This document shows positions 1-64,000 of a DNA stretch of 64,000 nucleotides, one piece after another (the first letter of the stretch is position 1; each line of letters opens with the position of its first letter). The notes below the pieces were generated by a model. The model searched no databases, was not told the DNA's origin, and saw only the letters and a list, made by a program, of their open reading frames with translations. The translations under genes and the position numbers were made by a program. This stretch comes from Takakia lepidozioides (taxonomy: Eukaryota > Plantae > Bryophyta): contig CM060731.1 of NCBI GenBank assembly GCA_030704615.1, positions 82,770,001 through 82,834,000 on the forward strand. Direction: 5' to 3'.

Positions 1-875
1 TGAGTATTGTCTCGGCATACAAGTATCTAGAGATAGAAGAAAAAGAATAATTTATTTATCTCAAGAAAAGTATATACGAGATACACTTAAGAAATTCAAT
101 ATGGAATTATGTAAAGCTATCTCTACACCAATGGAACCAGGAAGTAAGCTTTCCAAGGAAATGACTCCTGAAAGTAAATCTGAGCAAGAGGAGATGGTAG
201 ATATTCCTTATTCGAGTGCTGTGGGCAGCCTGATGTACATTATGGTGTGTACACAACCCGACCTTGCTTTCCCTCTTGGAAAACAACATTGGCTTGCTAT
301 AAAACGGTTTTTTAGGTATCTTCAAGCCACTATAATTTTTGGACTTAGATACGGGATTCAAGTTGAGACTTCACCAGCAAACACTATTCAAGGATGGTGT
401 GACGTTGATTGGGCAGCAGATGTAGACAATCGTCGTTCTGTCTATATTTTGCATGAATGGAGGAGCGATATCGTGGCAAAGCAAGAAACAAGCCACTATA
501 GCTCTCTCGAGTACCGAGACAGAGTATATGGCTGCTGCACATGCAACTAAGGAGGCAATATGGCTTAGGCAGTTAATTAGTGGACTTGGATTCCCAAGCT
601 CAAAAGCTACGGTCTTATGTTGTGATAATCAGTCGTGTATAGCTTTGACAAAGAATCCTAGGTTTCACGATCGGTCAAAGCATATAGAACTTAGATATCA
701 CTTTATAAGAGAAAAAGTAAAAACTAGTCAGATAGAACTAGTTTACTATAGCACTAATGAGATGCTAGCTGATGCTTTAACTAAGGCTCTTCCGAAACCC
801 AAACATGAGTATTGCAGAGAGGCATTTGGAGTGCTTAGCTTTCAGAACATTTACTATCAGATTGACAAAGTCTAG
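1..875 (+). mobile_element. Ty1/copia retrotransposon pol 3' end (RT C-terminus + RNase H), frameshifted
   Basis: PYSSAVGSLMY, GWCDVDWAAD, ISWQSKKQ..ALSSTETEY, CDNQS, KHIELRYHFIRE and ADALTK motifs, split over ORFs 101-550 and 453-875. Confidence 0.95.
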
Positions 876-891
876 ATTATGGATAGATTAA

Positions 892-1542
892 CCCTTAAAC
901 GCCCAGTAGCCCGTTTTGGGCTTTTGGGTTTAAAAAAATCTAAATAACTTTTTGCATTCTCCATGGAATTGTGTGAAAAAAAAATATAGTGTTCTTGGGC
1001 ACCTGGCACACCAAGATTCATTGCCCGATTGCCTCGGATCTGCCAAGTTGCAAAGAGGTCTCATCACACAAGCAGGGGGGTCACGATTTGATAAAGGTAA
1101 TTCTCGTTGTTTCATTCTTCACATGTGTGTGAGAGAGGGAGAGAAACATGGGATTTTCCCAGGTTTGACCAAGTGGCAACATCACATGCATTGGCCAAAT
1201 TGGATACTTTTTGACTTGTTGGATGAGGGATCTCAAGAGGATGAAACCCTGCTAATTTCGCCTCAATCCCATTTGATCCGTCACTCAAATCTTTAAAAAA
1301 TTACCAAAAATGGATATGTTTATCAAAAAGGCCCCAATAATGGGGCCCACATTCAACGGTGGCATTTTGTGAATCTGGGGCTGATTGGCCTCAAATTTGG
1401 GAGGTGGATGCAGGAGGAAGGTACGCACCTAATGTGCGGTCAAGTTCTTTAAAAAGTTAATTTTCTGAAAGTTACACCTGTTTTTCACTTAAGGGGTCAT
1501 GTTTTCTGAAAAAGTCAAACTATGGCACTGGGCGTTTAAGGG
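892..1542. mobile_element. Non-autonomous piggyBac-like MITE (651 bp)
   Basis: Perfect 16-bp TIRs CCCTTAAACGCCCAGT (892-907) / ACTGGGCGTTTAAGGG (1527-1542); TTAA duplicated at 888-891 and 1543-1546; non-coding. Confidence 0.85.
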
Positions 1543-1546
1543 TTAA

Positions 1547-1833
1547 GGGGGAGTATTGAAATGATAGATAATCTCATCCATAATTCTAGATTTCATCTGA
1601 TATGGTGAATAGACACAACTCTTGAAGTATCAAGGATTAGGGTTACACTGATTGGTCAACTGGAAGGTTACAACGGTTACTTTGAACAGTTGTAGCTAAC
1701 TTCTTTGTCTTCTTCGTACAAAGAAGAAGTGTAATTATTATTACAGTAGAATATCTAGATCCATGTTTTTCCCCACTCTCTCTAATTACATGCAATGATG
1801 TATGAGAGTAGATCATGTGTAATTTGTTACACA
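1547..1833 (+). mobile_element. Copia polypurine tract (GGGGGAG) and probable 3' LTR
   Basis: Removing the MITE restores AGATTAAGGGGGAG-TATTG just after the pol stop. LTR right end is only estimated (...TTACACA). Confidence 0.5.
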
Positions 1834-2911
1834 TCCCTCTCCAATGCACATAATCAAGAGATGCAAAGACGGCCGATGAAATTTTCCATCTTCTGTAAAC
1901 ATGTGACGTCTATGTCCGCTGCACCCATGCCAATGGTAACACTAGGCTTCGATACTTCTCACTGTTCTTACGTTTTTCTTTTGCCCTCTCCTTTGCCCTC
2001 TCCTGACCACATGTTTCATCCGCACCATTTCCCATACCCTATCACGTCTTTGTACCCCTGCGTTACTATGGACCCCACTTACCTTGAATCACATCGAACA
2101 GCAGCAGCCAGCAACACCGGTTGCATCCGTCGAACACTAGTACTCAGCCGCAGTTGTACACTGTTATAATTGCTTTGTGTCATGTACTACTATACGGCCC
2201 TTCTGTTCACATCTCCTCTGTTCACATCTCCTTCCTGCCGAGCCCAACACACTTTGCAACCCCACCTTCCAAACAACTTTCAGCCCGCCTTCTACCTCCT
2301 TCTCGAAACCTCCATTAGATCGGACCTCACCACCTCGTCTTTACTTGTTGTGCTTGACATATGCCCTCTCGAATAATCTAATCCTACACCCCCTTACCTT
2401 GCGACTCCATTGGCTGCTCCATTGTTCTCCCTTCTTTCGACCTTTATGATTAGCCCCTATCATGATTTGGGACCCTTATTTTCAAACTTTAAGCCCGCCC
2501 AAAGGGCAACACCTCCTAGTTGAAAATACAAAAATTAACTGATTCATGAATACGTGTGCATCATATAAACACCAACAACCCAACCTACATACTAACTTAT
2601 GCTCTCATACAAGAACCCCGCACTTGGGACAAGAGCCCAAGAATTTCCGAAGTGCAACTCACGCGCTGTGGTGCCGCAAGAAGCAACAGCCCGAGCTCAT
2701 CACACGAGATAAGAGCGGGGCCTTCACAGACACGATGACAGCCACTTGTCATCTTCGGGCCACGTGTCCTGGAACTGTAGGGTCGAATCTAGTTTCGCCA
2801 TACTTTAGATGTTTCGCCGGAATTGATATGCGATTTTGTGACGACCAGGTTTTTGGCGAAACCAGTTGTGGATACCGGGTGGGTGGGCTGCTTGCGAGCT
2901 GGAAGTAGGCT

Positions 2912-5900
2912 ATGGCATCTTCACTGCTCTTGTGTCCTCTCGTTTCCACCACCGAAACCCACGCCTCGATCGCTCTCTCCGTGCCTTCACTGCTTCAGAG
3001 GAGGACTTCGCTTTCCTCTTGTCCATGTTTTGCACCTTTTATATGGCGGAATAATTCGTCTCCCTTTGTACAAGGGGGGTTTTCACGTACAGAGCTCAGG
3101 GTGGTGGAATGTCAACGTCCGTTCTTGGCCTCCGGATCTCTGCTTTTTATTTCTACGGTATTTCTATATTTCCTCAATCTGTCAAAGCTAGCACGAGAGG
3201 TGTTTTTGCATGTGGCAGCTCAGGATTAAGCCTGCTGTTATTGAGATTGTACTAGTAATCCATTGCTGGGAGAATGTTGAATGTGTGGCGTAAGTTCAAA
3301 TAACTTCTGTTTGAAGTTCTCCATTATGAACTTCGAATGCATTATGGCAGCCCCTCGTGCCAACGCTCTCAAAGGGGTCCAGTTGGTTAGATTGATGGTA
3401 GATATTTAAGGGAGAGAAGTAGTGAAGCCAATTACCATTTGTCAATTGAGTCGGTTTCTCCAGATGTTTCTGTGTTCGGCAGTTGGTGCAAAATTGCAAT
3501 GGCAAGATCTTGTTACATGCCTGGTCTCGATTAGTGCTGCATGCGTATTTAGAGCCTTTCAGCAAATTTTGTGAAGTGATGGGTCTCTGGACGACATCCA
3601 AATTTGGGGGTCCTCAACTCGAGACATGTGACGAGAAAAGGTTCGACTCGATAGATTTAGCTTGTTGTATGCAATGGGAAACTTGGTTTTCTTTGGTTAA
3701 TAATCTTGCTGCTCTAGTTTCTGTGGAAGCATCGCCAATAGAGGCACCTGCTGACGCTAAAGTTAAACTCACGAAAATGCAGCATCATAAGAGTCAGCAG
3801 ACGGAATGTAGTAATGACACTGCAACATTTCTGATTGCAAATGCGGTCATTTTCCGTTGTTCGATTCTCAAGAGTTCACCATCTTCAATTTCCGCCCACA
3901 TCGTTGTCCAAAATTTCAAGAAGTGACATGAACAATCAGAAAGTTGGTATAGTTCCTGCCTGTCAGACATGGCCGTCTGCTATCTGAGCTTCACGATCTC
4001 AATAGAAATGCCTGACTGGGCGACACTCCAGAACCAACTGGTTTCTCCTGCATGTACTCCAAGGTTTGGTTCTCGTTTTAGTTGAGCAGCCTTAATATTG
4101 GGGGTGTAAAGGTTCTAATGTACTGGGAGTGTGCAAGTAAATGCAGGATAGTAGCTGGTCAGCTTTTGCCAAAGCAGAAGCAAGTAACAGCTCCACCTCA
4201 AGTTCTAGCAATGCCGGGAAGACCGTGTTTGTAGCTGGTGCAACAGGTGGCACAGGCAAACGCATTGTGACAGAATTGCTGGCGAAGGGCTTTGATGTGC
4301 GAGCTGGGGTCCGTGACATAGGGAAGGCTAAGGCTTCTTTTCCCAGCAGTGCCAACCTTGAGTTTGTGAGTTCTCCGAATTCTCTAGTCATGGGACTGTT
4401 TTCAGTTTTAGCGTAATGGCTATGAACCCCAGACCCAGTTTCACCGACTAGAACAAGGGATTGGTTGTGAGGAGATGTGCTCGTTAGTGCAATTCTTTGC
4501 TGTTACAGATAGGAGGATTTGCAGCCGTCAATGCAGAGATTACCCCTCATGGTTGCATAAAAAGCTCAGAGTGCAACTACTGTAGCTCTCCCACAGCCTA
4601 TTGCCTCCCATTGGTGGGAAAAGAGAATTATCATATGTAGCCTTTGGAAATATGAAACATGGGGTGAAGAGCAATTTGAAATAGTTGCTGGTTTAAAGAG
4701 AGATTCTTGTCTGTATGTGTGGAGCTAAGTTGGCCTTTTGGGAGCTGCTTGCTGGTAACGTAGCCATTTAAAATCCCGCAGATAGGGATTTCATGCTCTT
4801 CAGCTAGTCTGTAATGCCTGCATCATATCCACCCCGCACCGTTAAAATCCTGCAACTGAATAGCATAGCATAGCTCCTGGTTAGGTGAGTTTGAAAAACT
4901 TTGCCCAGGTTGGCAAAGCCATCCTTTTTCCACACCAATGTTCTGAAACAAAGGATGGGGTCGATGTGTCAAGGTGCTGGCAGATGTGACTCAAAGTGGG
5001 GACTTGCTTGCAAAAGCCATTGGTGGTGTGGATGCTGTGATTGTTGCCACAGGATTCAGGCCTTCTTTCGACCTCGTAGCGTCATGGAAGGTACCCCTTC
5101 CTCGTTGTCTCTCCCTATCTTAGTTGCTCAAAGAACTTTTAGCAGGATCCAGCAAAACCTGGCCTTATTTGTGATCTGTGAAAGAGCTTCATGCTTCGGA
5201 ACTGCTCATTTATCCAGATGATGGAGCAGTTTGTACATGTCGATTCAGCGGCCATTGCTGGGGATCTTATGCCATGGGTTGCTTTGAAATATTTAGTGCT
5301 ACATGGATGAATTCAAAGTAAAGACAAACTACCACCTCATATCTGACAAAACCCACCACTCTCACTGCCCATCACCCACACTAGGCACTTAGATGGTCAA
5401 GGCAGTCCCAAGAGAAGAGATGGTTAAATTGTCACTGTACAGGGCAATTTTTCTTGCAGGTAGACAATTGGGGGACGAGGAATGTGGTGGATGCTTGTAT
5501 GAAGAATGGAGTCAAAAAGCTTGTGCTGGTGAGTTCAATCCTTGTTAATGGGGCAGCTATTGGGCAGGTCCTTAACCCTGCCTATATAGTGCTCAACATC
5601 TTTGGACTCACGCTCATTGCAAAGCTCCAAGCAGAGAACTACATCAAGAAGTCAGGCATTGACTATACGATCATCAGACCTGGAGGGCTTAAGAACGATC
5701 CACCAAGTGACAACATTCTGTTATCTCGCGAGGTTTGACAACATTTTCTGTTCCTTTTCTGTCTTGTTCGTGAATATTTCTCTTCTATTCAGTTTCTCAT
5801 GCATGGGCGGTAACCCTCTTTTAGGTCTGACTAGAAATGGTAGACTTCTTGATTGGATTATAAGATGTTGCTGGAGTTTCTGTGTGAGTGACTCCCTAGT

Positions 5901-6276
5901 AGTGCCATTTTCGTGGAAACCTCTGAGCATCTCTCACAAGCTTCTGCACCAATTGTGCCATTTGGGAGCATGGAAAAAACGTTACTATAGTATTACTCTT
6001 GCCGGGCCATTATACAAACTTAACAATAATAGATCCCCTGCAGGTTCTGGTTTCTGATTGATCATCATCTATGACTGAACATTATCATACAGAGAAAAGT
6101 TCAATGTCGCTTGGCAGGACACACTTTTCCAAGGCAGCGTATCACGCGACTCTGTTGCACAGGTTGCAGTTGCAGCTCTCAACATCCCAGAAGCGTCATA
6201 CAAGGTGGTGGAGCTCATAGCAACTCCTGATGCTCCTGAGAAACTTGTGCAGGAGCTCTTTGCAGCATTAGCTTGA
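2912..6276 (+). CDS. NAD(P)-binding Rossmann-fold (SDR/NmrA-like) protein, probably chloroplastic, At2g34460-like
   Basis: Exons ~2912-3100 (transit-peptide-like, boundary uncertain), 4147-4365 (VFVAGATGGTG), ~4973-5090, 5460-5732 (IIRPGGL), ~6118-6276; GT-AG introns; stop TGA 6274-6276. Confidence 0.88.
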
Positions 6277-7332
6277 GGCAGCTTAGTGAAGTCCCTTATC
6301 ACCAAAATAAAAACAGATTTTTGACATGCTTGAGTTTCCATGGAGATGGAGGAAACCAACTGCTCTTGCCAGATGACACGCATCGTCCATACCCCACAAT
6401 ATTGGGGAAAGTTTGTCCTACCTACTTCGGCAGTTTGTTCACAGGGTCACTGCAGTTGTATACCTTCTTTTTAACCAGTTTTCCGTATTTCACCCCAAGG
6501 GACTACTTTCTAGGACTACACCCTGCAGATAGAAATCACTCAGCCCATTCCGGGGTGTTCAAAGTAGTGTGTCACACCCAATCAGCATAATGCAAGTTTA
6601 TTCACAGCTGGATGCACATAGCCCATGGACTTGTTTGGGACTAGAATGATACATCTTTGTCTCTACAGGGCCTTCCTCTACCCCCTTCATTCCCTCACCC
6701 TCTCCCCCTCTGCATGATATTATAGTAAGTAGTATTGCAATACATCGCATGCATTTAGAATGTATTGAAATGGGAGATCCTGTACAAAAGAAAGGAAGAC
6801 AATATTGCACTCACACAGGGGGCCAAACACCAAATTTTTCAACATTCGCAACTCAGGATCAAAAGGCCCAACAATTGACAAAGACATTCAATTATAAATC
6901 CATTTGGACAGTCAACCGCGAGCCTACTGCCCAACACACACATTCTGCTAATGTACATACTCGGCTTTCTCACCCAGTTTTGTAATTTCTGTAAAGAACT
7001 ATTGTTACACAGTATGTTAAATGTTAACATGCTTTGTGTCACTTTTTCAATCTAATTTCGTGATCAGTCTTATCCAAAAAGGTAGAATCAAATCCGTTGT
7101 TTTAAGTCATGGGAACAGTTGAAAATCGTCATGGACCAGAGATGAGCAGGCAGAGCCAAATTCAGTCGCTGGCTGACGCAGTCGGTATTACAAATTTGGG
7201 GATCTCTCGTTGGCTGGTCTCACCAATATGGTACAGGTACAGAAATTTTGAAAAGATATTGTGTTTGGAAGTAAGAAAATAAAAAGACGGACTTCAAAGC
7301 CAGAGTGGTAGAGAGAGAGGGAGAGGAATAAG

Positions 7333-10300
7333 TTATATAGCGTGCATGGTGATAGCATTCATCTTCCAAACGTCGATGCTGCGCACTGTGACAGGAGTTG
7401 TGGCATTGTTGAAGAGGAAGAGGTGTGCTTTACTGTCTATGGCCATTGTAGGATACACACGAGAGGTGATGGCCATCCTCCCACCTTGCACAAAGCTCTC
7501 AACTATGGAACTATCGACCTGATAACAACCAGATTACTTGTCAGTTGCCTGCAGGCCTGGCCAATCCAACCCCATGCGCCCAATTGAAAGAGACAACAAG
7601 GACATGCGAGGTCGGAAGCAAGACTTACAAGAACGCGTACAGACAGAAAACTTTCGGTGGGTAGAATTTGTACGTAACTCCCAAGCACTGTAGTGTCGAT
7701 GTCAGACAACAAAGAGGATCTGCACATGCACACGCCTTCATTTGATATTTGTCTACCTTGTATGAGTAATGCTTGAACAGAGACGCGAATTTGAGTTAGT
7801 AGCTATGTCCATTGTTTCCTATTTCCTGGAGATTACTTGGGTGAATAGTTGTCCTTGTCTCATTGAGGCGCTTCCCCTTTGCCCTGCCTCTCCCCCCCTC
7901 CTCTCTGTAAAGCTTCCCAACGTGAGATAGTTAAATATGTTTTTGAGCTCCAGTGGAAGAGAGGTTCTGAAGCTGGAGAAGTTGTCATACCTACTGTGGT
8001 CGCTGCAAAATTGTGTAGCCCACCGACCGTCTCTGGAACGGAAAATGTAAAAGTACAACGCGGTCTGCTCCCTGAATCCATCATCCGCTAGGACGAGCAG
8101 CCCAAAGGGTCCGTACGTACCCCGCCTAGCTGAACCTCCTTGAATACACTGGGAGTGCTCATTCCAGTTGCTGGCATCGTCAATCTCTGTGGATAAATTT
8201 GGGTAATCAAATACGAGCTCGATGTCCAACTGCACACGCAACCCATTCCAGCATCGAGAAGCCGTTACTAATTGGACGCCCTGCATTGCGTTAATTTATT
8301 GGATGTGTCCAGACACACCTGAAACGTGATGGCGTTCAGGCTGCATATATTGGGTGTGATGCAGGTATATATTTCCAAACTTTTGGTAAAGTTTCGAGTG
8401 TTTTCTCTTTGCTATTTATGGTTGTTGTGAACACAAGCTTTGGGGCGTTCCTTGAACGTTATACTTAGATTTCTTCTTTCTTCTTTCTGAGCTCACCTGG
8501 GCTCCTGTGGCACCGTCGACTTTCATTACTGCACCTGGCTCCAGCATCACTGCCTTTTGAGCGACTTTGCTTCCCCGTAAGGCATTTACTTCCTGGATGG
8601 GAGCTTGAAGTACATTGGACCCTGTGTCGCTGTCGAGCCAGATTGTCCTCGGGATTGCCTGCCAATACTCACAATTCGAAATCATCAAACCCTCAGAAAG
8701 TACCGCTTCCAGCTGTTTGGTCCATCATTGGGCCACCAGTACATTGATTAATATGATGACCGTGCAACCTGGCTCAGAGCCGATTCTAGTAGGGATCAGA
8801 GCAGCAAATATAAATTGTAAATCAGACAATCCGATGTACAAATCTGCTTTGAAGAGAACTTCCTTGAGAGATGAAGCTCACCTGGACAGATGCCCAGCCT
8901 TTTGCTATGTCCTGTGCTTCACTGTCGGATTCATTGGCCCATCCCCACAAGATTCTGCGCTGCCTGACGGGGTCAAAAAATGTCTTTGATGCATAGATCT
9001 TCCCATAGTCTACTCGCCATCCAATCCCGGCGTCGAGCGCAGGGTTGTCAGGTACGAATGTATGCGAAAGAGTGTTGTAGGTTCCCAATGCATAGTAGTC
9101 ATGCTTATCATCGTCTAAGCTCACTTTCAGCATATGTTTAGTGGATGGTCCGTTGGATGGCATCTCAACGGCCGGCTGGCCAGGAGGAGATACTGGAAAG
9201 AAGTCCACACACTCCCACATTCCAGTGGCGGGAACTGCGTGTAAGATATTATGTTCTAATTCCCAATGTATCAGGTCATCACTCTTGTACAGCAAAGCCA
9301 GCCCAGTTGTGCCCAATTTGGCTCCCACTGTCATTCTCCAGCTGCCATCATCCTCCAACCATGCAGTTGTTGGGTCCCTGAAATCCTTCTTGTCGATCCC
9401 TGGCGGGTGTCTAATAAGGGGGTTTTCAGGGACTTTAACCCACTTGCGAAGGAGAGGATCAGAAGGATCTGCTGGGATGGCCATGTTTTGCACCTGCTCA
9501 GATGTGTTGGACGACCCTGTTCACAGTACACGAGTATAGTTGTTGCTGGTAAGTTTTGGGAGAAGTGAACATCTAAACGATGAGGAGAGGATCAAGCTGG
9601 TGAATGGGTTAAGACCATGCAAAAACTGTCACCTGACCCATATAATCTCCTGTTCTTCTCTGATCCACATCCAGGCAAACTTCTTCAAATGACTACAGTT
9701 GTCGTTTGTAGTTTAGAAGCCATGTTGTACAGTGGAGAACATTATGAAAGGGCCCCTGGTAATTGGAGATGGTCAATGAAGTCTAAAACGTCTTTAAAAA
9801 TTGCCATTTGGCTATCAATGCTACTTAGATGTCCAGACCCAAACTTGCCTGTGTAGATAATGATAGGGGTGCCATCCTGAAGCATGGTGACCGAACCTGA
9901 CCACACCCCTTGAAGGTCGTACCACTGATCAGGCAGCAAAGCAGTCTCCAGATAGAGCCACTGGATGAGATCGGTGGAGACAGCATGGCCCCATGTAATG
10001 TTGCCCCACACAGCTCCATCTGGGTTATACTGGTAGAAAAAGTGGTAGTAACCCTTGTAGTACATAGGCCCTGCACACCATTGAAGAACATGGTGTTAGT
10101 CTGTTCAGAGCACTAGGGAAACTGTTTCTTAAGCACATTCATTCCCCAAGTGTTCTCGACTTCTGATGGTCTAACAACCAAGAAGAAAAGAGGTCAATGA
10201 TGCGTGGTTGAAGGCCGAAGTTTTTGGCCAAACAACTATCTTCAAGTTGATCTTTTTCCCCAACCGGTTCATGAAGATTTAGTGGTCGATTCATCTTCTC

Positions 10301-12037
10301 CTTTGAAGTTTGCGGTTTTGTACAAATGCTCAACAAAGGGCGGAAAAAAAAAAAGAAAGTCAAGAAATTGCACATGATCTTCTGAAACGTATCAATTTGG
10401 ACTTTGACCACTCTCTCACTAGTGCACATGCTTTCAGGCACTTGACAAATGCTACTTAATGTAAATTGTAGCTATCTAGAATGCCCAATATACAAACATC
10501 TATTTCTCTTTCAGATGTCAGTGTCAACGCAAGGGTTCCTGAGACCTGGCAAACTAGGAATCACGGAGGTCCCAGGTAGTGTCAAACTAAGAGCTCTAAG
10601 AGCCTCCCTGCCCACTTCCCTGTTGAGCATTTAAATCATTGGATGCCGAGATTGAGAACTGTAGAGGGCTGGGATTCCCCTTGCTCCCTCTACAGTTTCT
10701 CTTGAACATCAAAATACGTACTTATGTGGATAGGGGTGGATGATGAAGATCACTAACCATTAGGATCTGAATGTAAAGCCAGGTTGAAGCATCCACAGTC
10801 GACAGCAGTTGCAGCAGACACAGAGATCACGAGTGAAAAAAACCCAAAGTTAGTATATGTTGAGTCATTCATGTTCTCTTTCAAGCTCCCTCCAGGACAA
10901 CCAACTTTGTAAAACTTTACTAATATTGGAACAGCATAAAATCCCTCCGTTGAAACAACTAACAGAAAGGAGGCAGAAAGGAGCCTCGCCAGTGCAACAA
11001 GGCTGCCAAGTTTCCAAATATGGAAGAGGGTTTACAGCAATCAGTTCAAGTTAGCAACTGCGTATATAGATCATAACAACATTCGCGCTTAAGACTCAAT
11101 AGACTGCAGCCAGAGAGCGACGTGAAACAAGCTACAGCTTGGGTAAAGACTTGGATAGCAAACTGCTGATGTTCACAAGGCTCGCAAAACGAATTGCAGT
11201 TCCCATCGGAGGACCAAGCGCAGTTGAACACTCATAGATTTCGTACTTGTAACCGGGAGTGCAACGAGCATTTCTTTCCAGGATTCAAGGATGCGTGCAC
11301 ATGCACAGGTATACGACGACAGCATTCCGACGACAAAACTTCACAGGTCTCACTTATAAAGCACATCAGATGTGTGAAACACTGACTGACCACAGATTTT
11401 CAGCATCCAGTGTCTTCAAACTAGCTCGAAACTAGCCCATCTCTTTCTTCCAGCCCACACATGCAACCAGCTACGTTCACCGACGCGAGATCTACACGCA
11501 TAACTCAAAATAACTTCACAGTGCTGATGCACTGGATTTTGAGGTGATGTTCAGTTCTCTTACATTCCTCCAAGCTAAAGGTTACTGACGGATCTAGAGA
11601 ACTTTGAGTACAGAATGTTTGAATAAATGAGTTGCCAGGTCCGACCACTGACCGTTCATCCAGTTTTTCTCAGGCTGGAAATGAAACGATGTGCGGTGAG
11701 GCTCCTTGACTTTTCCCTGTGAAGCATCGGCCCCTTCCCCACCGACCGTATGACGTCTGAGAGCAGCGCTTCTGGTCAGAGCCTCGGGAGCAATGCTCGA
11801 ACACACGTACAAAATGGCAGCGACGCAGCAGAGCGACAGCAAGATCAGTGCGTTCCGCCTCTTCCAGAACGCTCCTACAGATCTATCTTCCGAATCTGTT
11901 ACAGACGGGAAGCCTGGCAATGCGACATAGTCTGAAGCATGACCTCCGCTCTGGCTTGGCGCTTGAGCAGAACTTGGACCTTCATCACTCTCGACGATAA
12001 TGTCGTCGGTCACATTTATTCTCTCAAGCGAAGCCAT
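7333..12037 (-). CDS. Acid (vacuolar-type) beta-fructofuranosidase / invertase, GH32
   Basis: Exons 12037-11653 (N-terminal [12 protein letters not shown]), 10766-10758 (micro-exon completing NDPNG), 10070-9849 (WSGS), 9516-8882 (FRDP, WECVD), 8658-8497, ~8229-7991, ~7719-7630, ~7522-7333 (SIVESF). Confidence 0.95.
10758..10766 (-). other. 9-bp micro-exon ATCCTAATG of the invertase
   Basis: cag|ATCCTAATG|gttagt on the minus strand; joins exon 1 (..AAC G) and exon 3 (GG CCT) to give WMNDPNGP. Confidence 0.93.
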
Positions 12038-12138
12038 AAATTCTCAGATTGACTGCGCTCTTCTCCGTTCAGCAATCTTCCAGGATGGCAGACACACACC
12101 AGCATTCAGTCCCGAGGAACAAAAGAAGAGACTTTGAC

Positions 12139-12142
<4 letters not shown>

Positions 12143-12174
<32 letters not shown>
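12143..12174. repeat. (GA)n microsatellite in the invertase 5' region
   Basis: ~16 GA units. Confidence 0.9.
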
Positions 12175-12177
<3 letters not shown>

Positions 12178-13423
12178 AGGACGGGGCTAGGAAGAGCTTA
12201 AAAATGGGAGGGAGCCTTGAGATCAGGAGTTAGAAGAGTGGACAAGCACATGCGAAGCCGCTTCACCCCGAGATCAAAGAGAAAGCAAGCAGCACAGACA
12301 GCCAAAGAGGTCTAACACACACAATCCTCGCCGTCTGCAGGCCACAAGCTCCGTGAAATAGTACGGGGCCCTCCAATGGGCTCGCTGCAATCACCGCCCC
12401 CTTCTTGTACCCCTCCGTATACGTTTGTACGCACCCCCGTCCGTCTACCGCTACCGTCCGTCAACACTCCCGTCCGCCCCGGCTACGAGAAGGCTGTACG
12501 GCGGGGGCATACACTTTTTTACGACGGGAATTTTGAAGCGTGTATTCGACATGTGGGCAGGGCCTTATTCGCAGAGCGGGGTGAATGCGAACAAGAGAAG
12601 CAGCTCCAAAAGCCCAGGTTGGTGTGGCTGGGAATCTCGGTCTCGCATGGCGACGGTCCCACCCCCGCTTAAATTCTGGCCTCTTGCAGAGCCGCGAGAG
12701 AGAAGGTAGGATCTGGTGGGCAACTCGGGAATAAAGCAAACCAAATCTCGCAGAAAGCGGTCGGCGAGTAGCTGCAGCCTGGCTGCAAGGGGAGGGTAAA
12801 TGGCCTTCATATCCGGTTGCTTTGAGATGCAGCCATGTTCATTGTTTATCTCTCTAAAAATCGTGAGGCAAGTTGATGAGGGTCTGGAATCGTATCCCAT
12901 TAGTTATTTGTGGCCGGTAGAACCCGTTACCCTTTGATGCTGGGCGAGTTTCCCCCTTTTCTCCAGACTTGGGTAGGAGGGATGATTGAATTCAAAGGAA
13001 GGGCCAACATGCTGGGCTTTCATAACTTAGATTTTAGAGGACTAGAAAACATAAAAAGACGAGTGCCATAGGAGGGGGAAAGTCAAAAGAAAGGTGCCCA
13101 GTGAAAGTGTGGGACAGCGGAGCTGTCATGCTTATCTTGGGCAGCACAAAACATGACACACTGTTTAAAGCTTTCGCGGATAAAAAGTCCTCAGACAATG
13201 CGCACGTGTGGGATAGATTGATTGCAAGTGAGGGAAATTCCCGAGGTCGAGGTGAAATGTGAGGGAGCCTGAAAAGTGGGTGGATTACAGTTATCGGTCA
13301 AGAGTTTCAATTGCTGACAGCTGGATCCGCGCAGGAGGAGCAAGCCTATGTACTCCAAACTACAAACCTCCTCGTACTTACATGCACAAACAACATAATT
13401 ACATTGAATTGTGAGGTACCTAT

Positions 13424-13972
13424 CAGTGTTGGACTGGTATCGTATTTTGAACACACCAGGCTGGTACTGGTATATAGGCCTCCGGCCAATTGTGATACCA
13501 GGGAGGTATTGGTATTGGCAATATCTGATATTTTGATACCATGGTGGTATCAATAATACCTGATAGGTGTGGTGTTTTACGTGTATCAATAGCAAGAGTT
13601 TTTTGAAATTGATACCAGGGTATTATCAACACTAGTCTGGTATCAGAAAGACTCATGATATGTTAAATTTTGAACTCATATAAATGTGTACAAGCGCGCT
13701 TCTCATTGATTGTATTCCTCAAGGTATTCCTCAAGTTCCTCAAAGTATTGATACCAGGTTTACCTCACAAAAATGGATCTGGTATGGGTATCACGTACCA
13801 AATTTTCAACCACCTACCAGACTGGTAGGTAGTATTAGGAAGCAGATACCAGGCCAATACGGGTATATGCTAGGTAGTGGCCTGAGGTGATACCATACTG
13901 GTCTGGTACTTCATACCAGTATACATACCAGTATTGAGACCAGTTTCTTATCGGTATACCAGTCCAACACTG
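13424..13972. mobile_element. hAT-type MITE (549 bp)
   Basis: 17-bp TIR CAGTGTTGGACTGGTAT / ATACCAGTCCAACACTG; 8-bp TSD GTACCTAT/GTACCGAT (7/8 match); many internal TGGTAT/ATACCA motifs. Confidence 0.88.
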
Positions 13973-14759
13973 GTACCGATCGTAAATTATCTCGTGACCA
14001 AAAACAACAAGTCCATCCCTGATGCCTAAGATTTCCAAGGTTCTAAGTTATCAAAGGTCCAAGTCACGGAGCTGTTTTGCATTCCTGACGTATTTGGCAG
14101 TGATATCCTGCACGGACTCCAACGATTGGACGGAAAATGAGAGCACAATCAATCACTTCAAGTCAGAAGATCCATGTGACTGCCAAGCAAGTGGTCTCAT
14201 CACTGCGCTCACGCCCTCAAGTAGGCCTCATGAGTCATGTGGGCCGCTAAGAACAGCCAACTACATTACTACTTACTGCATTCAAGTTTCAATCCAAGAC
14301 AGACTCACAGAGCTGCAAACCCGAGCTGGACGCTTGCATTGGTGGTAACTTCCACTCACCAGTTTACTTCCCGATAAAACCTGCTCATTAGTCTCTACTA
14401 CCTACACGTCATGATACAAGTGCAATCGTAAATCGTTGGTGGTGGTGCTCTTTATATTTTTTATAGTCAGGGATTCATTTCCAGTCACAAATATAGAGTA
14501 GCAGAGTAGCAAAGGTCGAGAATGACCTTTTCGGCTCGCAATGCTCCACAACTACAACAACACTTGGCGCACACTCTGCGTTTGTGAGCGATGCCTGTCG
14601 GACCAACTCTCTCTCACTCTCTCTCTAATTTGGTGTGAGAGGACGTTCAGCCACTGTGCGCAGATTAGCCAACACTGTGCGACAATGACTGGCGTAGCCC
14701 ATCAGACCCCTCCTGGCGTTCGCGCCATCGGATGGCCACTACCGACCTACTGCCTAGCG

Positions 14760-15180
14760 CGCACGCGACACTCATGGTCGGGTCGCTCACCCGCGACAAG
14801 TGTCGGCCGCCCTACGCGTCCTGGCACCCGCCCGAGATCCTGCTGCGGGCGTGGGCTCTCTACTGGTAGGCCTGGCTTGCAATGGAAACCCCCCGCTATA
14901 TACTGGACCGCGGACATTCATCCATCCATTGCCTCTGCTCTCAAATAGTAAAGGGTAGCCGCCGTTTACCGTCGGGCAGCACGTGCAGCGCATCGCGGGC
15001 CCCCGGCGGACTGTCCCGTATGCCGGGCCGGGTCCAATACCCGGTGTTTCCATGCGCCGCGTGGGCCCGGGCAGGGGTGCCCGAGCCTACGCTCGCAAGA
15101 TCTTGGGCCGGGGTCCAGGACGCGTAGGCGGCCGACACTTGTCGCGGGTGCGCGACGCGACCACGAGTCCGCGCGTGCGA
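14760..15180. repeat. GC-rich imperfect inverted repeat (foldback)
   Basis: Arm ~14765-14858 (CACCCGCGACAAGTGTCGGCCGCC..TACGCGTCCTGG) is reverse-complementary to ~15083-15175 (CCAGGACGCGTAGGCGGCCGACACTTGTCGCGGGTG). Confidence 0.7.
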
Positions 15181-16461
15181 ATCTGGCGCGGGAGCAGAAG
15201 CGTGGGACAAACGGGACAACGGCGCAGTTGATAAGCGAAGTATTCATGAGGCAGGTCACAGTCTTGTGATTGCTTGCCGACTCGCTTTGGGGCGAGTTTC
15301 GTTGCAATTCGTGGTTGCAAGTCTATAATGCAGTTTGCATGCATTGCTTCGTCCACAAGCAGCACAGTGCAGCTGCATGAATCCCTGTGGATTGAATCCG
15401 ACTCAGACAAGGCACTGCTTGTGGTCGAAGGGAGCAGGGGTTGTAACGAGAGCTCTCATGGTTTGGTTATAACGTGAAGCTCATCAACAACTCCAGAGTT
15501 CTCACGGTGCACCTTTGCTGAAATGCCTTCAGGATCCATTGGGCTACTACCTCACAAGGGGTACTCAAATGGGTAGACGTTGACTAAGGGGCTATGGTTA
15601 GCAATTGCTTTAGTGACTGGACTGAACTAGGCAGGTGCCAGCCCATACACCATACTCTAACCGCTGGGATGTGTGTCTGTCCAGGTTCATCAAAAGAATT
15701 GAAACTTGACCATGCTTTGGTTGGAGCATTCTAGATAGTATGGCTCTGCCATCCTGAATTAAATTTTTGTTGTATGCTCTGTAAACTGCTGGATAGAACT
15801 TTCCTTTCCTTTCCTTTCCTCCTAAGTCTACCATAGTCCTTGTCAATGGCATTGGAAACAATCCACTTTCATGGAATTAAAGTCATGTTTAGTGGCCAAA
15901 TCAATCTCATCCTTGGAATTGCTCAAGATTCCTCCTCACTGCTGCTTGCTAATATGTCCTTGGACACCCTTGTAATCAGCCTCTTCATGTTGACAGTGCA
16001 GGTCTACTGTGTGCCATTGTCATCCCTGGGTTCTGCCTCCAGGTGCCTCTAGACATAAATATAGTAACTGGAGTTCTAAGGGAGACCACAAGCACACAAA
16101 TCCAAAAAACAATTTTCTCCACAGTGCTGATGCTTGGAGTGGCAGCAGGTGGAAGAAAAGCCAACTGGCATGTCTTCGATGATGATGTGACAGACAACCG
16201 ACGCCCATAACAGCAGCAGTATCAATTGATCTAATGAATTTTGGTGTCCAATCAGAGTAAGCTGGGGGTTTTGTGTCTTGGTTCACAAAAACAGGACCTC
16301 ATCTGGCGGTAGGGAGCCAGCATTGTCTCATGAAAAACTGTGGCTATACCCTGCATACTCTGACAAATGCAACTAGTCAAAAAGTTTGGGACACATCAAC
16401 AGACAGCATGATATTGAAGGCTGCTTCATTGTACGACAATCTGATACACATAAGGCTGGCA

Positions 16462-16961
16462 NNNNNNNNNNNNNNNNNNNNNNNNNNNNNNNNNNNNNNN
16501 NNNNNNNNNNNNNNNNNNNNNNNNNNNNNNNNNNNNNNNNNNNNNNNNNNNNNNNNNNNNNNNNNNNNNNNNNNNNNNNNNNNNNNNNNNNNNNNNNNNN
16601 NNNNNNNNNNNNNNNNNNNNNNNNNNNNNNNNNNNNNNNNNNNNNNNNNNNNNNNNNNNNNNNNNNNNNNNNNNNNNNNNNNNNNNNNNNNNNNNNNNNN
16701 NNNNNNNNNNNNNNNNNNNNNNNNNNNNNNNNNNNNNNNNNNNNNNNNNNNNNNNNNNNNNNNNNNNNNNNNNNNNNNNNNNNNNNNNNNNNNNNNNNNN
16801 NNNNNNNNNNNNNNNNNNNNNNNNNNNNNNNNNNNNNNNNNNNNNNNNNNNNNNNNNNNNNNNNNNNNNNNNNNNNNNNNNNNNNNNNNNNNNNNNNNNN
16901 NNNNNNNNNNNNNNNNNNNNNNNNNNNNNNNNNNNNNNNNNNNNNNNNNNNNNNNNNNNNN
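16462..16961. other. Assembly gap (500 N)
   Basis: Run of N. Confidence 1.
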
Positions 16962-17639
16962 ATGTGGCTTGGTGGGACTTGAAACAAGGTATGTGGTCTG
17001 AAAATAACTGTTTTGTATCATCCAGGACGAAGTTTGAAAGAAAATTTGACTGTCAACAGTGTTGAATGCTGGAATGTATTATTTGGCTGCATCCATTCTT
17101 CAGCAAATGATCATATCTGGTCCATAACAGGCTCCATAGTTGGGGGTTCACACCAATGTGAACCTCTTGTTTTTTTCCCACACTCGTGGGAAAAAACACG
17201 AGTGTTGCACTGAAGCTAGCTCACAGTAGATGTTCAGCAAACTTTTATGTGTTACATGGGGTTAAGTTGCCTTCACAGTTGCCCGATGCATCTATAGTTA
17301 GGGTCATGCAAAGTTTAGGGCACCTGATATTGTTGTCATGATTGAATTTTTGACCTAAGGGACATGTAGCACAAAGTAAAGAAGTTTGGTTCATCTCGTT
17401 GGGTTTGACTTTTGTAGTTGAGTCCCTAAATCTATTGCTTGGTACTTTAGTGGGGGGCTGCTATTTCATGAGCGGCATGAGCATGAGCGGAAAAAAAAAA
17501 AGCATGAGCAGACCATTGTGAGTCCACGGAAATAGGGTTAGGAGGCACGGAAATAGGGTCATGTGAAGTTGGAATGTGGCACCAGTGGACTTGAAATGCA
17601 ACATTTTATTGCAAATTTTGTGGCAAGCCACGTCTATAC

Positions 17640-20600
17640 AAGTGTGTTCTAACTGTCATAGCCGGAATGGGCACTACTCTCCTACACCCTCCGAGGAACT
17701 TGCCCCACCTTCTTCCTCATCCCCCTCATCCCCCTCGTTCTCGGAGCTCTGTGATGCATCAGTTCCACTATGCCTCTAAAAAATCCCGTCCTCTTCTTGG
17801 GGGACTGTCCACCTCACCTCCTGGGAATCTTCTGCGTCTTCTCCCCCACTTTCCTTAGCAGAATCCAACACAAATCTACGAGCCCGACGGGCTCTAATAG
17901 CTGCTGCCTCCTCCCTCATCTTCATTTTCTTGAGGCTTGCCTCGTCTAAATCTGCTGTACACGACTACGTTCGGAACACCTCCTAATGGACACCGAAGCA
18001 AGCCGGGCAGCATAAGTAGGAAGGATCTACTCCCTTTCTGGACTAGGCATGAAATCCCCCCTGGCAAAAAAAGGCACGTTCCTCCTGCCCATGAACTCCG
18101 GTGTAGACGTCCCTCCGGCAGTACTTGGCATCCTACAGTAAGAACAAATCCACTTCAAGAATGTCAATACCAGCACAACCACAAAGGGTTTTCAATGAAA
18201 TAAGAGAGCGGAGGGAGGTGCCTCACAAAATCTGGAGGCAACTTACAATGCCACCACTCACTCGTAAACCGGGGGCTCCTCGGCCTCGATCCCAACTTCC
18301 TCCCCCTGCTCCTTCTCAGATTTTTCCTCATCCTCCGAGGATGCCTCTTCCTCTTTCGGCAGACGTTCAGCCGCTGTAAGTTCCGAGTTGTGGAGGGCAG
18401 TATCTGGCTCGAAGGCGAACACATGCCTGTCGGACAACGTCCCTGCCCACATTGAAGCACCTGAGGAACAAAGCGGGCGGTTAATAGCTTGCGGCATGCA
18501 ATTGCAATCGGGCCAGGGGACAAACTGAGCACGTGAAGGCTTACCCGTGCCGCATGTGAGGTCCAGAATCCGCCCTTGGACATCCGAGCACGTCTCCATG
18601 AGGGTTTGGATGAAAGCAGGGCTCCGGGTCCGGCTGTACCGCCACGGTTTGCCTGTCTTTGTGTCCTTCGGCATACTGGAGTGGGGCACATAGTTGTAGA
18701 GGACATCGTAGGTTACAGGGTCCACAGCGGCATCAACAAGACGACCGTCGTTGCGGAATTTGAACGTAGACCCTCTCTTCACAAAGCAATATGCCTCAAA
18801 CACCAATGTCTGCACATCCAACAAAGAAGGGATCAACTCCAGGGTCTACTTAACATACACCACAATATGAGGTGAATGCAAAAGATTGATAACTTACACT
18901 TTGGCCCTCTGTTCGCAACCCCTGTGTACTGATGTAGAACCATTTTCTGAGGAGGACCGGGGTGACACTTTTCGGTGTCCACCTTGCCACCGCATTCTCT
19001 GTGGTCTTCCCTCTCGTGGCAAGGGCAACCACACATCCACCGTCATCCAGAAGCATCCCTGCCAGCCCAAACCCGGCTTTCCAGTAGTCCTCAGTAAACC
19101 TGTTCCAGGTGGGCACACCATCCAGGCCCTCCAGCAGCTCCCCATCTAGAATGTCGAGGAGAATCATGTCGCAAGCTCTCTCCACCTCAACCCCCCCCCC
19201 GAGTGCTCTTGCAATTCGTGCTCACAGCCGTGAAGAATTCCATCATGGCTTCAAAACCAGGGGTGTCTTTAGGCTCTGTACCGCCAGCCCTCTTCTTGGC
19301 TTTCCCCTTCTGCTCCGCCAGAGACTTGTTGTGTGCCACCTTCTTCGCCCTGGCAGCGAGAGCGTCAAGGAAGCTCTCATTGACGCATTGGATGATGGTT
19401 GGAGGTTCTAGCTTTGGCCTGTGCGTAAACGTCACCGCCGAATACCGCCGTGTAGGCTCGCCCTCAAATGCCAACTTCTTGGCAGAGCCAGTCCCATTCC
19501 GAACTGACTTGGGAACCCGGACGACCGGTGACTAGGTAGGAGCAACAGCAATCGCAGGACCTTGAACAAAGTCGTCGTCCGAGTCACTCTCTTGGGTCCC
19601 CTCCTGCGCCTCCTCCGATGCCCCGATGGTTTTCTTCTTTTTGGGTGTTACTGCACTCACCTGTTTCCTTGTCCTTTTCCTTTGGCCTTTACTCTTCTCA
19701 TGCAATTTCTCCAGAATTCCTGTCTGAGCAAGCTCTGCCGCTTTCCTGGAGTTCGCAAGCGCTTTTGCCTCTTTTGCACCCAACGGAGGCAGCGGAGCCC
19801 GGTTTCGTCGGAATTCAGCATCCAGCTTCAATTGAAACTCGGCAATCACGCAAATGTTCCAGATGCCACTCCTTCACAATATCGTCAGTGTACATGGAGT
19901 CAGCCCCAAGGTTCCTCCATGCCAGGAAGAATGGTGGCTCGAAAGACAGATGACCTTTCTCCAAAAGGGAGAACTTGCAGTACCTGCATTCATGAAAAAC
20001 ACAATGAGGTCCCTGAAATGCATATTCGGCACCATTTTCCCAGGTTGGGGCGGATGTGAGTGGGCCTAGAAATGGAAAAATGGCGCCGAATTTCGGTTTT
20101 CGGTGAGTGCCACCCTAGGGACTTAGCCATCTTGGAAGCCCTGAAATGGAAATTCGGTGCCATTTTTCCCGGTTTGGGCCGAAGATGGCTAAGTCCCAGA
20201 ACCGCAATAGGGCCTAGAACTGGAAAAATGGCGCCGAATTTCCAGTTCAGGTCCAGCCACCCTAGGGACTTAGCCCGAAAATGGCTAAGTCCCTGAACGG
20301 CAATAGGGCCTACAACTGGAAAATGGCGCCGAATTTCCAGTTCCGGGCCAGCCACCCTAGGGACTTAGCCCGAAAATGGCTAAGTCCCTGAACGGCAATA
20401 GGGCCTACAACTGGAAAATGGCGCCGAATTTCCACTTCAGGGCCAGCCAGTCTAGGGACTTAGCCCGAAAATGGCTAAGTCCCTGAACGGCAATAGGGCC
20501 TGGAACTGGAAAACGGCGCCGAATTTCCAGTTCCGGGCCAGCCACCCTAGGGACTTAGCCCGAAAATGGCTAAGTCCCTGGACGGCAATAGGGCCTAGAA

Positions 20601-21960
20601 CTGGAAAACGGCGCCGAATTTCCAGTTCAGGGCCAGCAACCCTAGGGACTTAGCCCGAAAATGGCTAAGTCCCTGAACGGCAATAGGGCCTGGAACTGGA
20701 AAATGGCGCCGAATTTCCAGTTCCGGGCCAGCCTGTCTAGGGACTTAGCCATTTTCGGAGCCCTGACTGGAAATTCGGCGCCATTTTCCCTAACACCACT
20801 TGAGGCCTCTAACATCCTGAAATGCAAGGACTTGAAAGAAAGGCAGCGCGTATGTACATGTACAGAAGGTGCATTGCTGCTTTGTCCGCGTTCGGCTGGT
20901 CGGTGAACTCGTGGCTCCGGCGAGCATCTGCTATCTCCCGAAAGAATAGGTTGGTTTTGTAGAGCATAAAGTACCTCGTCACATAGTCACGTAGGCTCTC
21001 TGCTGCAGGAGATATCTCCATCTTGAACTGATGTGCTTGTGTGTCCAGCTGCTCTTGCGCATTCATCGTCACCTGTGGAGATTCTCCATCAGATCGCTTT
21101 CCTGAAAAAATACAATGAATCCACCCCCTACTAGAGTAGAAGCCCCAAACGAAGCGTAGGGAAGTACCTGAAACCACCATGTCATGCGGTTCATCCACAT
21201 GTCGAATGTGGGGTCAGAGAGTTTGTCCGGTTTGGGGAAACTCCACATGTCCCTGGTACTTTGGGAACCATTCCAGATTTGGAGCCACCGGGTCTGTCCA
21301 ACCACCCAGCATATTCGTAAGCGCCAAACACCACAAAAAGGAGTTGTTGCCACCACAATTTGGTTAAGAATGTATCACCTTTTCTGTTGCATCCACACAG
21401 GATGTGGCTAGACGATGGAGCTTCTCCAATGTCATCGTGGGCTTCAGAGCGCGAGAGTAGTGCTTCCCCACCTCCACCAGAAAGTCGGCACCAAGGGCGG
21501 GATCAGCTATGGCCACGTACTTTACCATCCGCGACTTGTACTTTATGTGGGCCCTCACCTCCGCAGCTTTGACATACGATTCGAGTTCCGGGAGGGTTGG
21601 ATTCTTCTCCTCTGACTCCATGTAGAACCTCCGCGCATGTGCCAAATCCTGCTGTATTTTCGTCTGTCAAGAATGCGCACATAAGATTAAAGATCATGCT
21701 CAACACAATTTCTTCTATTGGGGGAGGAGAGACAGATTAGCTCAACAAAACTATCAGGAGCTTTACCCGAAATATGTAGTCCACCATGGCGTCGACGCTC
21801 AGCCTATACCAGGTTCTGTCTGCCTTTGCCTCCGACTTGCGCAGGAGGTCGGCACTGAGGGAATTGGCAAACTCTTGCACCCCTGCTTCCCGACATCCTT
21901 CACTCGGAAGAGCATATGGGACAAGTTGGTGGCAATGAAGGCATTCTCAGTTACCCTGCA
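17640..21960 (-). pseudogene. 5'-truncated paralog of the ParB-amino-methyltransferase-like gene
   Basis: Exon-by-exon similarity to 34248-37818: AHARRFYMESE, WMNRMTWWFQ, IQCVNESFL, CDMILLDILDG, YSRTRSPAFIQTLMETCSDVQGRILDLTCGT|GASMWAG; frameshifts. Confidence 0.8.
20020..20790. repeat. Intronic tandem array, ~95-bp unit with two palindromes
   Basis: CTAG at 20262, 20357, 20452, 20547, 20642, 20737. Each unit has AGGGACTTAGCC-N7-GGCTAAGTCCCT and AACTGGAAAATGGCGCCGAATTTCCAGTT. Confidence 0.92.
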
Positions 21961-22341
21961 GTGCCACATTTCCATCAAACAATACTGAAATGGGAATTTC
22001 CATCATATATGAGGTGTCAAGTTATTTTACCACTAGTGTGAAACTAGCTAGGAAATAGCTAGCTTTTACATATTGATATTTGGGATTGGCCCAAGTGTCA
22101 ATCCAGGGGTCAAGGCAGATTTAGGCCCTGGAGTGGTTATCTTCACGGCAAGCGCGGGAGGCTCATCTTTCTCGAGTTGAGCCTCACCGCGCCTAGCTAT
22201 GGCGCCGTAGTGTGGATTCCCCATGGCGTGGGGTGCACTTGGCTTGACTTGTATTTGAGTGATGAGGTTATATATGCATGAGTTTATGCTTCAGCTTTGT
22301 GAGCTCGCATGAGCTTGTGCTCGTATTCTTCTTCTTTATCA

Positions 22342-22353
22342 CTCGAGAAAGAT
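22342..22353 (+). promoter_or_regulatory. Self-priming PBS (non-tRNA)
   Basis: CTCGAGAAAGAT directly after the LTR end is the reverse complement of ATCTTTCTCGAG inside the LTR (22165-22176); no TGG tRNA-type PBS. Confidence 0.75.
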
Positions 22354-23907
22354 CAGCTCGTATCTGTAAGTGCCAGATACGAGTTAGTTGTAGCACTTGT
22401 GGTTTTTGCTTGAGAATGAGAGAAACCAAGTTGTTATGCAAGGAGCACCGTGGAGCTCTTAGTTATTAGAAGCGGAGGCGATGTGGGTTACGAGGTGGTA
22501 GACCTTGGCATTCGATCTTCAGCTTCAGAGATGAAAGCACCATGCTGCAGGTAATTCCAGAGCACCTTGATGGTTCCAGATTGTGTACATGCATGAGCAA
22601 GCACGATTGGGAAGAGGACCAGTCAAGAGCAGGTTATAGTGGCTTTGGTGGCAAAGCTGAGAACTGGACTTGGGAATGCGAGCTTTCATTGTGTGAAGGA
22701 TTGCAAGACCAAGCGAAAGGGCTGATTTTGCTTGGGGCAAATCAGTGCACTTTGTGGAGTATGGTGAGATTGGGTTTCAATCTCGAGCTTCAGCATTGAG
22801 AGGGCTCTTGTCATGGCAAGAACAGGGCTGGAACAGGAGCTAAGAGGTGCGGCAAGGCCATGGAATGTGCACCTAGGGTTTCAGAGCTTGGAAGAAGAGT
22901 TCTTGCACCACAAGAGAAGTGTCTTGTGGCTGGAAATGTAAGCCTTAGGGTTTCAGGAGCTTGGCAAAGGCTATGGAGTGCTTAGTCTTGTCATAGAGAG
23001 CATCAAGGAGCCAAGGAGCCAAGATAGGGGGCTGATATCTCTTGTGTGAAGAGGTTGCATGTGTGGAGAATGTATTCAGCTCAGCTTGGAGGGCAAGCAA
23101 GGAAGAGGGAAGGGCTGACTTCCCTTATGTGAGGGCAATGTATGTGTGGAGCATGCTCTCAGCCTCGTGAAGGCTTGCACTTTTAGGTGTGGGAGTGCAA
23201 GAAAGGAAGGAAGGGGCTGGTTTCCCTGTAGGGCATGTAGAGCATGCTTTCAGCCTGCTGAAGCTTGTATTATCAGGTTTGTGGGTGCAAGAAATGAAGC
23301 AAAGGAGCTGATTCTCTTATGGTGAGAGTGGGGCATGTGTGGAGCATGCCTTCAGCCCATTGAGGCTCTTGTTTTCAAGCCTTAGAGAGCTAGAACGGAA
23401 GGTCTAGGGCTGGTTTCCACTTAGAGTGAAAGAACAGCACTTGTAGGGCCTATGTGAGTTGGGGTTTCAACTTCAAGCTTGAAGGGAGCGCAACTCTTGA
23501 AGCAACAGGTGTAGAGGGCTGGAATAGGCTCTAAGACAGATGCTATGGCCAATGAGGGAAGTGCTTGAATGAGTGCTCACAAGGGCTGGGAACCAGCAGG
23601 GCTTGGTTGTTTGCCATTGAGTTTAGTGGCGTGTTTGGGGAGGCCCTGCTTGGTTGTTTGCCATTGAGTTTAGTGGCGTGTTTGGGGAGGCTAAGTGAGA
23701 AAGAAGGCTTGGTTTGTGGCAACCACCTCATGGCTTAGGGCTACTATGGTGGTGTGTGGGAGCCGAAAGAGCAAGGATACCTTGCTGATTTCCTCACAGC
23801 CACCATAGCTCGGTGGAAAGAAGCCTAGAGTCCAAGAGACACAAACCCTAGCTTGGCGTGGCTAAACCCCTTGGAGAAATGGCTAAACTGCCAGAGCGGC
23901 CATGTGT

Positions 23908-24950
23908 GGGGCTGTGACAGGCTGTGGCAAGCTGTGATGGGCTGTGACAGGCTGTGCCCTGTGCCCTGTGGGGCTGTGACGGGCTGTGCCCAGTGGCCTT
24001 GGGGGCTGTGACGGGCTGTGACGGGCTGTGACAGGCTGTGACGGGCTGTGACGGGCTGTGACGGGCTGTGGCAAGCTGTGACAGGCTGTGACGGGCTGTG
24101 ACGGGCTGTGACAGGCTGTGGCAAGCTGTGACAGGCTGTGATGGGCTGTGATGGGCTGTGACAGGCTGTGCCCTGTGCCCTGTGGGGCTGTGACGGGCTG
24201 TGTCAGGCTGTGACAGGCTGTGCCCAGTGGCCTTTGGGGCTGTGACGGGCTGTGCGGGGCTGTGACAGGCTGTGCCCTGAGGCCTGTGGGGCTGTGACGG
24301 GCTGTGACAGGCTGTGCCCATGGCCTTTGGGGCTGTGAGGGGCTGTGACAGGCCGTGCCTGAGGCCTTTGAGGCTGTGACGGGCTGTGAGGGGCTGTGAC
24401 AGGCCGTGCCCATGGCCTTTGGGGCTGTGACGGGCTGTGAGGGGCTGTGACAGGCCGTGCCTGAGGCCTTTGAGGCTGTGACGGGCTGTGAGGGGCTGTG
24501 ACAGGCCGTGCCCATGGCCTTTGGGCTGTGACGGGCTGTGAGGGGCTGTGACAGGCCGTGCCCATGGCCTTTGGGGCTGTGACGGGCTGAGAGGGGCTGT
24601 GACAGGCCGTGCCTGAGGCCTTTGGGGCTGTGATGGGCTGTGAGGGGCTGTGACAGGCCGTGCCTGAGGCCTTTGGGGCTGTGACGGGCTGTGAGGGGCT
24701 GTGACAGCCGTGCCTGAGGCCTTTGGGGCTGTGATGGGCTATGAGGGGCTGTGACAGGCCGTGCTTGAGGCCTTTGAGGCTGTGACGGGCTGTGAGGGGC
24801 TGTGACAGGTCGTGCCTGAGGCCTTTGGGGCTGTGACGGGCTGTGAGGGGCTGTGACAGGCTGTGCCTGAGGCCTTTGAGGCTGTGACGAGTTGTGAGGG
24901 GCTGTGACAGGATGTGCCCAGTGGCCTGTGGGACTGTGACGGCTGTGACC
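23908..24950. repeat. Minisatellite of 10-bp unit GGGCTGTGAC with higher-order units, in the Gypsy leader
   Basis: Tandem GGGCTGTGAC/AGGCTGTGAC over ~1 kb; shorter copy at 41122-41440. Confidence 0.95.
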
Positions 24951-27202
24951 AGTGAGCTGTGTGGGCCTGTGCTGGTCTGTGGTGGCCCGTGTTGACCTGT
25001 GGATGGCCTATGCTGACTCGTGGAGGCACTGGTGGACTAAGGACTGACATGTGGTCTGGAAGGCCGAATTTTGAAGCTCGTGGAGGGCGGTTTGAGGAGT
25101 ATCTTCATGATATTCCCATGGTCATGCAAGTTCAGGTGTAGGCTATGTTAGGAACTTAGTATTCCAAACCATAAGCCGCAACAGGTTCTCTACCCGGTTA
25201 CCTTGTGGAGAGGGGGTTAGGGACATGTTCATGACCGGTTGAGTGTCAACACGGAGGTGCCACTAGTTGCTGGGGACAGTGCCGGTTCGAGCACTAGCGA
25301 TACTAGTGGGTACACGAGACGAGGTGTGCGGTTTAGGCCACCTTCACCTCCTGTGTCTTCCACAGAAGGTTCTGATTCGGATTGTGAATCAGGAGGGCTC
25401 ATACCGGCGGTGCAAGTTGTTTCTTTGCCATTGTTGTGGGACACAATGGAGGAGATGTATGGAGCTACCAAGGGGCCACGAAGGTACTCTGGGGCGGTGG
25501 GCACCATTGAGTTGGATGATTTTATCCAAGAGTTTGATAGTTGGTGTGATTTGCAGCAAATGCGCAATCCACAACTATTTACGCCGTTCATGGCATGGAA
25601 AGGGCTGTTTCAGCACCTTGAGGGGCCGCCTATGGATGATTACCATGAGTTCAGGCGGGGGCATGAGGTTGAGATCGAGGAGTGAAGGATGTACTGGTCA
25701 CCCAACTATGTCTCCATCACTAGGGGCACTAGAGCCACGAGGGCAATGGCTACACCTGCCGCTACACCGGCAGCTTCAGCAAGTAGCAGTGGGACAGGTG
25801 GTACAGTAGCTACGACATCCACCCAAGCTACTACCGCACCAGCACTAGCACCCGTGCCTGCCTTCAACCCTGTTGTGGAGTTCTTCGAAGAGTTGAGAGG
25901 GAACTACCAAGGGGTGAGGACAGAGAAGTTGCGGAGCTTGCAAGAGTTCCAACGGAAGCCGACCGAGAGCTTGAGGGAGGCTTTCACTCGCATGAGGCGC
26001 TTGATAAATGTAACCCAAGGGGTTACGGAAGCTCAGGCAGTCCAATTCTGGTATGGGATATTGGACAAGGAACTGAGGAGAAGGGTGCGGGATGCAACTC
26101 TCCTACAAGCGGCCCAACCCACCTTAACAAATGTGTTTTTGCTGGCAGAGCGGATAGAGCTCAACATGGTGGAGGAACGAGTGGTCATGGTGGGATTTGC
26201 TAAGGAGACACCACGGGGTAGTGGTGCTCCTAGCCAACCACTACCTCAACGTGCTCAAGGCAACAAGGGGGCTCAGGTGAAGCTTAGGGAAGGGCAGAGA
26301 GGACCTCAGATGCAGGGGTCTCTCCCTTCATTTGCTGGCCAACAACGGGCGGATGTGGTGTGCTGGACATGTGGAGGACCCCATGTCAAGAAGGATTGCC
26401 CAGAGGGAGGCAAAGGGTCGGCACATGCACAGCCTGCACAGTTGCAGTGTGGGCATTGTGGCAAGCACGGGCATGAAGAGGCCCAGTGTTATAGTTTGCA
26501 TCCTGAGTTGCGCCCAGGCCAGTTCCAAGGGAACAATGGTGGCCGGGGGCGAGGTGGAGCAGCCCAGAGAGGACGAGGTGGCCAGCCACGAGGTGCAGGC
26601 CAAGGGCAAGCTCAACGTGGCCAAGGACGCGGAGGTCAGGGTGTTGACCAAGGCATGGCCAACCGGCTTCAGCAGCTAGAGCAGAGGCTCGCTGCCATGG
26701 CTACAGCTCAGGTGGTACCGGCTCTAAGGCCGGATGGTCCACCTCCTGTTCCTGAGGGAGGAGATATGGGAGGCATGGGATTCATGTGTGGAGCAGCACT
26801 ACCACTAGTGCAGGTGGAGTCTGCTGCAGCCGTGACTCGAGGAGCAGCACGAGTTCCTGAGCCACGAGGTGCAGAGGTGGAGTTGGATCCACAGCGTGGG
26901 GAGGCAAGCCGTCAGGCTAGGCTTCCTCAGTCATTCACATTGGCGGAGACAGTGTCGACGCCATCCATGGCACCTAGTTCTCGCCCGACTATTACCGAGG
27001 CGGAGGTTACTATGCCATTGGGGAGAGCTACACGGGCAACACCACTACCTAGTGTTGCCAAGGCTACGGCAGCTAGTGTGCTGTTAGGAGCGGCCACATC
27101 TGTGTGCCAGGCTCCATTGTTCTCGGCTACCATGATTGCGACGCCGGGAATAAGACCAGCTGAGGTGTTCAGGCTGGCAGCTACACTCTGTGAGAGTGGG
27201 GA

Positions 27203-30129
27203 CTTTGCATGGACAAATCTTCCTGTAAAAGTAGGAGCATGGACAGCCCCATCTGGATTCCTCCTTATCATCTCTAAACAACGTTGCCGTGTATCCACAC
27301 GAATTGCGGAACACCTTCCTCGAAACGACGGCTTTGTGCGAGCAATTCTCCACTGTGAGGCAGACACAGTCGTCTCCACAATGGCTTGGCCATACTGCAT
27401 AACAGCGGGCGGAATGTGGGGCAAGGGAGCGGTGGGAATTTGTTGCACGAAATCCCCGGTTGAAGGCGACGGCGATCTGGAATTTCTTGGGCTTCCACTG
27501 CTGGAAGACACATTGTGCGGCAACATGACGGGACCTCGAGGTGCTGTCCGAATGTTCCTGTCGGATCTCCAGGAATCCTCTTCGCACCCGGGTTCCTCTT
27601 CAATCCTCCGCCTGACAGGGCGAGTCCGGACGTCCCCCTCTAGGTGTTCACCTCTGCGGTGCAGAGGCGTCCCTTTGATCTTCTCTCGCAATGCTGTCAC
27701 CCATTTCACTGGATTCTTGGACCTCGAAGCTGTTCGTACCAACAATTCCTCCCTGTCCGGCCCAAAGCCCCATTGTTTGCCGCTCAGGAACTTGTAGTAC
27801 GTGGCTTGCTGCATGATTGCTCTGTCGATGTCCTCCGTTGTGGCCGTGACTACGTCCACCAGATGTGCGGCAGAAGACGCTCGCCAGGAGGAGTGGACCG
27901 ATTCTGCCATATTCGTGTTCGGCATGTCCATGTCGGAATCCAAGCACCGCTCCTAGAAGGACACAAACAATGGTGAGGGACCAATCGAAATGTCCGTAAC
28001 AGAAAGACAAATGAACGAAATTGACAGCAGCCTACCTCCCGCATGTACTGTCCGAACTGTCGATACCGAAAATGCCACCACCCCAACCAGCTGTGCAATG
28101 CTCCCAGATTGGTTGTCTCCACTGCACCTGACGTGTTCCACCAAGCCTCGATGATAGCAAACTTAACCTCCGCGTCATCAAATGTGGGTGCATCCTTCCA
28201 CGCCGTACAAAGGACACGGTGTTCAGCCTGGAATGAGCTAGCAACAAATTTGGTAGTGTAGTGGGATAGACTCTGCATCCAATGGAATCCACAGGATCTC
28301 TCTTTCCCCTCCATTGGAACATTGGGGTCCTCACCGTACACACGCCGCACCGCTGCCCAGTTGGCCTGAGCGTTGTCTGCCATGAATCCCCTGAAATTGG
28401 GCTCTGGCAATCCCGCCCTTGCCATCTGCTGGTTTATGCCCTCCCACAGATGCATCTCGGACTGTGTGTCCTCCCCTTTCATCTCGCAGATTGCAATCGT
28501 CATGAGCCTCTTGGAGTGATAGTCATAAACATGCGCACCCATAGTCACCCACTGATGGTTTGTAATTCGCTTGATGTGATCAAACATCACCCAAGCATTC
28601 GACAAGTTTCCAGTTGTCATGCGAGTGACCAAGTCGACTCCACTCCCAGGCCCACACGTCGACATTTTGAAAATGTAACAACGATCGGATTCGCTGCCTT
28701 GCCCTGGAAACCTGCTACCTTGGATGTAGTCATATCCAGTCATTCGTTTCACCTCCAGGATTGAGTACATGTCCGACCCCCTGCCGAACTCCTGCTTGCA
28801 AGATACGATGTGATTCCGCACATTCGGACTACAAACGTGCGAGACGGACTCCAAGAGGTCACGCATCTCGTCTTCGGTCAAGGGCTCTCAGTCGGAACCA
28901 TCTTCAGACATGATTTTGCCAAGAGCAATCTTGTGGGCTGCCTTCAGCTGAATCTGCTTTGGTCTGGCTCCGGGGCTCAATTTCACCTCCTCTTTTATGA
29001 TGTCGTGTGCTTCCTGCACAGCCTCACGCATGTTGCCTCTCGCCAAGGGGTGGCAGTGGACCCCAACGTGTATGCAAGCTCTAGTCAAGTCCGGGAGTAA
29101 ATGGATAACGTAATATTGCTTGGCTCTACACATGGACATGCACGTCGGTGGTTCTTTGCAATGTGCACACTTGAAAGAACCCGCAGGAGCTTGGCTGGAG
29201 ACAATGAATGGATGATGCGTTGTGCCAGTCCAATCCGTCTCGTTTCTCCGCCCTCCTTTGGAGAGAAAGTGGAAGCAGGTGGGATTGAGGCACCTCAGCT
29301 TCCCCGCACAGAGGACATATCGTACACGAACACCATCAGCAATTTTCGTGCTACTGGTCTTCGTCACACACCAGGGGTGTCCGTCATGCTTTCGATCCAT
29401 GTCTGTTAACATCCCGGAGGCTTTCTTTGACGAAGAAACAGGTGGAAACTCGAAGATGACATTGCCATCGACTTCGGGAGGCAGAAAAGTTACCTTTCTG
29501 ACTGGGAATTTGGCATAGTCGAGAGCAGCCAGCTCGGAGCGAGAACCATCGAGGTGATGTTGTCGTAGGAGCTGCACAATGGACCGGGTTGGAGTTATGC
29601 TCGAGGGCACATGCGTAGCACCTACAGAGACGTCCATGCCGGATTTGAACGACCGTGTGGAGGACATGGGTACCTCAATGCAATCATCTTCCTCGTCGGA
29701 AATGTCGAATACGTCCACACGAGAAGCTATGGAGGGTCTTGACGGTCCAGGTCGGGAATGATTATCGTTGCATACCTCTCTGTTGGCAGTGGCCGCCTCT
29801 CGGTTTCCGGACTCCTTTGTGGATGGTGTGGGCAGCAACTGATTCGGAAAGGGAATGGGCATTCCCACAGCTCGGTACAGGATGGTGTCTGACAGGGGAA
29901 CGTGCCATTCGATTCCGCAACCTCCGTCGTTACCTAGCACGACAATGGTCTCGTCAACCTGTCCAGGAACATCCTTCCTTTCTTCTTCCAAATAAACTGT
30001 GCCCGGTTTGAGCTTGAATTTGGAACAAAGGTAAGTTTCAGTCACTCTGCAAATTCCTCCCTCGTTTGGGATCCAGGTTCTCCCAAGTTGCGGAGGACAG
30101 CAAACTATAGCGTAGGAATTCGGAGCCAT
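27203..30129 (-). pseudogene. MULE-type DDE transposase with N-terminal GCM/WRKY-like zinc finger
   Basis: C..C..C/CAHC..C/HCHP finger; WVMFD, FMADNAQA, CGFH (CxxH), NMAESVH. One in-frame TGA at 28888-28890 joins ORFs 28888-30153 and 27850-28881; 83-bp GT-AG intron 27953-28035; C-terminus cut at 27202. Confidence 0.8.
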
Positions 30130-30556
30130 CGGAACACCGCACGGAGTTGGCAAGTGCGAGGTTCAGTATAGCGACAGACCAAGGCTCACAGGCACCATCT
30201 AAGTGGATCTGCGGAGTCCATCGACGATTGGAAGTCGCACATTGAAGTGGAAGTATTGTTTCAAGCTACATGCATGAAGGTGGGAGGTTTGATTCCATAG
30301 CCAGTGAGTATGACAATGATGGCCGATTCGGCGACGAAATAACATCTCCTGACAGTTTCTCCTGAGGGTGGATCCAGCAGTATTCTCGGTGCAGACAGGA
30401 ACGTTCGCACTGACAAGTGCCAGGACTGCTGGTTAAAACGGTCAGACAACCAAGTTGTGCTCATCAAGACTGGCCGCAATTGTGTTGTTTCGGAACAATG
30501 CAACCCATTGAGGTTCCAGATTTCCCGTCCCGAGTGATTCTTTCGATTGCTGGTGG

Positions 30557-32270
30557 ACGGAAATACGGCGCCGCATTTCCGTATTGCATCTTGGTCATGC
30601 ACCAGAGCGACGGAAATGCGGCACCGAGTTTCCGTCCGGGGGAAACCTTTATACTCTCCAAAACGGAAATGCGGTAACGCATTTCCATCCAGCAAGCACG
30701 GTATGTGAAGGTGGAACGGAAATGCGGTACCGCATTTCCGTTCTGATTGAGATTTATGAACAACGGGAACAGAAATGCGGCACCGCATTTCCGTCCGAGT
30801 CGCACTTTTCCGACATTTCAGAACGGAAATGCGGCGCCGCATTTCCATTTTGTATCTGATGCATGGAGCTGAGGGATAGAAATGCTGCAGCACATTTCCG
30901 TCCTTAAAAGACATTCATACTCTCCAGAACGGAAATGCGGTACCGCATTTTCATTCAACAAGCACGGTATGTGAAGGTGGAACGGAAATGCGGTACCACA
31001 TTTCCGTTCTGATTGAGAATTATGAACAACGGGAACAGAAATGCGGCACCACATTTCCGTCCGAGTCGCACTTTTCGACATTCCAGAACGGAAATGCGGC
31101 GCCGCATTTCCATTTTGTATCTGATGCATGGAGCCGAGTGCGATTCCGACACCTTCATACAGCGCAATTCCGACCGCTTGAGACATTCATACTATCCAGA
31201 ACGGAAATGCGGCACCGCATTTCCGTTCTGACTGAAAATCGTGAACCATCTGAACTGAAATGCGGCACCGTATTTCCATCCGAGTCGCACCTACCATCAT
31301 TCCAGAACGGAAATGCGGTACCGCATTTCCGTTCTGACTGAAAATCGTGAACCATCGGAACTGAAATGCGGCAGCGCATTTCCATCCGAGTCGCACCTCC
31401 CAACATTCCAGAACCGAATGTATTAGATTCAAAAGGGAAATGCGGCACCGCATTTCCGTTCTGATGAAATATCCTGAAACATCGGAACTGAAATGCGGTA
31501 CCGCATTTCCGTCGGAGTCGCACCTTCCGACATTCCAAAACGGAAATGCGGCGCCGCATTTCCGTTTTGTATGTGAGGCATGGAGCTGTGGAACGAAAAT
31601 GCGGCACAGCATTTCCGCCAGCGTCAGACGTTAATACTCTACAGAACGGAAATGCGGTACCGCATTTCCATTCTGACTGAAAATCGTGCGCAACGGGAAC
31701 AGAAATGCGGCACCGCATTTCCGTTCGAGTCGCACCTTCCGACATTCTAGAACGGAAATGCGGCGCCGCATTTCCGTTTTGTATATTGGGCCTGGAGCTG
31801 TGCTACGGAAATGTGTTGCCGCATTTCCATCCATGTGAGACCTTCAAACTTTCCAGACCGGAAATGCGGCACCGCATTTCTGTCCAGGTGAGACCTCTAT
31901 ACTTTCCCGAACGGAAATGTGGCACGGCATTTCCATTCATCAACTAACGTATGTGAAGTGGGAACGGAAATGCGGTACCGCATTTCCGTTCACATTGAAA
32001 ATCATGAACCACGGGAACTGAAATGTTGTGCCTCATTCCCGTCCCAATCGCACCTTTCGACATTCCAGAACGGAAATGCGGCGCCGCATTTCCCTTTTGA
32101 ATCTCATACATGGAGCTGTGGGACGGAAATGCGGCACCGTATTTCCGTTCAACAACTAAGGTATGTGAAGGTGGAACGGAAATGCGGTGCCGCATTTTCT
32201 TCCAACAAGTACGGATGTGTAGCAGAGTGATGGTACTTAACGGAAATGCGGCGCCGCATTCGCATTTTCG
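30557..32270. repeat. Array of ~32 26-bp palindromes ACGGAAATGCGGYRCCGCATTTCCGT with ~27-bp spacers (53-bp period, ~5-unit higher-order repeat)
   Basis: Read directly from the sequence; spacers recur (e.g. CAAGCACGGTATGTGAAGGTGGA, CCGAGTCGCAC...CATTCCAGA); lies between the divergently oriented transposase and ParB-MTase genes. Confidence 0.93.
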
Positions 32271-32699
32271 CTCCAACTGATCAGACGCTGGGACGGAAAT
32301 ACCTTGAAATGTGAACACGTGGAGCAACGGAATTGCTGCACATGTCGGCACTCTATCTGACTGAAGGGGCATGAGGCGGCGCGGCCTGACCGTTGGATAA
32401 TGATGTTTGTTTTTCGGACGGCAGGCGTACCCTCAACGATTCGAATTTCGTAATGACGCAAACTCCACGAGGAGACACTTTCGTCCAACCCTTTCGAACC
32501 CAAGTGGTGCATCACCGCCGTTTCATCTACTTTTGTCGTGTCTCCTCAGTCACCCCTCTCGCGCCCTTTCCATCTGCACTCTTTGCCCCTTTTCCCTCTC
32601 TCTGTTCTTCTTATGCTCGAACCTGAGAGGGGGGGAGTTCGTGCACCAGACAGGAGACCTCGTCGCAAGCTCCGGAAATTATACTTCGGACGTAGGCCA

Positions 32700-35600
32700 A
32701 TGCCGAAGGGGAGGAAGCAGATGCGTCTACAGGAGGAGATTGCCATCTCCGAGCAGCAGGCCACTCAGGCAACCCAGCCACCAGTGAGAGCTCCATGCGA
32801 TCGGGCTGCGCGCAGCTGATCGAGCACCGAACCCCCCATTTTGCTTCTGTAATTCTTAGACTGAATGCTAGGAGACTTGAATGCAGAACATGTTTGCATG
32901 CCTAACAGGAAAGGTGGACGTGCTGGAGGGATCGCAGGAATCCGAAGAGCCGCAGGAAGAGTCCGAGGAGCTAGCTGCAGCACGTACACCCACCCGATCC
33001 CCGAGCGCGGGTATTCCTGCCGGGCCTAGCCCTCTGCGATTCAAAGACGCGTCTTCGAAGGGCAAGTTCAAAGTCCCAGAGATCGACTCGCGTTCTTCGA
33101 TCATGGAGAATCGCCAGCAGGGGTCGGGCCCTTCTCCAGCAAAGTCGAAGAAGAAGCAGCCCGTCCCTCTACTGGCTTCTGAACCGGCTCAGGCCGATTC
33201 ACCCCCCCCAACGCGAATGAAGCAGCAGGGTAGAAGACAGATTCAATTGCAGCAGACACCTTCACCTGCAAGGATGAGGAAGCAGAAGGCAATCAGGGCG
33301 ACGGGCGAACAATCTCCCGCAAAACCGCTTCCACGAGCTGAAGCTCAGTTCCTGGAGGATTTCCCGCCTGCAGATGTTGGGGCCGACTCTGCTGCAGCGA
33401 AGGCAATGGGATCGACCGTTGATCTCGATTTGGTACCGGAGGAGGGTGCTGCCGCTGAACGTTCGCAGCAGACCTCACCACCGATGAGCAAGCAGGCCCG
33501 GAGGAGGCCTCTGCAATGGCAGAATTGCCCGCAGACAGGCCCCAGAGTGCAGCTCCAGTTGAGGATGCTCCAGCTGCTCAGCCACTACCGGCACCTACAG
33601 ACATGTCTCCGGAGGATTTCAAAAGTGCAGCGGATAAAATGTTGGAGGAGACACACAGTAGCATTGGCAGAGTTCTGGGCAGCAGGGTATTCCAGCGGAC
33701 TCTTCGAATCCCACTCTGTCGCATGGTCTCCCTTCCCATCGTCAGGCAGGCCCTTCCCGGAGATGTGGATAAGCTCAAGTTCGCATTTCGAGAAGGGTAC
33801 CGTCTGGGATCGGCAGCGTTTTACGTTTCCATTGAGAATGAGGACGGCGAAACCCGTGGACCCACTGCCGATGAATTGTCAACGTGGGATACCCACTGGC
33901 ACACTCGCAACCACGAATTCGAGGCGACGCTGAAGGGTGATCCCGACTTCGGCCATATGTCGGGTAAAATGTTCTTTGTGTGGGACGGGAATCACCGACT
34001 TCTCGCCTGGTGGGAGTACATCAAGCAGAACCATGCCAAGCACATTGGCTGGCATTACATGGTGGAGTGTGTCATCCTCAAGGTGAAGGCGGCAGACTCC
34101 TCCCTGCTCAAGAATGCCATGGCGGACCTCAACTCGTAAGATACTCATACCCTCCCTAGCACGTTCGAAATGCGGTGCCGCATTTCGGTTTCCATTCTGG
34201 TTTGATTCCGTGCTTCCGTGTACTGAACTGGAGAGTGTGCCTTGCAGGGTCACTGAGAATGCGTACGTGCATACCCACATGGCACATATGCTGTACAGGG
34301 TGAGGAAAACTGGTCTCACTGATCCGCAGATGTTTGCGGAAATGCTGGAGCCGAGCTCATTCAGAAAGCCGTTGCAAAAACAGACCGGACATGGTATCGT
34401 CTCACTATGGATGGAATGGTGGAGGTGATATACGAAGTAAGTCGTCTCCAATTTCCCTCTGCTCATCCTTCCCCATTTTCAGTAATGTTTCCACATGAAT
34501 CGAATGTAACGCTTCTGCATGTTTTTGTTGGCAGTCAAACATCAAGCTGGATTTGGCCCATGCCAAACGCTTCTTCATGGAAAGTGAGGGGCAGGTCAAA
34601 ACGTTGCAGTCATTGACTGAGCACTTGAAGGAAGCCGGTGTCAAGTCCAGAACCAAATACAAGTCAAAGCTTGTGAAGCTGGTGGCAATTGCAGATCCGG
34701 CACTTGGAAAGGACTTCATCCCCGAGATTGCAAAACACTATTCTCGGGCCATGCAGCCGACCATGCAATTGGAGAAACTGCATCACCTCTCAACGGCATG
34801 TGTGGAGGCGAAAGAGAAGGTGAGGTTTCAATGCACTGAAGTTCCTTCCTAGCAATAGCCACTCTCTTCCAGCTCCTGACATTGGATCGGAAATGGCAGA
34901 CACGGTGGCTGTCGATCTGGAATGCATCCGAGAGCATAAGGACAATGTGGTCTTTTCCACTCGAAGTTTCCGACCCTGCAGTGGATGTGGCTCAACCGTA
35001 TGACTTGGTGGTTCCAGGTAATTCAAGGTACTTCCCCAGATTTGCTTTTCTGACATGAATTCCCTGAACTGCTACGTGACAATGCATTTGGGAATCGCAG
35101 GTAATGTCGAATGCGAAGGAGCAAGTCGTAATGCACACAAATTCGTTCGGCTTGTACGTCAAATGGGATGGAACACAGACATTGGAAGACTACGTGACAC
35201 GTTTCAGATGTGCGTACAAGGACAACCTTTTCGCCAGAGAGCTACAGACAGCAAGAAGGAGCGTGGAGTTTACACATCAGGAGGGAGCGGGGAAAGCTGC
35301 AATGCGAATTGTTTACAGGTGAAGCACAGCTGCCCTTGTATGCGAAGCCTGGTTACGAGGTTTGTCTCGGAAATGCGGCACCGCATTCGCATTTTATGTT
35401 TTCGGTGGCACTCTGCCAGTAGGTTGGTCTCAACTTTTGCTCACGCATGCTGACTGCCTTGCAGGTATATGAAATACGTGCTCCTTCAGACAGGGGCCCT
35501 GGCTCAAGAGCCCCCGTTCTTCATGGCTTGGACCGTGGCGGGCCCAAGCTGTGTCTACACACCCGAGATGCAGAAACAATGGCATCCCGCGCATCTCGTT

Positions 35601-37818
35601 GGATGCCCGTGGTACCTGGACATGTCTGGCGGTATTGTTGACGAGTCTGAGAAAGATCTGCACGCCTTGGCAGAAGAGAAGAGAAAGGAAAGACGTGTCC
35701 CTGCTGGGCCAAAGTCGGCAAAGGAATCTGCTGCTCTGGAAGAATCCAGAAAGGCAGCTGAGATGGCACAAAAGACGGTGGATGCAGCTGTGCAGGCCCA
35801 ACAGAAGGGGTCGAAGAAGAGGACTCGCCAGCAAGGAGCAGCTGTTGTGACACCCGCCAAAACGAAGAAGCAGAAACAGCCTGTTCAGGAAGAGGGTGAG
35901 GAAGAGGACTCCGATGGAGACTTTGCAACCAGCCCACCCCCCCAAACGCAGGCTGCCTCCCCTGTGCCCACCGTTGTCACGAGAGGCACGAGAACTGGCT
36001 CGGCAAAGAAGGCACTCTTCAACCCCCCAGGGGGGCACCCTTTCGAGCCGGTGGAAATGAAGAGGCCGAAAGTGGCTCCCGAAACAGTAGTCCAGTGTGT
36101 AAATGAGAGTTTCTTGGCGGCTTTGGATGGACGGGCAGCCAAGTTGGCATACATGAAGACCATGGAGGGTCTGAAGGGCAGAGCACTGAAGAAGGCGACT
36201 GCCGAAGAGCCTTCCGACACCCCAGGATTTCAGAATATGGTCTCGTTCTTTGAGAGGGTGTGTGCAGACAAGGATTGTAGGAGGGGCGGAAATGCCACCG
36301 AGTGGTCTTGCGATATGATCATCTTGGATATTCCGGACGGAGAGCCTGTGGAAGGACTGCAAGCTTTGCCATCTTGGAACAGGTACTCGGAGGACTTTTG
36401 GAAGAAAGGATTCGGGCTTGCCCGCATGGTGTTGGACGACAGAGGCTGTGTGGTTGTCCTGGCGAGCAGAGGAAAAAACACTCAGACAGGAATTGCGAAG
36501 TGGACCCGCAAGAGCGCCGTCCCGATTCTGAAAAAGAAGTGGACGTGCATCAACACACTGGGCCTTCGGTCGGAAGGGAAGAAGGTGATTACGACACTGG
36601 CACTCGTCCATTCATTTGCTTGGGTGTTTTCAAATGCGGTGCCGCATTCGGTTTCTAATCGTTTTCCCCCTGTGTATGCAGACGAAGCAGTTCGATGCAT
36701 ACTGCTTTGTGAAGGAGAACTCCACCTTTGCTTTCCGGAAGGAGGGAGGAAAGGTTGACCCGAACTGCGACCCACTCGATTACGACGTTCTGTTCAACAA
36801 CGTTCCCAAGGAACTTCTCCCTCATAGCCTCACTTCAACGGAACCCCTGCGGTACTCACGGACTCGGAGCCCTGCCTTCATTCAGACAATTATGGAGACA
36901 TGCACAGACGTGGAGGGCACAGTGCTCGACCTCATCTGTGGGACAGGTATGCAGAATCTTGATCTCTGCTGTTCTGCAAATTCTCGTTAGGATGTAGTTC
37001 GCAACATCTGAAGCGCCATGTGGTAATGTGTGGATGGCATTGTAACAGGTGCCTCAATGTGGGCTGGGCGGTTTTCCGACCGGCACCTCTTTGCCTACGA
37101 GGAGGATTCATCCGTGTGGGGATCCCATCTGGAGGGGCTGCAACGGAATGTGAAGGCTCCCGACAGAGCGGAAGTCTCCTCGGATTCGTCGGAGTCCGAG
37201 GAAGACACAGTGGACATTGATGCGGAGGAGAACCCGGAATACGAGTGAGTGCAAACATTGTAAGTTTGCAAAGCCTTCTGGGTCATTTATGTCAAACGAA
37301 TTTCCCGACTGTGGTTCTCATTAGTCTCGTTGATGATTGTCATGTGCAGGATTGCAGGGTCCGGGTCGAAACATGTAGGGCCTACACTTCCTGCCAGGAA
37401 GAATGTCCCGTTCTTTGCGAGGGCCGACTTCATGACGAGCCCGGTGAGGGACTACTCCCTTCCTAGTTATGCAGCTAAACTCGCAAATACAGCGATTAGA
37501 AGAAGTGAGAATCCCAGTAAAGTAGAGCAGATTTTGGAGAGGGCTAGGGAGGACAGAAGGATAAGGAAAGAGTTGGCAGCAGCTCAGACAGGTAGACGGG
37601 TACGAAAGTACATATGTGATTCAGCGGATGAGAGCGACGCAGACAGGGAGGAAGACGACCCAACGGAGGTGAGATGGACAGTTCCGCAAGGGGAAGATGG
37701 GATTTTCGAAAGCCTGGCCAACGAGCAGTCCGCTGGAGATGAGAGAGGCACTGAGGGGGTGGAGGAGGAGCAGGACAGTCTAGAACAGGATGAGGATTCG
37801 GATGATTTTCAAGATTAA
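32700..37818 (+). CDS. Multi-exon protein: low-complexity N-terminus, ParB/Srx-like domain, unknown helical region, beta-class N4/N6 DNA methyltransferase-like domain, acidic tail (about 2 frameshifts)
   Basis: FFVWDGNHR (DGNHR 33984-33998); CDMIILDIPDG (motif IV position, 36327); SRTRSPAFIQTIMETCTDVEGTVLDLICGT|GASMWAGRFSDRHLFAYE (motifs X-I-II). Exons ~32700-32768, 32888-34135, 34248-34436, 34534-34820, 34982-35018, 35101-35318, 35465-36584, 36682-36946, 37050-37244, 37350-37818. Confidence 0.72.
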
Positions 37819-37954
37819 TAGAATTTTAATGAAGTCTCTGTAAATGTAAATTCTCTTCCAGAGTATATAAAGGAAATTCTGCCCGACATTCGTGACCCCT
37901 CTCCAGTGTGCATTCCAGCCACACAATCGCCCAAACCACGACGCTCCCAAAATC

Positions 37955-38705
37955 AGAAATGGGGCACCGCATTTCCAAAATTTTGGCAACTCTAAGAACC
38001 TCTTTTGGAAATGCGGCACCGCATTTCCAAAACAGGGGAGGGACTAAATTTTCCATTTCAATGTTGGCATAGTAAAAAGTAATCTGAATTGGAAATGCGG
38101 TGCCGCATTTCCAAAATTTCCTTTGTCCACACGCCAGTTTTGGCCTCTCCCGCTCATTGCATGGATGCCACCACGCTTACAGAGGTCGAACAAGGAGGTC
38201 AAGATGGCGGGATTGAAAATGCGGTGCCGCATTTCAGTATTGGGGATGGTCGTTGTTCGAACTGCAGGCCCATCAGCAAAAATTGGCACCGCATTCCATT
38301 GTTAAAAAAAAGTCGATGACGGACATGGAAATGCGGCGCCGCATTTCCAGAACGGACATCGCAATTTGTCCATTTGCAGACCCTCTCTCGGAAATGCGGT
38401 AACGCATTCCATCGCGCTGGTCGGAAATGTCACACTTTTCGAAGTGTTGTACGGAAATGCGGCACCGCATTCCCTTGTCCAAAAAGAAGTTTCCATTGCC
38501 AAGCTGGAAATGCGTCGCCGCATTTGCAATGCCAACCTCGTTTTCTGACCAATTTATAGACCCGTGTTGGTATTTCGTGTACCTGGACGGAAATGATGCA
38601 CCGCATTTTCTTGTCCCACATGGAAATGCGGTGCCGCATTTCGATCCCGACATGGAAATGCGGCGCCGCATTTCGATGCCGACATGGAAATGCGGTGCCG
38701 CATTT
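37955..38705. repeat. Second cluster of GGAAATGCGGYRCCGCATTTCC palindromes
   Basis: About 14 copies downstream of the ParB-MTase gene, with less regular spacing. Confidence 0.88.
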
Positions 38706-38963
38706 CAATGTCCGACATGGCGTTACTCTGGTATATTCTTGACACATGACTCACATACCGGTTACTCTGCTATATTCATCCGGACAGACACATTGTAGAA
38801 ATGAGACATCAAATTGTAAACAGTGGGCCAATTCCGACAGTTATTCAACACAATGAAACACAATCATACAGAAGTGAGGTACGATGGGTTTATTGATCGG
38901 ACACGATGTCTCACATTTACCAACTGCAGACAAAACTAAGCCCTTCCTCCTTCTACATGGGCT

Positions 38964-39542
38964 TCACCAAGTCGACGGAACTTCGATACCCCTCAAAACA
39001 AGCTCATCACTGCTGCGGCACCTCGAGGTAAACTGCAATTCGGTCGTTCTGCTGCCCTTGCTGGAGCCGACGACAATGTCATGTCCATCAATGATACCAC
39101 CATCATACATTGACAAGGTCACTGTGGGCCTCATGTGCCCGTGCGATTCGTCTTCGCAACTCAGCCGAATGTCTCCATACACTGGAAGAGCGGAGTGATC
39201 TGCACGTATATAGTTTTCCCCGGTGCCGTCCTCCCTGGTCCACTGGCAGCAGTTCCAGCGCCAAAGCGAGGCCGTGCGTGATCTGTCCGGCATCCCTTTC
39301 CAGCTTGGTATATCGAGGTCAACAATTTTCAGGACCCACGGACCGCATTGACCCTCGCCCTCACCTCGCTCAAAGCGGTAATAGCCCTCCAGATACTCCA
39401 TTGCGCGCAAAGACTCTTGCTTGATTCCAGCAGCGTCTGTGAAAACAGAGAGCCAGACAATGATGTCTCCTGATTCTGGTTTGAACATAGCATAATCGTG
39501 GCCATGATAAGGGCAGTCGGCTGGATTTCGGCGGCACGACAT
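38964..39542 (-). CDS. Orphan transposon protein A (~190 aa, unknown domain)
   Basis: Intact ORF MSCRRNPADCPY...RWNCCQWT...YGDIR...DGGIIDGHDIVV...ELVLRGIEVP; paralogous to 40092-40654. Confidence 0.65.
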   Translation of the reverse strand: MSCRRNPADCPYHGHDYAMFKPESGDIIVWLSVFTDAAGIKQESLRAMEYLEGYYRFERGEGEGQCGPWVLKIVDLDIPSWKGMPDRSRTASLWRWNCCQWTREDGTGENYIRADHSALPVYGDIRLSCEDESHGHMRPTVTLSMYDGGIIDGHDIVVGSSKGSRTTELQFTSRCRSSDELVLRGIEVPSTW

Positions 39543-40091
39543 CTTGAAAAAGAGTAGCGGAGTACGCTCAATGACAGCAGCTCCCGGATGGAGGAGGAGC
39601 ACCGCGGTGGCTGGAAAAAGTTCAAGCTAACGCTGCAATTCCTCACAAACACTCCAGGGCACATTTAAATTTCCCCCCTACAGGATCCTGGACCGATGAA
39701 GATTGGCTGCTGCATGAATGTAGCCGTTTCAGTTTCCTACCCTGCCATGCAAACTATGGGCACTCACTGCCAGGTGGGCCGATAGCCACTGGACACGACG
39801 AAGTCCATCCCCTCTTCGATGTAAATGCGGCGCCGAATTTCCATCCGGGGGGATGGACTTCGGTGGCAGATCTCAAACTATAACTTGTTGATGAGAAAGA
39901 TGTATGGGTTCATCCACCGCTGGCGTGATGAACACGTTCCACCTCCGTCGGTGGGTACGTGTGACCCAGATGCTCCATTATTGGAGGCCGGACTGCTCTT
40001 CCGCTTCGTATCATTTCCAAAATCTAAGGGCTTCGTAGCTGTCCGCAAGGTCATCGGCATCCAAGTCGTCCTCAGGTCCTCCTTTGCAAGG

Positions 40092-40654
40092 ATGCGTGCT
40101 TCCGGAACCGGGACGACTGCCCCTTTGGAGGCATCGATTATGCAATGTATTCGGCCACATCGGGAGACATTGTTATCTGGTACACAGATTACAGAGAAGA
40201 TACTGGTTCGATTGTGGAAACATTGGTGGCTTTTGAGTATATCGTAGGCCACTACGCCTTCGAGCGGGGTGACGATCTTGGTCTGAGGAGTCCGTGGCTC
40301 CTGCGCATCCTCGATTCCGATTTTCCCAGCTACGACGGTCACCCATGCAGAAGAAGGCGCACTGCTATGCTGTTGCGGTGGAACTGCTGCCACTGGACGT
40401 GGGTGGACTCCATCGGAGAGACCTATTCTCCTCGAGGAGTGCGCTCCTCTTCTCCATTGTATGGGGACATTCGCATTGGTGTGGACGACGAAAACGTGAA
40501 GATTTCCATATTCGATGGTGGTATGATTGAAGGGCAGGACATTGTGGTGAACATCACTAGGGGCGGTACAACGGCTGCAATCGACTTTACATGGAGGAGC
40601 CCCATGACTCATGAGCTAGTTCTGAGAGCAGTCGAAGTCCCATTGACAACGTGA
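40092..40654 (+). CDS. Orphan transposon protein B, paralog of A (1-nt indel after the likely ATG)
   Basis: CFRNRDDCPFGGIDYAMYS...RWNCCHWT...YGDIR...DGGMIEGQDIVV...ELVLRAVEVP. Confidence 0.65.
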
Positions 40655-43600
40655 CTTGTATTCAGTAGGCACAGGGCTCAAGATTTGATGGCACAATCAG
40701 CACAGTAGACGTGCTTCAAATGCAATTCATGTGGATCAATAAAAACCTCATTGTGCCCTCTTTTTATTCTATTCTGTGTCCATCGTTCCGAGAATGCGTC
40801 ATTGCTCATTTCGTTTGGGATTGGGAGTGTGGGTGGATTTTGCAAATGGCTGGTAGGCTGAAATGGGCCCCCATTGTACAGAGCAGTACCACCCTACCAT
40901 TCGCGAAACATTGCCTTTCAATATATAATTCTAAATAACATTGCCGAACCTCCTTCATCGGGACGTCCTTCTCCCCCTATGACCGTGGCACCCTAAACCC
41001 TATTCCCGCGGACACTCATTTCCGGAAAATAGTGCTGCTCATGTTTTTTTCCACACTTACGACTCTGCTCATGGCTCATGCCGCTCATGGCTCATGGCTC
41101 ATGAAATAGCAGCCCCCCCCCGTGGCCTTTGGGGCTGTGATGGGCTGTGAGGGGCTGTGACGGGCTGTGAGGGGCTGTGCTGGGCTGCGCCGGTGGCCTT
41201 CGGGGCTGTGAGGGGCTGTGAGGGGCTGTGCGTAGTGGCCTGTGGGGCTGTGACGGGCTGTGCCCAGTGGCCTGTGGGGCTGTGACGGGCTGTGCGGGGC
41301 TGTGACAGGCTGTGGTGGGCTGTGCCCTGTGGCCTGTGGGGCTGTGACGGGATGTGACAGGCTGTGGCGAGCTGTGACGGGCTATGAGGGGCTGTGACAG
41401 GCTGTGCCCAGTGGCCAGTGGGACTGTGACGGATGTGACCAGTGAGCTGTGTGGGCCTGTGCTGGTCTGTGGTGGCCCGTGTTGACCTGTGGACGGCCTG
41501 TGCTGACTCGTGGAGGCACTGGTGGACTGCCTAAGGACTGGCATGTGGTCTTGAAGGCCAAATTTTGAAGCTCGTGGAGGGCGGTTTGAGGAGTATCTTC
41601 ATGATATTCCCATGGTCATGCAAGTGAGGGAAGAGAGGAGAGGAAGAGTGTTGGGATGAGGGCATGTTGGGGTTAGGCATTGCTTTAGCTTCTCTTCCAC
41701 CCTCTCATTAGGCCAAGACCTTTCCGTAGGTGGAGGCAAGAGTCAGTCCGGGTTTGGGCTGGGGTATCATTGCAGGAGCAAAACCGTGGAGTTGTTTTTG
41801 GTGTGGGGGAGTTGTCGCTCTGATTTCTTGTGTTTGGATCCCCTCCATACATGCATGCTTGACTGTGCGCCATGCTAGTTTTGTGTAGGCGCTTGTTTTT
41901 ATAGGTGATTGGTCTGGATTTGATCACCGGCCAGTCCTAGAGCATGTTGTCGATGGTGAGATTGGGGTGATGACCAGCCAGACCATCATTAGTTCTCCTG
42001 TGGTGAGGTTGGAGGTAATGACCAGCCAACCATAGGAGTGCTTGCGGTGGATGCAGGTACAGGTGTAGGCTATGTTAGGAACTTAGTATTCCAAACCATA
42101 AGCCGCAACAAGTTCTCTACCCGGTTACCTTGTGGAGAGGGGGTTAGGGACATGTTCATGACCGGTTGAGTGTCAACACGGAGGTGCCACTAGTTGCTAA
42201 GGACAGTGCCGGTTCGAGCACTAGCGATACTAGTGGGTACATGAGACGAGGTGTGTGGTTTAGGCCACCTTCACCTCCTGTGTCTTCTACGGAAGGTTCT
42301 GATTCGGATTGTGAATCAGGAGGACTCATACCGGCGGTGCAAGTTGTTTCTTTGCCATTGTTGTGGGACACAATGGAGGAGATGTATGGAGCTACCAAGG
42401 GGCCACGAAGGAACTCTGGGGCGGTGGGCACCATCGAGTTGGATGATTTTATCCAAGAGTTTGATAGTTGGTGTGATTTGCAGCAAATGCGCAATCCACA
42501 ACTATTTACGCCTTTCATGGCATGGAAGGGGCTGTTTCAGCACCTTGAGGGGCCGCCTATGGATGATTACCATGAGTTCAGGCGGGGGCATGAGGTTGAG
42601 ATCGAGGAGTGGAGGATGTACTGGTCACCCGACTATGTCTCCATCACTAGGGGCACTAGAGCCACGAGGGCAGTGGCTACACCTGCCGCTGCACCGGCAG
42701 CTTCAGCAAGTAGCAGTGGGACTAGTGGAACTGGTGGTACAGTAGCTACGACGTCCACCCAAGCCACTACCGCACCAGCACTAGCACCCGTGCATGCCTT
42801 CAACCCTGTTGTGGAGTTCTTCGAAGAGTTGAGAGGGAACTACCAAGGGGTGAAGACAGAGAAGTTGCGGAGCCTGCAAGAGTTCCAACGGAAGCCGACC
42901 GAGAGCTTGAGGGAGGCTTTCACTCGCATGAGGCGCTTGATAAATGTAACCCAAGGGGTTACGGAAGCTCAGGCAGTCCAATTCTGGTATGGGATATTGG
43001 ACAAGGAGCTGAGGAGAAGGGTGCGGGATGCAACTCTCCTACAAGCAGCCCAACCCACCTTAGCAAATGTGTTTTTGCTGGCAGAGCGGATAGAGCTCAA
43101 CATGGTGGAGGAACGAGTGGTCATGGTGGGATTTGCTAAGGAGACGCCACGGGGTAGTGGTGCTCCTAGCCAACCACTACCTCAACGTGCTCAAGGCAAC
43201 AAGGGGGCTCAGGTGAAGCTTAGGGAAGGCAGAGAGGACCTCAGATGCAGGGTCTCTCCCTTCATTTGCTGGCCAACAACAGGCAGATGTGGTGTGCTGG
43301 ACATGTGGAGGACCCCATGTCAAGAAGGATTGCCCAGAGGGAGGCAAAGGGTCGGCACATGCACAGCCTGCACAGTTGCAGTGTGGGTATTGTGGCAAGC
43401 ACGGGCATGGAGAGGCCCAGTGTTATGGTTTGCATCCTGAGTTGCGCCCAGGCCAGTTCCAAGGGAACAATGGTGGCCGGGGGCGAGGTGGAGCAGCCCA
43501 GAGAGGACGAGGTGGCCAGCCACGAGGTGCAGGCCAAGGGCAAGCTCAACGTGGCCAAGGACGCGGAGGTCAGGGTGTTGAAGAAGGCATGGCCAACCGG

Positions 43601-45059
43601 CTTCAGCAGCTAGAGCAGAGGCTCGCTGCCATGGCTACAGCTCAGGTGGTACCGGCTCTAAGGCCGGATGGTCCACCTCCTGCTCCTAAGGGAGGAGATA
43701 TGGGAGGCATGGGATTCATGTGTGGAGCAGCACTACCACTAGTGCAGGTGGAGTCTGCTGCAGCCGTGACTCGAGGAGCAGCACGAGTTCCTGAGCCACG
43801 AGGTGCAGAGGTGGAGTTGGATCCACAGCGTGGGGAGGCAAGCCGTCAGCTAGGCTTCCTCAGTCATTCACATTGGCAGAGACAGTGTCGACGCCATCCA
43901 TGGCACCTAGTTCTCGCCCGACGGTTACCGAGGCGGAGGTTACTATGCCATTGGGGAGAGCTACACGGGTAGCACCACTACCTAGTGTTGCCAAGGCTAC
44001 GGCAGCTAGTGTGCTGCTAGGAGCGGCCACATCTGTGTACCAGGCTCCATTATTCTCGGCTACCATGATTGCGACGCCGGGGGTAAAACCAGCTGAGGTG
44101 TTTAGGCTGGCAACTACACTCTGTGAGAGTGGGGAGGTTATTTCATCTTCTGCGGAGATAGTGGGAGGTGTAGTGTCGGAGGGATCCTCGGATTTGAGGG
44201 TCAAGACTGCCACGGCGGCGCCATGGCAAGCTGCAGCTGCCAGGTTGATGGAGCTGCGCCATGGTGACACCTGGAGTTGTCATGTTAGACAACCAGGATG
44301 GCATTTTCTGTTTGAGTGGACCGGCAGGCAAGAGGTACCGGCCACTGCGGGTCTTGTTGGACTCGGGAGCTCAGCCATTGATGCTGGGCAGAGCTGCTAT
44401 TGCAGGCTTGGGCCTCACGGAGGCGGATATAGAGCCTTGTCCTTTCCAGATACAGACGTCTCTGGGAGGATCGAAGCAGGCTCGGGGCATGACACGGCGT
44501 GAGTTGGCTATCAGACTACGGCCGGATCACCGTACAGATGGCTCAGTGATGCGAGCCAAGGCCATTGTGACAGACGCAGTCTCATACGATGTCCTGGTTG
44601 GTGGGGCAGTGTTGTACCCCATGGGCTTCACCCTGGGATTTTGGGAGGAGTCAGCTTCCTATAGGCTGCATGGCAGTCAGGGGAGGGCCGGCGTGTGCAG
44701 CTCCCTGTGACGTTCATAGGAAGAGTTGCGGTTGCCCAGCGAGGCAAGATGCCGACACTAGCAGCATTCACAGCGGCAGTGAGTTGGCCTAGAGAGTTGC
44801 TTGAGGGCAACGCTCATTCAGAGGATGTGCCACCTCCGGGAGAGCAGGATGACATGTATGGTATGGCGGAGTTGCCTACCATGGTTGCTCAGACTCCATT
44901 GTGGGGCACGAGCAAGGATTTGCAGCGGGATGCTGATCGACGGGTGCAACAAGCCTGGGTGGAGGCTTTTGTACCGTCAGGAGAGGAGGAGAGTGCGGGG
45001 ATTGCACCAGGACCACCTCAGTTGTCTCCATTGGGCACCACACCTATTGTGTGGCAGTA

Positions 45060-46010
45060 TCCGGATGAAGGCATTTGTCTTCTGGACTTGTTTGGCGGGA
45101 TCAGCACCGGATTGGCTGCTATGTTACAGGCAGGTGTACGAGTTCGGCGTTACCTGTATGTGGAGAGGGATGAGACTGCACGACGCATTTCACTTCGCCA
45201 TGTTGCTCAATTGGTGCAGCGGTACCCTGAGTTGTTGTCAGTGTCTGCAATTCGTGGATATCATCAGGCCTTGCCAGCAGACATTTCGTTGCTGGGGCGC
45301 AGGATTTGGAGCGGGTTGGCTCCATTGATCTGGTAGTGGTAGGTTGGCCCTGCCAAGGGCATTCATCAGCCGGGCATGGCAATGGATTGCGAGACTCGAG
45401 GTCGGGTCTGTTTTGGGAGATGGTACGGGTTTTGCGCCACTTGTAGCTTCATCAAGCTGTATCTCCAGCATACATCTTGGAGAATGTGCCACTGATGGGC
45501 GATTCTCGGGCCAGGGTGATGGCCAGTGTGCATCAAGTCCGGTCGTGGCTTGGGTCAGCAGTGTTGCTAGATGCAGCTACAGTGGGGTCACGGGCTCATC
45601 GTCCACGGCTATGGTGGACTAACTTGATGCCACCCGCACTGCTCAAGCGTGCATTTGATGGGGTGCAGCGGCCAGCACATCTCACAGTGGATAGCATTCT
45701 GGACACAGGGAGGCAGTCTCAGCGTGTGAGACACGATGACCGTTCGCCTCTAGTAGTGGTCAACAAGGTGGGTCAACCACGAGCAGCATTACCTACACTG
45801 CTCAGCTTCCCAGGATCGCATGCTTTCCAGGATAGTGGACCTGGCCTCCTGTGGGATGCTCTGTTGCAGCAATTAGTGGAGCCTAATGCTGACGAGCGTG
45901 AGCGGGCAATGGGTTTTACCACTGGTACCACGGCGGTGTCGTCTCTTTCTAAGGCATCACGTCGTCAAGTGTTGGGGCAAGCAATGGATCTCAATTGCTT
46001 GACCTGGATT
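45060..46010 (+). CDS. C5-cytosine DNA methyltransferase domain (DNMT3-like) within the Gypsy pol
   Basis: Motif I LDLFGGIST; II YVERD; IV IDLVVVGWPCQG (PC 45348-45353); VI YILENV (45480); VIII SRAHRPRLWWTNL; IX ERERAMGF; X RRQVLGQAMD. Confidence 0.92.
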
Positions 46011-49000
46011 ATCAGCTTGGCTCTAGCTGAGCAACGCAGAGTGCGGAGTACACTTCCCTTGATGGTCTCTCTACCTACCGAGATGGTACAGGTAGTGAGT
46101 GGGGGCGAGCATGTGAGGACCATGGGGTGCATGCATCCATGGCACACGTGGGAGGTGCTCGAGGTTCAGAGGGAGTTGGCAGCCAAGGCGGCTGTGATGG
46201 ATGAGGTTGGGGATTCTTCTCGGGTTGAGGAGGTCCTCAAGGATGAGATGATGGGGCAGGATGAGGCCTTGTCATTGACTGAGCAGGCAGGGAGTACTGC
46301 TCAAGAGGTTGCACAATATAGCAACCACTGGACGCGTCCTCTATCCTCTAAGCCCACTGGACTTAAGGTTGCAGTTACGGAGGACAATTGGAGCCTGACA
46401 TTGGACCCATTGTCACCGGAGGAGAGAGACGACGTATACGGCGGTTCCTGAGGGCTTACAGGAATTGCTTTGCCTTCAGTTTGAAGGACTTGGGAGCACT
46501 GAAGGGTCAAGAGATCCGTATTGAGTTGGCCACTGACACGCCAATCTTTCGGAGACCCTATAGATACAGTGACATGGAGAGGTCTTTGATTCAGATGAGG
46601 ACTCAAGATCTCTGGGAGGCAGGTTTGGTGGAGCTCTCTGGTGGAGAGTATGCTTCAGCCACAGTGATGCCAGCAAGAAGGATGTCTATGGCAATTGGAC
46701 GGAGAGACGTATGTGCGGTGATTACCGGCCTGTAAATCGTCAGACCAAGTCCGATAAGTATGCCATGCCAACACCAGAGGAGATCTTTGATGCCATGGGC
46801 ATGCTAAGGCCTTTGGCACTTTGGATTTACGATCCGGATATCACCAGTTGCCAATCAAGGAGGCGGACAAGCAGAAGACGACATTGGGGGATCAATGAGC
46901 ACGGCAAGGATTGCCTATATCAGTGGCGGTTCTTACCATTTGGGCTTAAGAATGCTCCTGCAGAGTTTCAGAGAGTCATGGATAAGATTCTAGCAGGGGT
47001 GGACTTTGCTCGGTGCTACATAGATGACATCATCATCTTTAGTGTTACGATGGAGGAGCATGAGAGACACCTTCAGGTGGTTATTGAGCTCTTGAGAGCG
47101 CACGGATTGAAGTTGATCCGGGGAAGTGCAAGTTTTTCCACAACCAGATGAGTATCTGGGTCACATGATATTCCTGGAGGATTGGGGTACAGCAGAATAG
47201 GTAGAGGCCATTGCACAAATTCCACGCCCCATGATGTGAGCGAGTTGAGCTTTCATGGGTGTTGAAAACTATTATAGACGGTTTGTCAAGGGATTTAGAC
47301 CATTGCAAAGGCTCTAACCAAGCTGACCAGGTGGACCAGGAGTGGCAGTGGGAAGATGAGCAGGAACGAGCTTTTCAAGAGCTCAAGCGAGGTTGACCTC
47401 GGCGCCTATCCTGAGACGACATATCAGGGGGCGTCCCTTTCAGCTGCATACGGATTAGAGCTTGGGGCTTGGAGCAGTGCCCACAGGTGGATGATGAGGG
47501 AAGAGAGTTTGTAGTGGATTATGCTAGCCGCTCGAACAACGTGCAGAGGCTAAGTATAGCTCATTATAGGGAGAGTGCTTAGCTGTAGTGTGGGCCGGGC
47601 ACACTTCAGGTGCTATCTATACGGGCAATCTTTTCACCCTTGTCACGGATCACCAACCACTCAGTGGTTGATGGAGTTAGACAAGCCTCTCGGAGAGCTT
47701 GCACGGTGGGCACTCATACTCCAGGAGTATGACTTTCAGGTTGTGCATCGACCGGGTTGGTCAATCGGGATGCAGATGGATTGAGTCGCAATCCATGCAT
47801 GAGCCAGCAGGATGACACTGGAGCTCGGTGGCATGGTGAGACGGACGAAGGAGATGGTGCCGGGATGGCACGCATCTGCATTTTTGTGTATCTTGGCATC
47901 GGAAGGTCAGGTTGGACCTACAACAGGGATGACTGTAGACGGAGTGTCTGAGGACCCTGAGGCTAGTGATGAGCCAGGTGGTGCCAGAGATATATAGATT
48001 GGCTGTGTTGGGACTACCTCCGCACGGGGAGACACGGCAGCCACTGTGACTGCCAGGGAGAGGGATCGGATCCTGAACGAGCCAAGAGGTTCAAGTGGGA
48101 GGGGATACACCTACTTCGAGTGTGGGAGGATGGTCGGGTGAGGATTGTGCCTCACCCCACACAGCGTGCACGGTTAGTGCGGCATGCCATGAGGAGTTGG
48201 GGCATTTTGGAGTGCGACGCACTCACAGTTACTACAGGGCAATATTGGTGGCGTGGTATGCATACAGAGGTGGCAACAGTTCGTGGCTAGGTGCATGGTG
48301 TGTGACAGGGTGCGTGCTTCATTCAACGCCCCTACACCACAGTTGATCCTTTACCAATCATGGGATTGGGCTACAGGTGGAGTCTTGACTTCGCAGGACC
48401 GTTGCCATGACTATGCGCCACCACAGATGTGTTGGTGATGGTGGAGCACTTCTCCAAGTGGATTGAGTGGTTCCATTGCCTGACAAAGCTAGTGAGGGGG
48501 CTGGTATGCATTCTTGGATCGTGTGCTGTAGCCGATTTGGTGCTCCAGCTGAGGTACTCACGGACCAAGGGAGAGAGTTCTTGGGGGGAGTTCAGGCTTT
48601 GTGTGATAAAGCCTTGATAGACCACCGCACCACTTCTCGGGATCATCCTGAGCCGATGGCTAGCAGAGAGAGTTGTTCAGACGGTGAAGAGGGGTTTGCG
48701 CAAGTATGGCTTGCAGAAGGGACACCTAGGAGATTGGGATCTTCAGGTCATTGGTTAGCCATGGGCTACAGGTTCAGCAAACAAAGCATCACTTGCCTCC
48801 TTCTCACCATATTTCCTTCTCTTTGGCCGAGAGCCGGATTTGCCTGCAGCCATTGTAGGGACACTGCTCAAATCCTTAACCTTGACGATCCGGACGTGTG
48901 GGTACGTGCATGTGATCAGCGTGCAGAGTTGTTCAAGAAAGTCATGCCCATGGCTTTTGAGAACCTTGCCATTGCACAACACCGTGATACATTGAGGTAT

Positions 49001-49263
49001 GCCACTATACGTGGTGGGGATATCGTCCTGGGTTTGGAGGTTAGCCCTGGTGACTATGTTTATTTGCAGCAGACTGCTCCTACGACTCTGGATGTTACTG
49101 CAGGGGTGTTATTCTGAGGGTTCGAGAGGTGTTGCCCTCAGGGGTCCTGATCTTGGAGGGTCGGGATGTATGACTTGGAGGACCATGTGCGTAATTGTGC
49201 GCCATGTCACCTTCCCAATGTCGATGGCAGAGTTGACCCAAATTGGCAGTGGTACCTGCAGGT

Positions 49264-49410
49264 TTGAGGTGCATGCTCTGTGGGTCTGCCAAAGGGGCAG
49301 CCACCATGCTGGTGTGTGATCGATGCTCAAGGGGTTGGCATATGGGATGCTTGACACCACCTCTTGAGAAGGTTCCTGACGGAGATTGGTTGTGTCCCAC
49401 ACTGCTGGGA
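49264..49410 (+). CDS. PHD finger at the integrase C-terminus
   Basis: CMLCGSAKGAATMLVCDRCSRGWHMGCLTPPLEKVPDGDWLCPHC is a Cys4-His-Cys3 finger. Confidence 0.9.
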
Positions 49411-50148
49411 TAGTGGCAGTGGACATGACTGGAGGCAGCTAACAAGACATGGGAGGCCAAGCTCATAGGAGTCAATACATGAGATCCCAAGCTCAAGTCA
49501 CAGGTTGCAAGACGGCGACGCACCCGGACTCTTGATCTATCGAGTTTGAGTGTAGTAGGGATATGGTGGAGGACTTAGTGAGGCTATGGTCACTATCACA
49601 TCTTGTGGCTACCTGGACTTAGAGGGACCTAAGCACAGTAGGGGGGCGATTGTGTGGACTAGTGACTGCCATAGTGGGCAGTCATAATGGCAGCCTAGTG
49701 ACTGACTGTTGTAGCTAGTGGTTGGGACTAGTGGTGGACTAGTGGTGGCTAGTGGTATACTAGTGTGTGGTGTGCACATGTGTCTTGTGTTTGGACAGCG
49801 ATGTAGTTGTGTATGATATGTATGCGCACGACAGCGTCAAGTTATTTTACCACTAGTGTGAAACTAGCTAGGAAATAGCTAGCTTTTCATATGACATTGG
49901 GATTGGCCCAAGTGTCAATCTAGGGGTCAAGGCAGATTTAGGCCCTGGGTGGTTATCTTCAACGGCAAGCGCGGCTCGTGCTCATCTTTCCGAGTTGATC
50001 CTCACTTGCGCCTAGCTATGGCGCCGTAGTGGGATTCCCCATGGCGGGGGTGCACTTGGCTTGAATTGTTAGTTGAGTGATGAGGTTAATATGCATGAGT
50101 TTATGCTCAGCTTTGTGAGCTCGTTTGTATTCTATTCTTCTTTATCAT

Positions 50149-50333
50149 TGTGTGGACTAGTGACTGCCATAGTGGGCAGCATAGTGGCAGCCTAGTGACT
50201 GACTAGTTGTAGCCTAGTGGTTGGACTAGTGGCTGGACTAGTGGTGGACTAGTGGTATACTAGTGTGTGTGTGCACATGTGTTTGTGGTGGTTTTGGACA
50301 GCGATGTAGTTGTGTATGATATGTATCGCACGA
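50149..50333 (+). mobile_element. Tandem 5' half of a second LTR abutting the 3' LTR
   Basis: TTTATCA-T-TGTGTGGACTAG junction; matches 49651-49832 up to CGCACGAC. Confidence 0.85.
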
Positions 50334-50618
50334 CTCGACTTCCGCGGATTAAGTCTTCTAACGTGGGAAACATTGCTGACATGGCGTCAACGACGCAATG
50401 GGGCAATGAGCCTTGGCGTGTGAGCCGCGCGCGTACACTCACGCATGAGTGACATGGCGTGAGCCTGCACCCAAGCTGACGTGGATGAGATGATGTCAGC
50501 AGGCGATGTGGCGGCAAATGATGATGTGGCCATCTGCGCCACAGCAGGCGATGTGGCGGCATTGTAAAGGGATGATGTGTATACGTGAGAGCATGCTGAA
50601 AGGGATGATGCGCCCCCC
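50334..50618. mobile_element. Possible opposite terminus of the GGGGGGC-ended DNA transposon family
   Basis: Ends GATGATGCGCCCCCC and has GATGTGGC subterminal repeats; only weak similarity to the other terminus; no matching TSD. Confidence 0.35.
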
Positions 50619-50932
50619 ATCCTTATAACTGGTAGCGTTTAAGCTTGTAGTGATGTGTGGCAAGCATGTGTTGTTTCTTGCACAGAGAACCTGTCTTTCT
50701 CACCTCCTATGTAGTTTCCTGGATGGCCTAGACCACAATGTCAACCTCTTAATTAGTGGAATTCTGGTGCTTATCAGGGCAAGAAATTCTCACATCAGTA
50801 TGCTCAGATCTGAAACAGTTGCAAAGATGGTATGGCTGCAGAGATCGGGATAGGGTCGACAACAGCACCTAAGAGGAGGCTCTGTCTGCAAGTTTGAACA
50901 GAACCCAGGACTGGAGTTGAATGTGCAAAGTG

Positions 50933-51394
50933 TCACAGGTGAAATGGGAATTGCCGGGGATCACTGAAATTGCTCTTTAAGTTCATCCATCTGCACTTCA
51001 AGAACGAGGGAAACAGGGTATCACCACCCACGGGAGGTATGAGCTTGCCGCTCAGGATTGTGCCCAAGGGCGGTGTCTCAATGAAAGTGACGTCGGTGTG
51101 CCACTTATCATTGTCTGGGGGGTGATCACCGTCAGAATCCAGTACCATGATTTCCTCTAACTCGGGGCCTAAGTTTGGGTAGATTGGATGTATGTGCAAA
51201 TCACCGAAACGCTTGGCGAAGGCGTGCTGTTGGTGTGGAGTGATCGGCTGGTTGCGGAAGAAGAGCACCTGATACTGAAGTAAGGCGTCGTTGATGGCTG
51301 CCTGCTCTGCATCCTGCAACGGTTCCGCCAGAGAAATGCCTTCGACCACGGCGCCGATGGCCCTCGTGAGTGGAGTGATTTGCAGAGTACTCAT
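50933..51394 (-). pseudogene. tauD: Taurine dioxygenase (TauD)-like, bacterial type, 3'-truncated
   Basis: MSTLQITPL..QVLFFRNQ..RFGDLHIHP..PPDNDKWHTDVTFIETPP..GGDTL closely parallels proteobacterial TauD; similarity stops after GGDTL (~51015). Confidence 0.85.
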
Positions 51395-52273
51395 GGATCC
51401 AGTAAACTTGTTGTTACTGAAGCTCTGACAGTAAGGTGTAAGCCTTTAAGGCTGTAGTGTCCAATTGCTCTTGGGCACCTGCATCATAACACGAAAGATC
51501 AATGCGCTTACCCATGTGCTGTTCAGAACGAGGGCCCTAGGAGTAATTTGCTTATCTAGAGCGAGCAGCAAGACAAGTGTATTGACTCAGACAGCGCAAG
51601 TGCAGAATGGCCCACATCGAGTCACCTAGACAATATATTGGAGCAGCGAAGAAATAGACCAACAACTGCTGCTGCTCCCGAAGATCAAATCGGTTGTACA
51701 GTGAGATAGATTCTGCAGGTTTGCACCTCGCGCTGTAGTTGGTCAACAAATTTGCCACTTTGAAAATTGTGGGGCTAAAATCTCTCCAAGGGAAGGTCAA
51801 CGCGTACACCATACTTCTACCCCAATTGCAGCGCCATCATCAGCACTTTCCATAGCGGAAATCAAAACTTGCTCTCTTGGTACCACTCGAACATCATTCT
51901 CGTATAGCTGAATATCAAACATGCAATTAGACCCTGGCAGTCCCACGACCATCGACTGAGACTATTCGCTTCTGTGCTAGCTACATAATCTAGATGAATT
52001 CAGACCAACCGAGAAGAATTAACCCAGAAAGAGGTCAGCTCTCTGCCCCTCTCTTGTACGGTGCTTAGTTGTACAATCTGGATGACAGCCAGGCTAGCTT
52101 TGGATGACCAATTTGTACTTTTGCAGCACATAATGGATAGCAAGTTGGTTGGGGCGTAATGACAGTAGGTTGCTTCCTTGCCTCAGTGTCTATTGCCATG
52201 ATCAATGTTGTTCATCGTGCAACAGAGATTTATACAGAACCTCGGCGCCTGACTGTTCCTGTATATGTGGCAG

Positions 52274-53280
52274 GTGCACACATACTTTCGGGAAATGTGT
52301 TTGAACCACGGGCACTCAGTGAGCTCCTTCCAGATTGGAAGGATCAAGGCGTATGTCCTCAGTCCATACTTATGAAAACTGGATGATGCAAGAGAGGTAG
52401 ATGGCTTGGGGAGTGACTGTCTTCCGTTCATGATGTTATTCAGCTGGAAATGGAGTGATTGCTGATGAGTGCTAATCAATTGAGACACATCCGTTCATGA
52501 TAATTTGATAATAGCAGATTATCGCTGATGAGGATTGGTTGAAGGATATCAATTGGATCTTTTGACACAGGCTCCACTGCGTGTGCCAGTTGTGGAAAAC
52601 AAGTTTTGGATGTTATTTGAGAAACGTGCACTGCCACTCCCATCTCCCTTCAACAACAATAGTAACTTTGTTATTAGGTCAGCTTCTACTCTCCTACTCC
52701 GGCTTGAGTGCAATATTTTTGTTTTCTCCACATATTCAACTTTGTGGAAATTATGCTGCTACTTTCCTATGTAGAACAGGTATTGAAGTGTACAGAGAGA
52801 CGGGGAAGAGACAGTTCCATGCAGGAAACTAGCATACTAAAGTCTTCCACCATGATTCAGTGGGCCACCAAATCCCAGGAAGCTTGGTAAATCCTAAACC
52901 CTCGATTGGAACAAACACTTGTGCTTAACCACAGAGACAAAGGCAAGGGGTATTATTCTATGTGAGAGCCAGCTATTTGGCAATGCTTGTTGAAGCCTTC
53001 CATAACCATGTGCTATGCTTTGAATAGCTTGAGTGAGCTGGTGCGGTTGCTAGGAGGGAAAGCAGAGAAACTTGGGGTTGAAATTTACCCAGGTTTTGCA
53101 GCGAGTGAGGTAACCCCATTTTCTTTTGTTCACCATTCTGTGGGTTATTGTATTGACAGAATTGATTTGCACCAAATTAGAGGGGTCTCCGCACTGTTCA
53201 TTTCCAAGAAGTTCTATTGTGGGATGGTAGGATAGCTGTAGGTGGAGCTGAATAAGGTGCTTATGCAGGTTTTGTACAAG
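52274..53280 (+). pseudogene. ETFQO: Internal fragment of electron-transfer flavoprotein:ubiquinone oxidoreductase (3-4 exons)
   Basis: GAHILSGNVFEPRALSELLPDWK; APLRVPV..PSPFNN..NFVI; SLSELVRLLGGKAEKLGVEIYPGFAASE; VLY. No upstream or downstream exons found. Confidence 0.8.
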
Positions 53281-54196
53281 GGTGTTCCTCTTTTCGCTGT
53301 GTGTCAGGGAATCTTGAACAATGTTGACTGGCGAGAGGAGGTATGTGAGCAGCCATCCCCCTGTCTCTTCCATCCTCTCCTTCAGTGGCTCTCTCGTTCA
53401 TAGTTTCTGGCTACTCCACGTGGTACTGCATTCTGGCTGTCTTCACTTGAAAGTCACCCTGGTCTTGGTTGTCAGTGATTTAGTCATCCAGTCGTCTCCA
53501 AGTGCTGTTCAGCTACTGAAGAGGGCTTTTCAAAAGAGAATGATCTAAGCAATCGAGTGGATATCAATGTTGTAGCAAGTAGAGTTAGTGATGTTGGTAA
53601 GCATCCACCACTTTTGGTTATTTTACTGTTTTTAGCTTTAGTTCACCATGAAGCTAATCAGCTTCCTCCTTTTCTGCTATGGCATGTGGTGCAAGAGGTA
53701 AGGAGGACGAGTAAGGAGGGCCCACCTGCAACCAGGCCCCTTGGTCCATGGTAATCATTGATCATCATCATTTTTATTTATTTATTTATTTATTTTTTTC
53801 CTGTTTTCTTTGATGATATACCAAGGGGCTGATAGCCCTTGCTCCACTATGGTAGATTTTACATTGGAGGGAGCACAAGCAAAGAGGGGCCCGCCAACCA
53901 GCCCACATTGATCATCACTGGTAAGTATCTTCCCTTTCTTTAAATTTTTTTAATTCTTGATACAATTGGGGGTTGATGAGATAGCCCCTTTGGCTTCTGT
54001 TATAGCAGATTCTACATGAGAGGGAGGGAGCCCAAAGTAGGGAGGGACCTGCCAACCAGCCACCATTACCCGCTTGTAACTCCCTTTCATTGAGCTTTAT
54101 TTTTTTAGTTGTTTACATTTTTAGTTGTAAATATATGAGTTGTGCACAATTATTAAATGCCTTTTGGATTCTTTGTTTGCATTGTTTTTACACAGG

Positions 54197-56569
54197 AGTT
54201 GTTCCACAAGCTTTTTATGTCATGGAGCCCAATATTTTCGATGAACTAGAAAGGGAAGTTGTTCCTGACATCAATGTTGATAATGAGAGAGCTTTGGTGG
54301 AGTGCCATGTTGCGGAGGATGCTCATCATGAAGCATCATTTACATCAGCTCATCAAGCCTCGGCTGCAATGTCATCTTCCACAGTTTCGCCATCACACAC
54401 GGTGTTGGATGTGGAGGCGCAGCTCCTAGTACTTGACAAACAACGAGATTTTTGGAAGCCCCACAATGGCACTGCTTCGACATGGGCATTCTATGCAACA
54501 AAAGACTCTGCTCCAGTGGACATAACAAATCCACAACAAATGAGGTGTGTTCTATGTCATCCTGTTGGTGTCACTCCTGCAAGCAAGAAGGGCATTGTGA
54601 CCTATAATAAAACCAATGGTATCTTTGCCCTTCGAAAGCATGTGGATCAAGAATATGACATTGTTTTGCGTAGGTGGATTGAGAGGGAAAATGAAGGACC
54701 TGAGAAGGCCTGTAGGCCAGCCAAAAAGAGGCCCGGCCCCACTCCTGGAAACATAGTTTTTTTTTTAGGAGCTCCACTCCATACAACCAAAATGATGATC
54801 AACAGAAGCAGTTCAATGAGGATTTAGTCTTATTTATTGCAAAGGAGTTGGTTCCACTGTCTTTGGTAGAATCCCCTTGGCTAAGAATGATGGTGTTGAG
54901 GCAAAATCCTCGGATTGTTTTCCCTTCTCGACGGACATTTGTGAATGAGGCCATTCTAATCTTGGCAGAGAAGACGAAAGAGCGCTACATGTCCCCATCT
55001 CTTCAGAGTTGTGCTACTTGCTCCGTGAGTTTTGATTTGTGGATGTCAAGAGGGGGAACTGACACTTTTGTCATCATAACGCACTTTATTAATGAACAGT
55101 GGGAGCAATGTCATGTGACTCTTGGCATGTTTGAGACACCTGACACATCTGGGGCTGCCATGGCACATCAAGTCAACAATCTTCTTGTGAAGTATGGCCT
55201 CAATACTCGCATTATTGCTTACGTCAAAGATGAGGGAGGTAACTTGGCCACTTTGACCAATGCTTTGAATTCGGTGGTCTCATGTGCGTGTTTGGGGTTG
55301 GATTCTCCATTTGTGGGTAGCTGTTTTGGGCATGCAATGTCCAAGTGTTGCCAGTATGCAACAAATGATGCAAAAGTATGCACAGATATGAGATCGGTTT
55401 CTATAAAAAATGCCCAATCAGAGTTGTAAAAAACCATTACTTGGACAAAAAAAAATGGCAAAGGGAGACAAGAATGGGCAAAGGCATGTGTGGACAGCGG
55501 CATTCATCCCCGCAAACTGAAGACTCCGGTGAAGATACAGTTTGCTTCCAAGGTGATCATCTTCCAAGAGACTTTGGAGTTTAGGCAAGCCATAATCACT
55601 TGTTACTCTAGGCAAACCTCATTGGCACTGCAGTCTCGCATACCAAGTCCACAAGTGTGGGCCATTGCCCAATCAATTTCTACAGTTCTAGGGCGTGTGG
55701 TTCATGAGTGCATTATGAATCAATCTGGGGGATTTTGGTTGTTGTCCTATGCTCTTAATGCAGCCATTGCCACAACAATTCGCATGCGAAGAAGTAGTGC
55801 TGGGGGGGCTGCAACTGTGGATCATTGCATGGGGGATTTCTCAACAGAGTTGACATTGTTGGAATGGCGGATGGATCGAGAGGTGGTATATGTCTTGGAA
55901 CCATTTCTTTCTTTTTTGGAAGGGTTTCAATCGCGCAAAGCTCACAATATGCTCGCGCTTATGCTTGACCCACGTTACAAGGGGTTGTCATTGGTATCAC
56001 AATATGTGGGCAAAAAGCGTGCTTTGCATATTGTGTCCCAATATGATAGTATGGTGTTAGAGCCTCTTTTGGTAAAGTGTTTCAAGGTCTTACATCCGGA
56101 TACTCCGGCCCAATCACAGCCCACTTCCACAATGGACGAGATGTCCTTATTTGGTGTGCATGACCACAATGAAGACATGACATTGACAGTGGTGAGAGAA
56201 CAACTATCACATTTCAGAAGGACGAAGATAAATGAGGGTGAGTGCGTGGCTCCTTTGAAATGGTGGAAAGAACACGAGTCTCTCTTTCCGTATGTGGGAT
56301 TTTTGGCACGGCTAATTTTGGGCATAGTTGGATCTCAGATTGAAGCTGAGAGGGTTTTTAGTATTGCAGGTGTCATAACAAACTTGAGACGGTGCATGTT
56401 AAATATTGAAAACCTTGATATGCTTGTGAGTGTAGTCAAGAATTGGCCAAATGATGCTAGAGTTGGTTGCTTTAGTACTTCCATGAAAGAGTTTTTGGAT
56501 AGGGAAGAAGTCCTCTTAGATGAGAATGAGGACTTGATTGCAGAGGCAAACCTCTTTGAGGTAGACTGA
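54197..56569 (+). pseudogene. hAT transposase (BED finger, DDE core, dimerisation domain), disrupted
   Basis: WAFY..CVLC..LRKH; SFDLW; CFGH; LDPRYK; PLKWWK..AERVFS. Frameshift in the poly-T near 54760 and a TAA at 55427. Confidence 0.92.
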
Positions 56570-57089
56570 TTTGTCTTAGAGACAAATTATTGTTCAACAT
56601 ATTACACTATATTCCTTTGATTGGAGTTTGTTTATTTGTCATTTTTATTGAAAATTTCAGTGACATCCCGTGTACTTAGTTTGTTGTATGCTATATTGAC
56701 AAAGCATCATCCAAAAAACACAAATTTATGTAGTTTTTTTTAGTTGTGCTTTTGCTGCACCATAAAAGGTAACCATAGAATTACACATGTTTAATTTGTT
56801 TTGTATTTTGAATTAAGATCCTTATGTAGTTAGTTAGTTTTAGTTGTTCTTTGCTACACCGTACGACAACTTATAAAATCTCTGGTTTTCCGTTTTTAAT
56901 GGAGACCATGCGTATATAACTAGTTATATATACCATAAAAGACAATCACAAAAAACATATAAGTTTATTTACTTCTGTTTTACTAATAAATTCCCTGGTT
57001 TTAGTTGAAAATTCTCAGTATGACCAATCAGATCAGTTCATCTAATTTTCCAGAAGAATAAAAAATTAAAAGAATTTAATATATTTTTA

Positions 57090-57302
57090 AAAAAGAACCG
57101 GAAACCTAACCGGAACCGGTGTTTTTTTTCCAGCAACTAACCGGTAACCGGAACCGCCCCCATGTTAAAAAGTCAGAACCTGAACCGGACCGGAACCGCC
57201 TTAATAAAAAATAACCGGATCCGGATCCGGAACCGTCTCTTCAAAAATTTGTGGAACCGGAACCGAAGGTTCCTTCACAAAGGCAAGAACCGCCCAACAC
57301 AG
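57090..57302 (+). mobile_element. 3' terminus of the hAT element (GAACCG subterminal repeats, TIR ..GAACCGCCCAACACAG)
   Basis: Reverse complement CTGTGTTGGGCGGTTC resembles the CAGTGTTG hAT TIR; 5' TIR not found. Confidence 0.75.
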
Positions 57303-57469
57303 GTGTCCACCTTTCAGCTGGAAGGCAGTAGCCCTTGTGGTGAATAATTTACGCTCCCTTCCATAGGCGTCTATATTTTTATTTATTTTTATTTTACAAA
57401 GAGAAGCGGGCAGACGAGGGTACGTACTTAACAGAGAAGAGGGGGTGGGGGGCGGAGTGAGGATTAGCT

Positions 57470-58655
57470 ATGGCGTCCTCCGATGATGAGCAAACACGGA
57501 ACCAGGATACGAAGGACTACATAGAATCTCTAAGGGTTCCAAGGATAAGGCCCGAGTATGAGTTGTTGGCATTCTTTGAAGCTTTCCTTTTACAGGGCGT
57601 GACCGTAGCGCTCTTTAAACCGGGCCACCTCGTCTTCAATGTTCCTGTGGCAGCCCGCCTCACAGTAACGTTTCTCGTCTGATCGTTCTGTTCTTTGGGG
57701 GTGTCATACGAATTGCATTACGACACTCCGAAATGGACTGAAGCTTTTCGGAAATTGCCAGAATAGATGTAGGATGTAAGCTGCTGTAATCTATTCTCTT
57801 ACGAAAGTAGCGGACAACCACACTTGGTCTGGCAGACAGCTGATAGGTGTGGAAGATCAGTTTGACAAGTAGATGGCGAACGTGGGTTCTCCCCACACAC
57901 GAATAATGTCAAAGTTTATAGATGCTGAGGTCGAGGAATTATGGCGGGGTCATGGTTGCAGAATGGAATGGCCACTTTGCATGGAGGTGCCGTAGCCTCC
58001 CTAGTTGACATGTCTGGGACTTATGCGGCATGGAGCGTCTTCGGTCCGAGAAAAGCAGTAGCAACGGACATCAACATCAGTTACCTATTACCAACGCCAA
58101 CTGATGTGAATCTCTCCCCATTTCTTTTCCTCCCCCCCCTTCCCTCCCCCCCCCCCCCCCTCTCTTGGGTGTGCTGTCAACGTGTAGCATTTAGATCCGT
58201 AATCACTTTCCTTGAAACTGATAGTGGGTTACTAACCCACAATTCGCTTCGGGGATGTAGTAATCCAGGAAGGCTATTGTCTCAGAAGTGCTTCATAGCT
58301 AACATTTGCAGGAAACAATCCCTTCTCCCTGCGGTTTACAGGTAGAGAGACATCTCAACATCTGAAAGTATTTGTTCCGTGTCAGGCTGGATGGGGGGTT
58401 TGTCATTGCATTGAAATTGGGTCACAGCTGTATAGCAAATTCAATAAAGAAGAAAGAAGAGGAAGTTGGGTTTGCAGGGGGAAGGCTGACATTGTTGTCG
58501 GATCTCACCAGGGAGAAGTGGAGGTGGAAGCCAAGCTTTCACAAGTATCTGAAGCAGTGGTGGTATTAGTGAACGTTCGGGACTCTACAAGCAGGAAGTA
58601 TGTTGCCCAAGGCCGCCTGTCCTTGCACCTTCCAACCCCCAAATCTAAGCTATGA
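57470..58655 (+). CDS. Hotdog-fold acyl-CoA thioesterase (ACOT13/PaaI-like), peroxisomal
   Basis: Exons 57470-57664, 57962-58105 (LHGGAVASLVD), 58512-58655, all phase 0; C-terminal SKL (PTS1). Confidence 0.9.
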
Positions 58656-61600
58656 TTGGACTAAAGCAGAACTGGCAAGCAGTCAAGTATTTGGTTATCA
58701 ACCTTGGCATGGGTGCAAGTTTGTCTGACGAAACAAGGAGTGGGTGAGCCTCAAATTCCACTACTGGGCCAGTTGAAAACAGGAAATGTCTAGATACTTC
58801 CCTTATAAGGGGTGGTGATGTGACGTAGTGTATTTGCCTTAAGCTAGAGTATACAAAGTTCAGTGACACCAGTGCATGTATAATGTCAAGTAGAGTTTTT
58901 AATCCCACCCAAATCAACACCGCTTACCAAGTGGGGTTCGTTCTGCTGTCCATGTCTTTTGTAACATGGAAACTTTCTCAATTCTTTTGAGGCTATCAAC
59001 CTCGCTGCTCTGTAACGATATTGCATGAGCTGTATACTCATACAAATGACCGGTTTTGAAACAACTTCAGTGTAATTTTCAGCATCGGTACTGCTTCATC
59101 TGAGTGCTCTTTCAACTCAATTGGGTATGTTCCCTGTCATGGGCAGGATCAGGCAGGTTCCCTGCCCAGGGGATTAGTCTAAATTTATGTATCTATGCCT
59201 ACATCACTGTACTCAAAGGCATCAGTGACCTTTACAAATTTGAGGCCAAAAACTTCTGCCACATGGAACGTTGGTGAATTTGCAGCAGACATCACAACCA
59301 TTGCAAGTGATGAGCAGAGTAATGTATTACAGCAGTTTGTACATTGTGGGTTATGACAAGGGCTTTCTATCAAAACTAGAATTAAGACTTGACTTAGGGG
59401 GGCCAAGGCTGTGCCAAGATAGGTCAGTCTTAACTCTCCCCGGCTCTCTTAACTTCAAAAATAATGTAATGCAAATGTAAACCCCACCAGGGACCAAACT
59501 TGGGCCATAATCTAAACTTCTCTGACATCGTAAATCTACAGCTATGGGAGCAAATCTATTATTACCATGAAAACTAACAATGCATCCTGCCTTGTTTTCT
59601 TTTTGAATGGGAATGGAGGCCCAGAAAGCTTTCTATAACATAAGAGGGGATCAGAAATTGTCAAGAAAGTACAGTAAAACCGAGGAAAACATCGCTTCAA
59701 GTGGGTGCCAGAGAGGCTGATAAGGGGAGAAACTGCTCCGTAGCCCATCCTGCCTTAAGAGTCCACAAATATATTTACAGTAATCAAAGAATTTGTGTGA
59801 CAAAATTATTGTCACTGTACAAACAAGTAGCCTCCAGTTCCAGGAGTCTAGTCTGAGATGCTACGATAGAAAAGGCACGCATACAGTTATATAATGTTCT
59901 GTATGAGATTCAGGGAACACCCAAAGTCTCTCTCCCACCTAGTGCCCACAGTGCTCACAATGAGAATCATAATCATACTGTGCTAAGTGGAAACCGGCAT
60001 CTGAACCCCTCAGAATTGGATGGCAGTTTGCATCCACAACGGGGGGCCAAGTTTCCATAATGCAAACTTGTCATTCTACTGGTCAGATCTAATGCTCTCA
60101 CAGCCCCACTTTTAATACACCCCGCCGCTCATGTCAGTAGAAAAAAATGATTTGTTTTCGCCAGGAGAATCTAATAGCCCCCCAAAATGTAAGATTTGCT
60201 TCCATCTGCATCATGTGTCTGCAGAAGCTCATCGGCAGGGTGTGACTCATGATTCGCATCATCATCCTCTGAGTCATCGATGATATGGCTGTCCACTTTG
60301 AAACGTTGAATCTCATACACATAGTTGTCTGCACCACGATAAGAATGTAATGCTCAATATAGAACTACGTCACAGCACATTCTGTTCAATAGTCAAATTT
60401 GCTCTAACCATTTGTGAGTCTTTTAGCAATTTGCCCGGGGAATCCGAAATCTTATCATAAAAGGTCAACTCATCATTTCCTAAGAGAAAGATAAAGATAA
60501 AGATTCTTTAACGTCCAGTGAATTTACAGAGCCTACTGCTCAACACACAAAGAGAAAGAAAGAACGGAAAACACCAAGAGCTATTACCGAAAGACTGTAG
60601 TCCACGACCACCACGTAGCATCGCTGAGGAAGTTCGCCCCACTGTGTTTTGTCTCAAAGCTTCTCCTGGTACGGCAACCAACCAACAATTAAGTATCACG
60701 GTCCAATCATCCCTCTACTAAGCGCAATAATGAGGAGGTGTGAAATCAAGACCCTACGGTCGCTCTTACCTGCATGCATCACCTAATATTACCTGCTCCT
60801 CCCCCTACACAGATCAACTGGTAATGTACAGAGTACAAAAAGTGAAGGTGTCGACGACAGTATGTCATAGATCATCAAGGCTTGATTTTTTTCATTTAAA
60901 AACTACTTAGAACAACGGTAGTAAGCCGTTGACCTCAAGATTACACTCTCCAAGTTCGTCGATCATAGAACAAAGCAAAAAGAACCTATTATGTTGGGAG
61001 CTGCTAAATTCAAACCTGAATTCAGGAAGCATGTTTATATCAGGTTAGTACACATCAAAAGTTGCGCCAGGCTGGATAATTCGCCTTGCTTATACTCCAA
61101 ATCAAGGTGGACAAGGTCAACATGGTGAAAAGGTGTTCGTAGATAGTTTCCATTATTCTCCTACTGCAAGGGATCATACAGTCGCCAAGAACTGGGGATC
61201 CTTGGCACACATCTAGTACTATTCCACAGGCAAAGAGAGAGACTGGTGGATTGTCTGTGAATTGGGAACCAATCAATTTCTGAGCAACGAAACCTCATTG
61301 CTAAGTACAAAAAAAACCGTATTTCTTGAGTGAATCAACACATACAAGGCTGTCCTCATCGTTAAGACCTTTCCAAGTTACTCTGGAGTAAACCGGGAAC
61401 TTCAACAAAATGAGAGCCTTGTCCCCTCATGACATCAACGTAAAACCCATCCAAATGTGTGTGCGTGAAGTACCTGTGGGAGACTGCAACAGCAGGAGGA
61501 CAAGGAAGAACGCTATAAGAAACAGGGACCACGGTCTCTGTAAAGACACACGCCTCCCATATCCGGTTTGCATCATTGCTCACTCTCTGCTATCCCGCCT

Positions 61601-62169
61601 AATAACCCGGCCCTCACTTCCGGCCGCCGCAAGAAAATCCTCCCAGACTACTTACCCAAAATTCCTTTCCCTCTCCCTCTCTCACTCTGTGAAGGATCCC
61701 TGTGTCTCGTGGCTCTATGAAGGCTGTGGAGCGCGGAGTAATAAAGGCGAGGAGGTTGGCTCGCAAGAGGGAAGGCGGCCACGCAGCGCGCGAGGGAAAA
61801 TGAAGACGAAGGCGGTGGTGAGGCGCTGTCCAACGGCAGGTGGAGCCTTGGGGGCAGCTCTCTGACACGTGGATGGCTTCTCTGGGATCTTTTGGGGGTT
61901 CCCTGCGGGAGGTAGGTGACGTGTCCGGTGTCGAACGGGAGGAAACTGGCCAGGGCCGGTCAGCAGCTTTACATGGAGCGTAACGGACTGGCGACCGCCG
62001 GTGGTGTGTAACGGTCAATATGTGCACGTTACCAGCCAGACGACGAGACTCGGCGTTTCGTTGACCTTTGTGTTTCCAAACATTCCTCGTTGCTTGCTTT
62101 ATTATTATTATCAATACATGAATTAAGACGATTTGTTTGTTTTGTTTTGTTTTGTTTTGTCACGTTGAG

Positions 62170-62640
62170 ATGTACCGAACCGCAAGGCCCCGGCCCTGAA
62201 CCTCAAGGCCCCAGCCCTGGTGCTTGGTACCGTTGGAAAGCCCTCGAGGAGGACGAGGAGGGGTGCACGGGCTTGGTCATGATTTTTGGACCTACGGTGT
62301 GGGAAATGTGGAATTTCAAGAACTTTTGGTCGCTGGAAATTTGGGAAAAATAGCAAAGTGGGCTCTCCCGGAGCAGTGATTGGCCGCCCTTCACGTGGCA
62401 GATTTGGAATTTCAAGTACTTTTGGTCGTTGGAAATTCACAAAAAATAGCAAAAATGGCAAAGTGGGCATTCCTGGACAATGGTTGGAGCCTTGAGGGGA
62501 GAGATATCAAGGGAAAGGTCTCTGGTTCAAATCTGGTCGTAGGGAAGATTGCACTTGGGCTTAGATATCAATTCTTCACACATGGGCCAACGGCACAGGC
62601 TACACTAGAGGTCGCACTTGGGCCTCGACATAGGAGACCT
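62170..62640. repeat. Probable interspersed repeat / non-autonomous TE fragment
   Basis: Internal direct repeats (GGAATTTCAAG.ACTTTTGGTCG.TGGAAATT..AAAAATAGCAAA twice); no coding signal. Confidence 0.4.
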
Positions 62641-62655
62641 ACTTAAGGTGTCCAC

Positions 62656-63020
62656 GTTGGGCGGTTCTTGCATGAACCTTCGTTCCGGTTCCACAATTAT
62701 TTCATGTTCCGGATCTAGTTCCGGTTTTTTTCTATTGAGCCGGTCCGGATCCAACTTTTAAACATGGGGGCAGTTCCGGTTACTAGTTAGTTCCCGAAAA
62801 AAAGCCGCCGGTTCTGGTTCTATTTTTAAATATACTTATATGAGTTAATTAGTTTTGAAATGTTTTATCAGTCTAAGAAATTAGTTGGTACATGAAATAG
62901 TCTGTATATTCAAATACTTCAACTAAAATTTAGGGATTTTATTCCTTTCATTAAAACAAAAATACACTTAAAAACCTATAAATGAAAATAGATAAAATTT
63001 TGTGGTTTGAAACTACTAAT
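62656..63020 (-). mobile_element. Remnant 3' terminus of a related hAT element, inverted
   Basis: Diverged reverse complement of ~56950-57298 (GTTGGGCGGTTCTTG, CATGGGGGC.GTTCCGGTTAC, TTCAACTAAAA). Confidence 0.75.
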
Positions 63021-63099
63021 ATACGCAGCAGCAGCGTTTTCTCTGTGTTCTTGCAAAGCTTAAAACTAAGCTCAGTTATTGGAGCTCGGGCAGACTTTC

Positions 63100-64000
63100 T
63101 ATAACTAGCATAGCTCTCACGGCCAACCAATTCTGCTGGCTTCCACTGGTTTATTGGCTCGGTCTAGGACCCGGATCCATATCTTTGTAATCAAATCAAG
63201 CAATTGGTTAGAAACTTCATTTGGGGTGTTCCCATGGTCATAATCACATTCCCTCTTAGCTTGGGAGCAGATCTGTATATTGAGCAAAAAACACGATGGT
63301 CTTGTTATTCTTGATTTTGAATCCTAGGTCACTGCCCTTCTTGTTAAATGGCTTCCCGGAGCTTTGCTCAATCCTATGGCCCCCTGGTCATGGCTTCTCC
63401 GTAACTGTGCGTCTAATACCCCCCCTGCTTCTTCACATATTTGGACTTCATCGCTGCGTTGAATGATGCAAGGAGGAAAGTCCAACTCTAAGGCACCCTG
63501 TGGTTCCGAAGCCTGGGTTGCGATCTGGAAGGCATGGCATAAGGTCTAGAGTCATCTTACCCAGTCCTCTCCTTCTAACAAAGAGGAAGTGTTGAGGCAG
63601 CCCCTTTTTAGCAACTTCCATGCAGATAGTGAGATTCAGGTTCTTTGTTCTGCCCCCTGGGTCATGCGGGGATCTCCAGGTTCGCTAATCTATGGTTAGA
63701 CGATGCGCAACTTTTTCTTCCCACACAACACTTTGCCCCTCTGCTGGGCAACGGTAGAGCTCATATCTTTGGATCCTACATTCTTTCTGAAATCCCTGTC
63801 ACTTTGGTTGACCCTAATGGATGGGGTTTCGGACATCACTTTGTCATGGCAGGGCTGTAAGAACTCCACAACCTGTCAGGTTATATTGTGTTGAAACTCA
63901 GAATCTCAAGGCACTTGTAGGGGTATCAGTTTTATCCTTGTTCAAGGTAGACTATCCCCTCTTCCAGGCTGTGTTGATATACCTATAGATCTCTTAGTTC
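63100..64000 (+). mobile_element. Degenerate LINE (L1-like) ORF2 post-RT region
   Basis: Fragments such as LVRNFIWG, ALLVKWL and W..IWKAW; heavily disrupted. Confidence 0.45.

Follow-up and report, generated by a model that had tools for sequence, protein, structure and literature searches.

A Mutator-like element of seed-free land plants with an accessory gene predicted to join a ParB/Srx fold to a methyltransferase-like fold

Introduction

What might a gene that appears to join a ParB-like domain to a DNA methyltransferase-like domain do inside a plant transposon? The question is raised by the window, by which we mean the whole 64,000-nucleotide stretch of Takakia lepidozioides DNA analysed here. 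To our knowledge, sequence-specific anti-silencing factors encoded by transposons are few. The ParB-methylase accessory genes of algae are predictions in organisms that are hard to test. The family described here brings this design into land plants, among them a liverwort that has intact copies, and its accessory protein probably helps the element to recognise its own DNA and to escape silencing.

Results

We found that the accessory gene (32700..37818, + strand) can be modelled as 10 predicted exons with 1389 codons. Exons 1-5 are at 32700-32783, 32914-34135, 34248-34436, 34535-34819 and 34900-35017, and exons 6-10 are at 35101-35318, 35465-36584, 36682-36946, 37049-37244 and 37350-37818. The original prediction had proposed about ten exons. 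All nine introns are GT-AG with consistent phases, and the exons join in a single frame once three frameshifts (near 33469, 34350 and 34985) are bridged, with X only. The model is least certain at exon 1 and at the first acceptor. Introns 4 and 5 are spliced in contig 26 of run X9, which is probably an RNA contig. Because of the three frameshifts, the window gene is a pseudogene. Bases absent at these positions are present in other genomic copies, where the frame is restored. Single window exons had no match in Pfam; the spliced sequence predicts that the ParB and methylase folds are parts of one protein.

A MULE-like transposase gene (27203..30162, - strand) is head-to-head with the accessory gene, and the two are divergent. 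The transposase has the motifs FDH, FMAD and CxFHW. Its Atlas feature hits were at 0.92 and every top family was MULE; a Pfam search with it gave no match. The reading frame has an in-frame stop (28888-28890), and the C-terminus is truncated at 27202 by a Gypsy fragment. Judged by the sequence of this predicted MULE-type DDE transposase, the element is Mutator-like (MULE), in line with the context first proposed for the gene. Its right end (41037..41121, + strand) consists of GCTCATG repeats and then AAATAGCAGCCCCC; the left end has been lost. Two divergent, paralogous small ORFs (38967-39626 on the - strand and 40028-40651 on the + strand; 46% identical) are specific to the window element.

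A second, diverged and broken element (17451..22015, - strand) has exons 3-10 and the same terminal motif, at 17455. Its minus strand encodes DILD (19155) and TRSPAF (18629), and several of its exons are identical in length to those of the first copy (189, 285 and 265 nt). This copy is cut at about 22015 by LTR-like sequence, and stops and frameshifts interrupt it as well. A sister element with the same exon structure, cut before the ParB exon, had been predicted and is indeed there. The prediction made no mention of frameshifts; each of the two gene copies in the window is a pseudogene. The family as a whole is high in copy number and is transcribed at least in part; the window copy is one of its dead members.

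We compared the window element to its relatives. Riccia, two Adiantum species and probable moss contigs share the two-gene layout, and the element family is present in liverworts and ferns and probably in mosses. A divergent transposase is upstream of the accessory gene in the window and at loci L001, L009, L100, L013, L096, L095, L097, L049, L053, L057, L071 and L073/74. Riccia, a liverwort, has complete elements and intact copies. The target-site duplications (TSDs) of three Riccia relatives are 9, 9 and 10 bp (the MULE range is 9-11 bp). Riccia elements lack long TIRs and, like non-TIR MULEs, end in inverted repeats that are short and imperfect. One 9.7-kb Riccia element with TSDs (L094) has an intact accessory gene and no transposase match.

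Sequence comparisons indicate that the accessory gene is under purifying selection. Between the two window copies, dN was 0.26-0.38 and dS was at least 1.4. Between L001 and L009, dN/dS was ~0.25-0.45 in the methyltransferase (MTase) exons and ~1.2 in the linker, which agrees with the earlier view that the gene is maintained and was not randomly captured. An alternative is that the element gains nothing from the gene, which would be either passive cargo captured as in Pack-MULEs or a domesticated gene of the host; in favour of this, the two window copies are pseudogenes and many homologs are decayed. Yet the position and orientation of the gene relative to the transposase are constant in the liverwort, the two ferns and the probable mosses, dozens of paralogs are found in Riccia, and no single-copy host version was seen. 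The conserved layout, the selection and the intact Riccia elements largely refute passive cargo, which we regard as hardly credible. The description of the gene as transposon cargo holds in that the gene is inside a MULE-like element. It fails in that this is the conserved accessory gene of an old lineage, not recent cargo.

The ParB/Srx-fold domain (33690..34135, + strand) contains VWDGNHR at 33978, together with a conserved PxVR and a C-terminal D-x-N. DGNHR (Box II, GxxR) was unchanged in 53 of 53 homologs. Sequence comparison gave a weak DGQHR-type match, and a PDB sequence profile search with the ParB exon gave none. An AF2 model of the domain (pLDDT 80) matched KorB (Z 8.1), PadC (7.9) and Srx (7.2). 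In VIA, the best 8 matches of the model were all from the ParB/Srx superfamily (Z 5.8-8.1), and the best unrelated chain scored 3.2. The model thus assigns the accessory protein a ParB/Srx superfamily fold, as its signature had suggested. Low-sensitivity searches of IMG/VR, GTDB and plasmids found no close relative of the domain in prokaryotes or viruses. The window copy is a long, unresolved branch in the ParB tree, and so the tree is silent on host placement and on vertical versus horizontal history.

The conserved, probably helical middle region (exons 3-7; 34248..35650, + strand) belongs to no known family. It is conserved in the second window copy, in Riccia and in metagenome loci. Searches of Atlas, PDB profiles and PHROGs gave no match, and no helix-turn-helix (HTH) or other DNA-binding domain was identified in it. 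The region may hide a divergent HTH, and it is a candidate for the DNA-recognition or dimerisation part of the protein.

The beta-class amino-methyltransferase-like domain (36300..37140, + strand; exons 7-9) has motif IV DIPD, motif X-I TRSP..DLICGTG and motif II FAYEE. DIPDG (36327), TRSPAF (36862), VLDLICG (36922) and RHLFAYE (37081) are all in place, as is the ParB motif. We assessed this fold via the Riccia homolog P0205 (BLASTP E 3e-9 over the domain), with the window exons in the alignment. The P0205 model matched CcrM with Z 18.0 and TM 0.71, and the family profile spans CcrM positions 9-212 (E 1.6e-8). PF01555 matched P0205 in Pfam with E 5e-5, under the gathering score. For both domains, the assignments are based on structure models, family profiles and the full-length Riccia homolog. 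The modelled fold is that of a beta-class amino-MTase, and the motif order IV...X-I-II is the one that had been read from the window. The MTase alignment was too divergent for scanning loci. By its motifs the domain resembles D-type (DPPY/DIPY) enzymes. Identity with Marchantia DN4MT1 was ruled out, since both the motif (no TSPPY/SPPY) and the architecture differ.

In D/N/S-P-P-Y/F/W enzymes, the motif IV aromatic stacks on the flipped base. In this family, motif IV reads DIPD, DILD, DIPE, DMPD, DYPE, DVPE, DLPD, DLPT, DMPS or HLPT (the last in one fern copy), and none of these is a catalytic (D/N/S)PP(Y/F/W). Most lineages have D, E, T or S in place of the aromatic, which is retained, as DVPF, in only one fern copy (Adiantum nelumboides). 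With that exception, the altered motif IV noticed in the window is found throughout. The His of HPTQKP is absent and FxGxG is degenerate (DLICGTG, DCTASTG, DWNASTG). Conserved across lineages are Asp in motif IV, a Trp further downstream, Lys/Arg in motif X, Asp and the last Gly in motif I, and Glu in motif II; the Phe and the first Gly vary. Because the aromatic is lost and the fold is under selection, the MTase part is probably a non-canonical SAM-binding module.

The element contains a 22-bp palindrome, GGAAATGCGGYRCCGCATTTCC. Thirty copies with a 53-bp period are between the two genes (30559..32263), and 13 more are downstream of the accessory gene (37955..39842). Single copies at 34166, 35369 and 36632 (range 34166..36655) are in introns 2, 6 and 7, and none are in exons. 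We counted 45 sites in the element, 0 in 7.1 kb of coding DNA and 0 in 20 shuffles. The second element has its own array (20020-20790, 95-bp period) in intron 6. Most intact subfamilies examined have their own non-coding palindrome with a core of CGG-N2/3-CCG; L100, the Adiantum loci and decayed AT-rich loci yielded no array. The two window subfamilies have a common terminal motif and different internal palindromes, and the terminal repeats of Riccia elements are distinct from the internal palindromes. Based on these results we infer that there are two classes of site.

Alternatively, the transposase might bind the palindromes, and the ParB-MTase protein might be a helper of the mudrB or TnpA kind that assists transposition by bridging the element or loading on it, without an epigenetic role. 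At the N-terminus of the transposase, a conserved Cys/His zinc-finger pattern resembles, by eye, WRKY/GCM domains, and the window half-site ATGCGGY resembles the GCM site ATGCGGGT. In addition, transposases can themselves activate cognate copies (bioRxiv 10.64898/2026.08.24.746577). However, profile searches gave no confirmation of a GCM domain in the transposase. The palindromes are internal or intronic, whereas the ends bear different repeats that are conserved between subfamilies, and both L094 and L005 retain the gene and the arrays without a transposase match. We consider a helper of this kind quite improbable.

CpG observed/expected was 0.72-0.78 in the element and 1.35 in the array, compared to 0.52-0.56 in the flanks. 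In Riccia and metagenome copies, CG/CHG transition rates were 2-5x the CHH rate, indicating that these copies are methylated much of the time. A mutation-spectrum test for 5mC protection in the same copies was negative or uninformative.

These data bear on whether the protein could be an active amino-MTase with a remodelled pocket, guided by its ParB part and writing a 6mA/4mC self-licensing mark on its own element, for example at CG/CCG-rich palindromes. The conserved residues listed above and the high CpG ratio in the element and array are compatible with activity, as is DVPF in A. nelumboides. DIPY, one residue from DIPD/DIPE, occurs in a phage enzyme annotated as a DNA methylase, and such a function has been proposed for algal proteins (PMC12477816). 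Set against this are the replaced aromatic in most lineages (HLPT in one fern copy), the missing His, the degenerate FxGxG and the elevated CG/CHG transitions. On balance, an active enzyme seems rather unlikely.

Discussion

Our best explanation, drawn from the combined analysis and to which we give an even chance, is that the gene encodes a VANC-like self-recognition and anti-silencing accessory protein with a non-canonical methylase fold. The gene is the regular second gene of the elements in an old lineage of land-plant MULEs, with transcription running away from that of the transposase. The predicted protein would most likely bind the non-coding palindromes of its own subfamily. By analogy with ParB, KorB and VirB, the ParB fold might act as a nucleotide-gated clamp that loads and slides, spreading along the element. 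Cognate copies could then be kept transcribable despite host 5mC silencing, much as VANC does for VANDAL. The MTase fold would probably be mainly a SAM-binding module for DNA recognition or base flipping, with little or no canonical methyl transfer. Several observations count against this explanation: the methylation of Riccia and metagenome copies, the middle region in which no DNA-binding domain could be identified, the loci that yielded no palindrome array, and the aromatic retained as DVPF in one Adiantum copy.

A bolder version is a eukaryotic parS/ParB-type system in seed-free land plants, with nucleotide-gated clamp loading at private palindromes and a repurposed MTase fold that reads or flips CCG/CG cytosines or writes a non-5mC mark, shielding the element from silencing. 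We lean against this version as a whole. If true, it would provide an experimentally tractable ParB clamp on eukaryotic chromatin. No ParA partner of a canonical ParB clamp was found in any locus examined. Many proteins with a ParB fold do not act as clamps, NTP binding was absent in 17 of the 28 that were tested, and nucleotide preference is not predictable (PMC12704722).

Many protein subfamilies are paired with palindromes of their own, and so the binding code, any writing of 6mA/4mC and the action of a clamp on chromatin can all be tested. The family may explain the high copy number of such elements, could confound 4mC/6mA surveys of seed-free plants, and might supply a sequence-specific tool for epigenome editing.

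The ParB-methylase architecture has already been predicted and published for algal transposons and is not categorically new. Iyer 2011 is said to contain green-algal examples. The sections of Iyer 2016 available to us (PMC4738411) do not describe the clade of the window gene, and our literature search found no description of this land-plant MULE family or of its degenerate active site. The Ectocarpus transposon Sola1-1_Ec32 encodes a ~1100-aa predicted accessory protein with ParB-like and N4/N6 DNA-methyltransferase domains, proposed, as a prediction only, to bind and modify its own element (PMC12477816). As in the window family, the gene is opposite the transposase of a large DNA transposon. 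In contrast, the host is a brown alga and the transposase is Sola-1, rather than a land plant and MULE; we compared the two by description. No named algal protein was among the listed homolog matches. Among PAG2 and PAG3, the accessory genes of red-algal Plavaka/Mutator/Zisupton elements, a ParB-domain gene is next to inverted-repeat tandem arrays (bioRxiv 10.1101/2025.02.11.637652). These too combine a ParB gene with arrays, have a PF01555 methylase in the cassette, and have homologs on Chondrus Mutator elements. There, ParB-2OG oxygenase and methylase-SET are on separate genes, whereas the window family has ParB and methylase in one spliced protein.

VANDAL elements of Arabidopsis are also MULEs with an accessory gene and family-specific non-coding motifs that evolve as tandem repeats, and VANC binds motifs in intronic, intergenic and terminal non-coding DNA (PMC5735166). 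VANC has no reported ParB or MTase folds, recognises a non-palindromic 9-mer and has a demonstrated function, whereas the function of the window family is proposed. VirB is a ParB-type anti-silencing clamp (PMC10770331), and ParB/parS, KorB and VirB, the last a sliding clamp, have in common with the window family a ParB fold with GxxR and repeated palindromic sites. Unlike them, the window family has no ParA and no recognisable HTH.

The ParB-N6_N4_Mtase fusion is phage-enriched (PMC12704722). Phage fusions, CcrM, M1.HpyAVI and M.BceJIV resemble the window family in the two folds, their order and the beta motif order, but differ from it: in the window family 550 residues are inserted between the two domains, the gene has nine introns and motif IV is degenerate. 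Beta-class amino-MTase folds of bacterial origin are likewise present in eukaryotes as Marchantia DN4MT1 and bdelloid N4CMT. DN4MT1, an active gene of its host, carries TSPPY, whereas the window family has D-x-P-x and a ParB domain and resides in transposons.

A spliced and maintained ParB-MTase gene

We found that the gene at 32700-37818 (+) is built largely as the original prediction described. All of the motifs it quoted were present where it had placed them, and its estimate of about ten exons held: the spliced model runs from an ATG at 32700 to a TAA at 37818 with nine GT-AG introns whose phases agree. This gives 1389 codons in one frame, with frameshifts near 33469, 34350 and 34985 taken as X. 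Other copies, in contigs of host DNA runs, have extra bases at exactly these three sites. Thus, the window copy is a pseudogene and the family has intact members. In host run X1, ~42,700 contigs covered a 5.5-kb stretch and were mostly 95-100% alike, indicating a very high-copy, young family, with the caveat that depth does not equal copy number. One contig from run X9 (presumed RNA) lacked introns 4 and 5 of the model, cut at GT-AG, and also had the frame-restoring bases. Among contigs of the host runs on the window gene, none joined ParB exons to MTase exons. Based on the intron phases and annotated homologs, we infer that both are in a single transcript.

The gene was thought to be maintained rather than randomly captured, and the MTase and helical exons were indeed under purifying selection between the window copy and the diverged sister copy at 17451..22015 (-) (dN 0.26-0.55; dS 1.4 to saturated). 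Between the related metagenome loci L001 and L009, dN/dS was ~0.25-0.45 in the MTase and ~1.2 in the linker.

The ParB domain and middle region

The ParB exon had 52 homologs with E < 1e-18 and 1171 cluster representatives at E <= 0.001, and DGNHR was invariant across 53 ParB-domain homologs. The eight best structural matches of its predicted structure (pLDDT 80) were all from the ParB/Srx superfamily, as expected from the signature noted originally, and Foldseek agreed. Z scores were 8.1 for KorB, 7.9 for PadC and 7.2 for sulfiredoxin, compared to 3.2 for the best unrelated structure. Three members of the family matched the DGQHR family weakly. The middle 350 residues are conserved in ParB-MTase proteins and matched no known family in Atlas, PDB profile or PHROGs searches.

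A model of window 33549-34136 matched a fungal DUF3723 cluster in the Atlas (TM 0.51). Starship elements of fungi often carry DUF3723, and ParB-like accessory domains may therefore be common to various eukaryotic mobile elements.

A methyltransferase fold with an altered motif IV

P0205, an annotated full-length homolog (1207 aa) from Riccia sorocarpa, could be aligned with the window protein in the ParB and middle regions (E 1e-21) and in the MTase region (3e-9), and matched Pfam N6_N4_Mtase at E 5e-5, under the gathering score. The predicted beta-class motif order was upheld: a family profile of the MTase domain that included the window exons matched nearly the whole length of CcrM (E 1.6e-8) and also M1.HpyAVI, and the Riccia domain model (pLDDT 75) superposed on CcrM (Z 18.0, TM 0.71) and on M.BceJIV, MboII and PvuII. 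N6A enzymes ranked first but N4C enzymes were near, a ranking that does not call the target base.

The DPPY motif was altered, as suspected. Motif IV is DIPD and DILD in the two window copies; DIPE, DMPD, DYPE, DVPE or DLPD in metagenome loci; DLPT, DMPS or DMPT in Riccia; and HLPT and DVPF in two Adiantum species. A phage methylase among the matches has DIPY, so the change is essentially loss of the aromatic residue. In amino-methyltransferases the flipped base is stacked against this aromatic, which is important for catalysis. The motif IV Asp, a downstream Trp, a basic residue in motif X, the Asp and last Gly of motif I and the Glu of motif II persist, which fits retention of SAM and DNA binding. 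It is possible, though less likely, that the protein is an active enzyme that marks its own element with 6mA or 4mC; the persisting residues, the phage DIPY and the DVPF of one fern speak for this, and the missing aromatic makes us doubt it. Marchantia DN4MT1, in contrast, has TSPPY (10.1101/2021.02.12.428880) and is another type of enzyme.

The gene lies beside a MULE-like transposase

The MULE-like context was borne out: upstream of the ParB-MTase gene, on the opposite strand, is a transposase whose Atlas matches were all MULE. It has one in-frame stop, and its C-terminus is lost at 27202 to a Gypsy fragment. Gypsy segments that are 97% identical (23900-27202 and 41122-44135) lie on both sides of the element, and the direct joining of the left one to the truncated transposase suggests a deletion or assembly junction at 27202. 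The two window elements share a terminal motif (41098 and 17455).

The same divergent layout was found in Riccia (L013 and L096), Adiantum nelumboides (L095), A. capillus-veneris (L097) and the metagenome contigs L001, L009, L100, L049, L053, L057, L071 and L073/74, not all of which are independent of each other. The metagenome contigs are probably of moss or Sphagnum origin. A ParB tree put the window copy on a long branch and gave no placement of its host. Three Riccia elements are complete and span 9.7-16 kb; their ends are short and imperfect, and they are flanked by TSDs of 9-10 bp. The 9.7-kb element (L094:6577-16250; 9-bp TSD) has an intact ParB-MTase gene and palindromes, and no transposase match.

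The transposase N-terminus (28891-29610, -) has a conserved Cys/His zinc-finger pattern that is WRKY/GCM-like; profile searches gave no confirmation of such a domain.

Subfamily palindromes

The window element contains 45 copies of a 22-bp palindrome: 30 in an array of 53-bp period between the genes, 2-3 in introns and 13 downstream. The 7.1 kb of coding DNA had no copy, nor did shuffled sequences. The sister element has a different but related palindrome in a 95-bp array within intron 6. Elsewhere the palindromes are TAGCTTCGGTACCGAAGCTA (L001 and L009), CCTCGGYRCCGAGG (L005, ~70 copies), ATGGTCGGGTCCGACCAT (L101), TTCGGCGCCGAA (L018) and CCGGCGAGNCTCGCCGG or GGCGGACTCCGCC (Riccia), and most share a CGG-N2/3-CCG core. 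None were detected in L100, fern loci or decayed AT-rich loci. In locus L005 (1-9900 and 11700-16050), the ~70 copies are of a 127-bp unit that contains the palindrome and lies upstream of and inside the ParB-MTase gene; no transposase was found within 10 kb. In the window element, the half-site of the palindrome is similar to the GCM site.

The repeats at the element ends form a class of their own: they stay constant from one subfamily to another, and the internal palindromes vary. Perhaps the transposase binds the palindromes and ParB-MTase is a transposition helper. The zinc-finger pattern of the transposase and the GCM-like half-site would suit this, the L005 and L094 loci less so, and we regard it as improbable.

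A possible anti-silencing function

The two folds, the fixed layout beside a transposase, the action of selection, the private palindromes in non-coding DNA and the degeneration of motif IV are established. We modelled a mechanism on two known proteins. In VANDAL MULEs, VANC binds intronic, intergenic and terminal motifs and causes hypomethylation of the elements (PMC5735166), and VirB is a ParB-type anti-silencer that loads and slides (PMC10770331). By analogy, ParB-MTase would recognize the palindromes of its own subfamily, a nucleotide-gated ParB switch would load it and let it spread, and it would work against the host's silencing of cognate copies; the methylase fold would serve chiefly as a binding or base-flipping module. 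We put the chances of this proposal at about even. Many ParB folds bind NTPs other than CTP, or none (PMC12704722). CG/CHG transitions were raised in the mutation spectrum of the elements, indicating that they are not permanently free of 5mC.

Relation to known elements

An Ectocarpus Sola-1 element has a 1104-aa ParB plus N4/N6-methyltransferase gene opposite its transposase (PMC12477816); the present gene has the same arrangement but is on a land-plant MULE. Bostrychia Plavaka elements carry accessory genes of the ParB-oxygenase and methylase-SET kinds together with arrays of inverted repeats, and Chondrus Mutator elements have homologs of these genes (10.1101/2025.02.11.637652). Fusions of ParB to N6_N4_Mtase are phage-enriched (PMC12704722). 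Thus, the ParB-methylase accessory design is already known, as a prediction, and the ParB-MTase family is a real variant within this recently recognized and so far predicted design. In the literature found, coverage of which was incomplete, there was no account of the land-plant MULE family, of its palindrome series or of a catalytic aromatic lost across the family.

Other features of the window

Within the element, 38967-40651 contains two divergent paralogous ORFs (~210 aa, 46% identical) that had no family match and were absent from the related loci searched. An assembly gap (a run of N, 16455-16960) is immediately left of the second element. An ORF in a Gypsy pol region (45447-46448) has C5-cytosine-methyltransferase-like motifs (ENV, RxRxWW) spotted by eye; a Pfam search of it gave no match. 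At 50936-51445 (-), among host genes, is a TauD-like dioxygenase exon that looks bacterial by eye.
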